IMG/VR virus record: IMGVR_UViG_3300028800_000097
Span: 733 to 64,732 of that record
Source: a virus
Taxonomy: Duplodnaviria > Caudoviricetes
Direction: 5' to 3' (one strand)
Length of the DNA: 64,000 nucleotides
Below are positions 1-64,000 of this stretch, one piece after another; the stretch's first letter is position 1, and each line of letters opens with the position of its first letter. The notes under the pieces are model-generated. The model made no database searches. It saw only the letters and a program-made list of their open reading frames with translations, and had not been told where the DNA came from. The position numbers and the translations under genes are program-made.

Positions 1-447
1 GTTGGAGTTGGAAGCTCCGAGGGCGATAGACCCGCTGTGCAGGCAGCGATTGGTCAGACGGCTCCCGCGTATTTCGCACGCGACCGTCCTCCGATCAACC
101 CCCGCGACGTGTCTGTGAACAGGCCTTATGCGTGGGAACAGCCACCGGAACCGCCCGGCACGTTCGCCTCCCACCCGCCAGCCGTGCCCACCTCCGCCAC
201 CAGGATGCTTGGCGACGTTATAGCGCTGTGAAGCGCCAGCAATTCCCACACCTGCGATGATGCACGGCGCAGCTATGTCGACGTGCGGGAACCTAGGGAG
301 GGGAGGGGGAGGGTGAGGAGGGTGATACTGGAAGGCTGCTATTTAACAAGGAAGGGAAGACAATCATCCCTCGCCCTTGCGAGGGGAGGCAGTCCAGCGC
401 GCCGGAGAGCGCTGGTCGCGGCGACGGCCGCGAAACACCGGATTGAC

Positions 448-636
448 TCATCGGGAGTGCCCCACAATCACGCCTATTAGCATCAGCCACCACACAGCTT
501 GAGCCGCACCGACAATATACCAACCAATCCCAGGACCAGAGTCGGCGCGGTCGTGCCCCTGCTTTCCATCGCAAGCAAATGTCGGGCGGTGACAGACCGA
601 GCAAAATTTGGTGGTCTCAGGTTGACGGTCTACCAC
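448..636 (-). CDS. small hypothetical protein (CxxC plus C-terminal TM helix)
   Basis: ORF overlaps the stop of the upstream gene in the leftward operon; FCSVCH motif and hydrophobic C-terminus. Confidence 0.5.
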   Translation of the reverse strand: MVDRQPETTKFCSVCHRPTFACDGKQGHDRADSGPGIGWYIVGAAQAVWWLMLIGVIVGHSR

Positions 637-905
637 GCGCGGCCTCCCATCACCGACACAACCGCCTCGTCCGCATCCCGCAGCCTCGACCAGTTGGCCT
701 CGTTGTACCGCACCAGGAAGTCCGGTGGCAGCATCACCGGGTTGGTGTTCGCGGTAGCCGCCATCCGCGCGGCCACCTCCCCAGGCGCGCCCACTGCATC
801 CTCGGCGTAGGGGCTGCGAGGGTGAGCGTACGTGGTCTGACGCGTCTCGGTGTCGCCGACGACGAAGCCGCCGGCCGGGTCGAGTTTGAACACTATGGAC
901 ATCAC
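630..905 (-). CDS. hypothetical protein
   Basis: MSIVFKLDPAGG... with GGAGG upstream; ATGA-type coupling to the upstream ORF. Confidence 0.6.
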   Translation of the reverse strand: MMSIVFKLDPAGGFVVGDTETRQTTYAHPRSPYAEDAVGAPGEVAARMAATANTNPVMLPPDFLVRYNEANWSRLRDADEAVVSVMGGRAW

Positions 906-1423
906 GAAGCCTCCCAGACGTCGCCGCAGTACATGCACGTTGGGCGCGGGGGTGGCGCGAGGACGCGCTTGGTGTCCCGCTCGCGGACCAGTCCAGCCAA
1001 CAGATGACGCCCCGGCCTCGTCAGATCGATCCCGTCACCGTTGGCGCACCGATGCTCAGATACCAGCGCTTGCATCCCGGCCCGGCCAGCCAAGCTGTTC
1101 GGGTGTAGATCGCGTCCCCAGTCGCCGCCCCACTCCACAGCCCCCTCGCGCAGCGCGTAATGCCACGGGTTAGCGCGAGGGTGGCGCGGTTCCAGGCTAC
1201 GCCAGCCATTGCTGCACCATCCCCACCCGATGTTCCGCTGGTACGGCGGATCAATCATTTTGCAGATCGGCGCGCCCCACCCGGAGATGAACGCCAAGTC
1301 GTAGGTTTCGCCATCATCCTCCAGCCACTGGCCATCGGCGTATCGGCGGACAGGCCCCTTGAGGGCGCCCGGCAGCAGGCGGAACTCGTATACAGGCCAC
1401 ATCACAGAATCCCCCAGATCCAC
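902..1423 (-). CDS. hypothetical protein (C-terminal CxxC)
   Basis: 173-aa ORF tiling the leftward operon; true start may be near 1402. Confidence 0.55.
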   Translation of the reverse strand: MDLGDSVMWPVYEFRLLPGALKGPVRRYADGQWLEDDGETYDLAFISGWGAPICKMIDPPYQRNIGWGWCSNGWRSLEPRHPRANPWHYALREGAVEWGGDWGRDLHPNSLAGRAGMQALVSEHRCANGDGIDLTRPGRHLLAGLVRERDTKRVLAPPPRPTCMYCGDVWEAS

Positions 1424-2001
1424 GCTGGCACGAGAAGCAGCGCCCAGAACGCCAACCCTAAGACCAGCCCGACCAAGAGAGCGCGCGCGGACCCGAGCCC
1501 GTCATCCTCCATCGAGATCATCCCAGGCTTGGGCGGCGGCCAGCCAGTGAACTGACTTACGCGCGCGACCCGCCTCCGTTTCGCACGGCGCCACTCGTTG
1601 AGCACCGCCAGCACACCGACCGCGACCGCGAGCACGACCAGCGTGGAAGGCTCTGGCACCGCTGCCACGGGACCAAGGCCGCCAACGTCAACGCCAGGGC
1701 TGCCCAGAACAGCGCCAGCGGCGCCAGGCGCTATACCCCCCGGCAACTGCCGCCAGACCTCCCAGGCGCCGCCAGCGACACCGCCAGCCGCCCCCCCGAT
1801 GCCCCCGACCCACACGCATGTCGTGACAGCTCCCCATGCGGTAGCGGCCGCTCCGTGCGATACCCCCCAAGACTTGACCAGATGTCGGCGGAACCGGCGC
1901 CCGATCCCGCGATGATGCGGCACGGCTGGCAACCCGGATTGACTTGTGCGCGCGACCCGAACCACCCACGGGAACGCCCTCGTTGTGCAGACCCACGGCA
2001 T
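1402..2001 (-). CDS. PEP-CTERM-like sorting-motif protein with an extra C-terminal TM segment
   Basis: VPEPSTLVVLAVAVGVLAVLNEWRRAKRRR (PEP, TM, basic cluster) at 1570-1659; GAGGGGG SD upstream of the ATG at 2001. Confidence 0.7.
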   Translation of the reverse strand: MPWVCTTRAFPWVVRVARTSQSGLPAVPHHRGIGRRFRRHLVKSWGVSHGAAATAWGAVTTCVWVGGIGGAAGGVAGGAWEVWRQLPGGIAPGAAGAVLGSPGVDVGGLGPVAAVPEPSTLVVLAVAVGVLAVLNEWRRAKRRRVARVSQFTGWPPPKPGMISMEDDGLGSARALLVGLVLGLAFWALLLVPAWIWGIL

Positions 2002-2029
2002 GACGATATTACCCCCTCGTTGCGGCGCC

Positions 2030-2335
2030 TTAGCAGCGCCAATGACAGACCACGACCACAGGCTGGTAGTAGACGGGCTGGCTGGCCTCGTACCCCGCTG
2101 CCACGCCCAGCGCGACCGCGCCAAGCACGGCCAGGATGCCGCCCGCCACCCCCACGGCTTGTTCCTGCTTCTCCGCGTTAACCCGTGACTGCAAGGCTGG
2201 CATGGTGGCGCACGCAGCCTGATTTCCGCTTGTGCACGTGACCCGGGCATCGTCCAGGTATGGCTGGCTTGGCACGGCGCCGCACGCGGTCACGCATACG
2301 GCCAGCGCCAAGGCGGCAAGGCGATTCGGCTTCAT
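2030..2335 (-). CDS. putative lipoprotein
   Basis: MKPNRLAALALAVCVTA|C lipobox-like signal; second hydrophobic segment. Confidence 0.65.
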   Translation of the reverse strand: MKPNRLAALALAVCVTACGAVPSQPYLDDARVTCTSGNQAACATMPALQSRVNAEKQEQAVGVAGGILAVLGAVALGVAAGYEASQPVYYQPVVVVCHWRC

Positions 2336-2346
2336 GGTTCATCCCC

Positions 2347-2523
2347 TCAGTTGTGGACCGGAACCCACGCCGCCTGGTCGACCGCCGGCGGGCGTTCCCG
2401 ATCGAACCCGACGTTGTGCTCATGTGTCGCGCCAGCGGCGTTGAGCGCGGTCCCGACCAGGACCAAGGCGCAACCGTTCAGCGACAGGCATAGGAGCGCG
2501 ACCAGCGCGCACAGGCGGATCAT
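2347..2523 (-). CDS. small putative lipoprotein
   Basis: MIRLCALVALLCLSLNG|C lipobox-like signal; GGAGG upstream. Confidence 0.6.
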   Translation of the reverse strand: MIRLCALVALLCLSLNGCALVLVGTALNAAGATHEHNVGFDRERPPAVDQAAWVPVHN

Positions 2524-2786
2524 GGCGAAACCTCCGCCACCGCGTCCCAGGTGCCTGCCCACGCGGCGCGCGTATAGGGAGGGACGATGTTGACAGGCAG
2601 CGTCCAGCGCGCCCGGCACGCCCATGCGTAGCCAGCGTCCAGCGCGTCTGTCTGACTGGTGAAGCTGGTTTCCAGCGTCCAGTCGCCGGTTGTGCGCCCT
2701 AGCCTAGCCTTGACGCGCGGAAAGAACTCGCCATTGCCGCGCCTGGTGCTGATCGTAACCCTGCCGCTCATTGTCACGTCTCCCAT
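2520..2786 (-). CDS. hypothetical protein
   Basis: ORF coupled to the downstream gene. Confidence 0.55.
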   Translation of the reverse strand: MGDVTMSGRVTISTRRGNGEFFPRVKARLGRTTGDWTLETSFTSQTDALDAGYAWACRARWTLPVNIVPPYTRAAWAGTWDAVAEVSP

Positions 2787-2865
2787 ATGTGACGCGCGAG
2801 TCGCCCCGCGCGCCGTTGGTTGTCAGAGTGCGGCCATCGCCGCGCGATAGAGTGTTGACAGTGAA

Positions 2866-3087
2866 TCAGGCGCCGCGGACGGCGCGCGCGTTCCACCAGG
2901 GGTCAAACATGAAAGGCAGATCGTACCAGAGCTGACCGTCGATCTGAGAAGTAAAGCGGTTATGGTGGGCAGCAAATTCGCGAATGAAGCGGGCGGCATC
3001 AGGCGATGGCGCGACGTACAAGTCGCTTTCGTGATTATCTACCGTGCAACCGGCAGCGATAAGCGCTTGGTAAACCGTTAGGGCCAT
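2866..3087 (-). CDS. hypothetical phage protein
   Basis: 73-aa ORF, HESDLYV...YDLPFMFDPWW. Confidence 0.6.
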   Translation of the reverse strand: MALTVYQALIAAGCTVDNHESDLYVAPSPDAARFIREFAAHHNRFTSQIDGQLWYDLPFMFDPWWNARAVRGA

Positions 3088-3125
3088 TGGAGTGACTTTC
3101 AGTTGAGGTTTAGGGGGCGGGTGGA

Positions 3126-3353
3126 TCAGCGCGTCTTGGAAAGCGCGAAACCGGCGATCTTGGTCAGGCCGTGCGGCGTCTTAACCATCCGCTCTATCTT
3201 GGCCTGATTATCCGCATTGACTGCGGCGTGGAGCGATAGAACCGCGCTGGCGGTGAACTGGTCGACCAGCACAAGGCGCTTGTTGGAGCCGAACCGGAAC
3301 TTAACTGGGGCCGCCCGCATCGCTTCAAGGGATGGCTCGCGAATGGCAAACAT
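3126..3353 (-). CDS. hypothetical phage protein
   Basis: GAAGGA SD; VDQFTASAVLSLHAAVN motif. Confidence 0.65.
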   Translation of the reverse strand: MFAIREPSLEAMRAAPVKFRFGSNKRLVLVDQFTASAVLSLHAAVNADNQAKIERMVKTPHGLTKIAGFALSKTR

Positions 3354-3394
3354 TTTGGATATTCCTTCAGTGTTGGGGGTGTGGGGTTAGGCGG

Positions 3395-3631
3395 TTAGGA
3401 CGCTATAGCGGCGCCAGGATGGTCCGCGTTTATGGCGGCAACGAAAGCGTCGCGCTTGGCTTTCGTCGGGAACACGCCAACCGTGCCGCTCTTCATGGGA
3501 AGCCGATGGACATGAGCCGGTGCGATCTCCCGCTCGCCGAATCCAGTCACGCCAAGCGGCGCCACCACAAGCGGCCCCATGCGCAGTTCGCGAATAATGT
3601 CACGGGTAATTGTCGAATAGAACTTTGCCAT
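3395..3631 (-). CDS. hypothetical protein, first gene of the leftward operon
   Basis: MAKFYSTITR... with GAGGGA SD directly downstream of the promoter. Confidence 0.6.
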   Translation of the reverse strand: MAKFYSTITRDIIRELRMGPLVVAPLGVTGFGEREIAPAHVHRLPMKSGTVGVFPTKAKRDAFVAAINADHPGAAIAS

Positions 3632-3663
3632 CGGGTGTATCCCTCTCTCGTTCGGTGTTGACA

Positions 3664-3692
3664 GATATAAGGGAACCAAACCTAACTGTCAA
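3664..3692 (-). promoter_or_regulatory. sigma70-type promoter for the leftward early operon
   Basis: minus strand TTGACA-17 nt-TATATC, embedded in the inverted repeat TGTTGACAG...CTGTCAACA (3656-3694). Confidence 0.7.
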
Positions 3693-3706
3693 CACCTAAA
3701 TCGAGG

Positions 3707-3982
3707 GTGACGAAAGAAATATTGACAGTTAGCCCGCCAGCGCCTACCTATCTCGTCATGTTGACAGAAAGAAAGTCACCTGGACCGACACCGAAAAGGC
3801 GCGTTATGACGCCATTCGGCCAGTTTGCCGGCATTCGCGAGGCATCGGACAGCATCGGGATGACCAGGCAAGGGATATGGATCAACTGTAAACGTGAGGT
3901 AGAAGGGTGGCGATTTCTAGATCCGTCGCCACTGTCAACACCCGAGTGGCTTACATGGAATGTAGAGGAAGCAGCGGAATGA
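3707..3982 (+). CDS. small DNA-binding protein (NUMOD1/HTH-like)
   Basis: TPFGQFAGIREASDSIGMTRQGI resembles NUMOD1-type HTH; start uncertain. Confidence 0.5.
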   Translation: MTKEILTVSPPAPTYLVMLTERKSPGPTPKRRVMTPFGQFAGIREASDSIGMTRQGIWINCKREVEGWRFLDPSPLSTPEWLTWNVEEAAE

Positions 3983-4329
3983 TTTCTCGCATCGGAAAGT
4001 GTCGCGCGTGCAAGCAGACCAGCCGCCGCGATTACACCCTCACTCGCCCCGTATCGGTCGGGTCTCACGCCAATGGTGGGATGTACCGCCGCACAATCAA
4101 CCAAGCCGGCCGCATGCTGCCCAATCAATGGCTGCCAGCCTCCGAGGATGGATGGTGCCCGAGCTGTGGTGAGCGCGCCTGGTCCGCGCAACGCATTGAA
4201 GGCTTCAAGGTCGACACCGTTCCGTGTGACTCTCGCTGCACCGAGGCAAAGGGCCACAAGTGCGACTGTTCATGTGGCGGCGCCAATCACGGAAAGGGCC
4301 ATTTGGTCTGCGAGGCAATAGCGGCATGA
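3979..4329 (+). CDS. Cys-rich (Zn-binding) hypothetical protein
   Basis: CxxC, CPSC and CDSRC...KCDCSCGGANHG. Confidence 0.65.
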   Translation: MISRIGKCRACKQTSRRDYTLTRPVSVGSHANGGMYRRTINQAGRMLPNQWLPASEDGWCPSCGERAWSAQRIEGFKVDTVPCDSRCTEAKGHKCDCSCGGANHGKGHLVCEAIAA

Positions 4330-4340
4330 TCGAGCCCGCC

Positions 4341-4853
4341 CTATTCCTCGCCGTCGCGCTTTTGATCGTCTACCTGCAGCGGAACGCCTGAAGCTTCCGT
4401 CTCTGGCACAACTCGCGGCAACTGCCGCGCACGAGCTCCCATAGCAGATCCAGGCCGCCGAGCCGCGCGAACCGCCGCCATTCGACCAGCAGCGCTCAAA
4501 TGATGCGGCACAGCCCGCAATTCCGCCGCGTGCCGTTCCAGCTCCTCCGCCAACGCCAACCCAACCTCGCACTGCGATCGTATGTGTGCAGCAAACGCGT
4601 CAGCAGCCCACACAGGCACCCGACGCCCAGCCCTGCCCCACTTCGTCAGGGCATCATAACTCACCCGCCACCCCACTGTTGACACAAGCACACGGGCACG
4701 ACCGGGATAGCCAGCTCGCGTCCAAGGCGCGATAAACGCCGCAACCCGATCGAATAAACTGTCAGAGTGTGTCGGGAGTAGCCGCATCAAACGAAGCGAG
4801 CGGACGGGGTGGCGCACCAATTCGCGTGCCGGCGCGTCTCTCGTGTGCAGCAT
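4341..4853 (-). CDS. hypothetical protein, possible HTH
   Basis: 170-aa ORF; VSYDALTKWGRAGRRVPVW resembles an HTH recognition helix; start uncertain. Confidence 0.45.
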   Translation of the reverse strand: MLHTRDAPARELVRHPVRSLRLMRLLPTHSDSLFDRVAAFIAPWTRAGYPGRARVLVSTVGWRVSYDALTKWGRAGRRVPVWAADAFAAHIRSQCEVGLALAEELERHAAELRAVPHHLSAAGRMAAVRAARRPGSAMGARARQLPRVVPETEASGVPLQVDDQKRDGEE

Positions 4854-5214
4854 GGGCGGGGTGTTTACCCTTCTCCGGCGCCGCTGGAAAGCACGTATTT
4901 CAGCCGATTTGTCGTGGGCGCAATGCGGTTAGGCGGAACGCATGTCCGCCAACAATCGCTAATAAACGGCGATATTGCGCGGGTTTCCGCGTGACGGCGC
5001 GTGCCAGCATACACCAAGGCATACACCTCGCGCCCCTCGGGGGTGGTCCGGCTGCCCGGCGCCGGCCGCGGCCCCTGGTCACCACGCGAACTTTTGCCCA
5101 GGCGATGGGTCGCGAAAGTAGCTGATCACGGGGTGGTCACCCCCTCGGCCCCCCAGAAAATAAATTGTGGTGATTGCGGTGGCGCGCTGTTAAGACTTCC
5201 TGTAAACCTAACGC

Positions 5215-5490
5215 ATGAAAGCGCCGAAATGCCGTTTGTGCGGCGTGGTTCACTGGGGCAGCGAGCCTCATGTGGGGGTTGTGGGGAGGGTTGGGCGAGG
5301 TCGGTCGCCTGTTGACAGTGAGTCTGTGGTGATTGCGCCTGGTGGTCGGAGGACGGATCGAGAGATTGTGGCGGCGATCCGTGAGTTGCTTGGGGAGCCT
5401 GTGCCTAAGAAGCCTGGGTTCGACCGAGTGGCGTATCAGCGGGAGTACATGCGGAAGCGTCGGGCTGCGGCGAAGGGCGGAGATGGGTGA
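5215..5490 (+). CDS. hypothetical protein (CxxC; DRVAYQREYMRKRR tail)
   Basis: ORF with a C-terminal motif common in phage small proteins. Confidence 0.6.
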   Translation: MKAPKCRLCGVVHWGSEPHVGVVGRVGRGRSPVDSESVVIAPGGRRTDREIVAAIRELLGEPVPKKPGFDRVAYQREYMRKRRAAAKGGDG

Positions 5491-5728
5491 TGTTGCGCGA
5501 GAAGCGGTTTCCGTTGGAGGTGTTAGGTCTGAGGTTGAGGCTATGGGACCGTCGGTACCGAAGGCGGGTTTGGGTGTTGGTTTGTCGGAAGAGGATCAGC
5601 GTTCGGCTGAGGCGTCGGATGGGTTCGACCGCGTTTTGGGCGGGGTCCCATAATTAGGGAATTACGGAACAAAGGTGTAGCGTTTGGCGGGGTCGTCGGA
5701 TATGGACCCTCTTAACGAGGAGAATGAG

Positions 5729-6187
5729 ATGTCTTGGACGTTTGGTGAGAATTTGGCGGCGGGCGGTAAATTGGACCCGAATGCGCCGTGGCGGGGTGAC
5801 CGGCCTTCGGTCGCCGAGGAGCCTTTGCAGGAGGGTCATCCTGACTGGCGGCCGTGGTCTGGCGGACACGCATCGCCGCTGGAGGCGGTGTGGCAGTGGA
5901 TGTGCCGTCAGGGTGTTGGCGGGTTGAGCGATCCGGAGGCGGTGAAGGCCAAGGCCGCGGCGGACGCGAAGGCGGCATCTGACAAGGCTGCTGCGGAGAA
6001 GAAGGCGGCTGACGACAAGGCTTCGGCTGATCGCGAGGCGGCGGCACGGAAGGCGGAGGCTGATCGGGCGGCGCAAGCGGAGCGGGACCGTCAGTCTGCT
6101 GCGCAGAATGATCTCCGGCCGCAGGAAACGATGTCGGATGTTGCAGGCACGCCCCACTATGATTCTGGCGCTACCAAGATCGGCTGA
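5729..6187 (+). CDS. hypothetical protein with Ala/Lys-rich coiled coil
   Basis: GAGGAG SD before the ATG at 5729; KAAADAKAASDKAAAEKK repeats. Confidence 0.65.
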   Translation: MSWTFGENLAAGGKLDPNAPWRGDRPSVAEEPLQEGHPDWRPWSGGHASPLEAVWQWMCRQGVGGLSDPEAVKAKAAADAKAASDKAAAEKKAADDKASADREAAARKAEADRAAQAERDRQSAAQNDLRPQETMSDVAGTPHYDSGATKIG

Positions 6188-6399
6188 TGATGAGCTACGT
6201 GCCGAGCCACGAGCGTATTGGGGTTCGGTGCAGCATGGCCGTTTCTTGTCGCTGGGGATGGATCTTGGCGGTCGAGAGCGGCGAGGACGTGAAGTGGGAG
6301 GTGGTGGGGTTCGCTGAAGGCGGCCCCACTATCCTCGGGGTATTCGGGGACGGATTGGACGCGCTTAGGCTCTACAATTCCGAGGTGAGGCAGTCATGA
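6187..6399 (+). CDS. hypothetical protein
   Basis: TGATG coupling. Confidence 0.5.
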   Translation: MMSYVPSHERIGVRCSMAVSCRWGWILAVESGEDVKWEVVGFAEGGPTILGVFGDGLDALRLYNSEVRQS

Positions 6400-6647
6400 G
6401 GTATCAGATCATCCGGCACCACGGCGGCGACCTCCTTGGGTTGTTCGAGAAAGATGTGGATGCGATCGAAGAGGCCAAGATGGTGGCCAAGACGTCCGGC
6501 GATCGGATCGACGTGTACGAACTCTCCGGCGACCGGCTGGTATGCTGCTACCCGAACGCGACGCTTTGGGAGCGGGATTTGGCCGGACTTCCCGGCAGCG
6601 AGCGTGTGCGCCGGTATCAGGCCGCGGCGCTGGTCGGGGTTGTGTAG
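6396..6647 (+). CDS. hypothetical protein
   Basis: GAGG SD, ATGA coupling. Confidence 0.55.
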   Translation: MRYQIIRHHGGDLLGLFEKDVDAIEEAKMVAKTSGDRIDVYELSGDRLVCCYPNATLWERDLAGLPGSERVRRYQAAALVGVV

Positions 6648-6852
6648 TGGCGTTTTCGCGGCAGCCTGATGCTTACATTGAGGTCTGCCCGCAGTGCCGG
6701 AAGCAGAAGGTGATCGGTGGCGGGGTTGGCGTTCTGCTGAAGAATGAGAGCGTTGTGGCGGCTGGGCCTTGTGCGGAGTGCGTGGCGTCGAATGCGGCGC
6801 GGCCACCGAAGCTGGTTCGGCGTCGGTTTAGGTTGTCTGAGAGAGGGAGGGT

Positions 6853-7137
6853 GTGATGCCGATTCAAATGGCGGTCGACCAGCGCTGGCTGCCGGGGTAT
6901 CCCGTGATCTGGATGACCGCCTCGGCTACCGAAGACGCAGTTAATCTCATCGTAAGGCAGCGCGCTCGCATCGCAACCCTTGAGGCAGACAACGCCGACT
7001 TGGCGACGCTGCTGGCGGCAGAGCGGGAGAAAGTGGCGGCGCTTCTGCGGGGCGGCGACACACCGTTCGCCACGCGAGCTGAGGCCGAACTGGTCGAACG
7101 GGCGATGCCGGCGAACGCGCTGAAGCACAGCAGATAG
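6853..7137 (+). CDS. hypothetical coiled-coil protein
   Basis: GGAGG SD, coupled start. Confidence 0.55.
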   Translation: MMPIQMAVDQRWLPGYPVIWMTASATEDAVNLIVRQRARIATLEADNADLATLLAAEREKVAALLRGGDTPFATRAEAELVERAMPANALKHSR

Positions 7138-7140
7138 TGG

Positions 7141-7288
7141 TTTGGGTGGGGGACTTCTTTCCAGTCGCACGCAGGCGACTGCGAGGGCCGACCTCGCTAA
7201 CCGGTGGTGCCCATGGGTGTAACACGTCGCCGGCATGCGGAAACCTTGTCCCCCAGCAAAGAGAACGGGAAAGGTCGGTCACTGCGTC
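7141..7288 (+). ncRNA. candidate structured RNA (4-way junction plus two loop-downstream pairings)
   Basis: intergenic; stems 7147-54/7248-55, 7158-62/7239-43, 7163-68/7175-80, 7181-86/7192-97 and 7201-09/7225-33 (three G-U). Confidence 0.55.
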
Positions 7289-7519
7289 ATGAGTGATTCA
7301 GCGGCGTCAAAGATCATCGAAGCAATCGCTCGATTGCAGCATGCGTTCCACTACGCGGGACTTCGCGACCCGGTAGCGCTGGTCGTGTCCGGTGAAGAGC
7401 AGGTTCGCCTCTTGGAATACATCTTCTCTACCGAACTCATGATGGTGCCAAACAGGAAGAAGCCGTGGGAGGCAACCACCATCAGGGGCATGAAGGTGAT
7501 TCATGATCTCGCTCCATGA
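7289..7519 (+). CDS. hypothetical protein
   Basis: MSDSAASKIIEAIARL...; coupled to the next ORF. Confidence 0.55.
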   Translation: MSDSAASKIIEAIARLQHAFHYAGLRDPVALVVSGEEQVRLLEYIFSTELMMVPNRKKPWEATTIRGMKVIHDLAP

Positions 7520-7815
7520 TCCGGCGTGAATTGTTGGACGCCGGCGAGGCGGCGGTGATCGCTGCCCGGGATGCTCGCCACACGCCACGCGATACAGCTC
7601 GTGCCGTGTGGAACGCGATGTCGTCGGTGAGGAACCGGGTCGGTGCGCCGGTCCGTCGGCCAGACGATCAGGATCGGGCGCTCGATGCGCTTCGACGCGG
7701 TGAGCCGGTCGGTGCCGTCCGGAGGCGGTTTGGGTTCGGTGGCGCGGTGATGGCGAAGCTCAGTCGTCAGGTGAAGCAGGAGCGGGCTTGGATGATGGGA
7801 GAGATCGCGGCATGA
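7516..7815 (+). CDS. hypothetical protein, possible HTH
   Basis: LRRGEPVGAVRRRFGFG; ATGA coupling. Confidence 0.55.
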   Translation: MIRRELLDAGEAAVIAARDARHTPRDTARAVWNAMSSVRNRVGAPVRRPDDQDRALDALRRGEPVGAVRRRFGFGGAVMAKLSRQVKQERAWMMGEIAA

Positions 7816-8021
7816 GCGAGACCGACAAGAAGCTCCCGCTCGAGGACTTCCAGGCGATCTGCCTTCTCGTGTGCCCGCATTGCCGGGCGCAGCGTCCGCT
7901 GTCGAAGCGGCCCGACACCGCCGAATGGGTGCATGACTGGAAGTCGACTGGCGGTGGGCAGTCGCACACCCTGTGCTGGTCGACTGGGTTCAGGAACAGC
8001 GAATATGCACCGAGTTGGTGA
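7812..8021 (+). CDS. small Cys/His protein
   Basis: CPHC...WVH...HTLC. Confidence 0.55.
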   Translation: MSETDKKLPLEDFQAICLLVCPHCRAQRPLSKRPDTAEWVHDWKSTGGGQSHTLCWSTGFRNSEYAPSW

Positions 8022-8031
8022 GGAGATCGTG

Positions 8032-9597
8032 GTGAACGACGATGCAGCAGTGGTTTCTTGGCAGGCGCTGAAGTCGGCGAACCAGGTCGCGGCCGAGGCT
8101 CGGGTCGCCGCTCTGCTGAAGGGCGAGGACGGTCCGGAGATGCCGGTGTCGGTCGGCGATGCGAACCCGGTCGACACCGAGTTCAAGCGTCGGCGGAACT
8201 CGGCCATCGATTTCCACAACCGCGCGCTGGAGATAGTCGGGCACGACAAGCAGACCGCGTATCGCCTGCTGTGCTCCTGCGTGACGGTCGACCCGGCGAT
8301 GGCCGGCGGCTGGTATATGCTGGGCAATGCCACGGCTGACCTGAATATGTTCGACGCCTCGGTGGCCTGCTTCCGCCGAGCGCTGGCGCTGGAGGACACG
8401 ACCGAGCCAGGCGGGATGAATCCAGAGCTACGGGCGAAGTGCTTGGTCAATCTGAGCCACCGCCTGACGAACGTGGGCGACAACGAGGAAGCGGGTCGCG
8501 TCAACGAACAGGCGATAGAGATGCTGGCGGCGAACCCTGAACTTGACTGGGAGGGCCGCGCATTCGCCTACACCAACATGAGCCAGATCCTGTCGGTGCT
8601 GGATTTCGGCGAGGCGGCTATCGCGTTCGCCGAGAAGGGGTGGGCGCTGAACCAGTCCCCGATCATAGAACTCGGACTGGCCTTCGCGTTGATGTTCCAC
8701 GGCGATCTGGCCGAAGGTCTGAAGCATTTCGAGAGCCGGTTCGGGTATCGCTTACAATCGTACCTCGAATATCCCTACGACCGGTGGGACGGAAAGACGG
8801 ACCACAACAAGACGCTGTTCGTGGTGTCGGAGCAGGGACTGGGCGACACGATCTCATTCGCGCGCTTCCTCGGCATGGTGGGGGCGCGCTGCAAGAAGGT
8901 TATATTCCAGGTCCACCCCGAACTTCACCGGCTGATGTCGGCTTCGTTGAAGCACTGGGGCAACGTCGAGTGCGTCCCGCTCTCCACGCAGTTCCCGGTG
9001 GCTGATGCGTGGTGCTCGGTGATGAGCCTCCCGGTGGCGATGGGCCTGACGACGGAGCAGATCACCAACATCAGGCAGGGTTGGACGCCGCGGTATGAGA
9101 AGCGTCCGGCTCCCGAGTGGAAGTATCCGGGCCCGGAGATGCACGTCGGCATCGCGTGGGCCGGCTCCGCGGCGAACGGCATCGACAAATGGCGATCGGT
9201 GCCGATGGCGATGTTCCTCGAACTGGCGAAGGTCGCCGGCGTCCGTCTTTACTCGCTCCAGGTCGGCGAGCGCGTGCAGGATATGCACGAGGTGGGTGCC
9301 GCCGCACTCGTGCGCGATCTCTATCCGTATATCAGGGACGTCGCCGACACCTGCGCGATCCTCGACGAACTGGACATGGTGATCAGCGTCGAGAGCTTCC
9401 TTGGTCACCTCTGCGGCGCGATGGGCAAGGAGTGCTGGTTGCTGGCGTCGCAGCGCGGCGGCGACTGGCGGCTGGGGCGATCGCGCGAGAAATCGCTGTG
9501 GTACGACAATCACCGTCTATTCCGGCAGGGGTCGGACGGCGAGTGGGCGCCGGTGTTCAAGCGGCTGGTGGAGGCATTGGATGTCCGTGCAGTCTGA
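8032..9597 (+). CDS. TPR-repeat glycosyltransferase (GT-B, GT9-like C-terminal domain)
   Basis: TPR-like helices followed by EQGLGDTISFARF, VGIAWAGS, YSLQVG, DTCAILDELDMVISVES, DWRL...WY...RLFRQ; GAGGAG SD before GTG (alternative start 8005). Confidence 0.85.
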   Translation: MNDDAAVVSWQALKSANQVAAEARVAALLKGEDGPEMPVSVGDANPVDTEFKRRRNSAIDFHNRALEIVGHDKQTAYRLLCSCVTVDPAMAGGWYMLGNATADLNMFDASVACFRRALALEDTTEPGGMNPELRAKCLVNLSHRLTNVGDNEEAGRVNEQAIEMLAANPELDWEGRAFAYTNMSQILSVLDFGEAAIAFAEKGWALNQSPIIELGLAFALMFHGDLAEGLKHFESRFGYRLQSYLEYPYDRWDGKTDHNKTLFVVSEQGLGDTISFARFLGMVGARCKKVIFQVHPELHRLMSASLKHWGNVECVPLSTQFPVADAWCSVMSLPVAMGLTTEQITNIRQGWTPRYEKRPAPEWKYPGPEMHVGIAWAGSAANGIDKWRSVPMAMFLELAKVAGVRLYSLQVGERVQDMHEVGAAALVRDLYPYIRDVADTCAILDELDMVISVESFLGHLCGAMGKECWLLASQRGGDWRLGRSREKSLWYDNHRLFRQGSDGEWAPVFKRLVEALDVRAV

Positions 9598-9775
9598 TAC
9601 CGATCCGCCGCGGCAGGTGTGGATTCAGTCCGAACCGGAATTGTCCCTCGATCAGACATATCGTCTCGTGGTCATAGCGCACAAGACCAGCGACCCCAAG
9701 GTGCGCGCCGCCGCCTTGTGGCTCATCGACCACGCGATGCACCCCCTGCGTATGGTGGCTCCCGATGAACGATGA
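9581..9775 (+). CDS. hypothetical protein
   Basis: GGAGG SD; overlapping operon arrangement. Confidence 0.5.
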   Translation: MSVQSDTDPPRQVWIQSEPELSLDQTYRLVVIAHKTSDPKVRAAALWLIDHAMHPLRMVAPDER

Positions 9776-10130
9776 GGATCTTGAACTGAGCGTCCTGGAT
9801 ATATGCAGCCAGGGCGGATACATCGCGCCGATCGGGGCGTGGAAGGACACCGTTGAGCGTCTCCATGCCCAAGGCCTGCTGGAGAAGCTCGACGCGATGA
9901 ACTACATCATCACGCCGGCCGGCTCCGCCGAGTTCGAGAAGCGGGAGAACGCCGAGGTGATGGGCGTGTTCCGCGAGCAGCAGGCGTTGGCCAGGCCGGT
10001 GATCGAAGGTGAGGTCATCCCTCCAGTGCCGCCGAGCAATATCCAGCAGCAACTGTCCGAGGTGACGCGGCGCGCGTTCCCCAGACAGGAGCCATTCATC
10101 GAGGGGGAGGCGGAGGATGTCACTGAGTGA
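9765..10130 (+). CDS. hypothetical protein (winged-helix-like)
   Basis: 121-aa ORF; YIITPAG wing-like motif. Confidence 0.6.
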   Translation: MNDEDLELSVLDICSQGGYIAPIGAWKDTVERLHAQGLLEKLDAMNYIITPAGSAEFEKRENAEVMGVFREQQALARPVIEGEVIPPVPPSNIQQQLSEVTRRAFPRQEPFIEGEAEDVTE

Positions 10131-10464
10131 ATCACTGCGCGGCACGATACCCAGCCTAGACGACACGATGTTCTTCCAGAAGCACCGCGACCGACACGCG
10201 CGCATCCGGATGCCGTTCGGCAATGAGGCGGAGGCTGACTATCGTCAGTTGGGTTACCACGACCCGTCCCGCCGTCGGATGTTGGTCTGGAAGGTTCCGC
10301 CTGACGGGCCGATGCCAGGCAGGATCATCCCGATCCCTATCATCACGGCGTTTGACGAGACGATCGAGGACGACGACGCGATCCTGCTGCCGATGCTGGC
10401 GGAGATCATGAACGATGCGGCGAAGGATCTCGGGATCGAGCCGCCACAGGTCGGGAGGGGATGA
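10117..10464 (+). CDS. hypothetical protein
   Basis: ORF with SD and phage-like codon usage. Confidence 0.6.
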   Translation: MSLSESLRGTIPSLDDTMFFQKHRDRHARIRMPFGNEAEADYRQLGYHDPSRRRMLVWKVPPDGPMPGRIIPIPIITAFDETIEDDDAILLPMLAEIMNDAAKDLGIEPPQVGRG

Positions 10465-10682
10465 TGCCGCCGGTGATGCGCGACGTGTATTCGAGCCACG
10501 TCAACAAGATCGGCCACGACCCGGACACCAACGAGCTCCATGTGACCTGGGACAACGGGAAGACATCGGTGTATTCCGACGTCCCCGCCGCCAAGGCCGA
10601 CGACGTGATGAACTCGTGGTCGGTCGGGAAGGCGATCCACTCGCAGATCAAGGGCGCGCACGATCATAGGTATCTGAAGTGA
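10461..10682 (+). CDS. KTSC domain protein
   Basis: VYSSHVNKIGHD...ELHVTWDNG...YSDVP...SVGKAIHSQIK matches the KTSC pattern. Confidence 0.85.
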   Translation: MMPPVMRDVYSSHVNKIGHDPDTNELHVTWDNGKTSVYSDVPAAKADDVMNSWSVGKAIHSQIKGAHDHRYLK

Positions 10683-11377
10683 GCGAGCCGCGCGTCATGA
10701 TATTCGGCACGTCATACATCGACAGCCAGGAGCGCAAGTGGCTTGCCGAGCAGTGGCTTCGGGTGATGCGACTGGTCAATCCAGGCATTCCGATCGGCAT
10801 CGTCGACACGCCGGGGCCTGTCGAATGGCAGCCAATGGGCAAGGACGACAGCCTGTATGATTGGCATTTCACGTACCCCGACAACATTGGGCACCTGACA
10901 AAGACCGGTCGGGACGGATGGGGAAGGGCGTTCTCGTGCGGAATCGATCAAGCTATCGACCAGGGCTACGACTACGCGGTCCACATCGAGTGCGATCTAC
11001 TGTTCGCTAAGCCGGTGATGCCCATCATAAAGAGGATGCTGCTGAACAACATCAAGGCGGTCTCCACTGCGGCCATGCCGCACCGTATGATCGAGACCGG
11101 CCTGTTGTTCCTCGACCTCGAATACGCCCATGAATCGCGGTTGGTCGAGCGATACGACTGGCAGACCTCATCGCTGATCGAATTGCCCGAGCGCAGGATG
11201 GAAAAGCTGCTTGGCGACGATCTGTACCTGATGCCGTGGTGGGGTTTCCGCGACGATGACAAAGTGCTGCAACCAGCTACGATGACGTCGCACTTCCCGG
11301 CCGGCATGGATTGGCTCACGCACGCGTCCGTGCCCTGCTACAAGCGGTTCATGGACATTAACGGAATGCTTGGATAA
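10679..11377 (+). CDS. putative GT-A-like glycosyltransferase
   Basis: IGIVDT, NIGH...GWGRAF, YDYAVHIECDLLF (ExD/DxD-like). Confidence 0.6.
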   Translation: MSEPRVMIFGTSYIDSQERKWLAEQWLRVMRLVNPGIPIGIVDTPGPVEWQPMGKDDSLYDWHFTYPDNIGHLTKTGRDGWGRAFSCGIDQAIDQGYDYAVHIECDLLFAKPVMPIIKRMLLNNIKAVSTAAMPHRMIETGLLFLDLEYAHESRLVERYDWQTSSLIELPERRMEKLLGDDLYLMPWWGFRDDDKVLQPATMTSHFPAGMDWLTHASVPCYKRFMDINGMLG

Positions 11378-11403
11378 CCCCTCTCAGCACAGGAGTAACG
11401 ACT

Positions 11404-11628
11404 ATGCCGATGCACTCTTCCGTATTCGGGCACCTCAAGCCCACCGACAACCAACTCCAGGTTATGGCGAACGTGCGCGCGGAGTTTCGCCTGTTCGTTG
11501 AAAGCCTAGACTATTCGATTCCTGACGGTCCCGACAAGACGTACCTGATGCGTCAGCTACGCGACTGTGCGATGTGGGCCAACGTAGCAATCACACGGCT
11601 GACTGACGGCTTTCCGAGGAAACAGTGA
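11404..11628 (+). CDS. Acb2/Tad1-like helical-hairpin protein (candidate nucleotide-signal sponge)
   Basis: F.HLKPT..Q...VR...IPDGPDKTY...L.DCAMWANVAITR; AGGAG SD. Confidence 0.65.
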   Translation: MPMHSSVFGHLKPTDNQLQVMANVRAEFRLFVESLDYSIPDGPDKTYLMRQLRDCAMWANVAITRLTDGFPRKQ

Positions 11629-11897
11629 GCGATCAGCCGATTCAGGAAACACTCCCGACCCGCGCCGCCCGCCTGTTTCGCGAGATGGCACAGGCCGTTG
11701 ACACCAACAGCGCCGCATTCTCAGGCGCGTTCGTCATCGTCGGCCCTGATGGTCAGGTCAAGAAGATGCTCCTGGTCAACGATGAGCCTGAAGCGGCCAT
11801 GTTCTGGTCGAACGCCGAGATGATGTGCAAGATGGCCATCGCCGAGACCGAGCAGAACCGCCCCATGAACCCGTCGCAGCGCCCTCCGGGGTGGTAA
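11625..11897 (+). CDS. hypothetical protein
   Basis: GTGA-coupled ORF directly before terL. Confidence 0.6.
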   Translation: MSDQPIQETLPTRAARLFREMAQAVDTNSAAFSGAFVIVGPDGQVKKMLLVNDEPEAAMFWSNAEMMCKMAIAETEQNRPMNPSQRPPGW

Positions 11898-11898
11898 A

Positions 11899-13815
11899 AT
11901 GGCTTCGATAAATCACGATGCCTGGACTCAGGAGCGGGCTGACGCGGTGAAGGCCGCGTTCTACGACTATCTGGACCACGTTTGGGTCAATTCCAAGGAA
12001 AAGGGCTGGATCATCCTCGGCCAAAACCTTTACGGCGCCCAGGAGCGGGTGATCGAGGAGATTTTCGACGCTCTGGCCAACGGCATCCACGACATAAAGA
12101 TCCTGAAATCCCGCCAGTTGGGCGTTTCGACCATTATTCGCGCCCTGATGTTGTTCTGGGCTGGTGTTTTCGACGGGTTGACCGGCTCGCTGGTCTTCGA
12201 CACGAGTCAGCATCTGGACGAAGCCCGCCACGAGATGGTCAACATGCTAGAAAGGCTACCAGAAGACTTTGAATTTCCGCGTGAGAAGTCAAACAACAGG
12301 TATTCCCTGCAAATAGACAATCAAAGCAGAATAAACTTGTCATCAGCCGGAGTAAAAGAGAGTAAATCTTCCGGCACACTCGGTCGCGGCTCGGCAGTGT
12401 CGCTCGTTCACCGCTCGGAACTCTGTTCGTACGCGAATGTGGCCGGTTTGGAGGCGTTTCGAGCCTCAATGGCTCGCACGAACCCCAATCGGCTGTTCGT
12501 CGATGAGTCGACAGCCCGTGGCTTCAACATCTGGCACGAGATATGGACGGCGGCGCTGAAGGATCACCATTGCCGGTGCATTTTCGTCGGTTGGTGGGCG
12601 CATCCGGACCAAGTTATCCCTCGCGATGACCCGGATTTCGAGAAATACGGCATATTCCCGCCGTCGAAGGACGAACTGATCAAGATCGAGGCGGTGAAGC
12701 TCCAATACGGGGTGATCATCACGCCTGAGCAGCTCGCGTGGATACGGCGCGAGATGGATCCGACTGCCGAGATGGAAGGCGACGCCGACGTGGTGTTCGA
12801 GGGCGACGCTCTGCGAAAACAGGAGCAGCCGTGGACCGCGGAAGAGGCATTCCAGCAAACCGGGTCGGTATTCTTCCAGGCCGAGACCCTTACTGACCAG
12901 TCGAACAAGTTCGCGTCCAACAAGTTCCAGACCTACGCGTTCACGCCAGGCCTGGAGTTCACCAACATGCGGGCGGTGAAGGCCGGCAACATGAAGTCGG
13001 TTGAACTGAAGGTCTGGGAGGAGCCGGTCGAGGACAGCTTCTACATCGTCTCGGCCGATGTGGCCTACGGGCACGATGAGAACAACGATCGGTCGGCTAT
13101 CCAGGTTCTGCGGTGCTTCTCGGACGGTCTCGATCAGGTCGCCGAGTATGCGTGGCCGCTGATCAACACGCGCCAGTTCGCTTGGGTGATCGCGGCGTTG
13201 GAAGGCTGGTATGCCGGCGACAAGTCCCAGGTGTTCCGCATCGTGGAGATCAACGGCCCGGGCGAGGCGACGTGGAACGAGTTGCAGAGCCTGAAACGCC
13301 AGATCGGCACTGGGTATTTCGGCAATCAGTTGGCCGAGCGTGGCTTGCAGAACATCCAGCGCAACGTCCGGAACTACATGTACACGCGGTCCGATTCAGC
13401 GCACCCCGGCCAGTCCATGATGTGGAAGTCGACCACCCAGTTGAAGGTCGCGATCATGGAGCGGCTTCGTGACTTTGCCTCGAACAACATCCTCCGGATC
13501 AGATCGCTGGAGACCATCGACGAGATGCGGACTGTGGCGCGCGAGGGTGACGCGATCAATGCGCAGGGCACGGCGAAGGACGATCGCGTGGTGTCGCTGG
13601 CGATGGGCGTTCGGTGCTGGGATGAGCGGGTGCGACGGCAGTTGCTGCAACTCAAGCGGACGCGCGAGGCTGACACGGCCCGCCGGCGGCTCGACATCAG
13701 GGATCAGGTGAAGATGTTCAACGACAACATGATCACGACGTTTCTCGGCAGCAAGAACGCGGTGCGCCGGGGAATGCTGTCCCAGAGCCGGCGTCAGGCA
13801 TGGAGGGGTAGATGA
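11899..13815 (+). CDS. terL: terminase large subunit
   Basis: Walker A LKSRQLGVST, GRG, Walker B-like VHRSE, coupling motif ESTARG, nuclease SADVAYG and KDDRV. Confidence 0.93.
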   Translation: MASINHDAWTQERADAVKAAFYDYLDHVWVNSKEKGWIILGQNLYGAQERVIEEIFDALANGIHDIKILKSRQLGVSTIIRALMLFWAGVFDGLTGSLVFDTSQHLDEARHEMVNMLERLPEDFEFPREKSNNRYSLQIDNQSRINLSSAGVKESKSSGTLGRGSAVSLVHRSELCSYANVAGLEAFRASMARTNPNRLFVDESTARGFNIWHEIWTAALKDHHCRCIFVGWWAHPDQVIPRDDPDFEKYGIFPPSKDELIKIEAVKLQYGVIITPEQLAWIRREMDPTAEMEGDADVVFEGDALRKQEQPWTAEEAFQQTGSVFFQAETLTDQSNKFASNKFQTYAFTPGLEFTNMRAVKAGNMKSVELKVWEEPVEDSFYIVSADVAYGHDENNDRSAIQVLRCFSDGLDQVAEYAWPLINTRQFAWVIAALEGWYAGDKSQVFRIVEINGPGEATWNELQSLKRQIGTGYFGNQLAERGLQNIQRNVRNYMYTRSDSAHPGQSMMWKSTTQLKVAIMERLRDFASNNILRIRSLETIDEMRTVAREGDAINAQGTAKDDRVVSLAMGVRCWDERVRRQLLQLKRTREADTARRRLDIRDQVKMFNDNMITTFLGSKNAVRRGMLSQSRRQAWRGR

Positions 13816-13997
13816 ATAAGCTTTGGGTCGAGGACGAGCTGCCTGACGGGTGCTACGATGAGCACCAAGAGCGCGGCGACGCTTGGTCATCCACGGGCGG
13901 GGATGCGACGGTGCCTGACGTCCGCAACCCGATAGGCTTCATGCGGCGCAAGCCGATAGTTCGCGTGAGAGCATGGACAAGGCCGTATCAGCCATGA
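13812..13997 (+). CDS. small hypothetical protein
   Basis: GGAGG SD, coupled at both ends. Confidence 0.5.
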   Translation: MNKLWVEDELPDGCYDEHQERGDAWSSTGGDATVPDVRNPIGFMRRKPIVRVRAWTRPYQP

Positions 13998-14572
13998 TCC
14001 GACGCCGCTACCAGTGCCCCGAGTGCTCGTACGAGTTCAACTACGACCACCACCCGACGATCGACGCCGACCCGGCGCCTCGGTTCTGCGCCAAGTGCGG
14101 GTTCGACACCGAGGGGGACTACGACCCGGCTCTGGTGATGCCTCACATCGGCCGACCGATCAAAGGCATCGTCGACAACCAGCACCGGGCGATGGAGGAT
14201 GGCGCCGAGTTCCGCGCCGAGATGGCCCGCGAGGAGTTCGGCCTGGACCAGTCCGAGGCCAACGCGATGAAGCTGACCAACATGAAGGACAACCTTCGCG
14301 AAGGCGACACGGCCGACATGCCGGTGAGAAACGACGTGACCCAGATCATGGAAGCGGCGCCCCAAGGGATGTTCGGGTTTCAGCAGGCGGCCGGTCTCGG
14401 CTACAGCGCGTCGGTGTCTGACGGTCAGTACCCGAACGCCGGGGCGCGGGCGATGCAGGCCGTTCGAGCCCAGCACGGCCAACGGGTGGCGGCGACCGGC
14501 CACGCCGCTCCGGTGGTGTCCAGCCTTCCAGGGTTGGAGACGCAGCAGCCGAGCTACCGAAAGAGGATCTGA
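13994..14572 (+). CDS. zinc-ribbon protein between terL and portal
   Basis: YQCPEC...FCAKCG. Confidence 0.7.
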   Translation: MIRRRYQCPECSYEFNYDHHPTIDADPAPRFCAKCGFDTEGDYDPALVMPHIGRPIKGIVDNQHRAMEDGAEFRAEMAREEFGLDQSEANAMKLTNMKDNLREGDTADMPVRNDVTQIMEAAPQGMFGFQQAAGLGYSASVSDGQYPNAGARAMQAVRAQHGQRVAATGHAAPVVSSLPGLETQQPSYRKRI

Positions 14573-14618
14573 ACTTTCCGCTTGACACGGCCACGCAAGC
14601 CGTCCGTGTGTACCAACC

Positions 14619-16400
14619 GTGTCAGAAACCATTCCCCGTTCCCGCGAAGGCGCCGCGACCCGTGGCATCGAGACCATGGTCGCGCTGCCCGACGACAACA
14701 AGGAACTGGTCAAGGCGGCGCTTCGGATCATCGAAGACTGCCGATCCGACCAGGGCAACCGGGCGGCGTACTACCGCCAGTTGAACGGGCTGGTCGAGAC
14801 CGGTCGGCAGGATCAGACCCGCAGCCTGATCAACCTCCTGTACTCGTTCATCGATCGGCTGGCGTCCCATCTGTGCTCGCCGACCGACGCGCGGTTCATG
14901 ATCGACTTCGAGAACCCCTATCCTCCCGAGATCGAGGCGCAGGGAATGCGCGCCGCTGAGATCCTGACCCGATCATTCGAGCGCACCAATACGGACATGC
15001 TGTTCTCCAAGGGTGTGTTCGAGGCGCTGAAGTATGGCTCCTGCTTCCTGAAGCAGTGGGTCACGCAGGAAGGTCCCGACCGGCTCCCGAACTTCCATTC
15101 ATCGCTGGTCATGCCTTGGCAATTCGGCGTCTACCGACCGGACGCGACCGACCTCGATTCGCAGCCCGCCATGTGCGAGACGATCAGCCTCACGCTCCCC
15201 GAGGTGTGGCGCCGTATCTGGATGATGCCGGACGCCAAGAAGCTGTTCGAGCGGATCAAGGCGAACGCCGGGTCAGGTGCCGGCGATGCCGAGTACAACA
15301 GCTTTTTCCATCAAGTGCTGTCCACATCGCAGATCAACACTGGCGTCCAGACCGCCCAGCGGCCGGTGCCAGGCGGCATCGTTCAACTCAACACCGACCC
15401 GAACTACGTGGCGATCGGCCCGCAGGTCTCGGCGCCGATGGTTCGCATGCACGAACTGTGGATGTGGGACCGGTTCGACTACACGACGATCCAGATCATC
15501 GAACCTGACATCCTGATCGCGCCGCGGTTCAAGCGGTCCAACCTGCTGATCCAGGGCGATTCGCACGAGGGGCTGCAGCCTTACACCCGCATCTGCGCCA
15601 ACGACATCCACGGCTACATTTGGGGGCGATCCGAGATCGTTGACCTGATCGGGCCGCAGAACTGGCTGTCTACCACCGCGATGGACATCCAGCGCATGCT
15701 GGGCTTGCAGATCGACAAGGTGCTGGCGTTCACCGGCGATGGCGTGCAGGACGAGATGTACGACCAGTTCCGAGCGGCCGGCTACCTGAACCTCGGGCAA
15801 GGCGGCGGCGTCCAGGATCTGACCCCGAAGTTCCCCCAGGAAGCCATCCAGATGATGGACAAGATCATCCAGTGGATGGAGATGATTTCGGGGTTCGACA
15901 ACATCCTGTCCGGCCGGGGCGAATCGGGTGTGCGGTCAGGCGAACAGACCAACACCCTGCTGAAGACGGCCGGCCCGCGGCTGAAGGACCGATCGCTCCT
16001 GGTCGAGCGCCAGTATGCCGCCGCCGGCGATCTTCGGTTCAAGGTCATGCAGGCCAAGGACGGCCGCGCCTACTGGACCGACCCGCAGAAGATGGAGGAG
16101 TCGAGCTTCTTCCTCGACGATCTTCCCGACGACGCGCGCGTTCACGTAGATGCCCACTCCACGTCGCCGATCTTCGCCGACGACCACCAGAACCTGATCA
16201 TGAAGGGGCTTCAGACTGGTCTGGTCGATCCGGTGTCGGCGATCGAATCGCTTCCGTTCAACAACCGCGACGTGCTGTTGGCCCGCCATAAGCAGGCCGA
16301 GCAGGCGAAGGCGAAGCAGTTGGAAGAGCTTAAGAAGACCGACCCGGAGGCTTACGCCAAGGTAATCGAGCACCAGTCGTCAGGTGGTCGGAAGCGCTAA
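14619..16400 (+). CDS. portal protein
   Basis: 593 aa, directly after terL; YIWGRSEIVDL, ISGFDNILSGRGESGVRS typical of podovirus portals. Confidence 0.85.
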   Translation: MSETIPRSREGAATRGIETMVALPDDNKELVKAALRIIEDCRSDQGNRAAYYRQLNGLVETGRQDQTRSLINLLYSFIDRLASHLCSPTDARFMIDFENPYPPEIEAQGMRAAEILTRSFERTNTDMLFSKGVFEALKYGSCFLKQWVTQEGPDRLPNFHSSLVMPWQFGVYRPDATDLDSQPAMCETISLTLPEVWRRIWMMPDAKKLFERIKANAGSGAGDAEYNSFFHQVLSTSQINTGVQTAQRPVPGGIVQLNTDPNYVAIGPQVSAPMVRMHELWMWDRFDYTTIQIIEPDILIAPRFKRSNLLIQGDSHEGLQPYTRICANDIHGYIWGRSEIVDLIGPQNWLSTTAMDIQRMLGLQIDKVLAFTGDGVQDEMYDQFRAAGYLNLGQGGGVQDLTPKFPQEAIQMMDKIIQWMEMISGFDNILSGRGESGVRSGEQTNTLLKTAGPRLKDRSLLVERQYAAAGDLRFKVMQAKDGRAYWTDPQKMEESSFFLDDLPDDARVHVDAHSTSPIFADDHQNLIMKGLQTGLVDPVSAIESLPFNNRDVLLARHKQAEQAKAKQLEELKKTDPEAYAKVIEHQSSGGRKR

Positions 16401-16603
16401 AATCCCCGGGCCTTCTCGTTTAACGCAGAGACGCCCCAATCGCGGACGATTTCGATCAGTGTCTCCAAGGTCTCCGCCACACATAGCGGCGTCTCCATTC
16501 CGGCGCTCGACAGACCGTTATCGGTCCTCACAAGCCAGCCGTTCTCGACGCGCATGATTGCAATAGTCTGCTGTTGCGGGCTCAGTGTGATCGGGTAATT
16601 CAT
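16397..16603 (-). CDS. hypothetical protein (RVENGWLV motif)
   Basis: GGGAGAG SD; convergent with the portal gene. Confidence 0.55.
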   Translation of the reverse strand: MNYPITLSPQQQTIAIMRVENGWLVRTDNGLSSAGMETPLCVAETLETLIEIVRDWGVSALNEKARGF

Positions 16604-16797
16604 GACGCTCTCCCTTTGCAACTCTCAATGAACGCGTCGATGTCGGACTGCTTGTAGAGAATCATTCCACCGATCCGATACCAAGCAGGCCCTTTGCTAC
16701 CCTGATACCGCCAGTCCTGTATGGCCTTCACCGAATGGCCGAGCACATTCGCCACCTCTTTTTCCCGCAGCCAGCCATCAGTGACCCGACCGGACAT
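16600..16797 (-). CDS. AlpA/excisionase-like HTH protein
   Basis: WLREKEVANVLGHSVKAIQDWR..GPAWYRIGGMILYKQSDIDAFIE; GGGAG SD. Confidence 0.85.
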   Translation of the reverse strand: MSGRVTDGWLREKEVANVLGHSVKAIQDWRYQGSKGPAWYRIGGMILYKQSDIDAFIESCKGRAS

Positions 16798-16978
16798 TCC
16801 AATACTCCCGTCAACGCGCGGGGATAATCCATACGGCTCAGGCACTTGCGGCGCAACGATAAAAACCTCCACCAAATGTATCGCTCAGGCAATCTGCCTC
16901 CCTGCGGTTCTCGGACCCTTGGCGGCGGAGTTAACGAGGCCCGCTTGAGTTCGTTTCAACACGCAATGGAGGCGTAAA

Positions 16979-17023
16979 ATGGACGTTCGCTATCGCCGGG
17001 GCCGCAAGTCCCGCCGGCACTGA
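16979..17023 (+). CDS. 14-aa Arg-rich micropeptide MDVRYRRGRKSRRH
   Basis: GGAGG at 16968-72, ATG 16979, TGA 17021-23. Confidence 0.55.
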   Translation: MDVRYRRGRKSRRH

Positions 17024-17036
17024 CCCCTTGGGTCTA

Positions 17037-17483
17037 ATGCCACAAGCTGCACCGCCGGGGTCTCCCCCTGGCGGTGCTCCTCCCTCCCCTGGTGGGGCGG
17101 CGGGACCGGGTACTCCGCCTATGGGTTCCTCCCCGGTCACGTCGCCCACCCAGAATCTCGGCGCAGCAGCCGCCGGGATGCAAGCCGCATCAGCACTGGT
17201 CAACGCGATGGCGATGCTGATCCCCAAGGTTGGAGCGCAGACCCCGCTTGGTCAGGCGTTCGCCAAAGCGATCACCGACATCGGCAAGCACCTACCGCCA
17301 GGTTCCGGATCGCCTCAGGGCGAATCCAACTTCATCAAGCAGATGGCGATGCGCCAGCAGCAGATGGGGCCGCAGCGCGCCGCGATGGCGCAGCAAGGCG
17401 CCGCCCCAGGCCCGGCCATCGCTCCACCTCCTCCAGGAGCAGGACCAGGTGGCCCACCCCCCGGTGCCGGTGGCCCGGGTTAG
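17037..17483 (+). CDS. Pro/Gly/Gln-rich head-assembly-region protein
   Basis: low-complexity ORF between portal and scaffold. Confidence 0.7.
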   Translation: MPQAAPPGSPPGGAPPSPGGAAGPGTPPMGSSPVTSPTQNLGAAAAGMQAASALVNAMAMLIPKVGAQTPLGQAFAKAITDIGKHLPPGSGSPQGESNFIKQMAMRQQQMGPQRAAMAQQGAAPGPAIAPPPPGAGPGGPPPGAGGPG

Positions 17484-17498
17484 CAAGGAGTACGTGTC

Positions 17499-17672
17499 AT
17501 AAATATCTTCCAAGATCCGACCAAGAGCGTCCCGACCAAGGACGGCCTGATCGTCCGCGTCGACATGGAGCAGCTCGACATCGGCGGGCGCAAGTCGCAC
17601 CTCCCGAGCGAAGGCAAGTCGGCCGACATGAGCGTGACTCACGTCGGCGGCTCCGCGTCGTCGGGCCGGTAA
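17499..17672 (+). CDS. 57-aa ORF with probable ATA start (or amber read-through extension)
   Basis: AAGGAG at 17485-90, ATA at 17499; high-GC3 codons to TAA 17672. Confidence 0.55.
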   Translation: MNIFQDPTKSVPTKDGLIVRVDMEQLDIGGRKSHLPSEGKSADMSVTHVGGSASSGR

Positions 17673-17678
17673 TCCACC

Positions 17679-18275
17679 ATGCCGAAGGTTGAGATCGACG
17701 AGGCCGAACTGCTTGCCAGCCAGCAGGTAGTTCACGCCGTCAACCAGATGATGGCTAACCCGAAGTCTCGCGCCATGCTTTTGCATGCACGCAAGACCGC
17801 CGATCCAGCCGCGTCGGTCCCCGAAGTAGACTCGATGATCCCGGTGGCGGGCGCCCTCGATCGCTTCGCTAAGCAGCTCGCCGAAGATAAGGCGGAGCGC
17901 GCCGCGGAGCGCGAAGCGGCGGCCAACGAGCGTCGGCTTGAGCAAGCCACGCGTGAGGTCGAGGGCGTCAAGTCGCGCCTGAAAGCCTCCGGCTGGACCG
18001 CCGACGGAATCGCCGCGGTCGAGAAGCTCGCCGAGGAACGTGGCATCTTCGACCTCGAAGCCGCCGCCGCGCTCCACGAGAAGATGAACCCGCCCCCGCC
18101 GCCGGCCGAGCCGAACGGCATGGGAAGCTGGGGCTTCTTTGAAGGCGCCGCCGACGAAGGCTCCGACAAGTTCGTCAAGTCGATGCTGGAAAGCGGCGGC
18201 GAGGACGAGGGCGCGCTCGGCCGCGAGGTACGCGCCGCACTCACCGACTACCGCAACGGCGTCAACGCGCGGTGA
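17679..18275 (+). CDS. putative capsid scaffolding protein
   Basis: charged coiled coil immediately upstream of the capsid gene. Confidence 0.7.
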   Translation: MPKVEIDEAELLASQQVVHAVNQMMANPKSRAMLLHARKTADPAASVPEVDSMIPVAGALDRFAKQLAEDKAERAAEREAAANERRLEQATREVEGVKSRLKASGWTADGIAAVEKLAEERGIFDLEAAAALHEKMNPPPPPAEPNGMGSWGFFEGAADEGSDKFVKSMLESGGEDEGALGREVRAALTDYRNGVNAR

Positions 18276-18307
18276 TCACCACCAACTCAAGACAAGGAAA
18301 CGAGTAA

Positions 18308-19360
18308 ATGCCCCTTCCAGGGATCGGCGTAGCGCCCTCAGGGGGCCTTTACAACGAACTCACGGCCGTCACGAGGCGTGCTTTTGTCCGCAGACTTTTC
18401 GTACAAATATACTTTGCCAGCCCTTCTTTGTTTTACTTATGGGGTAATGCACAACGCGCTGCTGGTGGTCTAAATCAGGTCACTATACCAATGCAGGGCA
18501 ACAGTATGGTGCAAGGATCATTTACAAATTACGGAGGCGGATTTAATTCACCCGTGGTGACGCCAGGCATCCAGAACGGCCAGTTCAACCTCGCGTATTG
18601 GGTTGTGCCGATCCCGCTGCCGTTCGGCGAGCGGATCATCCAGGCGACCGACGTCGAGATTTCGCTGCTGAAAGCGCGCATGAACGACGCGTACGCTGTG
18701 ACGAGGCAGAATATTGCCAGATTGCTCTACACGAACAACTCGGCGCTGCCGAACTACCCCGATAGCTTCATCAACGCCTTCGACGATGGGACGAACGTCC
18801 CGACGTATGGCGGCATCAACCGAACAGCGGCGGGCAACGCGGCGTTCAAGGGCCAGTATATCAACGTCGGCGGCGGGACGTCGTGGAACACGAATTTCAC
18901 CACATCCACGTTGGGCTTCAGCCGGGCGGCAATGTCATCGCTGCTGATGAAGATCACCGACACGGCCGGCGGCGAAGCGCCGACATTCGGCGTGATGAAC
19001 CCGGCCGATCTGGCGACCCTGAACAACAACTTCATCGGGGTCGAGAACCAGTACGTGATGCCGGGCCGGAACTACACGATGGACACGCCGATCCGGTCGA
19101 GCTTCCCGAACGTGAACGTGGCCGGCGTGCCGATCTTCGCGGACCACTTCGTGCCGGTTGGGAACGCGTTCTTCTCGAACGTCAAGTATACGAATTTGTA
19201 CCTGAGCGAGGACGCCGCGATGGACTTCTCCGGCTTCTACTCGCTGGTGCCGCTTGGTCAGATCGGGCAGCAGGGTATCGTGGTGCTTGGATACGACTTG
19301 GTGTCGGCGAAATCCTCCTCCGGAGCCTGGGTCTACGGCTTTGGCGGGGCGGCTTACTGA
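18308..19360 (+). CDS. major capsid protein
   Basis: 350 aa, AAGGA SD; ELTAVTRRAFV, YGGINR, GVPIFADHFVP; position after the scaffold. Confidence 0.85.
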   Translation: MPLPGIGVAPSGGLYNELTAVTRRAFVRRLFVQIYFASPSLFYLWGNAQRAAGGLNQVTIPMQGNSMVQGSFTNYGGGFNSPVVTPGIQNGQFNLAYWVVPIPLPFGERIIQATDVEISLLKARMNDAYAVTRQNIARLLYTNNSALPNYPDSFINAFDDGTNVPTYGGINRTAAGNAAFKGQYINVGGGTSWNTNFTTSTLGFSRAAMSSLLMKITDTAGGEAPTFGVMNPADLATLNNNFIGVENQYVMPGRNYTMDTPIRSSFPNVNVAGVPIFADHFVPVGNAFFSNVKYTNLYLSEDAAMDFSGFYSLVPLGQIGQQGIVVLGYDLVSAKSSSGAWVYGFGGAAY

Positions 19361-19372
19361 GGGGCATAGAAC

Positions 19373-20515
19373 ATGACACTACGCATTGGTGGCCCCGGCC
19401 AGTCGCTTCCGGCCCCGGCCAATCTCTACCCGAGCTACCTTCAGGGCACGCCGTACGACGCGCCGATGAACTACGTCGGTCTGGCGGCTGGTGACGCGAT
19501 CTACTTCCCAGGGCTGAGCAACGACATCTGGGTCAATCCCGGCGCTTACAGCATGGTCCAATTCTTGGACCCTGTGACGGGCGTTTGGCGCGACATTCCG
19601 GCACAGCGCGGTCAGGCGTACCACGTCCCGGTGAGCGGATCACAGAACTTTCGCGTCGCGAACCTGACAGGTTGTCCGGTGGCGGCGATAATCGCCGGCG
19701 GCGGGTCGGGCTTCGCGCAGGCAACAGCGACCATCACTTCGAACGTTGGCGGCTCGACGTGGCAGGCGATCGTCGGCGGGTGCTTGACCGTCTCGACCAT
19801 CAGCGCGGCAGGGGCGAACTACAACATCGCCCCCCTGGTCATGATCCCGGTGCCGCCATCACCCGGCGTGCAGGCGACGGCCCATGCCATCCTTGCAAGC
19901 GGCACGGTGTCGTCCATCGTGTTGGACAACGTTGGTGCCGGCTACGGCTCAGCGCCGGTCGCGACTCTTGAGCCATCGCCGTTCGACCCTAACGCTGGGA
20001 CAATCACGCAGGCGACAGTCGTGTTCGCGATCGACCCTGCCAAGCAGGGCAAGATCGCCGCGGCCCTCTGCACCTACAACGGCGCACCGCTCGCGACGCT
20101 CTCGGCTCTGACGCTGACGGCGGCCGGCGGTGCCGGAACTGGCGCGACGATCACCCCTCTTGTGTTGCAGTCATGCACGCTGGCGTCGGTTGTTGCTGGT
20201 GGCGCGGGTTGGGGCAACGCAACGGCGTTCGCCAAGATCTTCAGCAGCGGCGGCGGCGGCAACGTCAGTGTCTCGGCGATCGGCAATCCGGCGATCGAGG
20301 CGACCGGGTTCCGGCCGCGCGATGCGGTGATCACCGGCACGACCAACGCTGGCGGCACGATCACGGCGGCGACCATCCTCGATGGCGGTCTGTTCTTATC
20401 GGCGGCGACCGTCGGTGGAGCGATCCTGTCGGGCGGCACGCTTCCTACCACGCTCGCAAGCGTGGCTCTTACCATGGGCGCTCAAACCGACACGATCTTG
20501 ATCCAACCCATGTGA
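19373..20515 (+). CDS. virion structural/decoration protein with GxGY beta-repeats
   Basis: Gly/Ala/Thr-rich; GGGSGF, GANY, GAGY repeats; follows the capsid gene. Confidence 0.7.
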   Translation: MTLRIGGPGQSLPAPANLYPSYLQGTPYDAPMNYVGLAAGDAIYFPGLSNDIWVNPGAYSMVQFLDPVTGVWRDIPAQRGQAYHVPVSGSQNFRVANLTGCPVAAIIAGGGSGFAQATATITSNVGGSTWQAIVGGCLTVSTISAAGANYNIAPLVMIPVPPSPGVQATAHAILASGTVSSIVLDNVGAGYGSAPVATLEPSPFDPNAGTITQATVVFAIDPAKQGKIAAALCTYNGAPLATLSALTLTAAGGAGTGATITPLVLQSCTLASVVAGGAGWGNATAFAKIFSSGGGGNVSVSAIGNPAIEATGFRPRDAVITGTTNAGGTITAATILDGGLFLSAATVGGAILSGGTLPTTLASVALTMGAQTDTILIQPM

Positions 20516-20536
20516 GGGGCGGTCCGGGGGTGAACC

Positions 20537-21289
20537 TTGCTCACCGCCTATCTGAATGCGACCAGGGCTCTGCTCCAGCAGCCTCCGGCGGGCACGCCGC
20601 TCTATTCGGACGCTCTACTCACGACTTTCGTGAACAGCGCGCGCGGGCAAGTTGCGGGCGAGAGCGAGGCGATCCGGTTCATCGGGGGCCTGTCGATCAC
20701 GTCGGCAGCGTCACCACAGGCGTATCCTTTTTCGTCGATCACCCTTGGCGGTGTGGCGGGCGTGTCGGGTGTCATCAATGTCCGGACTATCTGGTATCCG
20801 TCCGGAACCGGCCAGCTATGGGTCGCGCCTGAGACCTTCGAGTGGTTCTCGATCTATGAGCTGAACGTCACGCCGGCGGCGACGCCTGGCCCGCCGGTGG
20901 TCTGGGCTCAGTTCGGCCAGGGCGCTTCGGCGCAGACCTCGCCGCTGCCGGTCGGCGGCGGATCTCTCTACATCTCGCCCGGCCCCGATCAGACCTATGC
21001 CCTGAAGCTCGATTGCGTGGGCTACCCTATACCTCTGGTCGACGACACGACGGCCGAAGCGATCCCGTATCTCTGGACTGACTCGGTGCCATACTTCGCC
21101 GCCTACTTGGCGCTGTTGTCGGCGCAGACCGGCATGCGGACGCAACAGGCGGAGGGGATGTTCAAGTTGTACGAGCTTTTCACGCAGCGCGCGCGGAAGG
21201 CGGCGACATCGAGCTTCCTGCCGTGGCAGTTCGAGCAGACGCAGGTTCCTGGTGGGATCAACGCCCAGCCTCAACAGCGGGGTGGCTGA
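20537..21289 (+). CDS. head-tail adaptor/ring protein, paralog 1
   Basis: FVNSARGQVAGE...YPFS...WAQFGQG...IPYLWTDSVPYFAAYLA. Confidence 0.75.
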   Translation: MLTAYLNATRALLQQPPAGTPLYSDALLTTFVNSARGQVAGESEAIRFIGGLSITSAASPQAYPFSSITLGGVAGVSGVINVRTIWYPSGTGQLWVAPETFEWFSIYELNVTPAATPGPPVVWAQFGQGASAQTSPLPVGGGSLYISPGPDQTYALKLDCVGYPIPLVDDTTAEAIPYLWTDSVPYFAAYLALLSAQTGMRTQQAEGMFKLYELFTQRARKAATSSFLPWQFEQTQVPGGINAQPQQRGG

Positions 21290-22008
21290 TGGCCCTTTTC
21301 GAGTACATGCGGCGGACCCAGCGCATCCTCCGTGACCAGCGCGTTCAGCTCATCGCGCCGACCGACTTGATTGCATTCATCAACGAAGCCCGCGGCCAGA
21401 TCGCTGGCGAGGCTGAGTGTGTTCTGGCGGTCGGCTCACTGGCGGTCACGTCGGCTTCGCAGGTCTACCCTTTCAGTGCCGTCACGTTCGCCTCCGGTAT
21501 CGCTGGGGCTCTGAACGTCAGGACTTTGTGGCGGGTGGTGGCGACCACCGGCAAGACGTGGATGGTTCCTCGGCCATGGCCCTGGTTCTCGCTGTATTAT
21601 TTGACCACCCCGCAGATCACTCCTGCCGCCCCAAAGATTTGGGCACAGTATGGGCAAGGCGCTGCCGGATCGGTTTACGTGTCGCCCATCCCCGATGCGA
21701 ACTACACGCTGTCGGTGGACGCAATGTGTTACCCCAACCGACTGGCCACCGATTCCGATGTCGAGGTGGTTCCTTACCTGTGGACCGACGCCATCGCGTA
21801 TTACGCGGCGTACCTGGCGATGATGGCGATGCAGACCGGTGGGGGCACCCGTGAGTCTGACGGCATGTACAAGCGGTACCAGGAATACGTGGCCCGAGCT
21901 CGGATGGCGGCCAATCCGTCGATCATGCCGTCCAATTACGCCCACTCGCAGCCGATGCCTTCTAATCAGTTGGGTGGCGGCACCGCCCCTCCGCAGGGAG
22001 GGCAGTAG
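21289..22008 (+). CDS. head-tail adaptor/ring protein, paralog 2
   Basis: FINEARGQIAGE...YPFS...WAQYGQG...VPYLWTDAIAYYAAYLA. Confidence 0.75.
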   Translation: MALFEYMRRTQRILRDQRVQLIAPTDLIAFINEARGQIAGEAECVLAVGSLAVTSASQVYPFSAVTFASGIAGALNVRTLWRVVATTGKTWMVPRPWPWFSLYYLTTPQITPAAPKIWAQYGQGAAGSVYVSPIPDANYTLSVDAMCYPNRLATDSDVEVVPYLWTDAIAYYAAYLAMMAMQTGGGTRESDGMYKRYQEYVARARMAANPSIMPSNYAHSQPMPSNQLGGGTAPPQGGQ

Positions 22009-22725
22009 ATGCTGTTCGCGTATCTCCAGGCCACTCAGAGGTACATCCGCGACGCCAAGCAGGAGTTGGTCAACCCCGACGATCTGACCACATTCATCAA
22101 CGAAGCGCGCGGCCAACTGGCCGGGGAAGCCGACTGCATCGTGCATGTCGGCACGCTGGCGCTGACGTCGCCGACGCAGGTCTACCCGTTCAGCGCGATT
22201 GCTCTTGGTGTCACAGGCATTGCCGGACCGCTGAAGGTTAGGACGCTGTGGTATGGCGTCGGCACTGGTCAGTTGTGGATCAGACCTCGGCCATGGCCTT
22301 GGTTCTCGCTCTATGAATTGAGCAACCCGGTTCCCGATAGCGGGCCCCCAAAGGTTTGGGCTCAATACGGCCAGGGCGCGAGCGGCACGATCTATGTCTC
22401 GCCGCTGCCAGACACCGGCTACACCGTCCAGGCTGACTGCATCTGCTATCCTAGCCCACTGAACGCCGACAGTGACCCAGAGGTGATCCCCTACCAGTGG
22501 ACTGACTGTATCCCGTACTACGCGGCGTATCTCGCCATGCTGTCGATGGAGACGCCGGCGGCGCTCCAAGAGGCGGACAAGATGTATCAGAGATATGGGG
22601 AATACGTGGCCCGCGCACGCCGCGCCGCGACATCGCCGGTGATGCCTGGAATCTATGCGCAGTCGCCGAACATCACGCGGGCGGGGCAACTCGGGATGAC
22701 CGCTCCTGCCCGTGGTCAGCAGTAA
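22009..22725 (+). CDS. head-tail adaptor/ring protein, paralog 3
   Basis: FINEARGQLAGE...YPFS...WAQYGQG...IPYQWTDCIPYYAAYLA. Confidence 0.75.
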   Translation: MLFAYLQATQRYIRDAKQELVNPDDLTTFINEARGQLAGEADCIVHVGTLALTSPTQVYPFSAIALGVTGIAGPLKVRTLWYGVGTGQLWIRPRPWPWFSLYELSNPVPDSGPPKVWAQYGQGASGTIYVSPLPDTGYTVQADCICYPSPLNADSDPEVIPYQWTDCIPYYAAYLAMLSMETPAALQEADKMYQRYGEYVARARRAATSPVMPGIYAQSPNITRAGQLGMTAPARGQQ

Positions 22726-23657
22726 TGCCTGCAACGCTTTTCACCTACATGCGTCAGGTCCAGCGGTTCCTGCATGATTCAAATCAGGAACTCATTGATC
22801 CCGGCGACATCATTGAGTATGTGAACCAATCGAGGCGCGAAGTTGCGATGCGGGGGCAGTGCATCAGGCTCCTGCCGGTGATCTCTGGCTCGATTGTCTC
22901 GGTCCCAATCCCGGTCGTGAGTGGATGGACTGGCCCGGTGACGGTGGCGATCTCACCACCAGACAGCCCCAGCGGCGCCCTCCCGTTTCCCCAAGGGGCT
23001 CAAGCAACCGCGACGGCTACGTTGGCCGCTGGGGTGATCGACGACGTAGAGGTCACGTATGGCGGCTACGGCTACTTCCAGCCGCAAGCGGTGTTCACCG
23101 ATGCCGTAGGGCACACGGCCACGGTGTTCGCTGTCACGACCAACAACAACCTGCTCAACCAGGGACAGGAAATCTATCGCTTCGGCGACGTGGACCTGTC
23201 CCAGTTCCCTGGAGTGCAGTCGATCTACATGGTTCGCGGCGTGTCGGTGCTGTACTCGAACTACCGATACTCGCTGCCGTTCTATTCGTTCACGACATAT
23301 CAGGCGATGATCCGGCAGTACATCGCCTCGCAGTACCAGTATGTGCCGACGTTCGGCGCGCAACTCGGGCGCGGCACGGGCGGCTCTCTGTATCTCTACC
23401 CGCCGCCCAGCCAGGCCTATCAGATGGAGTGGGACTGCTGCTGCCTGCCGTCGGACCTGAATGTCGACCAGGACGTTGAGGCGCTGCCAGATCCGTGGAC
23501 CGACGCGGTGCCGTACTTCGCCGCGCATCTGGCGTTCCTCGAACTCCAGAACCTGAACACAGCCAGGATGTACAACGACCTGTTCGATGAGCGGGTCAAA
23601 CGCTTCGGCGGGTACGTTCAGCCGGGCCGGGTCTCGAATCCTTACGGGCGCTTCTGA
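22725..23657 (+). CDS. head-tail adaptor/ring protein, paralog 4, with an inserted beta domain
   Basis: YVNQSRREVA...AQLGRG...LPDPWTDAVPYFAAHLA plus an internal insert. Confidence 0.75.
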   Translation: MPATLFTYMRQVQRFLHDSNQELIDPGDIIEYVNQSRREVAMRGQCIRLLPVISGSIVSVPIPVVSGWTGPVTVAISPPDSPSGALPFPQGAQATATATLAAGVIDDVEVTYGGYGYFQPQAVFTDAVGHTATVFAVTTNNNLLNQGQEIYRFGDVDLSQFPGVQSIYMVRGVSVLYSNYRYSLPFYSFTTYQAMIRQYIASQYQYVPTFGAQLGRGTGGSLYLYPPPSQAYQMEWDCCCLPSDLNVDQDVEALPDPWTDAVPYFAAHLAFLELQNLNTARMYNDLFDERVKRFGGYVQPGRVSNPYGRF

Positions 23658-25288
23658 TGTCTGACCGCGCGCAACAACAGCAGGAGCAGCAGCCACAAGG
23701 CGGTGGCGGAAGCGGCAATATCCCCCCAGGCATGGAAGCCCTGGTGTTTGGCCAATGGACAACCACGAACACCAACGGTAGCCGCCCGGCGATCAAGGAT
23801 CCCGAGCTTTACTACACGGACGGCTTCATGCCTGTGGGAGACGGGCGGCTTCGGACCATGCCGGACGTGGGGCCAGCGCTGGTCAACGCCTTCCCCAATC
23901 AAATCGTGTTCTACGACTTCTTCAACATAGGAACGACGCCCTACTGCGTTTTCGTGACCTCGGACGGTTCGGTGTGGGTGTTCGTAACCAACTCCAACCC
24001 GGTTACGGTCACGCTGATTTCAGGCCCTGGTACGATCACCAGCCTGTCCCCTAGCTCGATAGGGATTAGCCAGTGGGGAAGCCAGTTCCTGATTGTCGTT
24101 TCGTCCCAGACGAACGGGTATTTCCTGTGGGACGGCACGACGTTCTACCGGCCGGGCGATGCGGTGCCCGGCTTCACCACGGTGCCAACCGGCGTGTCGG
24201 GAACGGCGGTAGAAATCTATCAGCAGCATGTGTGGGTCGCGAACGGCGCCACGATCACGTTTTCCGCCCCCCAAAGCATCACGGATTTCTCGACAGGCAG
24301 CGGCGGCGGCTCGTTCACCTCGAATGACTCATTCCTGCGTGTTGGCTACACGGAATTGAAATCCACCAACGGCTTCCTCTACCTGATCGGTGACAGCTCA
24401 ATCAATTACATCTCCGGCGTGGCCACCGGCGGCGGGCCACCACCGGTGACGACGTTCACCAACCAGAACGCCGATCCCGAGGTTGGCACTCCGTGGCCGG
24501 GGACCGTTGACGTGCTCAGCAGCGCCATAGTGATGGCGAATCCCTGGGGCGCGCATGTCAGCTATGGTGGGCGGGTCAACAAGATTTCCGAACCTATGGA
24601 CGGAGTTTACAACACTGTCCCGAACTTCGGGGGCTTTACCCCAAGCGCCTGCAAGGCCATCGTCTACGGCAAGCGTGTATGGTGTCTGCTGTTACCAGTT
24701 GTCAGCACGATCACGGGGCAAATATCCAACACGATTTTGATTTGGTCCCCCGTCTCCAATCGCTGGTTCCTCACGCACCAGAGCGTCAATCTGGTCTACA
24801 TCCAGCACGAGGAAATCAATTCGTTCATTACCGGTTATGGCACCGACGGACACTCGATCTACCGCCTATTTCAGCAGCCATCTGTCAGTTTCCAAAAGTC
24901 GTTCCAGACAAAACTAAGATGGGCTCGTGAGGGCTATCTTGTTACGCAGGCGACCAACAGGATTTGGGGGTTGATGGAGATTTTCAGCACTCTCGATGCC
25001 AGTTTGAATATATCTGTCGATAACGAAATAACGTCTGCATCACAGACAACGACGCTTGTTGGCGCGGTCGCGACATGGACGAACAACGCGGACGCTATTG
25101 TGACGTGGTTTTCGGGCGCCAGCGTAGTGACCTGGTTTGTTGTCGGCAACACGGCCGTTGCTGTTCTCTCGCCATCGTCGATTGCGCAGCAGGGCGTTCT
25201 ACTCGGTCTCACGGTGACGACGATGGCGGCCGACATATCGGTGATTTCGCTGGCGCTGGGCGCGGATGTCTGGGGCTACAGGGGATAA
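23657..25288 (+). CDS. tail nozzle / DNA-stabilisation protein (P22 gp10-like position)
   Basis: 543-aa beta-rich ORF after the adaptors. Confidence 0.7.
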   Translation: MSDRAQQQQEQQPQGGGGSGNIPPGMEALVFGQWTTTNTNGSRPAIKDPELYYTDGFMPVGDGRLRTMPDVGPALVNAFPNQIVFYDFFNIGTTPYCVFVTSDGSVWVFVTNSNPVTVTLISGPGTITSLSPSSIGISQWGSQFLIVVSSQTNGYFLWDGTTFYRPGDAVPGFTTVPTGVSGTAVEIYQQHVWVANGATITFSAPQSITDFSTGSGGGSFTSNDSFLRVGYTELKSTNGFLYLIGDSSINYISGVATGGGPPPVTTFTNQNADPEVGTPWPGTVDVLSSAIVMANPWGAHVSYGGRVNKISEPMDGVYNTVPNFGGFTPSACKAIVYGKRVWCLLLPVVSTITGQISNTILIWSPVSNRWFLTHQSVNLVYIQHEEINSFITGYGTDGHSIYRLFQQPSVSFQKSFQTKLRWAREGYLVTQATNRIWGLMEIFSTLDASLNISVDNEITSASQTTTLVGAVATWTNNADAIVTWFSGASVVTWFVVGNTAVAVLSPSSIAQQGVLLGLTVTTMAADISVISLALGADVWGYRG

Positions 25289-25291
25289 TAA

Positions 25292-26326
25292 ATGCCGCTA
25301 CCGAACACATTCGCAGCGCAAACCTCACCGCAGATGGTCGAATTGGACCAGAATTTTGCGGCGCTCGGTGCGTTGACAACAATACCTTGCACAGTGGCCG
25401 GCACGAACACGCTCGCGCTCACGGCGACCGCGAATACGCCGACCATTGCGGCATATTCCAACTACCAGCCATTCAGTTTCATCGCCGCTAATACGAACTC
25501 GACGGCTGCCACGGCTGCTGTTGGTAGTCTGGCGGCGCTCAGCATCTACAAGGACTCACTCGGCGGCCCTGTGGTGCTTACGGGCGGCGAGATCGTAGCG
25601 GGCGGGCTCGTGATCCTGACTTATGATTCAGCCCTCAATACTGGAGCGGGAGGCTTCCATTTAAGCCCTCCGACGTTATCCCCGACACTCGCCGCGCCGG
25701 TGTTGCTGACATCCTCCAGCGCCAACTATACCGTGCCCGCAGGCGTGACTTTGTTGCGTATTGCCATGACAGGTGCGGGCGGCGGCGGCGGCGGCGTATC
25801 GGCGGCGGCGGCAACGGCTAGCGCTGGCCTGCCAGGAGTGATGATTACGGGGGCGATGATCGTTACGCCTGGACAGGTGATCCCGTATGGATGCGGTGCG
25901 GGGGGAACTCGTGGGCCGAATACGGGGACGAGTGGGGGGGTCGGTGGCGATACAACCTTCGGGCCGTTCACGGCAAAGGGAGGGGGGCCGGGTGGCGGTT
26001 CGACCTCGGGTAATGCCGCAGCACAGGGACAGGCAGGGTCCACGACCATAGGACAGCAGCTTGCGATGATAACCGGGTCGGTTCTCGTGCCAACAACTGC
26101 GGCGTTCCTCACTTCTCAAAGCGGGACCAATATCAACGGCGCGGCGGGTGCTGCGGGTGTTGGCGGCCTTGGGCGGGGTATTTGGGGCACTGGGGGCACG
26201 CCTGGGACCAATGGTTCCGCGACAGATGCCACGGGCTATGGTGCGGGGGCATCGGGCGCAGGATCTACCGCCAGCACGGCCGGCACCGGCGGCCTCGGCG
26301 CCCCTGGCGCGATCCTTCTCTACTGA
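25292..26326 (+). CDS. glycine-rich tail fibre protein
   Basis: N-terminal ELDQNFAAL anchor; YTVPAGVT...GAGGGGG glycine-rich domain. Confidence 0.75.
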   Translation: MPLPNTFAAQTSPQMVELDQNFAALGALTTIPCTVAGTNTLALTATANTPTIAAYSNYQPFSFIAANTNSTAATAAVGSLAALSIYKDSLGGPVVLTGGEIVAGGLVILTYDSALNTGAGGFHLSPPTLSPTLAAPVLLTSSSANYTVPAGVTLLRIAMTGAGGGGGGVSAAAATASAGLPGVMITGAMIVTPGQVIPYGCGAGGTRGPNTGTSGGVGGDTTFGPFTAKGGGPGGGSTSGNAAAQGQAGSTTIGQQLAMITGSVLVPTTAAFLTSQSGTNINGAAGAAGVGGLGRGIWGTGGTPGTNGSATDATGYGAGASGAGSTASTAGTGGLGAPGAILLY

Positions 26327-26664
26327 TGGCAATCGCAGACCTATTCAACGTGCCGGACACAGATGCTGCAATGCAGCAATGGTCGTTCGCGCACATGGCG
26401 CATCACCGCGACATGATCAGGGTGGTCAAGCAGACTCTGAACGTCGAACTGACGGAGTTCATCCTTGACCCTGTGAACCTTCGTGACCCGGCCACCTTCC
26501 TCGACCAGCACCAGATCATGCACCAGCAGATGGACGCGCTGTTCAACATCTCAGGGTTCGATTTGACCGAGGTGAACTGGAACGACACCAGCCAGCGATC
26601 GGCCTGGATTTGGCAGAACGCGCAGTTACATCTCCTGGAAGCGACCGCGACGGGGGTTTTCTGA
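26326..26664 (+). CDS. His-rich hypothetical protein
   Basis: TGATG coupling; periodic WxxxH motifs. Confidence 0.65.
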   Translation: MAIADLFNVPDTDAAMQQWSFAHMAHHRDMIRVVKQTLNVELTEFILDPVNLRDPATFLDQHQIMHQQMDALFNISGFDLTEVNWNDTSQRSAWIWQNAQLHLLEATATGVF

Positions 26665-26718
26665 GAATGTTTCGCGCTGTGACACAATGCGGTATAGGCT
26701 GCGCCCCGGAGGCACAAC

Positions 26719-27210
26719 ATGCGGGCAACTGAACGAGTGGCTGACCAGAAGGCGCCAATCGCGCATACGGGGCACCGTGTTACCCGAGCTGATCTCGATG
26801 AGCTTCGCCCGTGGGTCGAATCGCGGCTGACGGAGAAGTTCCCGCACAAGGCATCGTTCGCGATCTTCGGGTGGCTGGTCGGGTGCATGACGCAGAACGA
26901 CATGCTGTTCGTTCGCGCCGGTAGCGGCATCGCCCTGGTGCAGTTGCACAAGTCGTTCCTGTCCAAGTTCCCCTGGTGCGAAACGGTGTTCGTGCTGGCC
27001 AAGCAGGGCTTCGTGGCCGACGCCTCGGGCATCTTCCAAAACATCTACGACTGGGCCGAGCGCGAGCGCTGCACGCACTTGGTGATCGACGAGAAGCACT
27101 GCGACGTGGAGCGAGCCGACATTGCGATGGAGATCGGGTCTCCAAAGCGTGTTCCAACGTCGGTGGTGTTCTTCCCGCTCCACCATGCGCAGGACACGAC
27201 CGATGTCTGA
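26719..27210 (+). CDS. hypothetical protein, possibly GNAT-like, preceding the ejection genes
   Basis: GGAGG SD; IYDWAERERCTHL; position matches GNAT-fold genes of podoviruses. Confidence 0.55.
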   Translation: MRATERVADQKAPIAHTGHRVTRADLDELRPWVESRLTEKFPHKASFAIFGWLVGCMTQNDMLFVRAGSGIALVQLHKSFLSKFPWCETVFVLAKQGFVADASGIFQNIYDWAERERCTHLVIDEKHCDVERADIAMEIGSPKRVPTSVVFFPLHHAQDTTDV

Positions 27211-29383
27211 GAGGACGGACTACAACCATCCATCGACGGGATCTCTCCGGTCCGCTCTGGCCGCTGCGGCGGCGCTCGGGCGCGGGTCCGATTCGATGTT
27301 GGTCCACGTCAATCCGCGCGAAGCGGCGATGCTGCGGAGGTCCGGTGGGACCGGCGCGCGCAACCCGTTGACAGGCCTACTGGAGTTCGATGGGGGCGGT
27401 GACAACTACGTCGGGCCTCCAGGACAAACAGGCGCTGGTGGTGGTGGGTATCCCGTCTGGCAAAACAGCATCACCGATGCGCCAGCGACCGGCGGCGGCC
27501 CTGACTATCTGACATCTACTTCCCCTGGCGGCTTTACGCCCGTGGCACCAGGAACGAGCGTACCGGATTACGTCTCACAGTATATGGTCGGCGCAAATGG
27601 CGGCGCCCTAACGAGCGCAGGGAAGGACACGAGCCAAGGCACGCTGGGGACATTCGATGTGAACGGCCAGACCAACTACGGCTGGCAATTCTCTGATGGT
27701 TCGTTCGCTCCGGCGTTCCTGCCGACCTCGGGTGAAACTAATACGTCGCTTAATGCACAGCAGCAGTCGGCTCTCTATCCGGCTCCGTTGGCTGGAGAAA
27801 CTCAGCAGAACCAAGCTGGCCTGCCTGTAGCGTGGACAGACACGAACAATGTCCTGACACCGACAGCCGGAACGCTGTCCGACGCGGCATACAACCTGCC
27901 AGGCGAGACGCGGGCGCTCAATGACACGCACGGCGATCCTCTGGCGATGCTCGGATTGCTGGGGCCGGCTCTTGCTCTCGGCGGGATCGGGGCGGGTGCG
28001 TTGGGGTTGATCGGCGGCGGCGCGGCGGCGGGCGCAGATGCTGGTGCTGCCGCTGGCGCGGGCGCCGCGGCCGACGCTGGGGCTGGAGGCATCTTCGACC
28101 TAGGCACTCTGTTGGGGACAAGCCCGGCCGCCACGACTGCCTTGGCGACGGGCGACGTGAGCGGACTTGTGGCTGGCGGCGCGGGTGCGGCGGCTGGCGC
28201 TGGCGCTGGCGCTGGCGCGGCTGGGTCCAACATCTTCGATCTCGGTTCGCTACTCGGAACCGATCCGGCCACAACCAGCGCTCTGGCGACAGGAGATGTG
28301 TCTGGTCTCACCGGCGCTGGCGGATTGGCCGATGCGGGGACCGCGGCAAGCAGCCTTGGCCTGGGTGGCGACAATAGCATCTTCCTCGGCGCAGCAGACC
28401 AGACGGCTGCGGTTCCAGGCGCCGCCGCCCCGGTCGTGCCAGGGAGCAGCCTTCCGCTAACCGCGCCGGCCGTGTCGGCACCTTCCAATCTTGGCGCGGT
28501 CGGCGGAGACTTCGGTCTTGGCGCTGCGGCTGACCCGAGTTCCGGCGTGCTAGGGACAGGCGGAGCGGCGGGGGGCGGAAGCAGTGGTGGCGGCGGCTTT
28601 CTCTCGGGCATAACCGATCCGGTCAACAGCTTCGTCAACAGCAACTCGGGACTGTTCAAGGCCCTCGGCCTCGGGGCATCGGCGCTGTCGCTTGGCGGCG
28701 ATCTCCTGAAGGGAAATCAGGGCGTCACTGGCCTCACCGGCGGGTCGCAACTCAACACCCTGGCCGGTCAGTTGGCGCAACCGGGCGGCATCAACCCGGC
28801 GCAGACGACGGCGCTAACGAACCTCCAGAACACCGCGACCACCCAGAACCAGGGACCGGTTAACACGCTGACCGCTCTCCAGGGGCAGGCGCAGTCGTCC
28901 GGCAACACGCTCCAGAACTACCTGAACACCGGGACGCTGCCGCCGGCGGTTCAGGCAGAGGTGGATCAGGCCACGCAGTCGGCGATCACCGCTATCAAGG
29001 CGGGGTACGCCTCGCGCGGCATTCCTGCGAACTCGTCGATGGAACAGCAGGACATCAACACGGCGAAGCAGAACGCCACGGCGCAGGCTGAGCAACTCAT
29101 GCAGTCGCTGTCGGCGGAAGGCCTGACTGAGCAGCAACTGGCGGCGGCGATCGGGAGTCAGATCACCAGCACCAACACGCAGGGCACGCAGCTCGCCAGC
29201 CAGATCGGTTCGCAGCTCATAAGCAGCGGCTTGAGTGGAGCCGGGATTTCCGAGCAGATATACCAGACCCTCCTGCAAGCCGATCAGAACCAACAGACTC
29301 AGACCGGCAACGCCATCGCGAACCTTGCGAAAGCCTTGGCGGGCGGCACGACCATCAAGCTGGGAGGCGCCACCGCGACCTGA
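27203..29383 (+). CDS. internal virion / DNA ejection protein 1
   Basis: GRGSDSMLVHVNPREAAML...NPLTGLLEF motif; Gly/Ala hydrophobic stretch; two IFDLGxLLGTxPAxTxALATGDVSGL repeats; Gln-rich C-terminus. Confidence 0.7.
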   Translation: MSERTDYNHPSTGSLRSALAAAAALGRGSDSMLVHVNPREAAMLRRSGGTGARNPLTGLLEFDGGGDNYVGPPGQTGAGGGGYPVWQNSITDAPATGGGPDYLTSTSPGGFTPVAPGTSVPDYVSQYMVGANGGALTSAGKDTSQGTLGTFDVNGQTNYGWQFSDGSFAPAFLPTSGETNTSLNAQQQSALYPAPLAGETQQNQAGLPVAWTDTNNVLTPTAGTLSDAAYNLPGETRALNDTHGDPLAMLGLLGPALALGGIGAGALGLIGGGAAAGADAGAAAGAGAAADAGAGGIFDLGTLLGTSPAATTALATGDVSGLVAGGAGAAAGAGAGAGAAGSNIFDLGSLLGTDPATTSALATGDVSGLTGAGGLADAGTAASSLGLGGDNSIFLGAADQTAAVPGAAAPVVPGSSLPLTAPAVSAPSNLGAVGGDFGLGAAADPSSGVLGTGGAAGGGSSGGGGFLSGITDPVNSFVNSNSGLFKALGLGASALSLGGDLLKGNQGVTGLTGGSQLNTLAGQLAQPGGINPAQTTALTNLQNTATTQNQGPVNTLTALQGQAQSSGNTLQNYLNTGTLPPAVQAEVDQATQSAITAIKAGYASRGIPANSSMEQQDINTAKQNATAQAEQLMQSLSAEGLTEQQLAAAIGSQITSTNTQGTQLASQIGSQLISSGLSGAGISEQIYQTLLQADQNQQTQTGNAIANLAKALAGGTTIKLGGATAT

Positions 29384-29384
29384 T

Positions 29385-31379
29385 ATGGCAGACCCCCAGG
29401 CCCTTCCAATCATCGCGCAGGTCGAGAGCGGGAACAGGAACATCCCCGCCAGTCCTGGAATAATGACCGATTCCGGTCAGCCGCAGGGCTACTACCAAAT
29501 CACGCAGGACACATGGAAGGACTTCGCCCCGAAAGCCGGGGTCGATCTGGCGAAGTACAAAGATCCGCTTTCAGCGCCGTGGGACATCCAAGGCAAGGTC
29601 GCCAGCGTCATCCCTTTGCAGCGGTGGGCGCCATCGACGGTCAAGGCGGTCAACGCTATGGGCCTAGACGGCGGCGCGGCCGGCGCGAGCGACGCGCTGG
29701 GGACGAACCGCTACGGCTTCATCAACCCGCTCATCGACAAGATGGAGCAGACCCAGGCCGAGTCAGAAAAGGCAACCGGCCCGATCCGGAAGCGGATGCA
29801 GGATCAACTCGGCGAGGACATGGCGCGCGTCCACAAGGCCGCCGACAACGTTGAACCGGTAGACATCCAAAAATGGACAGTGCCCCCCCCAAAGAATGAC
29901 CCGGTTGACGGGTTCGCCTCGATCGGGGCGATCTTCGCTGGCATAGCTTCAGCGTTCACACACACGCCTGCGATCAACGCGATGAACGGCATGGCCGCGG
30001 CGATCGAGGCCCGCAAGGAAGGCAACGAGACTGCCTACAAGCAGGCCTATCAGGCGTGGAAGGACAACACGGAACTCGCCATCAAACGGAATGAGGTGCA
30101 GTCCAAGGCGTTCACACAGGCTCTCGACCTGATGAATACCGACGTCGCCGCGGGTCACGCTGCGTTGGTGTCGGCGGCGTCGGTCTACGGGGACCAGCAA
30201 GCGCTCCTGGCCGCCGAGGGCGGCCTGTATGGCAAGGTCGCCGACGCGCAGGCCACCCGCGACCGGATGATGATGACGTGGGGCATCCAGATGAAGCGGC
30301 TGGAGGGCGGTGGCACTCCTGGGTCGCCCGGCTACATCACCAACCAACTCTTCAACCAGATCAAGCAAGAGCATCCGGAGATGTCGGATGGGGATGCTTG
30401 GGCAGAGGCCGAAAAGAGGCAGAAGGCCGCCGGGGCTCAGCCAACCGCATCCCATGCGAAAGAGGCAGACGCGGAGACGTTGGCCGCCGCCAAGTTCCGC
30501 GAGGTTAACGGCCGAGACCCTGACCCAAACAACCCTGACGACAAGACGCAACTGGCGAAGCTGCGTGCCGATCAGCGGTCGGGTGCGAGCGCCAAGCCTC
30601 TGACCGAAGAGAACGCAGAGATGCAGGCGCGGTTCTACCTGCGGACTGGCCAACTGCCGTCTGGCTTCGGCGGGCAGGCGGCGAAGAACCAAGTCACACA
30701 GCGTGCGGCCGAAATCGCCCAGCAAGAGGGTAAGTCGGTCGACGATTACCTGTCCGGCCGGGCATCGCTGCGGGCCGACACAGCTTCCCTCGCGGCCGTC
30801 ACGAAGCAGAAGAACGCCGCGGAGGGCTACGAGCGCGGCGCGGTGAAGTCGCTCGACCTCATGCAGAGCCTGATCCCGAAGACGCCGGAGCCGCTCGACA
30901 ATCAGACCCTGACGCGTTGGGCCAGGACCGGAGCCACCGAGTTCGGCGACGTGGACGTGCCGCAGTGGCAGGCCGCGCTGATCGTGGCGCTGGACCAGTA
31001 CGCCAAGGTGATCTCGGGCGCGACCGGTGCGCAGGGATCGACCGATTCGGCGCGATATCTGGCGCTATCGCTGATCCCTGCCGGCGCGACATCGGCGCAG
31101 ATCCCGAAGATCATCAACGTGCTGAAGAAAGACATGGACCTAAAGGTCCAGGGCTACGACACGCAGATCAACGACATCAGGCGAGGGATCGCCTATCCTG
31201 ACCAGAACACGGCCACGCCAGTCACGAGCGGCACGACGCCTGCCAAGACTGAAGGCGCCATGCCGCCTGTGCCGCCGGCGCTGACCGGGAAGCCACTTCA
31301 GTGGAGCCCGTCGCTCAAGCAATGGCGGGATAAGTCTTCCGGCAAGGTCTACGACGCCGACGGAAACCCGGGTGGCTGA
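29385..31379 (+). CDS. ejection protein 2 with N-terminal lytic transglycosylase-like domain
   Basis: IAQVESG...GYYQITQDTW lysozyme-fold motifs followed by a long helical region. Confidence 0.75.
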   Translation: MADPQALPIIAQVESGNRNIPASPGIMTDSGQPQGYYQITQDTWKDFAPKAGVDLAKYKDPLSAPWDIQGKVASVIPLQRWAPSTVKAVNAMGLDGGAAGASDALGTNRYGFINPLIDKMEQTQAESEKATGPIRKRMQDQLGEDMARVHKAADNVEPVDIQKWTVPPPKNDPVDGFASIGAIFAGIASAFTHTPAINAMNGMAAAIEARKEGNETAYKQAYQAWKDNTELAIKRNEVQSKAFTQALDLMNTDVAAGHAALVSAASVYGDQQALLAAEGGLYGKVADAQATRDRMMMTWGIQMKRLEGGGTPGSPGYITNQLFNQIKQEHPEMSDGDAWAEAEKRQKAAGAQPTASHAKEADAETLAAAKFREVNGRDPDPNNPDDKTQLAKLRADQRSGASAKPLTEENAEMQARFYLRTGQLPSGFGGQAAKNQVTQRAAEIAQQEGKSVDDYLSGRASLRADTASLAAVTKQKNAAEGYERGAVKSLDLMQSLIPKTPEPLDNQTLTRWARTGATEFGDVDVPQWQAALIVALDQYAKVISGATGAQGSTDSARYLALSLIPAGATSAQIPKIINVLKKDMDLKVQGYDTQINDIRRGIAYPDQNTATPVTSGTTPAKTEGAMPPVPPALTGKPLQWSPSLKQWRDKSSGKVYDADGNPGG

Positions 31380-33304
31380 TGGCAAACGATTGGATCGACG
31401 TTCCGTCAGCGACTGCTCCTGCGGCACCAAAAGTCGGCGGTGATACACCTGCTGGCGGCGGCGATTGGGTTGACGTTGCACCGGCAAAATCCACGAGCGT
31501 CGGTGGGCTGGCCGCAAGCGCCACGCGCGGCGTAGCGCCCTACGCGGCTGGCGCAGGCATTGGCGCAGGCATTGGCGCATTGGCAGGGGGAGTCGGAGCC
31601 ATCCCCGGGGCGGCGGTCGGCGCTGGCGCCGTAGCCTTGGCTGACACAGCGATAGGCATCTGGAACCCGATAGCCGAGCGCCTAGGCTTGCCGCGCGCAG
31701 GAACTGCCCAGGAGGCTACCGACAAACTCTTGGATTTCGTCGGCGAGAAGCGGCCGGAGACCGGCATCGAGCGCGAGACAGAGGCTCTCACAGGAGGTGC
31801 CGCTGGCGCGTTGTCTGGGGCGGGCGCCGCACGGCAGGCCGCCCAGTCGCTGACCGGGACGGCAGGTGGGGTTGCAAAGCAACTGGCTGCCAGGCCGGTC
31901 GGCCAAGCCGTATCCGGCGCGTCCGGCGCCGTCGCGTCCCAGACCGCGGCTGAACTAGGGGCGGGGCAGACCACACAGCAGATCGCCGGCCTTATCGGCA
32001 GCGCCGCGCCCTACGGAGCGACAAGGCTGGCCACGGGTAGCGCATCCAAGATCAACGCCTCGGACAACGCCAAGCGCGCGATCGGCGCTGGGTTTGCCCT
32101 CCCGCCTGCGGAAGCATCCGAAGGGCACATCGGCGAGGTGAACCTGCCCAACATGGCAGCCGGCGAGGCCGGGAAGATCAAGCTTGGCCAACTCGCTGCG
32201 GCGAAGAACCAGCCACTGGTCAACCTCTATGCTCAAAAGGAACTTGGCGTCGACCCAGGGACGCCGCTCATGCCAGAGCAATTCAAGGCCGTCCGCTCGC
32301 GTGAGGGTCAGGTGTACAACGAGGTGACGCAAGCGGTTCCCGAAGTCGACCTCGCGCGCGATCCGACGTTTGTCGCAGAGGCCAAGAAGGTCGGGTCGCC
32401 GTCAGCCGAGACCGAGCGGCTATTTCCCAGCACCACGGAACCCCCCGGCGTCAAGGCGCTTCGGGAGGAGCTCGTTGCTCACGCAAGAGGCGATACAAAA
32501 GCGGTGATGAACTACATCGCCGACCTACGGTTTCGGGCGACCAAGAACTTCCAGACGCCGGGCAATGCGATGGCCCACCGAGAGGGCGCCGCTCAACGCG
32601 AGGCCGCCGGCGTGTTGGAAGACGCTATGGAGCGAAGTGTTCAGAACGCACCGAATTACTACCAGGAGAAGCTTGATCAAGCGATTGCCAAGCGCGCCGA
32701 AGCCACAGCAGACCTGAACTACGCACACCCGTCCACGGTGACGGCTGTCGGGGGCGAGATCGAGGGGGTTCGTAATCGTGTCGCGCAGGCAAACGCCGAG
32801 GTAAACCGATGGACAGCAGCGCTGAAGAACGCCGAGAACAAGAACGCCGAGAATCAGACGCTGGTCGATCGGTTCCGCGATGCACGCCGAAACATGGCGA
32901 AGTCTTACGACGTGGAAGCCGTGACGAACCCCAGCACGGGAGACGTGAGCGCAACCGGGCTCGGACGTCTGCTGAAGCAAGGCAAGCCTCTGACGGGAAA
33001 CCTGAAGCTTATTGCCGACAGCGCGAACAGCTTCCAGAGGGCGTTCCAGAACCCCGCGGCATTCGGTGGGGTGGAGCCTCTCAGCGTTTTCGATGCCGCC
33101 GCCGCCGGTGGGATGGCGCTATCCGGACATCCCTTGGCCGCCGCCTCCGTGATCGCTAGGCCGTGGCTCCGGGGACGGGTTCTTTCTCCTGGCTACCAGC
33201 AACGCATGATCGCCCCCCCAGGAGAACCCTCGCCGCTGCCGATGCTGCTAAGTCCTGGGTTCTCGCCGAATCCTTACGACGCCCTCGGGATCAAGCCGCC
33301 ATGA
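31379..33304 (+). CDS. ejection protein 3
   Basis: DWIDV/DWVDV N-terminal repeats, glycine-zipper segments, helical body. Confidence 0.7.
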   Translation: MANDWIDVPSATAPAAPKVGGDTPAGGGDWVDVAPAKSTSVGGLAASATRGVAPYAAGAGIGAGIGALAGGVGAIPGAAVGAGAVALADTAIGIWNPIAERLGLPRAGTAQEATDKLLDFVGEKRPETGIERETEALTGGAAGALSGAGAARQAAQSLTGTAGGVAKQLAARPVGQAVSGASGAVASQTAAELGAGQTTQQIAGLIGSAAPYGATRLATGSASKINASDNAKRAIGAGFALPPAEASEGHIGEVNLPNMAAGEAGKIKLGQLAAAKNQPLVNLYAQKELGVDPGTPLMPEQFKAVRSREGQVYNEVTQAVPEVDLARDPTFVAEAKKVGSPSAETERLFPSTTEPPGVKALREELVAHARGDTKAVMNYIADLRFRATKNFQTPGNAMAHREGAAQREAAGVLEDAMERSVQNAPNYYQEKLDQAIAKRAEATADLNYAHPSTVTAVGGEIEGVRNRVAQANAEVNRWTAALKNAENKNAENQTLVDRFRDARRNMAKSYDVEAVTNPSTGDVSATGLGRLLKQGKPLTGNLKLIADSANSFQRAFQNPAAFGGVEPLSVFDAAAAGGMALSGHPLAAASVIARPWLRGRVLSPGYQQRMIAPPGEPSPLPMLLSPGFSPNPYDALGIKPP

Positions 33305-33525
33305 GCGCCCTGAAAGACCTGGAAGCCACGCTGATCCAACAGGCGAGCACCCTCCTGGCGAACTGCAAGCCGGAAGAGAAGCTCGACGTGTTCAAGGCGG
33401 TGTCGGCGTTCTTCCTCGGGCTCGACAAGCAGGCCGGCAAGGCGCCTCCGCCACCCAGCGGCAACAGCAAGTTCTCGGACATCAAGGCTCGCGCTCGCGC
33501 GGGCGAAATAGAGGGACACGCATAA
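33301..33525 (+). CDS. hypothetical protein
   Basis: ATGA-coupled ORF. Confidence 0.6.
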   Translation: MSALKDLEATLIQQASTLLANCKPEEKLDVFKAVSAFFLGLDKQAGKAPPPPSGNSKFSDIKARARAGEIEGHA

Positions 33526-33836
33526 TGAGTGGAACCAGGCAACGCGGCTTCAACGTGGTCGAGCAGGCCGAGGTGCCGCCGCCGCCACCAGCCGCAGACG
33601 TGCAGCCCCCGGCCGCCTTCATGTTCCAGGCGCGCGCGATCGCGATGGGCCTCCAGGTGCTTAGCCAGAAGGCGCTGGTCGGCCTGTCAGCGCTGTTCAC
33701 CGCGGCGCTGGTGGCCTCGGCGTGGCTGCTGTGGTGGAGCGTCCTGCCAAGCCCCACGACACCCCAACTGGTCGGTCTGGGTGGATATGCGGTGTTCGTG
33801 CTGCTAGTCGAGATCGTGCGTCGTAGGAGTGCCTGA
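33525..33836 (+). CDS. two-TM membrane protein
   Basis: two hydrophobic helices and a basic C-terminus. Confidence 0.65.
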   Translation: MSGTRQRGFNVVEQAEVPPPPPAADVQPPAAFMFQARAIAMGLQVLSQKALVGLSALFTAALVASAWLLWWSVLPSPTTPQLVGLGGYAVFVLLVEIVRRRSA

Positions 33837-35884
33837 TGCCATTCGACTCCAGGGATGCCGTTTATATCCCCGCGGAGGATTTGACTCCGGGGATGAAGAT
33901 CGCGCTGTACTCAAGTGTTTATCCGGATGCAGGTTGGTCCCTGGATACGACGCTGGGCGATATATTAGACTTCCTGTCGCCCCCCACGCTGGATCTAAAT
34001 GTTCAGACTGTATATACTGGCGGGCGCGTTGATCTCACTAAATGTGCGATAGATGTGACGCAAACCGCCACCGGCAGTTCGGCGGGGCTGGACTGGATTC
34101 CGCTCAACAGCTTTACGATCAGCAGTGATACGCTGGACGTTAATCCGCCAGTTAACACCATTTACTCTTTCAACGCGCAAATTGATGTCGCGGTGCTGAC
34201 CATCAACTCGGCAATCGTAGGCGCCCCGAAATTTACTGTTACCGCTTCGATATCCGGCACTGTCCTGACCCTATCGGCTCCGGTCACCGGAGGCACTGTT
34301 ACCGCCGGGTTGACTGTCTTTTGGAACGCGGGCGCCAACAGCGGCACCATCCAAAGCGGCGGTGGTAGTGGTGGGACCACCTATAATCTCGACGCCAATT
34401 ATGGAACCGTCACCTCTCAGTCCATGACGATGATCGGTCCGGCGCCTGGGAATCTGTTGTCATGGGACAGCGGCGATCCAGACAATCCGAACATTGCAAC
34501 TATTGCTGGATATACATTAACGCCTAATCATTGGAACCTGACGGCGACTGCCGGCCCTGTTCCCAATATGCCCATGCAGATCGTCAAGAATGGCGGTCCT
34601 CAGCAGCAGGCCATCGGCTGGAATTTCAATCATTTTTATGGCGGCGGAAATGCGTCGGGGAACCGCACATCTATCCGCCTTCAGGTAACCCAGGCCGGGG
34701 CGATGCCGGCGGGGACCAACGGCACCCAAGGCATGATTATTGGCAATTCAGCCCGGTTCCCATTTGGCGGGACCGATCTGTGGGCTGGCGCCTGGGGCGG
34801 CGCGTTGGGGTTCGGGACTTATATGAACATGGTAAAGCCGGTCTTCACCCCGGTTGGCAGCCCAGGGGCGGTTAATTGGCGCGGCTTGGCTGCCTGCGAG
34901 TTTGATTACACCTGTGCGTCGGGCGCTCCGGATGATCCGGCCTATCCGCGGGCGAGCGTAGGCGCGTTTGGCGGGATCACCGTCAATCGCCTTGGCAACA
35001 CCCAATGGAACACGCCAGTTTGGGAGGCCGATTTCGGCATCGCCGTGGGCCAGGGCGCCTCCTACGTCCGGGACGGCAGCGGGAACATTGTTCCTCCCAA
35101 GCTGGCGAGATTTGGCTATCGCTTTAGTGCTCCCCCAGGGGTTTGGCCTATTGATATGCTGGTCGGCCGCGGCATGGGGGCGGCTTTCGGCCTTCAGGTT
35201 TTCAACAACGACGGAACGCCTGGTCTCTATCCGAACAAAGGGCGGCATGGCATTGACTGGTATAACGTCGATTGGACTGGAACGCAGTTTAGGGGGCAGG
35301 GCTTCTCTATCGTTGGAAGCGGCGGTCCGTTCTCGATCCCCGGTGCTGTCCAGGTAGGTGGCGGCTATCTTTCTGCCAGTGCTACCACGATATCGCTCGA
35401 TACGGCTGGCAGCATGTGCTCTGCGGCGGCTGTGTCGAATGGGGGAGCAGTCCTGTTCCCTGGCCTCCCGTTGATCCATGACGACACGGGTACCATCTGC
35501 ATAGTCACTGCGGTTGATAATGCAGTGCGGCCAGGGTTTGGTGCTGCGACCGCGGTGTTTTTAATCGCGAACACTGGTCGCGCGGTTCAAAGCCAGATCC
35601 CGTCAAATCCAGTGACCTTCCGCGCGGCGACTGTGTGGTCTCAGCGCTACCCGGCGCCGGGGCCAACCAATCCGACGCTGACGCTGACGTGGACGCAGCC
35701 GACTATCCTTGCGTTACAGCCTGGTGGCGGCACTGTTCAGGTGGGGTCTGGCTGCATTGCTGCCAACGCTAGTGTGGCGACAGTGTTGGGGAGTGTCGGG
35801 CCTGTTGGTTCACATACGACGGTCCAGGAATGGATCGCGATCAAGAACGCCAGCGGGACGACCCGCTATATCCCAGCCTTTTGA
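33836..35884 (+). CDS. tail fibre/spike protein (no signal peptide)
   Basis: 682 aa, Gly/Thr-rich; C-terminal WIAIKNASGTTRYIPAF fibre-type end. Confidence 0.75.
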   Translation: MPFDSRDAVYIPAEDLTPGMKIALYSSVYPDAGWSLDTTLGDILDFLSPPTLDLNVQTVYTGGRVDLTKCAIDVTQTATGSSAGLDWIPLNSFTISSDTLDVNPPVNTIYSFNAQIDVAVLTINSAIVGAPKFTVTASISGTVLTLSAPVTGGTVTAGLTVFWNAGANSGTIQSGGGSGGTTYNLDANYGTVTSQSMTMIGPAPGNLLSWDSGDPDNPNIATIAGYTLTPNHWNLTATAGPVPNMPMQIVKNGGPQQQAIGWNFNHFYGGGNASGNRTSIRLQVTQAGAMPAGTNGTQGMIIGNSARFPFGGTDLWAGAWGGALGFGTYMNMVKPVFTPVGSPGAVNWRGLAACEFDYTCASGAPDDPAYPRASVGAFGGITVNRLGNTQWNTPVWEADFGIAVGQGASYVRDGSGNIVPPKLARFGYRFSAPPGVWPIDMLVGRGMGAAFGLQVFNNDGTPGLYPNKGRHGIDWYNVDWTGTQFRGQGFSIVGSGGPFSIPGAVQVGGGYLSASATTISLDTAGSMCSAAAVSNGGAVLFPGLPLIHDDTGTICIVTAVDNAVRPGFGAATAVFLIANTGRAVQSQIPSNPVTFRAATVWSQRYPAPGPTNPTLTLTWTQPTILALQPGGGTVQVGSGCIAANASVATVLGSVGPVGSHTTVQEWIAIKNASGTTRYIPAF

Positions 35885-35894
35885 GGAGCTAATT

Positions 35895-36107
35895 GTGGAC
35901 CAAAACTTCGCCCCGCCTCCCCAGCAACGGCAGAAGGTCGACCCTGATCTTCCCCTCTCAGTGATCATTCCGGCGAAGGAGTGGGCAGTCATCTGTGGCG
36001 ACATCCACGATGGCATCGAACGCCGGGCTAACTTGTTGAAAAACATCAACGAGCAGCTTGTCGCCCAAACAACCCAGCACGAGCCGGGATCAGGGGAGTT
36101 GCGCTAA
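35895..36107 (+). CDS. small helical protein, putative fibre chaperone
   Basis: GAGGAG SD, GTG start, directly after the fibre gene. Confidence 0.6.
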   Translation: MDQNFAPPPQQRQKVDPDLPLSVIIPAKEWAVICGDIHDGIERRANLLKNINEQLVAQTTQHEPGSGELR

Positions 36108-37964
36108 ATGCGAACGCTTGCGGTCCTGCTGTGCCTGTCTCTGGCGGCGCCTGCCGCGGCCCAGGTGCGCCAATCAGGATCGGTGTCCCCTGGCCACTCA
36201 ACGTTCTGGGTGACATCTGGCATCGTCGGGGACGCGGGCACGTCTACCTCGCCAAACGGCCTGACAACGCTCGGTCTTACAGCGCCAGGCACCACCCCAT
36301 TCTGCATCAACAACGGACCAACGACGGGGGCGTATTCCGCCCTGTGCCTCGGCATAAACCCCTCTGATGGCCACGCTACCATGACGGTAAACGCGTTCGG
36401 CGGCGCTACTCCACTCGGGTTGGATTTCAGCATGAACGGCAATCTCTCGTCGTTCAGCATCGGGGCGAACGGAGTTCCTAACATTGGTGCGGTCTCACTC
36501 AACCCGCTGATCGTTGGCACGCCGCCCAACAACATCCTGACGGTCGCGCCAGGGGCCACTAGCACCGCCCCGATAGCGTTCTCCCAGAGCGGAACGGGAG
36601 GCATGAGTTTCCCCGCACTAGATATCGGCAATGCCGGCTCGGTTGTCTGGACCGATGCCTCCTCTCCACGCGACGTGGATATCCATCAGCAGTGGACCGG
36701 AACGTCAACGCTATCCGGGTCCCTGATGTTGAACAGCGTCCTGACGCGGGATGCAATTTCTTATCCGACAACAAACCAGTACATATCTACCTTTGATGTC
36801 ACGCAGCAGTTCGGCGGCACTTCCTCAACAGGGACGCATATCGCGTTGAATGTGCTTAGCCAGCAAACAGCAGCGACAGGCAACTTTGCGGCGGGCGGAG
36901 AATTCAACGCTGTCGGTGCTTTTCTGGGGTCCGTTGTTTCCTTTAATGAAGGGGGAACCAGCTTTAACAATGGCGGTCACAGTGGGACTTTGTTTGGATT
37001 CAACCCGGCGGTCACGATGAACAGTGGGGCAACGTTCTTCAGCGAGGCTTCTGCAAGCGAATTTAACCTAAACATTAAGTCTGGCGCATCAGTATTCGTG
37101 AAATACGGCGTTGGTATAGTCAAGGAAGCTACTGACGCGGTACAAGGCGCTTCTGGCCTGGACGCGGCGGTCAGCATGAGCGACCAGATCGGGGCGGTGC
37201 CCTGGTTCTATGGCGTGCAGTTCGGAAATGAGGGAGGCCAGTGGCCATTCGACACGAGTGCCGTGTTGATCGGATCGCGTCTTAACTCGCAGTTTGCCGC
37301 CGTTATTGGAGCCGCGAAATGGGACATTGATTTCCTATCCAACACGACCAGCAAGGGGTTAATCCAAGGCCCGAATTTCCATGTCAACTCTACGGGTATC
37401 ACCCGCGTTGGGTTCGGCGCTTTGAAACCTGACTCGGCCGGCATGGTGATAACCGCGGACGGTCTACAAGCCGCCACTGCAACGATCGCGGCGGCAGGAA
37501 CAGGCTACGGGGTCGGCTACGTTTACGATGTAAACGGCAACATCTGGCACATTGACAGCGTGAATGGCAGCGGCGGTATTACCGGCGTGACCATCTTCCA
37601 GGCTGTTCAGACAGCAACAGCGACCACACCAATTGCGATGGCGCCGATACCTTACAATTTAGGTGCAACCGGCGGATCTCTGACGGTGGCATATGCCTCG
37701 GGGACCACGATCAAAATACAACCCACGTCTGCCGGCGAGACGGTCGTGGGAGGAACGCAACTGCCAGCACTCAACGCCACAACCGGGTTCTTCCACTTTC
37801 CATTCACCAACGCGACCTCTGGCTCGGGCGGTATCCCGACCGGAACGCCGGCGAATATCTTCGGAAATGCCTGCGTATGGAATGACGTTACGTTCGTTCT
37901 GAACTGTTACAGTGCCAGCGCGGGGGCGTGGAAGCACGTTTCGTTCAGCGCCAGCGCCGGCTGA
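36108..37964 (+). CDS. signal-peptide-bearing fibre/spike protein (paralog of 33836-35884)
   Basis: MRTLAVLLCLSLAAPAAA|Q; colinear motifs shared with the 33836 ORF. Confidence 0.75.
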   Translation: MRTLAVLLCLSLAAPAAAQVRQSGSVSPGHSTFWVTSGIVGDAGTSTSPNGLTTLGLTAPGTTPFCINNGPTTGAYSALCLGINPSDGHATMTVNAFGGATPLGLDFSMNGNLSSFSIGANGVPNIGAVSLNPLIVGTPPNNILTVAPGATSTAPIAFSQSGTGGMSFPALDIGNAGSVVWTDASSPRDVDIHQQWTGTSTLSGSLMLNSVLTRDAISYPTTNQYISTFDVTQQFGGTSSTGTHIALNVLSQQTAATGNFAAGGEFNAVGAFLGSVVSFNEGGTSFNNGGHSGTLFGFNPAVTMNSGATFFSEASASEFNLNIKSGASVFVKYGVGIVKEATDAVQGASGLDAAVSMSDQIGAVPWFYGVQFGNEGGQWPFDTSAVLIGSRLNSQFAAVIGAAKWDIDFLSNTTSKGLIQGPNFHVNSTGITRVGFGALKPDSAGMVITADGLQAATATIAAAGTGYGVGYVYDVNGNIWHIDSVNGSGGITGVTIFQAVQTATATTPIAMAPIPYNLGATGGSLTVAYASGTTIKIQPTSAGETVVGGTQLPALNATTGFFHFPFTNATSGSGGIPTGTPANIFGNACVWNDVTFVLNCYSASAGAWKHVSFSASAG

Positions 37965-38191
37965 TGAAACTTAGGAGCCTGAACTTGCGATACCTCATCC
38001 TGACAGCGCTGCTGTTTCCGACCGTTGCCACGGCGCAAACGGCTCCGAACGCGCAAGCTAGTCTCGCCGCCTCCCTGGCCAGCAATCTGTCAATGGCCGT
38101 CGCTGAAAACGAACAACTCAAAGCGGAGGTTGCGGAACTGAAGAAGAGGCTGGCTGAGGCGCCGCCGCAACCGCCTGTGAAAAAGGACTAA
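37964..38191 (+). CDS. signal-peptide-bearing small coiled-coil protein
   Basis: MKLRSLNLRYLILTALLFPTVATA|Q...ENEQLKAEVAELKKRL. Confidence 0.7.
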   Translation: MKLRSLNLRYLILTALLFPTVATAQTAPNAQASLAASLASNLSMAVAENEQLKAEVAELKKRLAEAPPQPPVKKD

Positions 38192-38195
38192 CCCC

Positions 38196-39116
38196 ATGAA
38201 ACGCCACGCGCGCCTGCTATTCACGATCGCCGCACTCCTCGCTGGTACGAATGGCGCGCGGGCGGCGGATGCCAATATGTACCAGTTGAGCGGCACATCC
38301 TCGACTGGCGCCCCGCTATGGCAACCTGTCGGGCCGAGCAACCCGCTTTCTGTCAACGCAACTGTCAGTGTCAGTGCCAGTATCGCTGGGTTCACGCCGG
38401 CTGGAACGTACGCGTCCCTGACGGCAACGGGCTCGTCATCCGCCAGCACAGCGTTGCCGGCCGGAACGGTTGTGGCGTTCTACAACACTGGATCATCAGC
38501 GGTCAGTTGTGTTTTGGCATCCGGAACTGCAACCGCGACCGGCAGCAAGGAGGTCATTCAGCCTGGTGGATCGGCATACTTAACCGTCGGCGCCAATAAC
38601 AATGCCGCCTGCATCGATCAGGCAGGGTCAGCCTCGAACCTCGTGGTGTTATCGGGAGGGGCGGGTCTGGGGGCCAATACCGCCGGTCTACCTCCGCCTG
38701 GTAGTGCCGTATCAGCGGTGTCAGTGCCGGTTGTGATCGCCTCAGACCAGGGGGCGGTGGCGACAAAGCCTGGCAGTTCTGCATCATCGGCCGATGCGTT
38801 GGCCGCGGTCATATCTAGCGCCGCGGAGAGCGGCCATGTGCTCAAGGCGAGCGCAGGCAACCTTTACGACGCCTATGTGACCGCTGGCGCTACGGCCGGG
38901 TTCCTAATGGTCTTCAATGCTACCTCCGCGCCCGCTGATGGTGCTGTTACTCCGCAGGACTGCCTTCAGGTGCCGGCGAACACGACGCAATCGTTGTTCA
39001 CTGCTGGCACACCGCCTGAATCGTTTTCCACCGGCATCACGGCGGTGTTCAGCACCACGGGCTGCTTCACCAAGACGGCAAGTGCCACAGCCTTTTTCCA
39101 CGGGAGGGTGAAGTGA
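38196..39116 (+). CDS. signal-peptide-bearing structural protein with two jelly-roll-like domains
   Basis: [23 protein letters not shown]|A; [10 protein letters not shown]...[11 protein letters not shown]...FSTGIT resembles phage spike-base/decoration domains. Confidence 0.65.
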
Positions 39117-40483
39117 TGCGCTCGCTTCGTCTGGCCTTATCTCTGTGCCTGCTGTCGGGGGCAGCGCTGGCACAGGGCGCATTCAGCACGCAAGGTGCCG
39201 GCGGTGGTGGCGGCGGGTCTGTATCGGTCACCGCTGGCACCTCGAATGTCGTTGTAACGCCTTCCCCTGGTACTGGCACATTCACGATCGGCACTCAGGT
39301 TCCGACAAGCGCGCAATCGGGTTCTTACGCAGTCGTCGGGGCTGACAACACGAAAGTCATCATCGGCGCAGTCGCGACCACCATCGCGCAAGCAGGAACG
39401 GGGCTTTTCGTGGCCGGGTGGGGCGCCAGCATCGTTGGTGATTCTGGCGGCGCGACCGTCCTTACCCCGACCACCTCGACCATCGGTGGCCTCGCATCGC
39501 TTGCCCTCGCGGCCAATCAGTTCGCCAGCTTTGCGGTGGATGGCTCGAACTATGACGTGGCGCTCGGCATGCCTCCGTCGGGCACGCAGAACTTGGTGAT
39601 CGCCACCCCCAACGGATCGACCGGCCAGCCGAAGCTGCGGGCGCTGGTAGGTGCGGATATCCCAGCCGCCAACCTTGCATCGAGCAGCAATGGTGGCGTC
39701 ACGGGCAACCTTCCCGTTACCAACCTCAACAGCGGCACCAGCGCTTCGTCCTCTACATTCTGGCGCGGGGACGGATCGTGGGCAACGCCGTCTGGCGGCG
39801 GCAACGTCAGCAACGTGGGCACTCCGACAAACGGTCAGCTTGGGCAGTGGACCGGAGCCACAACCATCCAGGGCATCACGACGGGCACTGGCGTTGCTAC
39901 CGCGTTGGGGGTGAATGTCGGCTCGGCCGGAGCATTCGTCACATTCAACGGAGCGCTTGGGACGCCCTCGTCGGGCACGCTCACAAGCGCGACCGGCCTG
40001 CCGATCTCCACGGGTGTCTCGGGATTAGGAACGGGTGTCGCAACCGCACTTGCCGTCAACACCGGTTCGGCCGGAGCGCCGGTCCTGTTCAACGGCGCAG
40101 GCGGAACGCCCTCGTCCATGACGGGCACGAACATCACCGGCATTCCGAACGCCGCGGTTGCTGCGGCGCCGCTGCCAACGCCGGGGACTAGCGCCACGCT
40201 TGTTGCGCCGAGATCCTACTACGTCTGCACTAGCACATGCTCCGTCACGCTGCCCACGCCAGCCGCAGGGTATGAGTTTTGTGTGCGGAACGACAACAAC
40301 GTCTCCACCGTCATAACCTTTGTCGCCATCTCATCGGTGCAGTTCGAGAACACCAACTTCACCAGCTACAAGACCGCGAACACGTCCATCGTCTCGGGCG
40401 GCGCGGCTGGCGATAAGCTGTGCGTGATGGGGCGCGACTCGACGCACTACCTCGTTATGTCCTTCAACGGGACGTGGAGTTAG
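39113..40483 (+). CDS. signal-peptide-bearing fibre protein with internal repeats
   Basis: [20 protein letters not shown]|Q; [12 protein letters not shown]; two [30 protein letters not shown] repeats. Confidence 0.75.
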
Positions 40484-40490
40484 CGGGGGC

Positions 40491-41615
40491 ATGCGTCTGG
40501 GCCTGCACTGGTTCTTGCTGTGGACGGTGCTGTTCGGTGCATCTGCCGACGCACAGATGATGCAGGCGATTGTCAATTCTCCCAATGGTTATAGAGGCCC
40601 CGGCGACATCGTTTCAGGCGCTACCGCATGGTACGGTCTACGAGCCTATAGCGCCGCCTACGCCGCTAGCCTGGGCAAAGCCATCAATCTGCGCCGTGCG
40701 TCCGACAGCGTGGCCTGTGATGTCCTGGTTGCGTCTACTGGCCGGTTGGGACTCACAAGCGCAACTTGTAACTCCTCGACGCAGGGAGGCATTACGCCTG
40801 CGGCATTCGCTGGAACCGACGCGACCGCGACGTGTTCTGCCACTGCCAGCACAACGCTCGCCTGCACTGGAGCGTCGTCCACGCCACACGCACTCGATCC
40901 GATCTCGGGGACTGGGATTACGCAACCGGCCTATATCGTCTCGTGCGGGACGTTCACCGGCGGTGCTGGCTCCTGCACGATGAACCTGGCGCAGACCGTG
41001 GCGTCCGTGACCGTGACGTTTCAGGTCGCGCTGTTTGTCGCCAAGGCTTACGATCAGAGTGGCGGAACGAATGATGCCGTACAGGCGACAACAGCAAATC
41101 AACCTCTATTTCTGTCCACATGCGTTGGCACATCAACGAATCTGCCGTGCCTGGTGTTTTACAATCTTCTCCAGGTCTTGCAGGCAACGATAACGAGTAC
41201 GGCGTTTACGACGCTCACGTATTCATTTGTTGCGATACGAACGGGACAGTTCACTACCTTTGGCGGCATTGCGAATCTTGGTACGCAGACCGTGGTGGGT
41301 GGCTTTGGTAATGCCGCAAACACTGCGGTAATCTATGCTGGGACCGTGGTGACTTCGGCTGCTGCCGACAATGCTTGGCACGCAGTACAGGAGGCGTTTA
41401 ACGGCGCTAGTTCCGTCATAAACGTGGACGGATCAAGCTCGACCGTAAACCCCGGAACTGTGTCGACCGGGCTAACGTCTTTGCAGTGGGGCGACACAAC
41501 CACAGCGCCGACTGGCGCCTCCACCGAAATGGGCATGTGGGGCGCCGTTGTTTTCAACTCTACACAGATCAGCAATATGCACACGAACCAATCAGCGTAC
41601 TGGGGGACTCCATGA
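40491..41615 (+). CDS. signal-peptide-bearing ConA/LamG-like (arabinofuranosidase B catalytic-like) protein
   Basis: ...GASADA|QMMQAIVN; AWYGLRAYSAAY...INLRRASD; YDQSG.TNDAVQATTANQP. Confidence 0.65.
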   Translation: MRLGLHWFLLWTVLFGASADAQMMQAIVNSPNGYRGPGDIVSGATAWYGLRAYSAAYAASLGKAINLRRASDSVACDVLVASTGRLGLTSATCNSSTQGGITPAAFAGTDATATCSATASTTLACTGASSTPHALDPISGTGITQPAYIVSCGTFTGGAGSCTMNLAQTVASVTVTFQVALFVAKAYDQSGGTNDAVQATTANQPLFLSTCVGTSTNLPCLVFYNLLQVLQATITSTAFTTLTYSFVAIRTGQFTTFGGIANLGTQTVVGGFGNAANTAVIYAGTVVTSAAADNAWHAVQEAFNGASSVINVDGSSSTVNPGTVSTGLTSLQWGDTTTAPTGASTEMGMWGAVVFNSTQISNMHTNQSAYWGTP

Positions 41616-42640
41616 TGAAGGGGCTTTGCTTTTCGGCGCTCTTTTCTCTGACGCTTTGCGGAATGGCATGTTCGCAGGTTGTGGGTTCCAACCAAGGTAT
41701 AATGTGGGGCATCAATGGGCATCCCGTGCAAGGCGGTCCCTACACAACGATCAGCTACGCAACACAGATGGCGGGGGTAAGCGCTGCTGGGATGAAAACC
41801 TACCGCATGGACCTATACGACGCTTCCCCCACGTCGCTGGCTGTCCTAACCAGCGTCCTGGCAGCCGCGACCACGGCAGGGATTATCGTGGTCCCCGATC
41901 TGATCCCCAACGTGCTGGCGGCTGGCACTGAGACAAACGCCTACACCCAGGGATATGCGATCGGACAGACCTATGCTGCTGCCTATCCAACCATCAGGGT
42001 CTGGGAACTGGGCAATGAATGGGAACTAGCCGTGGGGGCCGCTAACCCAGCATCTAACCCGGATGGCCACCTTATCTCCCAGTACGACCAAACCAAATAT
42101 GCGCTGGCACGGGGGGCGTTGAGAGGCATGGCGGCAGGCATCAAGGCCGCGAACCATAGCGCCCTGGTGGCAATCGGAACCGCCGGGGTGTGCCATTACG
42201 GATTTACCGACGGTCTGTGGGCCGATGGAGTACGGTGGGATATCACCGTTGAGCATTGGTATTCCCTGGCGGGTGACATCACCAATATGGCCGGATTCTG
42301 CACCGCCGGCCCGATCAACAAAGCCGCCGTGCTCCATAGCCACTACGGTAAGCCCATCTGGATCACCGAGTTCAACGATAACGCCAATCCCGCGAACAAG
42401 ACCGAGATGGCGGACAAGCTGGTATCAATGATGACACAGTGGAATGGCATTGCTACGACCTATGACATCGAGAGCGGCGTGATCTATGAACTTTACGATC
42501 AACCTGCGGCGCCTGTCGGTATCGAGCAGCACTTTGGCGTCGTATCCGCCAGTGGTACCATCAACGCTGCGGGAACTGCCGTAGTGGGCTACCTGTCGAC
42601 GCACCCGAGCAAAGTGTATACCTCACGGCAAGCGAACTGA
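41612..42640 (+). CDS. signal-peptide-bearing clan GH-A glycoside hydrolase
   Basis: WGINGH, YRMD, WELGNE (acid/base), HWY, KPIWITEFN (nucleophile), IYELYD. Confidence 0.85.
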   Translation: MMKGLCFSALFSLTLCGMACSQVVGSNQGIMWGINGHPVQGGPYTTISYATQMAGVSAAGMKTYRMDLYDASPTSLAVLTSVLAAATTAGIIVVPDLIPNVLAAGTETNAYTQGYAIGQTYAAAYPTIRVWELGNEWELAVGAANPASNPDGHLISQYDQTKYALARGALRGMAAGIKAANHSALVAIGTAGVCHYGFTDGLWADGVRWDITVEHWYSLAGDITNMAGFCTAGPINKAAVLHSHYGKPIWITEFNDNANPANKTEMADKLVSMMTQWNGIATTYDIESGVIYELYDQPAAPVGIEQHFGVVSASGTINAAGTAVVGYLSTHPSKVYTSRQAN

Positions 42641-43377
42641 TGGACCGCTTAATCCTCCCGCGCCGGAAGTTCCTACTCGCGGCTCCCGCGCTGGTCCTGC
42701 CTCATCGCCGTGCCGACGCTCAGATGATGCAGGCTATCGTCAACGGCAAAATCCCGGCAAGCGGGCCGCCCCCCGGCTGGAACCTGATCGCCAGCGTCCA
42801 CAAGGACGGCAACGGTGTAGCGTCCTCCGCCATCAACACTACGTTCGCCAACCTGCTGGTCTGCAACGCTGCCGACTTCAATAACGGCGGGGTCTCGGCG
42901 CCCACTGACTCGTACGGGAACACTTGGGTCGGGCTGACCTCTTATGTGAATTTCCTCGTCGTCAACATCTATTACGTCGTGTCGCCTACCGTTGGAGCCG
43001 GTCACACCTTTACCCCGGTCAATGCAGGCAACGGCGGCATCACTGTCCATGCCTTCTCCGGGGCCAATGCGACGACGCCATACGAGGGGCATCAGAACGG
43101 GACCACGACCGATGGAACCGGCACCGTGCAGCCAGGGTCCGTCACGCCGGGCCAGAACAACACGCTCATTTACTCGGGCTATATGTCGAACGCCGGCTCT
43201 GTAGGGGCCACGATCAATTCAGGTTTCGCGTCTCCACCCCCCCAGTCGTCGGTCGGAACAACCTGGACCTCATCGGGATCGTATTTCGTTCAGGCGACGG
43301 CTGCGGCCATCAATCCAACATGGTCTTCGGCCGGCACGGCGAACATGCGGGCCAACATCGCGGTGTTCAAGACGTGA
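42640..43377 (+). CDS. Tat-type signal protein, beta-rich structural domain
   Basis: MDRLILPRRKFLLAAPALV...ADA|QMMQAIVN. Confidence 0.7.
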   Translation: MDRLILPRRKFLLAAPALVLPHRRADAQMMQAIVNGKIPASGPPPGWNLIASVHKDGNGVASSAINTTFANLLVCNAADFNNGGVSAPTDSYGNTWVGLTSYVNFLVVNIYYVVSPTVGAGHTFTPVNAGNGGITVHAFSGANATTPYEGHQNGTTTDGTGTVQPGSVTPGQNNTLIYSGYMSNAGSVGATINSGFASPPPQSSVGTTWTSSGSYFVQATAAAINPTWSSAGTANMRANIAVFKT

Positions 43378-45899
43378 TCTGGCGCATCCTCCTCGCCCTC
43401 TTTCTGCTCTGCGTGGCCAGGCCAGCCCTGGCTCAGACCACGTTCGGGTCCGACTGCAACAGCAATCTGACCATCAGCGGCGCGGGTCTCATCCTGACCG
43501 CGGATGCGAGCTCGACCTACCGCGTGTGCCGCGCCGACAATCCGAAGTTCAGCGGTAAGTGGTACTTCACCTACACCCCTAGCGTGCTCAACGCCGGGGT
43601 ATTCATCGGCGTGGCGAGCGGGGCGACCCTCGTCCCGTATGGGGGCCTCGATCCCGCCACGTGCACGGGGTTCCAATTCAACACGCAAGGCTGCGGGAGC
43701 TACCAGACAACCGCCTCGGTCATCACCTCGGGCGGTGGCGGCATCTTCATGGTCGGGAACAACATCATCACCGGGACCGGCTCCTCAACGGTTGGGGTTC
43801 GGTCCGTTGTCGCTGTGGATCTTGACACCGACCCTCCGCAGTATTGGTTCACCCCAGATGCTAGCGGCACGAGCGGCTACAGCGGCGGCCCATTGTGGAA
43901 CGGGTCGTCGTCGTCCTCGCCAGAGGTGCCTGGGACCGGACTGCCGACATCCGGGGGCACAGGCGCGCAGTTCATCCTCAAAGGACAGCTTCAAAACCCG
44001 GTTGCGGTGCTGGCGAACAGCGATGCCGTGACGTTCAGCTTTGCGGCATACGCCCCGATCACTACCCTCCTGCCTGATTACTCGCCGTGGAATACCAGCG
44101 GCGGTGGGCCGCCATCGCCCGGACCGCTGACGCCTATGAACTCCCAGATCAGCAACGCGCCAGGCTGGACATCCGGCACGCGCGCCGTGGGCTATAGGGT
44201 GAACGCCGGACCGGGGTGGAACGGGACCAGCTACACGAGCGGCAGCAAGCTATGCCTGTTCGCTGTGACAGTCGGGGGCACCACGGGGAGTGATCCCACG
44301 GTGTTCAACACGGCCTGTAACTCGGGCACACCCGCTGGGGTGGGCGGCATTCCGACGGGCTCCTGGGGCGGCGCTACGACTGTCACGGACGGCAGCGTGA
44401 CTTGGGCGCTCCTGACGGTGGTCGATGAAGTCACCGCCACAGCGGCGCCTGCCGACACCAACACGCCGTGGGCGACCAGCACGCAATACCTGAATGGTGC
44501 CTACGTCCTGAACGGCGGGGTGGCCTACGTGCAAACCTCCCAGGCGTTGGACAAATGCACGTCGGCATCCTCGGGCAGCGGACCGACCGGTATCTCGTTC
44601 AATGGTGGCATCACCGATAACACATGCAGTTGGGCGTCACGCGCGACCATCGTCTACAGCTCGCACAACGCCATGCCGGGCCATCAGTTCACCTACAATG
44701 CCGGGGGCATCAATCCCGAGATTTCGATCTTCTACGACATCAACTTCAACCTGTGGTGGGGCGGCACGGGGGCGCCGAAGTATCAGGCCGGCCATGGCAA
44801 CGAGAATGACCCGGTGACCGAGTTTGATATTACGGACCTATACGGCGAGGGGAACATGAACTGCTGGCACGGCCTCGCCAACAACATCCTGCCAAACCCC
44901 ACGGCAGCGGTGCAGGGCCAGAGTTGTAACGGCCAGCCTTGGCTCATCCGCTATCGGCCAGCGCCCGGCGACGGTTTTGCCGATAACGCCCCGACAGGGC
45001 CTCTTGGGTACGGCGACTCGTCCAAGGGCGTCATGGTGTACTCGAATACCGCGGTCGGGGTTGGCATCAACCCGACAGGATCAGCCATGCTGATAGACAG
45101 CTTCGGGCTGGTCTTTCAGGGGTTGCAGGTCTTCTCCGTGAACGGGGCTGCGCTTGGTGGCAATATCAACGGCATCACGTCGGGGTGGACGGGGCACGTT
45201 GATAATATCTCCCTCGTCGGCAACATCTTATATGCCGGCGGTCAGAACGGCCCTGTATCCGGTGATGGTGGCACGCTCGCGATCAACAACGTGTTCGTCT
45301 ACGCGGGCAGTGATCCGATCTGCTACGGGCTCTTCAGCAAGTTTGAGTCCACCGCCGCATTCAACACCTTCATAGGGCCGGGACTGGCAACCCCACAGTG
45401 TGCGGCCATCCTCGATCTTGCGGGGGCGTTCTACAACAGCGTCGCGATCCAGAAATACGACAATGCCATCTTCGGGTTCGGGATACCGTATGTCTATTCG
45501 GACAATACCTACAGCCACGGCGCTGTGGGGGCGAGCAACGTCACCGATGTGGCCGCCTCTTACACGGGCAGTTCCTTCACCTACAACGCTGTCAGCTACA
45601 CGGGCACCCAGATGGTGGGCACCTCCGTAAACAGCGCCTCTGGTGCCGCCACGTTCGTTAATCCAACGGTTGGCGCCTCTCTCGATCTGCGGGTCAAGAA
45701 TGCGTCCTCGCCGCTGTATGGCGCGGGCGTGACCTTCTCCAACAACGGCTCGACGCCGATCATTTCGCTTGCGCCGTGGCCGCCGACGGTGGACATTTAC
45801 AACAATCTGCGCCCGACTGGCTCGCGGTTCGATGTTGGTTCCGAGCAATTCCAGCCGGGCGTTGTGCCCACTGTACTCAGGTTAAGGCTCAAACTTTGA
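43374..45899 (+). CDS. large signal-peptide-bearing adhesin/tailspike-like protein (SPRY-like, CBM-like, beta-helix-like)
   Basis: MIWRILLALFLLCVARPALA|Q; SGKWYF..., VAVDLD, WATSTQY..G, C-terminal FVNP...DLR...RP..RFDVGSEQ. Confidence 0.75.
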   Translation: MIWRILLALFLLCVARPALAQTTFGSDCNSNLTISGAGLILTADASSTYRVCRADNPKFSGKWYFTYTPSVLNAGVFIGVASGATLVPYGGLDPATCTGFQFNTQGCGSYQTTASVITSGGGGIFMVGNNIITGTGSSTVGVRSVVAVDLDTDPPQYWFTPDASGTSGYSGGPLWNGSSSSSPEVPGTGLPTSGGTGAQFILKGQLQNPVAVLANSDAVTFSFAAYAPITTLLPDYSPWNTSGGGPPSPGPLTPMNSQISNAPGWTSGTRAVGYRVNAGPGWNGTSYTSGSKLCLFAVTVGGTTGSDPTVFNTACNSGTPAGVGGIPTGSWGGATTVTDGSVTWALLTVVDEVTATAAPADTNTPWATSTQYLNGAYVLNGGVAYVQTSQALDKCTSASSGSGPTGISFNGGITDNTCSWASRATIVYSSHNAMPGHQFTYNAGGINPEISIFYDINFNLWWGGTGAPKYQAGHGNENDPVTEFDITDLYGEGNMNCWHGLANNILPNPTAAVQGQSCNGQPWLIRYRPAPGDGFADNAPTGPLGYGDSSKGVMVYSNTAVGVGINPTGSAMLIDSFGLVFQGLQVFSVNGAALGGNINGITSGWTGHVDNISLVGNILYAGGQNGPVSGDGGTLAINNVFVYAGSDPICYGLFSKFESTAAFNTFIGPGLATPQCAAILDLAGAFYNSVAIQKYDNAIFGFGIPYVYSDNTYSHGAVGASNVTDVAASYTGSSFTYNAVSYTGTQMVGTSVNSASGAATFVNPTVGASLDLRVKNASSPLYGAGVTFSNNGSTPIISLAPWPPTVDIYNNLRPTGSRFDVGSEQFQPGVVPTVLRLRLKL

Positions 45900-46074
45900 A
45901 AGCGGGGCGACATACTCAAGGTGTGACTTGCGCCACAGACAGCGGTCTGGACATGGTGCATGAATGATGCACGAAAAGCCCAAACTTGGCTTCGTGCCGT
46001 TACCTCGCGCTCTGGGCAGGTTCGTGAATTTCCCGTCAACAAAGCGTCGCGATCGCGGGGGGCGGCGTAAGGAA

Positions 46075-46401
46075 ATGATATTTTCGTCAGCGGCCTACAA
46101 GGCTCTGGAGGAGCGGATAGCCCGGCACGAAGATTGGTGCGAACGTCGAGAGGCCCTATGGGACACCCGGAGGGAAGAGGAAAGGCGTTACTCTGACGCC
46201 GCCCGGGATAAGCTAGGAGCCAAGATAGAGGGCTCCTCTGAGGCGCTCAGAGCGCTGGTCGAAGGCAATACCAAATCGCAGAACAAGCTGTTCCTGAGTA
46301 TCTCAGGGACCATTATCCTCTTGCTCCTGACCGGCGGCGGCACTTTGGTGTATGCCGTCGTTACGATGCTTTCCCACGGGGGGAAATTGGGGGGCGGGTG
46401 A
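46075..46401 (+). CDS. coiled-coil protein with C-terminal TM
   Basis: LEERIARHEDWCERR...ISGTIILLLLTGGGTLVY; start uncertain (alternative 45964). Confidence 0.6.
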   Translation: MIFSSAAYKALEERIARHEDWCERREALWDTRREEERRYSDAARDKLGAKIEGSSEALRALVEGNTKSQNKLFLSISGTIILLLLTGGGTLVYAVVTMLSHGGKLGGG

Positions 46402-46715
46402 TGCAGGACATAGTGGTGGTGGCGATCATCGGGGCTGTGCCGGGCACGCTGGCGGCAATCGTCGGTGTCGCCAGCATGGTAGTTTCCCTCCGAAATAGCC
46501 AGAGCATCTCTGTGGTGGCGAAAAATACGGACGGAATAAACGCTGCGTTCAACGAGCTGACCAGCAAAGAGGCGCACGCGCGTGGGATGCTGGATCAGTC
46601 CGCGGCGACTAATGCGGCAGGCATTCCGCCCGTCACTCCGCCAGCCGCCGATAACGTCACGGTTATAGGAGAGAACGTGACCGTAACTAAAAAGCCCATA
46701 AGGAGCGAATCATGA
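46398..46715 (+). CDS. N-terminal TM protein (holin-like candidate)
   Basis: IVVVAIIGAVPGTLAAIVGVASMVVSL. Confidence 0.6.
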   Translation: MMQDIVVVAIIGAVPGTLAAIVGVASMVVSLRNSQSISVVAKNTDGINAAFNELTSKEAHARGMLDQSAATNAAGIPPVTPPAADNVTVIGENVTVTKKPIRSES

Positions 46716-46834
46716 TGCTCATCAATGCTTGGTGGCTCTTACCCACCGCGATCGTCGGCTTCGCCGCCGGCTGGTGGTGGCGCATCCATCGCGGACCTCC
46801 GCGTGACGACAAGGGGAAATTCACAGGCGCATGA
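46712..46834 (+). CDS. 40-aa membrane peptide
   Basis: AAGGAG SD; MMLINAWWLLPTAIVGFAAGWWWRIHRGPPRDDKGKFTGA. Confidence 0.55.
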   Translation: MMLINAWWLLPTAIVGFAAGWWWRIHRGPPRDDKGKFTGA

Positions 46835-46935
46835 CCCACAACACTACCATCCTGCTGGTAGCGCTCGGTTCCAACGTCCTGACGTTCGCGGCCGGATTCG
46901 TGCTAGGGTGTCGCAGGGCGCGCGCTGGTTGGTGA
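46831..46935 (+). CDS. 34-aa membrane peptide
   Basis: ATGA coupling; MTHNTTILLVALGSNVLTFAAGFVLGCRRARAGW. Confidence 0.45.
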   Translation: MTHNTTILLVALGSNVLTFAAGFVLGCRRARAGW

Positions 46936-46951
46936 GGGAAAGGAACGAGTC

Positions 46952-47128
46952 ATGGGTCTGATAGTGCTTATTTTGGTCATCCTCTTTCTGTGCGGAGGCG
47001 GCGGTTATTACGGTTACAACCGCTTCGGCGCTGGCGGCGGCGGGATCAGCGTCGTCGGGATTCTCGTTGTCGTGCTGATCGTGTGGTTCCTGTTCGGCGG
47101 CGGCCTCGGCGGCGGCTGGAGGGGTTGA
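46952..47128 (+). CDS. DUF3309-like small Gly-rich membrane protein
   Basis: MGLIVLILVILFLCGGGGYYGYNRFG...VVGILVVVLIVWFLFG; AAGGA SD. Confidence 0.7.
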   Translation: MGLIVLILVILFLCGGGGYYGYNRFGAGGGGISVVGILVVVLIVWFLFGGGLGGGWRG

Positions 47129-47577
47129 TGAGCACTATCGACCTATCGCCCATCCTCACGCCGATCATCCAGATCGTCGGCATCGTCGTTGGTCTGTTGG
47201 TAACGGCCTACGTGCCAATCGCGCTTGCTGCGTTCCAGAAGCGCACAGGCATCCAACTCACAGACCAGCAGCGCGCGACAGTGCTCGGCGCCGTGCAGAC
47301 CGCTGCGGGGACGCTCGAGACGAAGCTGGACCAGGGCGTCGTCAAGGTGGCGCAGATCAACGTCGGCGACAGTGCGGTGGCCGAGCAGGCGCAGAAGGCG
47401 ATCAATGCCGTGCCCGATGCCATGAAGGCGCTCGGCATGACGCAGGACAGCGTGGCGCGGATAATCGTCGGCAAGGTGGACACTGCGGCGCACGGCGATC
47501 CGCCGGTGGTGCCGCTGACCAAAGCAACCCCCGTCGCCGGTGCGCTGCTGCCGCTGCCGCGTTCGATGACGCCATGA
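47128..47577 (+). CDS. holin-like protein (single N-terminal TM)
   Basis: IDLSPILTPIIQIVGIVV...KRTGIQLTDQQRATV. Confidence 0.6.
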   Translation: MSTIDLSPILTPIIQIVGIVVGLLVTAYVPIALAAFQKRTGIQLTDQQRATVLGAVQTAAGTLETKLDQGVVKVAQINVGDSAVAEQAQKAINAVPDAMKALGMTQDSVARIIVGKVDTAAHGDPPVVPLTKATPVAGALLPLPRSMTP

Positions 47578-47728
47578 CCCCAGCCGAGCGCTCCGCCGTC
47601 CGTCTCGTGATCGAGGCGATGCGCATGGTGCTCAAGGCGTCCTACCGAGAGGACGAGCGCGGCAAGACAGCGAACCGTGCGATGAAGAAACTGGACGACG
47701 CTGACGATCTGCTCAAACAAGGAGGGAA

Positions 47729-48010
47729 GTGATGCCGCGCTACCCCTGTCCGATTTGTGGAGACCCCAACGCCTTCCCGTTGTGGATCGACAGCGAGCCT
47801 CCTGCGACATGCGCGAACGATCCAGCTTGGCCGCGTCGGTCGCTTCACAGTATTTGCTCCGTCCAGATACAGCGCGCCAAGCAGGCGGCAGAACTGCGGC
47901 GCATTACGCCCGATGCCTTCGACGACAACGGCACGATGATACCGGGCCAGTCCGGGCGCGCATGGCACAACTGGATCAACGCCAATCCCGACAAGCCAGT
48001 TCTGATATGA
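47729..48010 (+). CDS. Cys-containing hypothetical protein
   Basis: GGAGG SD; CPICG. Confidence 0.55.
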   Translation: MMPRYPCPICGDPNAFPLWIDSEPPATCANDPAWPRRSLHSICSVQIQRAKQAAELRRITPDAFDDNGTMIPGQSGRAWHNWINANPDKPVLI

Positions 48011-48029
48011 ACCACACAGGAGACCAACC

Positions 48030-48302
48030 ATGAACCGCACCATCGCCATCGCCGCCACCCTCGCAGCCCTCGCCGGTTGCACGCCGCAGACTGCCACCGA
48101 CGCCGTCGCGTGCGCCGCTGCGGTTCAGGTCGCGATCTCTACGCCGCCTGGCATGACTGATGCACAAAAGGGCGTAGCTGCCGGCCTCGCTGCTGCCAGC
48201 ACTCCGGCTTGTGTTGGCCTGTCCGCCGATGCGGTGGCCGCGATGGGGCAACTCAAGACGGCGACCCCGAGTGTCGCAGCGGTCAAAGCCCCGAAGTCGT
48301 GA
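48030..48302 (+). CDS. lipoprotein (possible o-spanin)
   Basis: MNRTIAIAATLAALAG|C lipobox; AGGAG SD. Confidence 0.7.
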   Translation: MNRTIAIAATLAALAGCTPQTATDAVACAAAVQVAISTPPGMTDAQKGVAAGLAAASTPACVGLSADAVAAMGQLKTATPSVAAVKAPKS

Positions 48303-48621
48303 CGGCCGCCACCAAGGCCTGATGGCCCGAGCCCACCTCGAAATAACCGGCGGCCTGATCCGCGTCGGCCCCGACGATTGGGCGTTCGGCAGCGCCGCAG
48401 TGGATTATGACTTCAGCGTGGATCTGGTCGGGACGGAGGGGATCGCGATCCTGAAAGGCCTGACCTACCGCGGCTTCATGCCCCAGCACGGGGCGGCGAT
48501 CCGGAGTGTGCTGCGCGAGCATCGTTTCGAGTTCTACGGGCGCCATCGGCATGTCGGTGGGCGCCCTGCGGGGCTGAAGCTGTTCCGGCTGTAGCGTCGT
48601 CATAAGCCTCTGCCCGTGATC

Positions 48622-48813
48622 TCACCCATTGGATTTCAACCTAGACGCCACCATGCGGATCAACTGAGGCTCGCCCCCAAGGGTGCGCTCGGCCTCTCTC
48701 TCGGCCTTGCGCATCGCCTCGGACAGCTCACCGTCCACTTCCAGCACCGCCCACTTCTCGTCACGGAAGAAACTGAACTGCGTGTGCCAGGTCGTCACCG
48801 AGATGCGTTCCAT
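48622..48813 (-). CDS. hypothetical protein
   Basis: last ORF of the leftward operon. Confidence 0.5.
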
Positions 48814-49193
48814 GGCTTGAAGTCCAGGAGAACCTCCGGACGAAGCCAGTCCCACCGCCCCTCAAACTTGATGCAGCGGTCGTCAATGGTGAGCCACGCG
48901 GCGGGCTTCTCATGGGCGAAGTGGAAGTCGTCTAGGCTGACCGTCTCCCCGCCATTCCACTCCTCAGTGACCCACCTGTTGTGCTGAAACGCCAACCATC
49001 GCTCCATAGCTTCGGTGCCGTCTTTCGATCGGCTGCTGTAGATGACCAGCTTGAAGTGATGTCTGGCCTGCGCCGCCCATTTGAAGAACCCAGGTGTGGC
49101 CTCTCCGTAGATGACGCCGCCCTGCCACCCCTTCTCGTAGCTGTGGATCACGCCGTCGAAATCTATGCACAGTGTCGGTGTGAAGTCCGGCAT
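48795..49193 (-). CDS. HAD-superfamily phosphatase-like protein
   Basis: [22 protein letters not shown]. Confidence 0.85.
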
Positions 49194-49369
49194 CAGATCA
49201 GTTCCTTGTCCTTGGCCAACCACTCCGGCATGGCCATCGTCTTGTCGTCGACATCCCATTCACACTGGGATTTAGGCAGCCAGACCGTCCGGATACCGTC
49301 GTGGAACCGATAGGCTTTATCGGTCTCTCCCTGGACTTCGCCGGCGACGTCAACAAGGTCGGACTTCAC
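49193..49369 (-). CDS. small phage protein
   Basis: ETDKAY...VWLPKSQCE...[12 protein letters not shown]; coupled at both ends. Confidence 0.7.
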
Positions 49370-51204
49370 GTCGCGGCCTTCAGTTCAGCCTTGTAGTCGA
49401 GGAACGCCTTCTGCAACTCGGCGATCAGCGCCGTCTTGCCTTCCTCGCGCCAGCGTGCCGCCACCCGGCCAAGCACAGGGTTGCGACCCAAGGTGTCCAC
49501 TTCGTCCGCCGTCTTGGCGCTCTTCAGGCCAGACACCCACCGGTCCATCTCAACGCGGTCAGGATCGGCGCCCGGTTGATCTTCGGTCTCGGCCTTCGCT
49601 TCCTCTGCCGGCGGCGGAGCGGCTTCCTTCGCAGGTTCAGCGACCTTCGCCGGAGGCTTCAGCATCTCGGCCAAGTTCGGGGCCTGTATCTTCAGCGTGC
49701 CGGCCTGCTCGATCAGCGCCTTGATGGCCAACGGCCGCACCGACCCGGGGGCCAGTTTGACGACATCGGTGTTGGCGGCGATGAACGGCAGGTAGCCGCC
49801 GGCGGTCAGCGTCGCCACTTCATCGCGGAACATCACGAGCCACCCCTTCCAGCTATCTCGGGTGCCGGCCTTCGGCGCCTCGACCACGACAGGATCGGGT
49901 TCCTGCTGTTCCTCGGGCCGCCCGATGCCAGCTATGATGTCGCCTGCCGCTGGGCCGGTCGCCTTGGCATCGGCGATGCCGTCGGCGTTCTGCTCCATCA
50001 GGGCCTCACGGTTGCTGCTCTTTTCCCACCGCGCCTCAAGGGCGTTGGCGAACTTCACCGGATCGGTGAATGAGTCGTCACCGACAGCCTCGCCCCATTC
50101 GTCCAGCAGGAACGCCTCGAACTCCACCGGCACCGCCTCCGTGGCTGCGGCCTGCTGGGTGGGCTGCTTCTCTTCGACCGGTTGCGGCGCTTCAACCTTA
50201 GCGGTCTCAGCGGGCTTCTCAGCGGCCTTGGCGGAGGCATCCGTTTTCGCCTCGGTCTTCGGTGTGGACTCTGGTGGCGCCAGCCGCTTGCGCGCTTCGG
50301 CGAACGCCTCGGCAATCACCCCCTTGGCCTGATCCGGCGCCGCCTCCGTCGTCTTGACCACCACCGCCAGCGTAGCGAGTTCGTCAACGTCACGCAGCGT
50401 CGGGGCTTCCTTCAGCTTGCCGACCAGGAGGTTCATCCACTCCCAGGCGTTCTGCTCGCCGAACAGCGCGGCGGCCACCTTATCGAACCACGCATCGTCC
50501 CAGCCGTCCTTGGACTTCGGCCGCGCGGTGTACCAGGACTTCTCCGGCTTAGGCATCTGCCACACCGGCAGGGCCGCCTCCTCCTGCTCGATCTCAGCCG
50601 TGGCGAGGCCGCGCAGCACATCAGGGAACGCGGCATGCCATGCCCGGTGCCGCGCGCGCCACATGATCATGTCGCGAGGATACGAGGTGTGGACGTTCCC
50701 CAGCTTGGCGTGGGCGGCATCCGAGATGGAGAACCGGCCTTCGTGCGGCGACGGCCGGCCGCGGCGAATGACCACGCACACCGCCGTCAGCGCGGACCCC
50801 TCGCCCTCGAACGTCTCGCGCACATCGGCGACCAGACCAGTCCGCATGCAGAGCCCTGGCACCGCCTCGCCCCAGACCGACGGTCTGCCGTTGACCACGC
50901 AGATGCTTTCCAGCGAAGCCATAGGCGGCAGGCCGATCTCGGCGCCCTTCATCACCGCCACGATCGCGTCGTCCACCTTGCCGCGGTAGTCCTTCGGGCA
51001 CAGGCCGGTCCGCGTCACGCGCTCGGCGAAGTTCTCCAACTCCTCGAACGTGGTGATCGCGAACGGCGACGGGCGGCTGACCCGCGCCTCGACCTGACGA
51101 CTGGTCTCCTCAATGATCTTGGACAGCAGACCGGGCGATATTTCGGTGGCGGCCTGCGGCTCGCGGTTCAGCGATACAACCTTGTTGCTCTCGGTTTCAC
51201 TCAT
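49366..51204 (-). CDS. RecT/Redbeta-like single-strand annealing protein with long C-terminal extension
   Basis: LCPKDYRGK...GAEIGLPPMASLESICVVNGRPSVWG...YPRDM...FPDVLRG. Confidence 0.8.
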   Translation of the reverse strand: MSETESNKVVSLNREPQAATEISPGLLSKIIEETSRQVEARVSRPSPFAITTFEELENFAERVTRTGLCPKDYRGKVDDAIVAVMKGAEIGLPPMASLESICVVNGRPSVWGEAVPGLCMRTGLVADVRETFEGEGSALTAVCVVIRRGRPSPHEGRFSISDAAHAKLGNVHTSYPRDMIMWRARHRAWHAAFPDVLRGLATAEIEQEEAALPVWQMPKPEKSWYTARPKSKDGWDDAWFDKVAAALFGEQNAWEWMNLLVGKLKEAPTLRDVDELATLAVVVKTTEAAPDQAKGVIAEAFAEARKRLAPPESTPKTEAKTDASAKAAEKPAETAKVEAPQPVEEKQPTQQAAATEAVPVEFEAFLLDEWGEAVGDDSFTDPVKFANALEARWEKSSNREALMEQNADGIADAKATGPAAGDIIAGIGRPEEQQEPDPVVVEAPKAGTRDSWKGWLVMFRDEVATLTAGGYLPFIAANTDVVKLAPGSVRPLAIKALIEQAGTLKIQAPNLAEMLKPPAKVAEPAKEAAPPPAEEAKAETEDQPGADPDRVEMDRWVSGLKSAKTADEVDTLGRNPVLGRVAARWREEGKTALIAELQKAFLDYKAELKAAT

Positions 51205-51376
51205 TTGCGTAATCCCTCGGATTGTGGCCGTCGCGATAGCCTTCGGCGTAGGCGTCAGACAGCGGGACCGGCTCGACCGCGGCCCAACCGTTGCCAGTCA
51301 TCTGCCAGATCGTCCCATCGTCACACAGCGCGTACAGGTCGCCGTCGTGGTTGTGCAGTTGGATCGGCTTGCGCAT
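51197..51376 (-). CDS. small phage protein (ALCDDGTIW motif)
   Basis: 59-aa ORF coupled to both neighbours. Confidence 0.55.
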   Translation of the reverse strand: MRKPIQLHNHDGDLYALCDDGTIWQMTGNGWAAVEPVPLSDAYAEGYRDGHNPRDYANE

Positions 51377-52149
51377 CAGATGCTCTTGACCTCCTTGATC
51401 ACGCAGCCCTCGATCGCGCGCACCTTGTCGGACCGCACCGCCTGTCCGATCCGGGTGGTGGCGAACGCGAGGTAGTGGAGCGGCTCGCGACCCTCGACCA
51501 CCGCCTTGGCGAGCGCCATCAGGTCTGACGCCGCCTCATCGAATTGCCAGGACGTGCGGAGCGATGTCGGCCCGCCGAACTCGCCCTGCACGCGCGAATG
51601 CTGCGCGGCGGGAGCCTCGGCCTTCTCAGCCATGCGCTCGGCCTGGCCCGCGAGACCGGCGGCCTGCTCAAGCTTCTCCGCGTCCATCTTCGCCGCCGCG
51701 GCATCGAGCGCGGCCTGGGCTTCGTCGGCCTTGCGCTGTGCCTCCGCGCGCGCCGCTGCCCGTGCCTTCTCCTCGCGGTCGATCAAGTAGGGTTCGAGCA
51801 CTGCCTTGATCCGAGACCGATCGGCCTCAATCTGCTGGTTAAGTTTCGCGAAGAACGCGTCGACGGCACGACCGCCTGTCAGGAAAGGCTCTTTGGACTC
51901 GGTATGGCGGGCCTTGGACAGCTTCAGGAACGCAGCCATCGCGCCCTTCGGCCCAGCGAAGTCCGATGCCTTCCCGGCGATGTCGTCATTCGGTATCGAC
52001 GGATACGTGGTCAGGAACCGCTCGACCCCAGCCCCGATCTCGGCCTGACGGGTGAACAGGTCTTTGCACGCGTCGGCGAGGAACTCAGTGACCTCCGCCG
52101 GCGTCATCGGCTTCGGCTGGTTGTGTCCAATCCCTGCTGGCTGATCCAT
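51376..52149 (-). CDS. coiled-coil recombination-module protein
   Basis: KEPFLTGGRAVDAFF...VRAIEGCVI; typical neighbour of RecT. Confidence 0.7.
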   Translation of the reverse strand: MDQPAGIGHNQPKPMTPAEVTEFLADACKDLFTRQAEIGAGVERFLTTYPSIPNDDIAGKASDFAGPKGAMAAFLKLSKARHTESKEPFLTGGRAVDAFFAKLNQQIEADRSRIKAVLEPYLIDREEKARAAARAEAQRKADEAQAALDAAAAKMDAEKLEQAAGLAGQAERMAEKAEAPAAQHSRVQGEFGGPTSLRTSWQFDEAASDLMALAKAVVEGREPLHYLAFATTRIGQAVRSDKVRAIEGCVIKEVKSI

Positions 52150-52532
52150 TATATGAGGCTCCCTATCGGTATCGTGGCCATGTCGATCGGCTTGTCCGGG
52201 TTCGCCGCCGGGTGGCTAGGATCGTTGATCTTCGCGTGGCGCGATGCGGCCAAGCGCCAGTCGTATTGTTCCTTGGTGATCTCGCGACCGAACAGGAACA
52301 CGGCGAGTAGCGGGTGCGAAAACGCGTTCACGCCCTCCATCAGACACTCGGCGTAAAGCTCCTCCGCCGACGTGCAGTCGTAGAGTTCGAGGCTTGGCAC
52401 GCCATCGGTCGTCACCGCCCACCGCCCGCCGGCGTCCTGCGTCACATGCGCCGCAACCCACGGGTGGCGCGGGCTGCGACGGGTCTCGAAATAGCCCGTC
52501 CGTGCCCGCATGTTGGATTCAGGTCTGGACAC
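52149..52532 (-). CDS. hypothetical protein
   Basis: GGAGG SD; HPAANPDKPIDM C-terminus. Confidence 0.65.
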   Translation of the reverse strand: MSRPESNMRARTGYFETRRSPRHPWVAAHVTQDAGGRWAVTTDGVPSLELYDCTSAEELYAECLMEGVNAFSHPLLAVFLFGREITKEQYDWRLAASRHAKINDPSHPAANPDKPIDMATIPIGSLI

Positions 52533-52615
52533 GGGCGGCCTCCACGTTCCGATTGACAGTGCGTAACGGTGTGGTTAATAACCAACGAAGATTAATAAGG
52601 CAAGAGGTTTCGCGA

Positions 52616-52813
52616 ATGCCGATCGCTGAAAAAATACGGCATGTGGTCGACAAAGCTGGCGGGTCAACGAAGCTGGCTTATGCCCTCGGCCTCCGTCCGC
52701 CAGCCATCTATGGGTGGACGCGCGTCCCCAGCCGCTTTGTGGATAAAGTGAGCGAACTGACCGGCATTCCCCCGCAGGAGTTGCGGCCGGACCTGTACCC
52801 GCCTCATTCATGA
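52616..52813 (+). CDS. Cro-like (YdaS/Cro) HTH regulator
   Basis: AGGSTKLAYALGLRPPAIYGW.RVP...TGIP..ELRPDLY. Confidence 0.85.
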   Translation: MPIAEKIRHVVDKAGGSTKLAYALGLRPPAIYGWTRVPSRFVDKVSELTGIPPQELRPDLYPPHS

Positions 52814-54210
52814 ATGATCCCTCGGTCCAGCTCGGGCTCTGCCCATGCGGCGCACCGGGCGCCCTGTTCAGCCCCGGCCGTGACACGATCACCGGCCCTG
52901 GGGGCATCCTGGTAATGCGCGGCCAGCCAGCCCGCGCTACGTGCATTCCATGTTGGAACGCGCTGGCACACCCCGTCGCGCCTAGGTTACGCCCCATACC
53001 CGGTGTCCCTGGTTACTCAGCAGATTCGGACGGTAACATCGTGGGGCGCTATCAGCGCCCGATGGCCACCAAGCTAACCCCATCCGGGTATCCTTTCGTT
53101 ACTGTGCGGGTCAACGGCAAAAAGTTCTGCAAGCCAGTTCACTGGTTTGTTTGCTTGGCGTGGCACGGAGCGAAGCCTTCGGCGCTCCACGAAGTGGCCC
53201 ACCGCCAGCCGCCCAAGACCAATACACGCCCCGACAATTTGCGGTGGGCCACCAAGCAAGAAAACGTAGACGACTCAATTAAACAGAATCTGATGAGCCA
53301 CGGCGAGGCGCATTTCTTTGCCAAGTTACGCGAGCAAGATGTGCGAGAGATCAGACGCCTGCGTGCTTCAGGCGTGACGCTTTCTTCCATCGGATCAATG
53401 TTCGGTGTCGCCGAGTCCACCGTCCACAAAATCGTTTATCGGAAAGCCTGGAGACACTTGGATGAAGGAGATACGCACATGGTTGAACGGGTGAGGTCGG
53501 CGACGACAGCGGTGAGCGCCGGGTATAACGGCCCTGACAAGCCTAAATTCAACGACGGCCTGGCCGAATACACGGAGGTAAGGTTTCAGCAGATGCGCTG
53601 GGCCGCCAAGGCATCGGCGTTCAAGGCGCGGTGGGAACGAAAAGGCGGCGCATTCGAGGACATCCAATACGGGTTTGCGCAGGGAAAGCTGACCCGCGAG
53701 GAGCGTGTTGCCAAAATCAGCGCTCGCGCTCGCGTCGACGGGTGGATGGGCACTGTCACGGTGCAGGACGACGGGCAGACCAGCTTTGCGGTCACATTCG
53801 ATCAAGCCGCCCCGGATGAACTCGGCGCCGGGGGCGCCCCGCTCGGTAGCCGCCTGTCTTTGGCCCGTGCTCAAGCAGAAGGATATAACACGGGGCGCCA
53901 CGGCGGCTCGTTGGCGGACTGTGAGTTCCCTGCCGAAAGCGAGGAAGCCCACATTTGGGCGGAGGGCTACGGCGATGGAATGCGCGATCGGGTCGAGAAG
54001 GAACCGAAGCCTCCCAGGGCCAACGGCGAGGCGAAGTCAGCCACTCAGGTCATGGCCGAACTCGCCGCATCCATGCCGGTAGACAGCGGCCGGGTGAAGC
54101 CGGAACGCAAGATGGCCGCGGCGAACGATGAGGCTGAGCCTGCGGTCGAGAGGCCGGCAAAGAGGGGCGCCAGGCAGAAGGCCGCGGAGGGCAACGGCGC
54201 TGTCGACTGA
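52810..54210 (+). CDS. fusion ORF: Zn-finger, NUMOD4/HNH endonuclease-HTH, and a downstream domain with an Rmf-like motif
   Basis: PIPGVPGYS..., VHWFV...H...N...NLRWATKQEN, RKAWRHL, then in-frame GAAGGAGA-ATG at 53479. Confidence 0.75.
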   Translation: MNDPSVQLGLCPCGAPGALFSPGRDTITGPGGILVMRGQPARATCIPCWNALAHPVAPRLRPIPGVPGYSADSDGNIVGRYQRPMATKLTPSGYPFVTVRVNGKKFCKPVHWFVCLAWHGAKPSALHEVAHRQPPKTNTRPDNLRWATKQENVDDSIKQNLMSHGEAHFFAKLREQDVREIRRLRASGVTLSSIGSMFGVAESTVHKIVYRKAWRHLDEGDTHMVERVRSATTAVSAGYNGPDKPKFNDGLAEYTEVRFQQMRWAAKASAFKARWERKGGAFEDIQYGFAQGKLTREERVAKISARARVDGWMGTVTVQDDGQTSFAVTFDQAAPDELGAGGAPLGSRLSLARAQAEGYNTGRHGGSLADCEFPAESEEAHIWAEGYGDGMRDRVEKEPKPPRANGEAKSATQVMAELAASMPVDSGRVKPERKMAAANDEAEPAVERPAKRGARQKAAEGNGAVD

Positions 54211-54721
54211 GGCGCCCTGCCTACTCTCGCTTGACGTGGCCCGTCGCACCGGCGTGGCGTGGGGGAGGATAACCGATCCGATCCCCACCACGCTGGTATG
54301 GCCGCTACCGCTGAAGGACAAGCTTGATCCGGTCGGCGCCCGCATGTCCGCGCTGGATAACACGCTGTCGCGGTTCCTTGATCTACTGACGGCACAGGGT
54401 ATCGCTCCGCGCTGGTGCGTGATGGCCGAACCGTTCCAATCTAGAAACATGGGAGAGACAGAAAGCAGCTTCGGGCTGTCAGGTGTTGTGCGAGCTGAGT
54501 TGTGGCGACGGAAGATCCGTCTGATGCGCCAGCACGAGGGCACCGTCCGCAAGGAGACGCTGGGACGCGGCACGGCTCCCACCAAGGTTATGAAGGCGCT
54601 GGCCCAGCGCTGGTGCGATCTGCGTGGCATCGAGATATACGATGACAACTGCGCAGACAGCGCCGTCTTATGGGAATGGACAAGAAACGAATTGGTCAGG
54701 CAGCGGCGACTGTCGACCTAG
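54200..54721 (+). CDS. RuvC-like Holliday junction resolvase
   Basis: LSLDVARRTGVAW, E, DDNCADS; start uncertain (CTG 54200 with GGAGG). Confidence 0.75.
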   Translation: MSTEAPCLLSLDVARRTGVAWGRITDPIPTTLVWPLPLKDKLDPVGARMSALDNTLSRFLDLLTAQGIAPRWCVMAEPFQSRNMGETESSFGLSGVVRAELWRRKIRLMRQHEGTVRKETLGRGTAPTKVMKALAQRWCDLRGIEIYDDNCADSAVLWEWTRNELVRQRRLST

Positions 54722-54758
54722 GCGCGTGTGGCATTCCGCATCCGGGGTTGAAGGGTAC

Positions 54759-55295
54759 TCAGATCATTGCTGGTTCGGCAGCCCGAACCGCAGGTGTCAA
54801 CGTCACGTAGTGACCAGCGATCCCGCTATGGTAAAGCAGCGAGGCGTTGAGGTCTCCATAGGCGATCAGACAGGACGGCGCTCCAGCATTTGCTTCGGCT
54901 TTTAATCCGTTCGGTCGATGGAAGAATAGCCGGCCCTTGATAAACAGCACGCCTGACGCTCGACGCCAGACGGTCTCAAAGAACAATCCTGTCTCGGTGC
55001 GAGCAAAGATCAGCGCGATGCCATTTGCGTGCGATGCCATTCGTCGCATCCACGGCCCGACGATCGCAGGGCCGCCATAAGGAGGATTGAGCCACACCCG
55101 GCCAGTCCATGGCATCATCAGGCCATTCTCCTCACGCACGACATGCCGCGTTGCGGTAGGCCATGGACGAGGCTCAGGCGCCGCACAGGGATCGAGATCG
55201 AATGGGCCAAGTCGGTCAATAATGTCTGGGGGCGTCAACCACTCGTCGCTGTCCATCGCTGATGATTGGTGCGTGCCCATCCCATCGTGCGGCAT
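54759..55295 (-). CDS. phage Dam-type DNA N6-adenine methyltransferase
   Basis: DEWLTPP, FDLDPC, VWLNPPYG, LIFARTET, FIKGRL. Confidence 0.9.
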   Translation of the reverse strand: MPHDGMGTHQSSAMDSDEWLTPPDIIDRLGPFDLDPCAAPEPRPWPTATRHVVREENGLMMPWTGRVWLNPPYGGPAIVGPWMRRMASHANGIALIFARTETGLFFETVWRRASGVLFIKGRLFFHRPNGLKAEANAGAPSCLIAYGDLNASLLYHSGIAGHYVTLTPAVRAAEPAMI

Positions 55296-55573
55296 TATTC
55301 GTCGTCTCCCTCAAATTGGCTGTCGATCTCGTTGATAAGCTCAGAGAGCGTGCCGGCGCAGCTCACGGTTTCGCCGTTCTCAAGCTGATGCAGCGCACGG
55401 TGCGCCACTTTGCTTAGTTCCACCAGCAAGTCTTGGACCTCATTCACCCGCCGCGCATGTTCATGATTAACATCACATCTCCCATCTAGCGCCGCCATCG
55501 CCTCCACGTCGCCGTGCTGCCAGCGAAACGCGGGATCGTCGGCGCGCATCGGTTCATTTGGGTCGTCAGTCAT
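55295..55573 (-). CDS. hypothetical protein
   Basis: GGAG SD, TAATG coupling. Confidence 0.55.
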   Translation of the reverse strand: MTDDPNEPMRADDPAFRWQHGDVEAMAALDGRCDVNHEHARRVNEVQDLLVELSKVAHRALHQLENGETVSCAGTLSELINEIDSQFEGDDE

Positions 55574-55601
55574 GCTCCACTCCAGCTCCGGGGTTGAGGG
55601 G

Positions 55602-55778
55602 TTAGGCCGCGCGGCGCTTCGGAAGCAGCGCGTCAAACGCGGCGCGCGCCCCCTCTGGCGTCGAGTGGCGGCTGACGATCCGGTTGCCGTGCAACACGCG
55701 GATGTCCGTCTCGGACTTGTGCTGGATGCTGTAGGTGAAGGCTGGCCGCCGGATCTTCTGTGCGTCCTGGTTGGTCAT
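55602..55778 (-). CDS. small hypothetical protein
   Basis: GGAGG SD; MTNQDAQKIRRPAFTYSI... Confidence 0.55.
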   Translation of the reverse strand: MTNQDAQKIRRPAFTYSIQHKSETDIRVLHGNRIVSRHSTPEGARAAFDALLPKRRAA

Positions 55779-55802
55779 CGTCGCCTCCGAACTCGATGAT
55801 TG

Positions 55803-55868
55803 ACATTAAGGGCGTTTTGCTTACTGTGTCAACATCTTGTTGACAATCGACGACACATTTAATATGGT
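55803..55868. promoter_or_regulatory. back-to-back divergent promoters
   Basis: palindrome TGTCAACA-TCT-TGTTGACA (55827-45) supplies both -35 boxes; rightward TTGACA-17-TATGGT. Confidence 0.65.
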
Positions 55869-55875
55869 CATAGGC

Positions 55876-56025
55876 ATGGCAAAGGATGAACGCATAGCCG
55901 TGCGGCTAGATACTGCCACAAAGCTCGCGCTGGCTAAAGCCGCCGCTGAGGACAAGCGATCGCTGTCGTCGATGGCAGAAAAGCTTATTTCCGAGGGACT
56001 CAAGAGCGGAAAGGGCAAACGGTGA
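55876..56025 (+). CDS. ribbon-helix-helix regulator
   Basis: IAVRLDTATKLALAKAAAEDKRSLSSMAEKLI. Confidence 0.8.
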   Translation: MAKDERIAVRLDTATKLALAKAAAEDKRSLSSMAEKLISEGLKSGKGKR

Positions 56026-56099
56026 CTGTTTACATGGCGCATTGCGAGGAAGATGGTTCGGTGAAAATAGGCCACTCCCGACTGGTGCAAGCAGCATGA
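56022..56099 (+). pseudogene. possible truncated GIY-YIG (T5orf172/MUG113-like) N-terminus
   Basis: VYMAHCEEDGSVKIGHS followed by a stop after 25 aa. Confidence 0.45.
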
Positions 56100-56214
56100 C
56101 TGATTCCCAGACGACAATCCGACCATTCGGCTTTTGGCATGGGTTCGTCGCAGGCGGATTGGCTATGGGTTGGTTTGTTATCATCGCGCAGATCGCAGTT
56201 GAGAGGCTGGTGCC

Positions 56215-56520
56215 ATGAAATCCGAAACCACGACTTGGCGCGATGCCAACACGATCACCGACTGGGAGTTCGGCCAGATCGGCAGGCTTTTATGTGACCA
56301 GGCCCCGCGCGATCTGGCACTCAAAATCGTCCGGCTTGAGGGACAGCTTGAAGTGGCGCGCGAGTTGGCAGAGACCGCATCTCCTAGACTTATCAATGTT
56401 TGGAATGAACTGCGCCGAGCGTCAGATTTTGAGGGCGCTGTGATGGTGGCGCCGGATGGTGCTGTCTATCGGATCGTGAAGGCTCGATGGGAGAAGGTAA
56501 GCAACGATGCCCACCCCTGA
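56215..56520 (+). CDS. hypothetical protein
   Basis: coupled ORF in the rightward accessory run. Confidence 0.55.
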   Translation: MKSETTTWRDANTITDWEFGQIGRLLCDQAPRDLALKIVRLEGQLEVARELAETASPRLINVWNELRRASDFEGAVMVAPDGAVYRIVKARWEKVSNDAHP

Positions 56521-57126
56521 AACCACCGAGGCCATTGAACGAAGAGCGCGCGACATTTGTGAGCAATTCGGCTGTGAGCCCGATGCAGTTCTCGCGATCA
56601 ATCCTAGCAACGACGGCGCAACGTCGGCGGACATCGCAGTACCGGCCTGGCTGCACTTCAGAGAACAGGCAGAAAGGGAACTTGCAGATGAACGATAGTA
56701 AAACCCAAACCACGCTCGCGAATGAGTGGCCTCGGTCACCTAGAATGGCTTGGCGGTGGCCGTGATGGCGGCCCCTTTGGCCTTCCCGGCGTTGCCTGCC
56801 GTTCTGTTCTTCTGGGGCGGTATTCTAGTTTTCCTTGTAGGCTCAGTTGTGACAGTGGCCTTGCTGACGCGCGAACGGCGTGGCTTGGTTCAAGGGGAGC
56901 GAAAATCAATGCTGGGTCCTAAGACGACAGGCGCATCCACTGCTCCGTGGGAAGACGACCCAATACGGATGATTACGATCGAGCAGGTGACAGCGCCAGA
57001 CGGTACCGTCGGGTGGTTGTGGGCCGCCTTTGGCGAGGATCGGTGCCTCGTCCAGGGTGTGATGCCGACGCTATCGCAGTGCGTCGATGGCATGCGCCAG
57101 TTCTTGCGTGACGAAGGAGTTGCGCC

Positions 57127-57468
57127 ATGAAAGACAGCACATCGATTTCCCCAACGACCGCTCTGGAAGTCGAGTACTTCCACACGCTCCCCGGCGTTGG
57201 TCCTGCAAACGTCATGTGGCGCGACCGATGGCCGATGCGAGGCGGAACATTCCCGCAAGCGCACCCGGTCGGCGGCACGTCACTGCGCGATGGGTCCATG
57301 CAGTTCGGCACCTCGGACCAAATGGCAGCCTTCCGCGCCAAGGGTTACTGGGCGAGTTGTTTCCCGGAAGGCGACGGGATGATCGTCCAGACAGACCGTG
57401 CCGCCGGCAGCGTTGTCGACGACCTCAAGGAGTGCTTCGGATGGCGAGTGAAGATCAAACGCGCGTAA
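57127..57468 (+). CDS. hypothetical protein
   Basis: AAGGAG SD. Confidence 0.55.
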   Translation: MKDSTSISPTTALEVEYFHTLPGVGPANVMWRDRWPMRGGTFPQAHPVGGTSLRDGSMQFGTSDQMAAFRAKGYWASCFPEGDGMIVQTDRAAGSVVDDLKECFGWRVKIKRA

Positions 57469-57646
57469 ACCAAACCACGCCAACTCCTGAGCAGCGAACA
57501 GCCTTCGCGCAAGAGATAGCCGAGGACATTGCCGACGAGATGCTGTGCCCTGATGCGCCCCCGTGCTGTGATGACTGCGCATGCTGGAGGGAGGCTGCGG
57601 AGGCTGTAAGCGATGACTAGCAAACCACCACAGACGACACGCTCCC

Positions 57647-59140
57647 ATGCCGCGTGACGAGGCACCGCCGTTCGGCATAGGCGCTCCGTTGCCGCCAGCG
57701 AATCTGGACGCGGAGATGGGTCTGTTAGGCGGCCTCCTGGCTCGCAACGATGAGTTGCACCGCATTGGCGCTGTGCTGGACGCCGAAGCGTTCTACGACC
57801 CCGCCAACGGTAAGCTGTTCACGCTGATAGCTGAAGAGATTCGTGCTGGTCGGCGCTGCGACGCGGTGACGCTGAAGGTGCGGCTACAGAACAGCGGGAT
57901 GCTGGATGAGGTCGGCGGCACGGCCTACCTGTCGAAGCTTCTCGCCTCGATGGTGGCCCCTGGTCTGACGCCAGAATACGCGAGCGCGGTCCGCGACGCA
58001 TGGCTGCGTCGGCGGCTGGCGGAAGCGGCGGCCGACCTGCACCATTTGGCTCATGGCGCCGATCCTGAGAAGGACGGCGAGGCAGTTCTGAGTGAAACGC
58101 TGGCGTCGTTGAGCGGCTTGGCGGCGGCGTCGGGATCAGCGCTGCATGGCGTTATGTCGATCGGAGACGCCGCCAGACGCGCGATCGAGGGCTACGAGGC
58201 GGTCCACCGGGGCGATCCTTCACCGGCCCTGCTGTCTGGATTCGCTCCGGTCGACAACGCGCTTGGCGGCTTCATGCCGGGTCATCTCGTGATCCTCGGC
58301 GGTCGCTCGCGTATGGGGAAAACGGCCTTGGCACAGCAGCTATCCGAGGGCGTGGCGGGGCGCCTCGCCGCCTCTGGCGGGTATGTGCTGATGTTCTCGC
58401 AGGAGATGCCATCGGTGGAGCTTGGCGGGCGCGCTGTGGCCGCTGCTACGGGGTTCGATGCCAACACGCTTGGCCGCGGCGAGTTCGGGCTGCACACGGC
58501 GGAAGGACTGATCGCGGCACAGAAGCACCTTGACGGGGTCCCCCTGCTGATTTGCGACACGAGCGGCTTGACCGCCGACGAACTGGTCCTAACCACGCAA
58601 TCGCTGAAGGCGCGCTATCCGATCCGGCTGGTGGTCATCGACCACTTGCAGAAGATGCGGCTGGGGAAGAACGCTGACCGCCTCGGGACGGCCTACGCGA
58701 TCGGGCAGACCACCTCGGCGCTGAAAGACGCGGCGAAGCGGCTGAACGTCGCTGTGCTGCTCCTGGCCCAACTTGGGCGCGAGGTGGATCGGCGACCTGA
58801 TCCACGGCCGATGCTGTCCGACCTGGCCTATGCTGGCGAGGCGGACGCGGACACGGTGGCGTTGCTGTGGCGTCCGGAGCTTTACCATCCGGCATCGGCG
58901 CCGGAGCACAGCGGGAAAGAAACCGAGGAATCTTGGTCTAAGAGGGTCGATGCGTGGAACCGGCGGCGTGATGAGATACGCGGGAAAGCGGAAGTCGTGA
59001 TCGCTAAGAGAAGAGGCGGATCGGAAAGCACGGTGACCTTGGCATTCTCGGGCGCCACGAGTTCCTTTTCGGTTCCAGGCATCCAATACGGCAATCAGCC
59101 CGACGATCGCGGGCAGTGGTGGGAGGACGCAGCACAGTGA
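57647..59140 (+). CDS. dnaB: replicative DNA helicase (DnaB family)
   Basis: PPANLDAEMGLLGGLL N-domain, GGRSRMGKT, FSQEM, IDHLQ, LAQLGR. Confidence 0.92.
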   Translation: MPRDEAPPFGIGAPLPPANLDAEMGLLGGLLARNDELHRIGAVLDAEAFYDPANGKLFTLIAEEIRAGRRCDAVTLKVRLQNSGMLDEVGGTAYLSKLLASMVAPGLTPEYASAVRDAWLRRRLAEAAADLHHLAHGADPEKDGEAVLSETLASLSGLAAASGSALHGVMSIGDAARRAIEGYEAVHRGDPSPALLSGFAPVDNALGGFMPGHLVILGGRSRMGKTALAQQLSEGVAGRLAASGGYVLMFSQEMPSVELGGRAVAAATGFDANTLGRGEFGLHTAEGLIAAQKHLDGVPLLICDTSGLTADELVLTTQSLKARYPIRLVVIDHLQKMRLGKNADRLGTAYAIGQTTSALKDAAKRLNVAVLLLAQLGREVDRRPDPRPMLSDLAYAGEADADTVALLWRPELYHPASAPEHSGKETEESWSKRVDAWNRRRDEIRGKAEVVIAKRRGGSESTVTLAFSGATSSFSVPGIQYGNQPDDRGQWWEDAAQ

Positions 59141-59643
59141 ACCAGCCCGACTTACTGAAAGGCATTGCTGACCCGCACCAGAGCAGGCTGCATCCCGAGG
59201 ATGCAAAGTTCGCAATTGGCAACGGCAGCGATGGCAAGCACTACTGGATCACCCCGCCGGAATTGTTTGCCGAGTTGCACGCAGAGTTCTCATTCACTTT
59301 CGACCCTTGTCCGTGGCCGGTTCCACATGGTTTTGATGGCCTGACGTGCGAATGGGGTGAATCGAACTACGTTAACCCGCCATTTGGCTCGATCATGCAT
59401 CAGGGAAAGAAGAAAGGTCCGACAGCTTGGGTACGCAAAGCGATTGCTGAGCAGCAGGCCGGCAAGCGTGTCGTGCTGGTCTATCCGGTGGACAAGTGGG
59501 TGCTCATGCTTCTGAAGGCCGGCGCCCGGGTTCGCAACCTTGGCGACGTGCGCTGGCTGGCGACTGAAGATGGAACGGCCGGCAAAGGGACGGGGCGGCA
59601 TATCGCATGCTTCGTGTTGGAACCCGAGGACGCAGCACAGTGA
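59137..59643 (+). CDS. second phage Dam-type adenine methyltransferase
   Basis: YWITPP, FTFDPCP, YVNPPFG. Confidence 0.85.
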   Translation: MNQPDLLKGIADPHQSRLHPEDAKFAIGNGSDGKHYWITPPELFAELHAEFSFTFDPCPWPVPHGFDGLTCEWGESNYVNPPFGSIMHQGKKKGPTAWVRKAIAEQQAGKRVVLVYPVDKWVLMLLKAGARVRNLGDVRWLATEDGTAGKGTGRHIACFVLEPEDAAQ

Positions 59644-61340
59644 CGACCAGGATACTCCAGGGCGACTGCCGCGACGTTCTGGCCACGCTGCCGGATGCGT
59701 CTGTGCAGTGTTGCGTTACATCGCCCCCGTACTACGGATTACGAGATTACGGCGTTGTAGGTCAGATCGGGCTTGAACAGTCGCCCGCCGAATACGTGGC
59801 GCAGATGGTAGAAGTGTTCCGCGAGGTGCGTCGCGTGCTGCGCGATGATGGGACGGTTTGGCTCAACCTGGGGTCAAGCTACGCGAGGGACGAAAAGAAA
59901 GGCCAACATAAGCCGGGCGACAGCGGGAAGCAGAACTACATTATTGAGCGCGGGGGCGGCCGTGCTGCGGGAGGTATGAAGCTGAGCGACGCTTCCGATG
60001 GAAAGAATCCCATCCCGTCTCGGCAGTCGAAGCGTGCTCCTGCATGTGGCAACGGTGGCACAATACCTCCAGGTTCGCCCGCTGCTGATTGTGTTTGTTT
60101 CGGTCTATGTGATGAATCCCAAGACGGCTTTCGCTGCCATCGTGCTGGCATCGCTGACACTGACCAACTTCCTGCACCAGCTTTTTTGCAGCACGAGCCG
60201 ATAGACCATGATACCGGGCTTCAGGGTTTCGCTGGAGCATTTCCCTCCGCTTGTCCTCCCTTCGCTCAGGCGTCCACCAATCCTTCATCGTCCGCGAATG
60301 GTCGGGCCTCTGCCGTCCCACCAGCCACGGTTTCGGCTTCGCCGATAGTGCCTCCGACAGCTTTTTTCGAGTCTCATCGCTCCGCACATATGTCGGCTTG
60401 CACTGACGACAAAGCTCTGCATGGCGTGACTTCGGACGCCAGCACTGCGGACATGGCACCTTCTTCCACGGCATGTAACTGCGGCTCCTGCGGGGTGTGT
60501 TGGGCTTATTCAGCTATACCGTCCCTTCGGTTCAAAGCCAAGGATTTGGTGCAGATTCCGCAATTGGTTGCGTTTGCCATGCAGGCTGACGGCTGGTGGT
60601 TACGGCAGGACAACATCTGGGCCAAGCGCAATTGCATGCCTGAGTCCGTGAAAGATCGGACGACGCGTGCCCATGAGTACGTTTTCATGCTGACAAAAGC
60701 CGAACGCTACTTCTACGACGCGGTGGCGATCGAGGAAGATGGCGAGATCGCGGCCGGCACCCGTGCGGCGAAGGGCAGTGTCGAACGCGCTGAACATGCC
60801 AACGGGCGCCCTCCCGAATATGCCGTCTACACGGGCAAACGCAACAAGCGCTCGGTCTGGTGGATGGCGACGCAGCCGTTTCGTGACGCCCATTTTGCAG
60901 TTTTCCCCCCCGAACTCCCAGAAATCTGCATCAAGGCCGGGACTAGTGAGCGTGGCTGCTGCGCGGCGTGTGGAGCGTCTTGGGTGCGGCAGACCGAGAA
61001 ACGCGACACGGGGCGCGTCCAGAAGATGGCGGACGGCTGGGACACTGGCCCAGGTGGCCACGGCACCATCCACCGCGCTGGCCGTGAGAAAGGCGCCGCT
61101 GGCGTTCCGGTGACGGCAGACGTCACGGTGGGTTGGCTTCCCTCCTGCGGCTGCGATGCTGGCGAGCCGGTCCCTTCCACAGTGCTCGATCCCTTCGCTG
61201 GCGCCTTCACCACCGCGCTCGTTGCCGATCGCCTGGGGCGCGACTGCATCGGGATCGAATTGAACGAAACTTACTGCGAAATGGCGCGGCGCCGGATCGA
61301 GAAAGACGCGGGCATGTTCGCCCAGGTAGCAGCGCAGTGA
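59640..61340 (+). CDS. N4-C/N6-A DNA methyltransferase (beta class) with a large in-frame insert
   Basis: VTSPPYYGLRDY, MPESVKDR, HFAVFP, VLDPFAG, IGIELN. Confidence 0.9.
   Translation: MTTRILQGDCRDVLATLPDASVQCCVTSPPYYGLRDYGVVGQIGLEQSPAEYVAQMVEVFREVRRVLRDDGTVWLNLGSSYARDEKKGQHKPGDSGKQNYIIERGGGRAAGGMKLSDASDGKNPIPSRQSKRAPACGNGGTIPPGSPAADCVCFGLCDESQDGFRCHRAGIADTDQLPAPAFLQHEPIDHDTGLQGFAGAFPSACPPFAQASTNPSSSANGRASAVPPATVSASPIVPPTAFFESHRSAHMSACTDDKALHGVTSDASTADMAPSSTACNCGSCGVCWAYSAIPSLRFKAKDLVQIPQLVAFAMQADGWWLRQDNIWAKRNCMPESVKDRTTRAHEYVFMLTKAERYFYDAVAIEEDGEIAAGTRAAKGSVERAEHANGRPPEYAVYTGKRNKRSVWWMATQPFRDAHFAVFPPELPEICIKAGTSERGCCAACGASWVRQTEKRDTGRVQKMADGWDTGPGGHGTIHRAGREKGAAGVPVTADVTVGWLPSCGCDAGEPVPSTVLDPFAGAFTTALVADRLGRDCIGIELNETYCEMARRRIEKDAGMFAQVAAQ
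59941..60474 (-). CDS. HNH endonuclease with NUMOD3-like motif, nested antisense in the methyltransferase
   Basis: RSDETRKKLS, CQRC...IHHIDRNKHN...NLEVLCHRCHMQEH; AGGAG SD at 60485-89. Confidence 0.85.
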   Translation of the reverse strand: MPWKKVPCPQCWRPKSRHAELCRQCKPTYVRSDETRKKLSEALSAKPKPWLVGRQRPDHSRTMKDWWTPERREDKRREMLQRNPEARYHGLSARAAKKLVQEVGQCQRCQHDGSESRLGIHHIDRNKHNQQRANLEVLCHRCHMQEHASTAETGWDSFHRKRRSASYLPQHGRPRAQ

Positions 61341-61963
61341 AACGCTTTACTCACGATCCGAGTGTGTTCGACGTGACCTCGATGGACGCGGCGCGGCAGA
61401 TCATCCTGACGCCGGAGGACTCGACCACTGACGCGCGTTGGGAGACCGAGACGCCGTATCTCGTGGACCTGATCGAGACCCAAGTCGGCGTCGGGTCGCG
61501 ATCGGTGGTGCTCGATTACGGTTGCGGCATCGGGCGTATGGCCAAGGCGCTGATCAACCGGTTCGGGTGCACCGTGATCGGCATTGAGCCGAGTTCGAGC
61601 ATGGCGACGCTGGCCACGCGGTACGTCGGCATGGAGAAGTTCTCCGTCGCGCAGGTCTACGAGACGCGTGAACCTTACGCCGACCTCGCCATATCGATCT
61701 GGGCGCTTCAGCACATGCCGAACGTCACCGGCGACGTGGTTCGCATTGTGCGGGCGCTGAAGCCGGGCGGGCACCTGTTCATCGCCAATCTGCATCACCG
61801 CGCCATACCGACGGTGGAGAGCGGCTGGGTGGATGATGGCATTGACGTGTTCGGTCTGTTGGCCTCGACGCTGGCCTTCGTGGCCGGCGGCCCGCTTGAT
61901 CCGGCGCGCACAACGGAGCGCGTCGCGGCTGTGTCGGCCTGGGCGGTATATCGTCGTGACTGA
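61337..61963 (+). CDS. class I SAM-dependent methyltransferase
   Basis: VLDYGCGIGR, IGIEPS, ALQH, LKPGG. Confidence 0.88.
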   Translation: MKRFTHDPSVFDVTSMDAARQIILTPEDSTTDARWETETPYLVDLIETQVGVGSRSVVLDYGCGIGRMAKALINRFGCTVIGIEPSSSMATLATRYVGMEKFSVAQVYETREPYADLAISIWALQHMPNVTGDVVRIVRALKPGGHLFIANLHHRAIPTVESGWVDDGIDVFGLLASTLAFVAGGPLDPARTTERVAAVSAWAVYRRD

Positions 61964-62000
61964 GACGTTTTTGGATTGCCTGCCGCTGATCTGCGGTTCT

Positions 62001-62096
62001 TAAATGCGAACGGCCCCGGAGGATTCCGAGGCCGCTGCATACCGGGGTGGCTGGCGAAAGCCCCCGATGAACCGTGTTACCGGGTTCATCTGGTAT
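62001..62096 (-). ncRNA. candidate antisense small RNA upstream of the replication gene
   Basis: hairpins 62066-73/62083-90 and 62011-20/62025-34; minus-strand TTGACG at 62114-19. Confidence 0.45.
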
Positions 62097-62130
62097 TCCG
62101 TCGCCTCCCCGTTCGTCAAGCGTAAGTCTG

Positions 62131-62655
62131 ATGAAAGGGAAAACTGTGCCGAAAAGCACGCAACTTTGCCTGTCTGGGGGCGAAAACCAGCCTCCGGACC
62201 ACGATTCAGCCCGCCAATACGCCCAAAGCACGCTGTCCGGGGCGCTGTTCTCGCCCGAGGAGCGCAATCTGGCGGCTGCATACCTCGCCGTTACCTCAAA
62301 AGCGGTCGCCATACCCGAGGTGACGCGCGAGGAGTTCCATGCTTGGTATCGGGAATACCCCCGCAAGAAGGCGCCTGACGCGGCGTTCAAGGCGTATCGC
62401 TCCGCCCGCAAGGCGGCATCGGCCGGTCAACTCCTGACCGCGCTCCGCGGCTACCGCTGGTCGAGTGACGATCCGAAGTTCCTGCCTTACCCCGCGACCT
62501 GGCTGAATGCCGGCGCTTGGCGGGAGAACCGCGAGGACGAACCCGTGAAGAAGTCGCAGGCGGACATCTGGTCGCAGGCGGCACGCGATGTGCTCGACCC
62601 GATGCCGGACGTGTGGGGCGGCTCAACGATCGATGGGGAGGTGTCCCATGTCTAA
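62131..62655 (+). CDS. phage replication initiator-like protein (C-terminal domain type)
   Basis: EEFHAWYREYPRKK...A.KAY...FLPYPATWLN..W; start 62131 or GTG 62146. Confidence 0.7.
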   Translation: MKGKTVPKSTQLCLSGGENQPPDHDSARQYAQSTLSGALFSPEERNLAAAYLAVTSKAVAIPEVTREEFHAWYREYPRKKAPDAAFKAYRSARKAASAGQLLTALRGYRWSSDDPKFLPYPATWLNAGAWRENREDEPVKKSQADIWSQAARDVLDPMPDVWGGSTIDGEVSHV

Positions 62656-63157
62656 CGAGATCACGCCGCATCGCAAGCCGATGCTTCCGGTCACGGTCAA
62701 CCCTGATGTCGGTGACTCGTCGGGCCTGTGGTGGGCCATAGAACGCAGCGAGCGCCCGCACGCCGACATCGGGCGTCCAAAGGAGTTCCACCCGATCGTG
62801 CAGGAGGAGGCCAGGGAGAAGATGGCCGATTTGGAGCCTCTATGCGTCGCGGCCGGGCCGGATCTGGTCACGCTATGGGCCACACCGCTGATGGCAGGGC
62901 TGTCGAAGGACACGTCGCCGGATGCCGCTGTGGCACGGATGCGGCTGGTCGTTCTGGCTCTGCAAGACTTGGCGGCCGGCGCGTTTACGGTGTCCGCTCA
63001 GGCTCATGTGGCCAAGACGGCGCACTTCACCCCGATGCCGGCCGATCTGTATGAGGCTCTGGCCAAGCAGTCGATCGAGCTACGCCAGCGGCAGGCGACG
63101 TTGCGCTACATCGTGGAGTGCCCGAGCGACCGGCCGGTGCGGGGGATCGCGTCATGA
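62648..63157 (+). CDS. replication-module hypothetical protein
   Basis: follows the rep gene; HFTPMPADL motif. Confidence 0.6.
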   Translation: MSNEITPHRKPMLPVTVNPDVGDSSGLWWAIERSERPHADIGRPKEFHPIVQEEAREKMADLEPLCVAAGPDLVTLWATPLMAGLSKDTSPDAAVARMRLVVLALQDLAAGAFTVSAQAHVAKTAHFTPMPADLYEALAKQSIELRQRQATLRYIVECPSDRPVRGIAS

Positions 63158-63432
63158 GCCGGCGCGACCCGAAACATCTGGCGTGGGTTCGCCTGCAACC
63201 GTGCTGCGTGCCTGGGTGCTCGCGGCCGCAAGTGGAGGCGCACCACGTCAGGACCGCAGCCAACAGCGGCACTGGCCTGAAACCGCCGGATACCGCCACC
63301 GTTCCGCTGTGCGCCGTTCATCACCTCCAAGGCCATTCGATAGGCTGGCGGACGTTTCAGGACAGCCACGGCGTGGACCTGATGGCGATAGCCCGAGAGT
63401 GTGCCGCTCAGAGCGGGTGGGAAATGCCATGA
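63154..63432 (+). CDS. DUF968 / putative HNH-like nuclease
   Basis: HLAWVRLQPCCV..EAHH..GTGLKP.D..TVPLCAVHH. Confidence 0.8.
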   Translation: MSRRDPKHLAWVRLQPCCVPGCSRPQVEAHHVRTAANSGTGLKPPDTATVPLCAVHHLQGHSIGWRTFQDSHGVDLMAIARECAAQSGWEMP

Positions 63433-63734
63433 GCACCTCACTGGACCGGGCGCACACCAGCGCCGAATACCAGCGGTTGCGGGCGCAGATCCAGCACGCG
63501 AAGCACGTCAAGGCCGCACCTCCAGATGTGCCCTATCTGCCGAACTGGACGCCGATCGCCAAACTGACGCGACTCGCTCCGCCGAATCGGTGGGAGCCGA
63601 TCACGGGCGCACCGCTGATGTTGCAGGACGCCACTCGGATGCGCGACCGAGGCCTGCTGCTGATGAGCAACCGACGCGAGGGCGAATCCACCCTGATCGT
63701 CGTGAAAACCCCAACACATCCGAGGCGGCCATGA
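63429..63734 (+). CDS. hypothetical protein
   Basis: ATGA coupling. Confidence 0.5.
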   Translation: MSTSLDRAHTSAEYQRLRAQIQHAKHVKAAPPDVPYLPNWTPIAKLTRLAPPNRWEPITGAPLMLQDATRMRDRGLLLMSNRREGESTLIVVKTPTHPRRP

Positions 63735-63973
63735 GCGCGTGGCGGTTCCGGGATGAGTGGCTCAAGCTACGGGCTAACGGCGTCACTATGCGGAAGATTG
63801 CCACGTGCTATCGGGTTTCTCCACAGCGCGTCCACCAAATTACCGGCAATATGGGGCCGGTTCGCAAGGTTGTGTCTGAGCCGGGCAAGAGACCGCCCTG
63901 GACCTTTCCCGGGCCAGAGCTGATCCGACTCGCCCACGAAGCCCGAGACGAGATCAGGGCGAACTGGCGCTAG
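63731..63973 (+). CDS. HTH DNA-binding protein
   Basis: LRANGVTMRKIATCYRVSPQRVHQI. Confidence 0.7.
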   Translation: MSAWRFRDEWLKLRANGVTMRKIATCYRVSPQRVHQITGNMGPVRKVVSEPGKRPPWTFPGPELIRLAHEARDEIRANWR

Positions 63974-64000
63974 CCTGGGCCGAAGCCACCTTTTTGGCGG

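Follow-up and report, generated by a model that had tools for sequence, protein, structure and literature searches.

An eight-gene block closes the structural operon

The stretch of DNA analysed here (the window, 64,000 nt) covers positions 733-64732 of an IMG/VR virus record of 64,732 bp that is rated 100% complete. In this soil-type phage of ~65 kb, the structural operon closes with a block of eight genes, g1 to g8 (36108-45899), which encode fibre-, lectin- and sugar-cutting-type proteins. The block and its surroundings are arranged as follows, with an arrow at each predicted cleavage site.

33836-35884, plus strand: leaderless fibre-like protein of 682 aa, upstream context
35895-36107, plus strand: leaderless helical ORF of 70 aa, abutting g1
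36108-37964, plus strand: g1, 618 aa, Sec-type leader MRTLAVLLCLSLAAPAAA↓Q, fibre-like body
37964-38191, plus strand: g2, 75 aa, leader ..TVATA↓Q
38196-39116, plus strand: g3, 306 aa, leader ..GARA↓A
39113-40483, plus strand: g4, 456 aa, GTG start followed by an ATG at 39116, leader ..GAALA↓Q
40491-41615, plus strand: g5, 374 aa, leader ..ASADA↓Q, mature N-terminus QMMQAIVN
41612-42640, plus strand: g6, 342 aa, leader MMKGLCFSALFSLTLCGMACS↓Q followed directly by a glycoside hydrolase domain of clan GH-A type
42640-43377, plus strand: g7, 245 aa, Tat-like leader MDRLILPRRKFLLAAPALVLPHRRADA↓Q, mature N-terminus QMMQAIVN
43374-45899, plus strand: g8, 841 aa, GTG start, leader ..CVARPALA↓Q
45964-48302, plus strand: small membrane proteins and a lipoprotein-like ORF, downstream context

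Adjacent genes of the block overlap by 1-4 nt or are separated by 4-7 nt, and g1 starts one base past the stop codon of the small ORF at 35895-36107, in agreement with the first-pass annotation, which had described tight packing or coupling within the late structural operon. The block occupies the tail-fibre slot, 3′ of the internal virion protein genes and 5′ of lysis-like small membrane proteins; short-tailed phages carry their fibre genes between internal virion proteins and lysis genes. Its GC content is similar to that of the rest of the genome. Neither promoter-like sites (2 versus 4.5 expected from shuffled sequence) nor terminator-like sites (15 versus 10.5 ± 3.4) exceeded chance in the block, and a scan of the 57 other phage ORFs recovered no integrase or resolvase family, which together fits late lytic expression.

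The phage has two leaderless fibre-like genes outside the block. One, at 25292-26326, has PHROG tail-fibre matches. The other, at 33836-35884, is called fibre-like solely from its C-terminal tail (..RYIPAF), which corresponds to the C-termini of P0004-P0006, leaderless homologues of g1; compared directly, the protein and g1 are only weakly similar (E 0.045). Downstream, 45964-48302 is probably the lysis region: it contains a weak match to the Rz-like spanin family phrog_2466 (45964-46401, E 0.0026) and a lipoprotein-like ORF with the lipobox LAGC (48030-48302). No endolysin family was recognised there or in the 57 other scanned ORFs.

All eight proteins carry export-type leaders, kept in close relatives of g1, g7 and g8

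The earlier claim that every ORF from 36108 to 45899 opens with a Sec- or Tat-type leader was confirmed by sequence inspection. All eight have a positive n-region, an uncharged hydrophobic core and a small-x-small site, with cleavage predicted in gene order at AAA↓Q, ATA↓Q, ARA↓A, ALA↓Q, ADA↓Q, ACS↓Q, ADA↓Q and ALA↓Q. Given these sites, seven of the eight mature chains begin with Gln, as had been proposed. The g7 leader is Tat-like, with PRRKFLL and then a basic c-region, HRR, before ADA↓Q. When leaders were scored by an in-house heuristic (not a trained predictor; cut 4.5), 7/8 ORFs of the block passed versus 1/62 other phage ORFs (Fisher p = 5e-8). The g6 leader was the sole failure in the block (3.49), and the sole pass elsewhere was the lipoprotein-like ORF at 48030-48302. 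Shine-Dalgarno-like motifs or overlapping stop-start codons accompany the upstream starts of g1 to g8 (for g5, GGAG upstream of 40491), and no such motif precedes the internal Met residues of g5 and g7.

Among relatives, leader architecture is conserved and leader sequence is not. Fifteen homologues of g1 were found, eight of which were aligned (P0002-P0008 and P0011). The three close ones (P0002, P0003 and P0008) all have a leader, ending in AFAQ or AFGQ; P0004, P0005, P0006 and P0011 have the central domain of g1 (~residues 200-530) behind a leaderless 'PNLGL'-type N-terminus, and P0007 is N-terminally incomplete. For g8, the leader is present in 15/16 homologues, with Gln at +1 in 11 of those 15, and it is retained in three short homologues that have no SPRY domain. 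For g7, 120 of the 218 homologues were listed, of which 24 were leader-bearing by the heuristic and 14 had an RR motif. The close relatives P0185 (73% identity), P0197, P0221, P0233, P0257 and P0277 keep ..PRRKLL..HRRA.A↓Q; about 94 of 119 homologues have no leader, and most of the distant ones start directly with the domain. Homologues that start downstream of the leader occur only among distant g7 and g1 relatives, whereas close g1, g7 and g8 homologues retain it. The leaders therefore look genuine rather than start-codon artefacts, and the proteins very probably fold outside the cytoplasm.

Cysteine content fits oxidative folding

The cysteine counts given by the first-pass annotation were reproduced: the mature Sec-type chains contain 4, 0, 4, 4, 8, 2 and 12 Cys, even in every chain and mostly in local pairs, and the Tat-type chain of g7 contains one. 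The four of g1 form two local pairs, and the eight of g5 are also locally paired. Both pairs in g3 are spaced by 34 residues, suggesting two repeated domains. To compare chains with and without leaders, we took the g4 family (10,225 representative proteins at E <= 1e-3), whose 149 top representatives comprised 55 leader-bearing and 82 leaderless proteins and 12 intermediate ones that were dropped. Cys content was 1.14% with a leader versus 0.50% without (MWU p 1.6e-8), and among members with any Cys the number was even in 46/52 leader-bearing versus 35/77 leaderless proteins (Fisher p 3.9e-7). This pattern fits oxidative folding of exported chains. Taken with the leaders and their conservation, predicted export and oxidative folding of g1 to g8 are well supported at the sequence level.

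Host-recognition modules without a recognised particle anchor

The domain types proposed earlier were confirmed in part. The g8 protein consists of an N-terminal SPRY/B30.2 domain (structure match Z 18.7, with Foldseek in agreement), a right-handed parallel beta-helix (~250-820) and a basic and hydrophobic C-terminal tail (AF2 model, pLDDT 69.8); the helix matches the glycoside hydrolase BT_1002 (Z 17.4) and the tailspike of cyanophage Pam1 (Z 15.6). The GH-A call for g6 corresponds to a match to PF11790 (Glyco_hydro_cc, E 6.8e-5) over 70 residues only, at 23 bits versus a cut-off of 21. The LamG call for g5 comes from ESM Atlas only, as a lead to a LamG/ConA-like body: its structure neighbours are 100% viral clusters with PF09206 (ArabFuran-like) or Laminin_G_3 at TM 0.62-0.65. 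By homology, g1 and g4 are fibre-like; after its leader, g4 has a Gly run, tail-fibre-type repeats and a C-terminal domain containing its four Cys. A jelly roll is indicated for g7 only weakly, its two-sandwich beta body (AF2 model, pLDDT 86) having as best fold matches TNF/C1q-like jelly rolls at Z 5.6, including the receptor-binding protein head of phage Tuc2009.

A coiled-coil-like helix followed by a Pro-rich tail makes up g2, which has leucine-zipper-type Pfam matches, all under cut-offs, and a weak match to the Rz-like spanin family phrog_13 (E 0.0056); it may serve g1 as a small partner in the periplasm, or be spanin-like. No match to g3 was found in Pfam, PHROG or NCBIfam, and in ESM Atlas the clusters closest to it consist to 87-96% of viral hypothetical proteins (score 0.90-0.93, a lead only). 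Overall, the assignment of the bodies to phage receptor-binding/host-recognition or depolymerase modules is supported. Their designation as virion appendages is not: 0/8 match a PHROG tail family, and an N-terminal particle-binding domain was recognised in none. The first-pass interpretation of the block as an export system thus stands in its leaders, Cys pattern, module types and late-operon slot, and not in its virion appendages.

Similar blocks occur in other phages

Blocks of 5-8 export-signal genes recur at the corresponding location in unrelated uncultured phages, preceding lysis genes, and cassette members are common to different phage backbones. A leader-bearing close copy of g4 lies in another backbone, L013 (84% identity over 246 aa), and further leader-bearing g8-type genes lie in loci L005, L006, L007, L009, L010 and L011. 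Two of these, L009 and L010, are in Alphaproteobacteria MAG chromosomes outside any phage context, L009 neighbouring metabolic genes and L010 amid transposases, indicating that the family can work without a virion. A literature search found no published description of a block of exported fibre-like proteins.

Discussion

We favour the reading that g1 to g8 are free, exported glycan-binding and glycan-cutting proteins, with a probability of about 0.42. The block would then be a variable cassette ending the late operon and encoding exported proteins drawn from phage host-recognition modules. Late in infection, seven of them would pass through the host Sec translocon and g7, already folded, through Tat; signal peptidase I would cut the leaders, exposing mostly Gln able to cyclise to pyroglutamate, and the Cys pairs would be oxidised in the periplasm. 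The proteins may build up there during the assembly of capsids and tails in the cytoplasm, and lysis would release all of them together. Unbound to the particle, they could bind host-envelope glycans (exopolysaccharide, capsule, LPS or periplasmic glucan) with the fibre repeats, the SPRY domain and the LamG-like and jelly-roll bodies as binding modules, and cut them with the g6 GH-A barrel and the g8 beta-helix. Within the infected cell, this would strip or stop a coat that is used as a receptor or forms a barrier, and once the cell has lysed the proteins would clear the matrix for the progeny.

The leader set directly on the glycoside hydrolase domain in g6, and the leader, SPRY domain and beta-helix of g8, point to enzymes and lectins without an anchor, and the leaderless fibre-like genes elsewhere in the phage are consistent with this. 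Several observations count against free proteins. Enzyme-like folds, with putative activities and substrates, occur in only 2/8; the block lies in the fibre slot of short-tailed phages and is translationally coupled to a leaderless fibre-like gene upstream; and g3 and g5 have almost exclusively viral neighbours in ESM Atlas. Sec and Tat export also ends in the periplasm, so that action outside the cell still depends on lysis.

Tailed-phage particles are built in the cytoplasm, and the first-pass annotation had suggested that the exported proteins might dock on the particle after export or form a surface adhesin complex. In a two-compartment assembly, some or all of g1 to g8 would be true receptor-binding appendages, folded and disulfide-bonded in the periplasm and attached when holin opens the inner membrane or at lysis. 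We consider this unlikely, although it draws on the fibre slot and coupling to structural genes, the g1 core common to leaderless fibres, the g4 repeats, the Pam1-like helix of g8 and the recurrence of such blocks in unrelated phages. The sequence ADA↓QMMQAIVN is common to g5 and g7, and the 33 nt encoding it differ at four synonymous sites only, as would be expected if the peptide were retained so that both proteins can dock to one partner; the mature N-terminus is under purifying selection. In another phage, L008, a leader stands in front of a short motif found at the N-terminus of leaderless fibre-type proteins (33 aa, 42% identity, pairwise E 0.014), and in L013 a leaderless 145-aa protein with that motif lies directly 5′ of a leader-bearing g4-type gene (both similarities weak). 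However, a particle-binding domain was recognised in 0/8, and g6 is a bare enzyme. The phage has leaderless fibre-like genes as well, and G004 has a leaderless beta-helix-like ORF. Bacterial chromosomes, too, carry members of the g8 family away from phage genes, and the literature search found no mechanism or precedent. We favour free exported proteins over docking after export.

It is less probable still that one or more of the exported proteins, g6 and g2 above all, stand in for or help endolysin and spanin with an attack on the wall or outer layers from the periplasmic side, in the manner of signal-peptide endolysins and the exported PBSX protein XepA. The block borders the probable lysis region with its small membrane proteins, and neither the 57 other scanned ORFs nor g1 to g8 yielded a match to a lysozyme, amidase or peptidase family. 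The g7 model has a weak resemblance to XepA and YomS (Z 4.5-4.6), but this match and the spanin match of g2 fall under any safe threshold. No muralytic domain was recognised in the eight proteins, PF11790 is not known as a muramidase family, and eight proteins far exceed the needs of lysis. In L005, a separate ORF lies behind the g8-type gene, and the N-terminus of this ORF, read by eye, resembles an NlpC/P60 peptidase. Exported endolysins as such are established (review PMC6116005).

Host-conversion cargo akin to lambda Lom and Bor or T5 Llp, that is, adhesins or envelope proteins benefiting a lysogen or excluding other phages, appears slightly more doubtful again. The distal end of the late operon is a classic position of such morons, g8-type genes reside in bacterial chromosomes and the cassette is common to different phage backbones; nevertheless, the 57 other ORFs scanned gave no integrase or resolvase family, and the block is set apart neither by promoter- or terminator-like sites nor by GC content and is tightly coupled to structural genes. 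Finally, leaders arising as read-through of GC-rich sequence upstream of true starts, with cytoplasmic products, would accommodate the Met-Met right behind the predicted cleavage sites of g5 and g7 and the many leaderless g7 homologues, but are very improbable given the retention of leaders in close relatives, the -3/-1 small-residue site in 8/8, the initiation signals at the upstream starts and the Cys parity in the block and the g4 family.

Among known systems, the sole cultured-phage match to g6 is Orf70 of Pseudomonas phage POR1 (25% identity, E 2e-7), in which the domain is internal to a leaderless protein of 873 aa. The beta-helix of g8 resembles those of glycoside hydrolases, lyases and tailspikes, and also those of the exported bacterial depolymerases VexL (periplasmic, Z 14.5) and WceF (Z 12.7).

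Genome setting of the leader-bearing block

The source virus record is 64,732 bp long with a CheckV completeness of 100%, bases 733-64732 being the window, and the block of eight consecutive leader-bearing genes (g1-g8) occupies ~15% of this genome (9.8 of 64.7 kb). Neighboring block genes either overlap by 1-4 nt or are separated by 4-7 nt, and a leaderless 70-aa ORF has its stop codon immediately before the g1 start. The block and the landmarks around it are as follows.

Features in and around the block (window coordinates, nt)
Upstream of the block: major head protein (phrog_9953)
Upstream of the block: SU10-type adaptor, with paralogues (PF24175, E 2e-15)
25292-26326, upstream of the block: leaderless fibre-like gene (phrog_863, phrog_6202, PF21722)
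27122-33304: three large ORFs with no family match, placed like genes of internal virion proteins
36108-37964: g1
37964-38191: g2
38196-39116: g3
39113-40483: g4
40491-41615: g5
41612-42640: g6
42640-43377: g7
43374-45899: g8
Downstream of the block: small membrane proteins and a lipoprotein-like ORF

The capsid protein of the phage shows just 34-35% identity to two uncultured phages, and megablast against 50,697 phage records returned no nucleotide match to the block or the phage. The window contains no tRNA genes. When the 57 ORFs outside the block were scanned with Pfam, DnaB, methyltransferases (two of them Dam-type) and HNH were matched, and neither an integrase/resolvase family nor a peptidoglycan hydrolase family was found at E <= 0.001. 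The same scan matched an Acb2/Tad1 hairpin (E 6.9e-6), RMF (E 1.1e-5) and a PEP-CTERM motif (E 7.4e-4). The phage is apparently complete, yet no endolysin was found among these 57 ORFs. In a weak test, promoter-like and terminator-like sites did not exceed the shuffled expectation and none bracketed the block. A 90-aa ORF at 48030-48302 (+) has a lipoprotein-type leader (MNRTIAIAATLAALAG followed by C) and, beyond the block, no other ORF passed the leader heuristic; it may encode an outer-membrane spanin or an exclusion lipoprotein.

Export leaders of the block proteins

By eye, all eight ORFs start with a basic n-region that leads into an uncharged hydrophobic core and then a small-x-small site. 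A Sec-type leader was defined as a positive n-region followed by ~8-18 uncharged, hydrophobic h-region residues and by small amino acids at positions -3 and -1, all inside the first ~40 residues. When our own heuristic score was applied with a cut of 4.5, 7 of the 8 block ORFs passed (6 of the 7 Sec-type leaders and the Tat-like g7), compared with 1 of 62 other ORFs of the phage (Fisher p = 5e-8). The g6 leader, with a score of 3.49, fell under the cut. Tat signals were defined by a motif resembling S/T-R-R-x-F-L-K, an h-region of weak hydrophobicity, a c-region with a basic residue, and an AxA site. The g7 leader has this layout, with P-R-R-K-F-L-L, the mild h-region LAAPALVLP, a basic HRR in the c-region and ADA↓Q (arrow, predicted cleavage), and the Tat route is predicted for this protein.

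The first-pass annotation had reported that the mature chains mostly begin with Gln and carry paired cysteines. Both points were borne out: Gln directly follows the predicted cleavage site in 7 of the 8 proteins, and the Cys counts proved exact, the mature chains of g1-g8 containing 4, 0, 4, 4, 8, 2, 1 (Tat) and 12 Cys, for the most part locally paired. Fourteen other structural or packaging proteins of the phage have 0-6 Cys, with an even number in 8 of them. Gln at +1 is also seen in 11 of 15 leader-bearing g8 homologues and in 30 of 55 leader-bearing g4-type representatives. Its unusually high frequency recalls the 'Q rule' of Bacteroidetes, yet the cellular relatives found here are alphaproteobacterial only.

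Over-extended ORFs are the main risk for leader calls in GC-rich DNA. The leader is present in 15 of 16 g8 homologues, the sixteenth being a fragment; the leader sequence drifts while its architecture and the '..A.A↓QTTF' junction stay. Three short g8 forms without the entire first domain still have the leader, and all six further g8-type genes from viral and bacterial loci are leader-bearing. For g1, 8 of 15 homologues were aligned: the 3 close ones all have a leader, 4 distant ones are leaderless and one is truncated. The four leaderless homologues have the central domain in common with g1 and begin with a 'PNLGL'-type N-terminus that is absent from g1. The g7 family has 218 homologues, and most of the 120 listed begin directly with the domain; the close relatives P0185, P0197, P0221, P0233, P0257 and P0277 keep the 'PRRKLL...HRRA.A↓Q' layout. 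Since close relatives of g1 and g7 have leaders and most distant ones do not, the leaders are lineage-specific additions that were then maintained. At the DNA level, the upstream starts of the block genes have Shine-Dalgarno-like motifs or stop-start overlaps, and no such motif precedes the internal Met-Met of g5 or g7. Four lines together argue against over-extended ORFs: the conservation among g8 homologues, that among g1 and g7 homologues, this start-site context and the Cys test in the g4 family. The leader calls rest on these four lines.

Cysteine content of leader-bearing and leaderless relatives

The g4 repeat family comprises 10,225 representatives at E <= 1e-3. The 149 top representatives were divided into 55 leader-bearing and 82 leaderless proteins, and 12 intermediate cases were dropped. 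Cys content was 1.14% in the leader-bearing and 0.50% in the leaderless group (p 1.6e-8), and, where any Cys was present, the count was even in 46 of 52 leader-bearing versus 35 of 77 leaderless representatives (p 3.9e-7). On the evidence of these sequences, the difference is a signature of adaptation to an oxidising compartment. The same comparison in the g7 (Tat) family gave no difference in Cys content (p 0.23) or parity (p 0.076), as expected if g7 folds before export. Export and oxidative folding of the block proteins are well supported as predictions from sequence.

Protein bodies behind the leaders

Searches of Pfam, PHROGs and NCBIfam with all eight block proteins yielded almost nothing. 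In particular, no Pfam or PHROG match to a particle-binding N-terminal domain (adaptor, nozzle or baseplate) was found in any of the eight, nor was any lysozyme, amidase, transglycosylase or peptidase family matched in the three databases at E <= 0.1. Sequence searches of solved structures with g8, g6 and g4 gave nothing usable.

An AF2 model of g8 built from 16 sequences (pLDDT 69.8) consists of an N-terminal SPRY domain followed by a parallel beta-helix at ~250-820. The SPRY/B30.2 domain (~20-240) matched Ash2L 6e2h_D with a VIA Z of 18.7 (rmsd 3.7, 178 aligned) and likewise DDX1 4xw3_B, was recovered by Foldseek at E 1.8e-8 and matched phage SPRY proteins in BFVD at E 3e-9. The model thus displays the predicted beta-sandwich of the SPRY fold, with a pLDDT of 30-50 over part of the domain. 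The best match of the beta-helix was a Bacteroides glycoside hydrolase (Z 17.4), and lyases and pectin esterases were matched as well. Members of the g8 family end in a short basic/aromatic tail (..VLRLRLKL, ..LRLRWFGR, ..GGRRLWH, ..RVGFWRH, ..KVGRVW; window 45860-45899 and homologues P0018-P0033), which keeps its place at the extreme C-terminus in members with additional Ig-like domains inserted ahead of it. Sorting, tethering or the binding of a partner are conceivable roles for this tail.

In g6, the leader is placed directly on a putative GH-A-type domain (PF11790 Glyco_hydro_cc, a marginal 23.0 bits with the cut-off at 21 and E 6.8e-5, residues 208-277 only). The sole cultured-phage relative of this domain lies, at 25% identity, inside the leaderless 873-aa Orf70 of Pseudomonas phage POR1, the gene of which adjoins a 'tail collar fibre' gene. 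Both g4, as a member of a fibre-repeat family, and g1, which has a core common to leaderless fibre-type proteins, are fibre-like by homology. We did not call g1 a paralogue of the leaderless protein encoded at 33836-35884, as the similarity reached just E 0.045. ESM Atlas neighbors, used as leads only, were purely viral LamG/ArabFuran-type clusters for g5 and viral hypothetical clusters for g3. The mature g3 chain has Cys at 82/116 and 233/267, and the equal spacing of 34 in both pairs suggests an internally duplicated, disulfide-bearing domain. A two-component i-spanin would call for a membrane anchor at the N-terminus, a coiled coil in the periplasm and an embedded, overlapping or adjacent gene for an outer-membrane lipoprotein. 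Compared with this layout, the 75-aa g2 has a cleavable-looking site and a weak phrog_13 match (Rz-like spanin, E 0.0056); no lipobox ORF lies beside it, the lipoprotein-like ORF at 48030-48302 being ~10 kb off. The g7 model is confident (pLDDT 86), and because a Foldseek search of the PDB had no match at E <= 0.001 and the best structural matches were weak jelly rolls (VIA Z <= 5.6), g7 was given no fold family. These bodies are phage host-recognition and depolymerase modules, which elsewhere are leaderless and stand behind particle-binding N-termini.

The peptide ADAQMMQAIVN is common to g5 and g7 (window 40545-40577 and 42712-42744); the 33 nt that encode it differ at 4 sites, all synonymous. 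Variants of the peptide follow Tat-like leaders in the homologues P0185, P0233 and P0251. In g5 and g7, QMMQAIVN might serve for docking.

Distribution in other phages and bacteria

Relatives of g8 were found in four IMG/VR records. The capsid protein of this phage was not found in these records, indicating that the four phages are not its close kin. Single-protein searches of IMG/VR gave one weak locus with g8 and none with g1; an alignment search with g1 gave two weak loci and nothing among genome contigs. Gene calls in the related loci were made with GC3 and heuristic scripts.

The 58.5-kb genome G004 (97% complete) has, at its locus L008, an SLT-type internal protein and a second large protein, then six consecutive leader-bearing ORFs, one of them Tat-like, followed by an ORF of membrane or coiled-coil type and a lipoprotein. 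One leader at this locus stands in front of a short motif (E 0.014) seen at the N-terminus of leaderless fibre-type proteins. When G004 was checked for whether all its fibre candidates bear leaders, a leaderless beta-helix-like partial ORF was found at the contig end. Of two further related loci, L007 has five successive leader ORFs, one of them 1306 aa long with TRRQLL, and L005 has at least two leader-bearing ORFs. The head module of a 69.8-kb JGI contig (L013) is of another kind (phrog_264, protease, Neck1); the g4-like (84% identity), g7-like (Tat) and g8-like genes of this contig follow the gene order of the window. At 7675-8112 (+), this contig also encodes a leaderless 145-aa protein whose N-terminus (..DADLFYTVQSGADAKAT..) resembles the fibre-type N-terminal motif (pairwise E 0.087), and the ORF overlaps the start of the leader-bearing g4-like gene. 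Judged from sequence, the two may be a split anchor and its exported distal part. Leader-bearing g4-type representatives lie on contigs of 42-70 kb. The exported-gene class, though not its sequence, is common to several uncultured phage lineages.

In cultured phages, tblastn with g8 and g7 gave no match, and g4 and g6 matched eight records and one record, respectively; the best g4 match was a leaderless 551-aa protein of Bradyrhizobium phage ppBjS10J-1. Leader-bearing g8-type genes occur in three Alphaproteobacteria MAGs, one of them amid transposases and adjoining a 1298-aa Tat-type gene. On the basis of these MAG genes, the host is probably an alphaproteobacterium. Beside metabolic genes of one MAG chromosome (L009), a g8-type gene at 9713-12854 (+) is split into two overlapping frames of 613 and 472 aa, and is a pseudogene with a frameshift unless the assembly is at fault.

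Possible roles of the exported proteins

The reading that we favor, at a probability of roughly 0.4, is that the block supplies free exported proteins that bind or cut glycans. It is favored because g6 and g8 are enzyme-like and have no anchors, because g8-type genes are present in bacteria without phage genes, because the same phage has separate leaderless fibre-like genes, and because no particle-binding domain was recognised in the block.

Set against these points is docking of the exported proteins on the virion, which is doubtful but has real evidence in its favor. In a T7-like gene order, the block stands where the fibre genes have their place, and it is coupled with the structural genes; ADA↓QMMQAIVN is common to g5 and g7 with synonymous differences only, and in G004 a leader precedes the short fibre-type N-terminal motif. 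Spelled out, this proposal would have Sec or Tat carry fibre, lectin and depolymerase subunits into the periplasm, where they gain disulfide bonds and pyroGlu caps, and the virion built in the cytoplasm capture them only at holin breach, with QMMQAIVN of g5 and g7 as the docking peptide and the same process in many uncultured soil phages; we give this whole sequence of events about the same low weight. If docking takes place, lysis would double as the final stage of virion assembly.

A helper role in lysis is unlikely: the endolysin missing from the 57 scanned ORFs would fit an exported endolysin in the block, but no peptidoglycan-hydrolase family stands behind any of the block leaders. A moron or lysogenic-conversion role is slightly less probable again, being weakened by two weak tests, in which neither an integrase nor separate transcription signals were found. 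That the leaders are not real is very improbable.

Free glycan-binding or glycan-cutting proteins, if this favored reading is correct, would represent a widespread, overlooked route by which phages remodel the host envelope, or strip it, from within, and could supply disulfide-stabilised depolymerases and lectins. If the proteins join the particle instead, they would define a new assembly route, and tools for host-range prediction or prophage boundaries that discard signal-peptide proteins would miss them.

Tailed-phage assembly is, in the textbook account, wholly cytoplasmic, and signal peptides are a common criterion for separating bacterial surface proteins from phage proteins. A complete phage genome that gives ~15% of its length to eight exported, Cys-paired receptor-binding or depolymerase proteins departs from this picture, as do comparable blocks at the same genome place in unrelated uncultured phages. 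A third departure is that a family of more than 10,000 members (g4), judged on its top representatives, splits into leader-bearing, Cys-rich proteins with even Cys counts and leaderless, Cys-poor ones.

Comparison with known systems

The block resembles phage fibres and tailspikes in the beta-helix of g8 (Pam1 7eea, Z 15.6; Fri1 gp49 6c72, Z 13.7; CBA120 TSP1 4oj5, Z 13.2), the fibre repeats of g4, the core of g1, and the placement of the genes between internal virion proteins and lysis. It differs in that the block proteins all have a cleavable-looking leader and paired Cys, and no recognised particle-binding N-terminal domain. To our knowledge, the virion fibres known so far lack signal peptides. 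Phage DGR target proteins are likewise described as lacking signal peptides, and the absence is taken as a sign of phage origin (PMC6199706). The exported, tailspike-like bacterial polysaccharide depolymerases VexL (6fi2, Z 14.5) and Pantoea WceF (6tgf, Z 12.7) have a periplasmic beta-helix fold as in g8. Unlike them, the block genes lie in a phage late operon, g8 is one of eight exported proteins, and it has an extra SPRY domain.

Among late phage proteins, the excerpted review text names only exported and SAR endolysins, such as Lys44 of fOg44, as users of Sec (PMC6116005). Like Lys44, SAR endolysins, spanins and PBSX XepA (6i56), the block proteins would use host Sec, wait in the envelope until lysis and be encoded beside lysis genes; unlike them, they number eight and have receptor-binding or depolymerase bodies with no recognised muralytic domain. 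Leaders on other phage genes are also on record. Porphyromonas phages have leader-bearing capsid, spanin and unknown genes that obey the Bacteroidetes-specific 'Q rule' (Matrishin et al. 2023, PMC10367356), and 5% of prophage CAZymes (3261 of 64,678) have signal peptides (PMC13507307). As in the block, these are phage genes with leaders, and the SPase I leaders of the Porphyromonas phages expose an N-terminal Gln. In contrast, the genes described there are capsid, spanin, unknown or metabolic ones in scattered positions, with no fibre-type blocks. In the portions of the literature covered, we found no account of tailed phages whose tail-fibre-type proteins bear signal peptides, and blocks of exported fibre-type proteins do not appear in the compared extracts of PMC6116005, PMC6199706, PMC13507307, PMC10367356 and PMC10769870.

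The mosaic adhesive trimer (MAT) fibres of Bdellovibrio, according to Caulton et al. (2024, PMC10769870), are chromosomally encoded, leader-bearing, phage-tail-fibre-like adhesins with modular (TNF-like) tips and disulphides. Unlike the MAT genes, those of the block are viral, and among the block proteins no common domain of the MAT kind is seen save the 8-residue QMMQAIVN that g5 and g7 have in common. Like the MAT fibres as described there (PMC10769870), the block places signal peptides on tail-fibre-like proteins destined for the outside of the cytoplasm.
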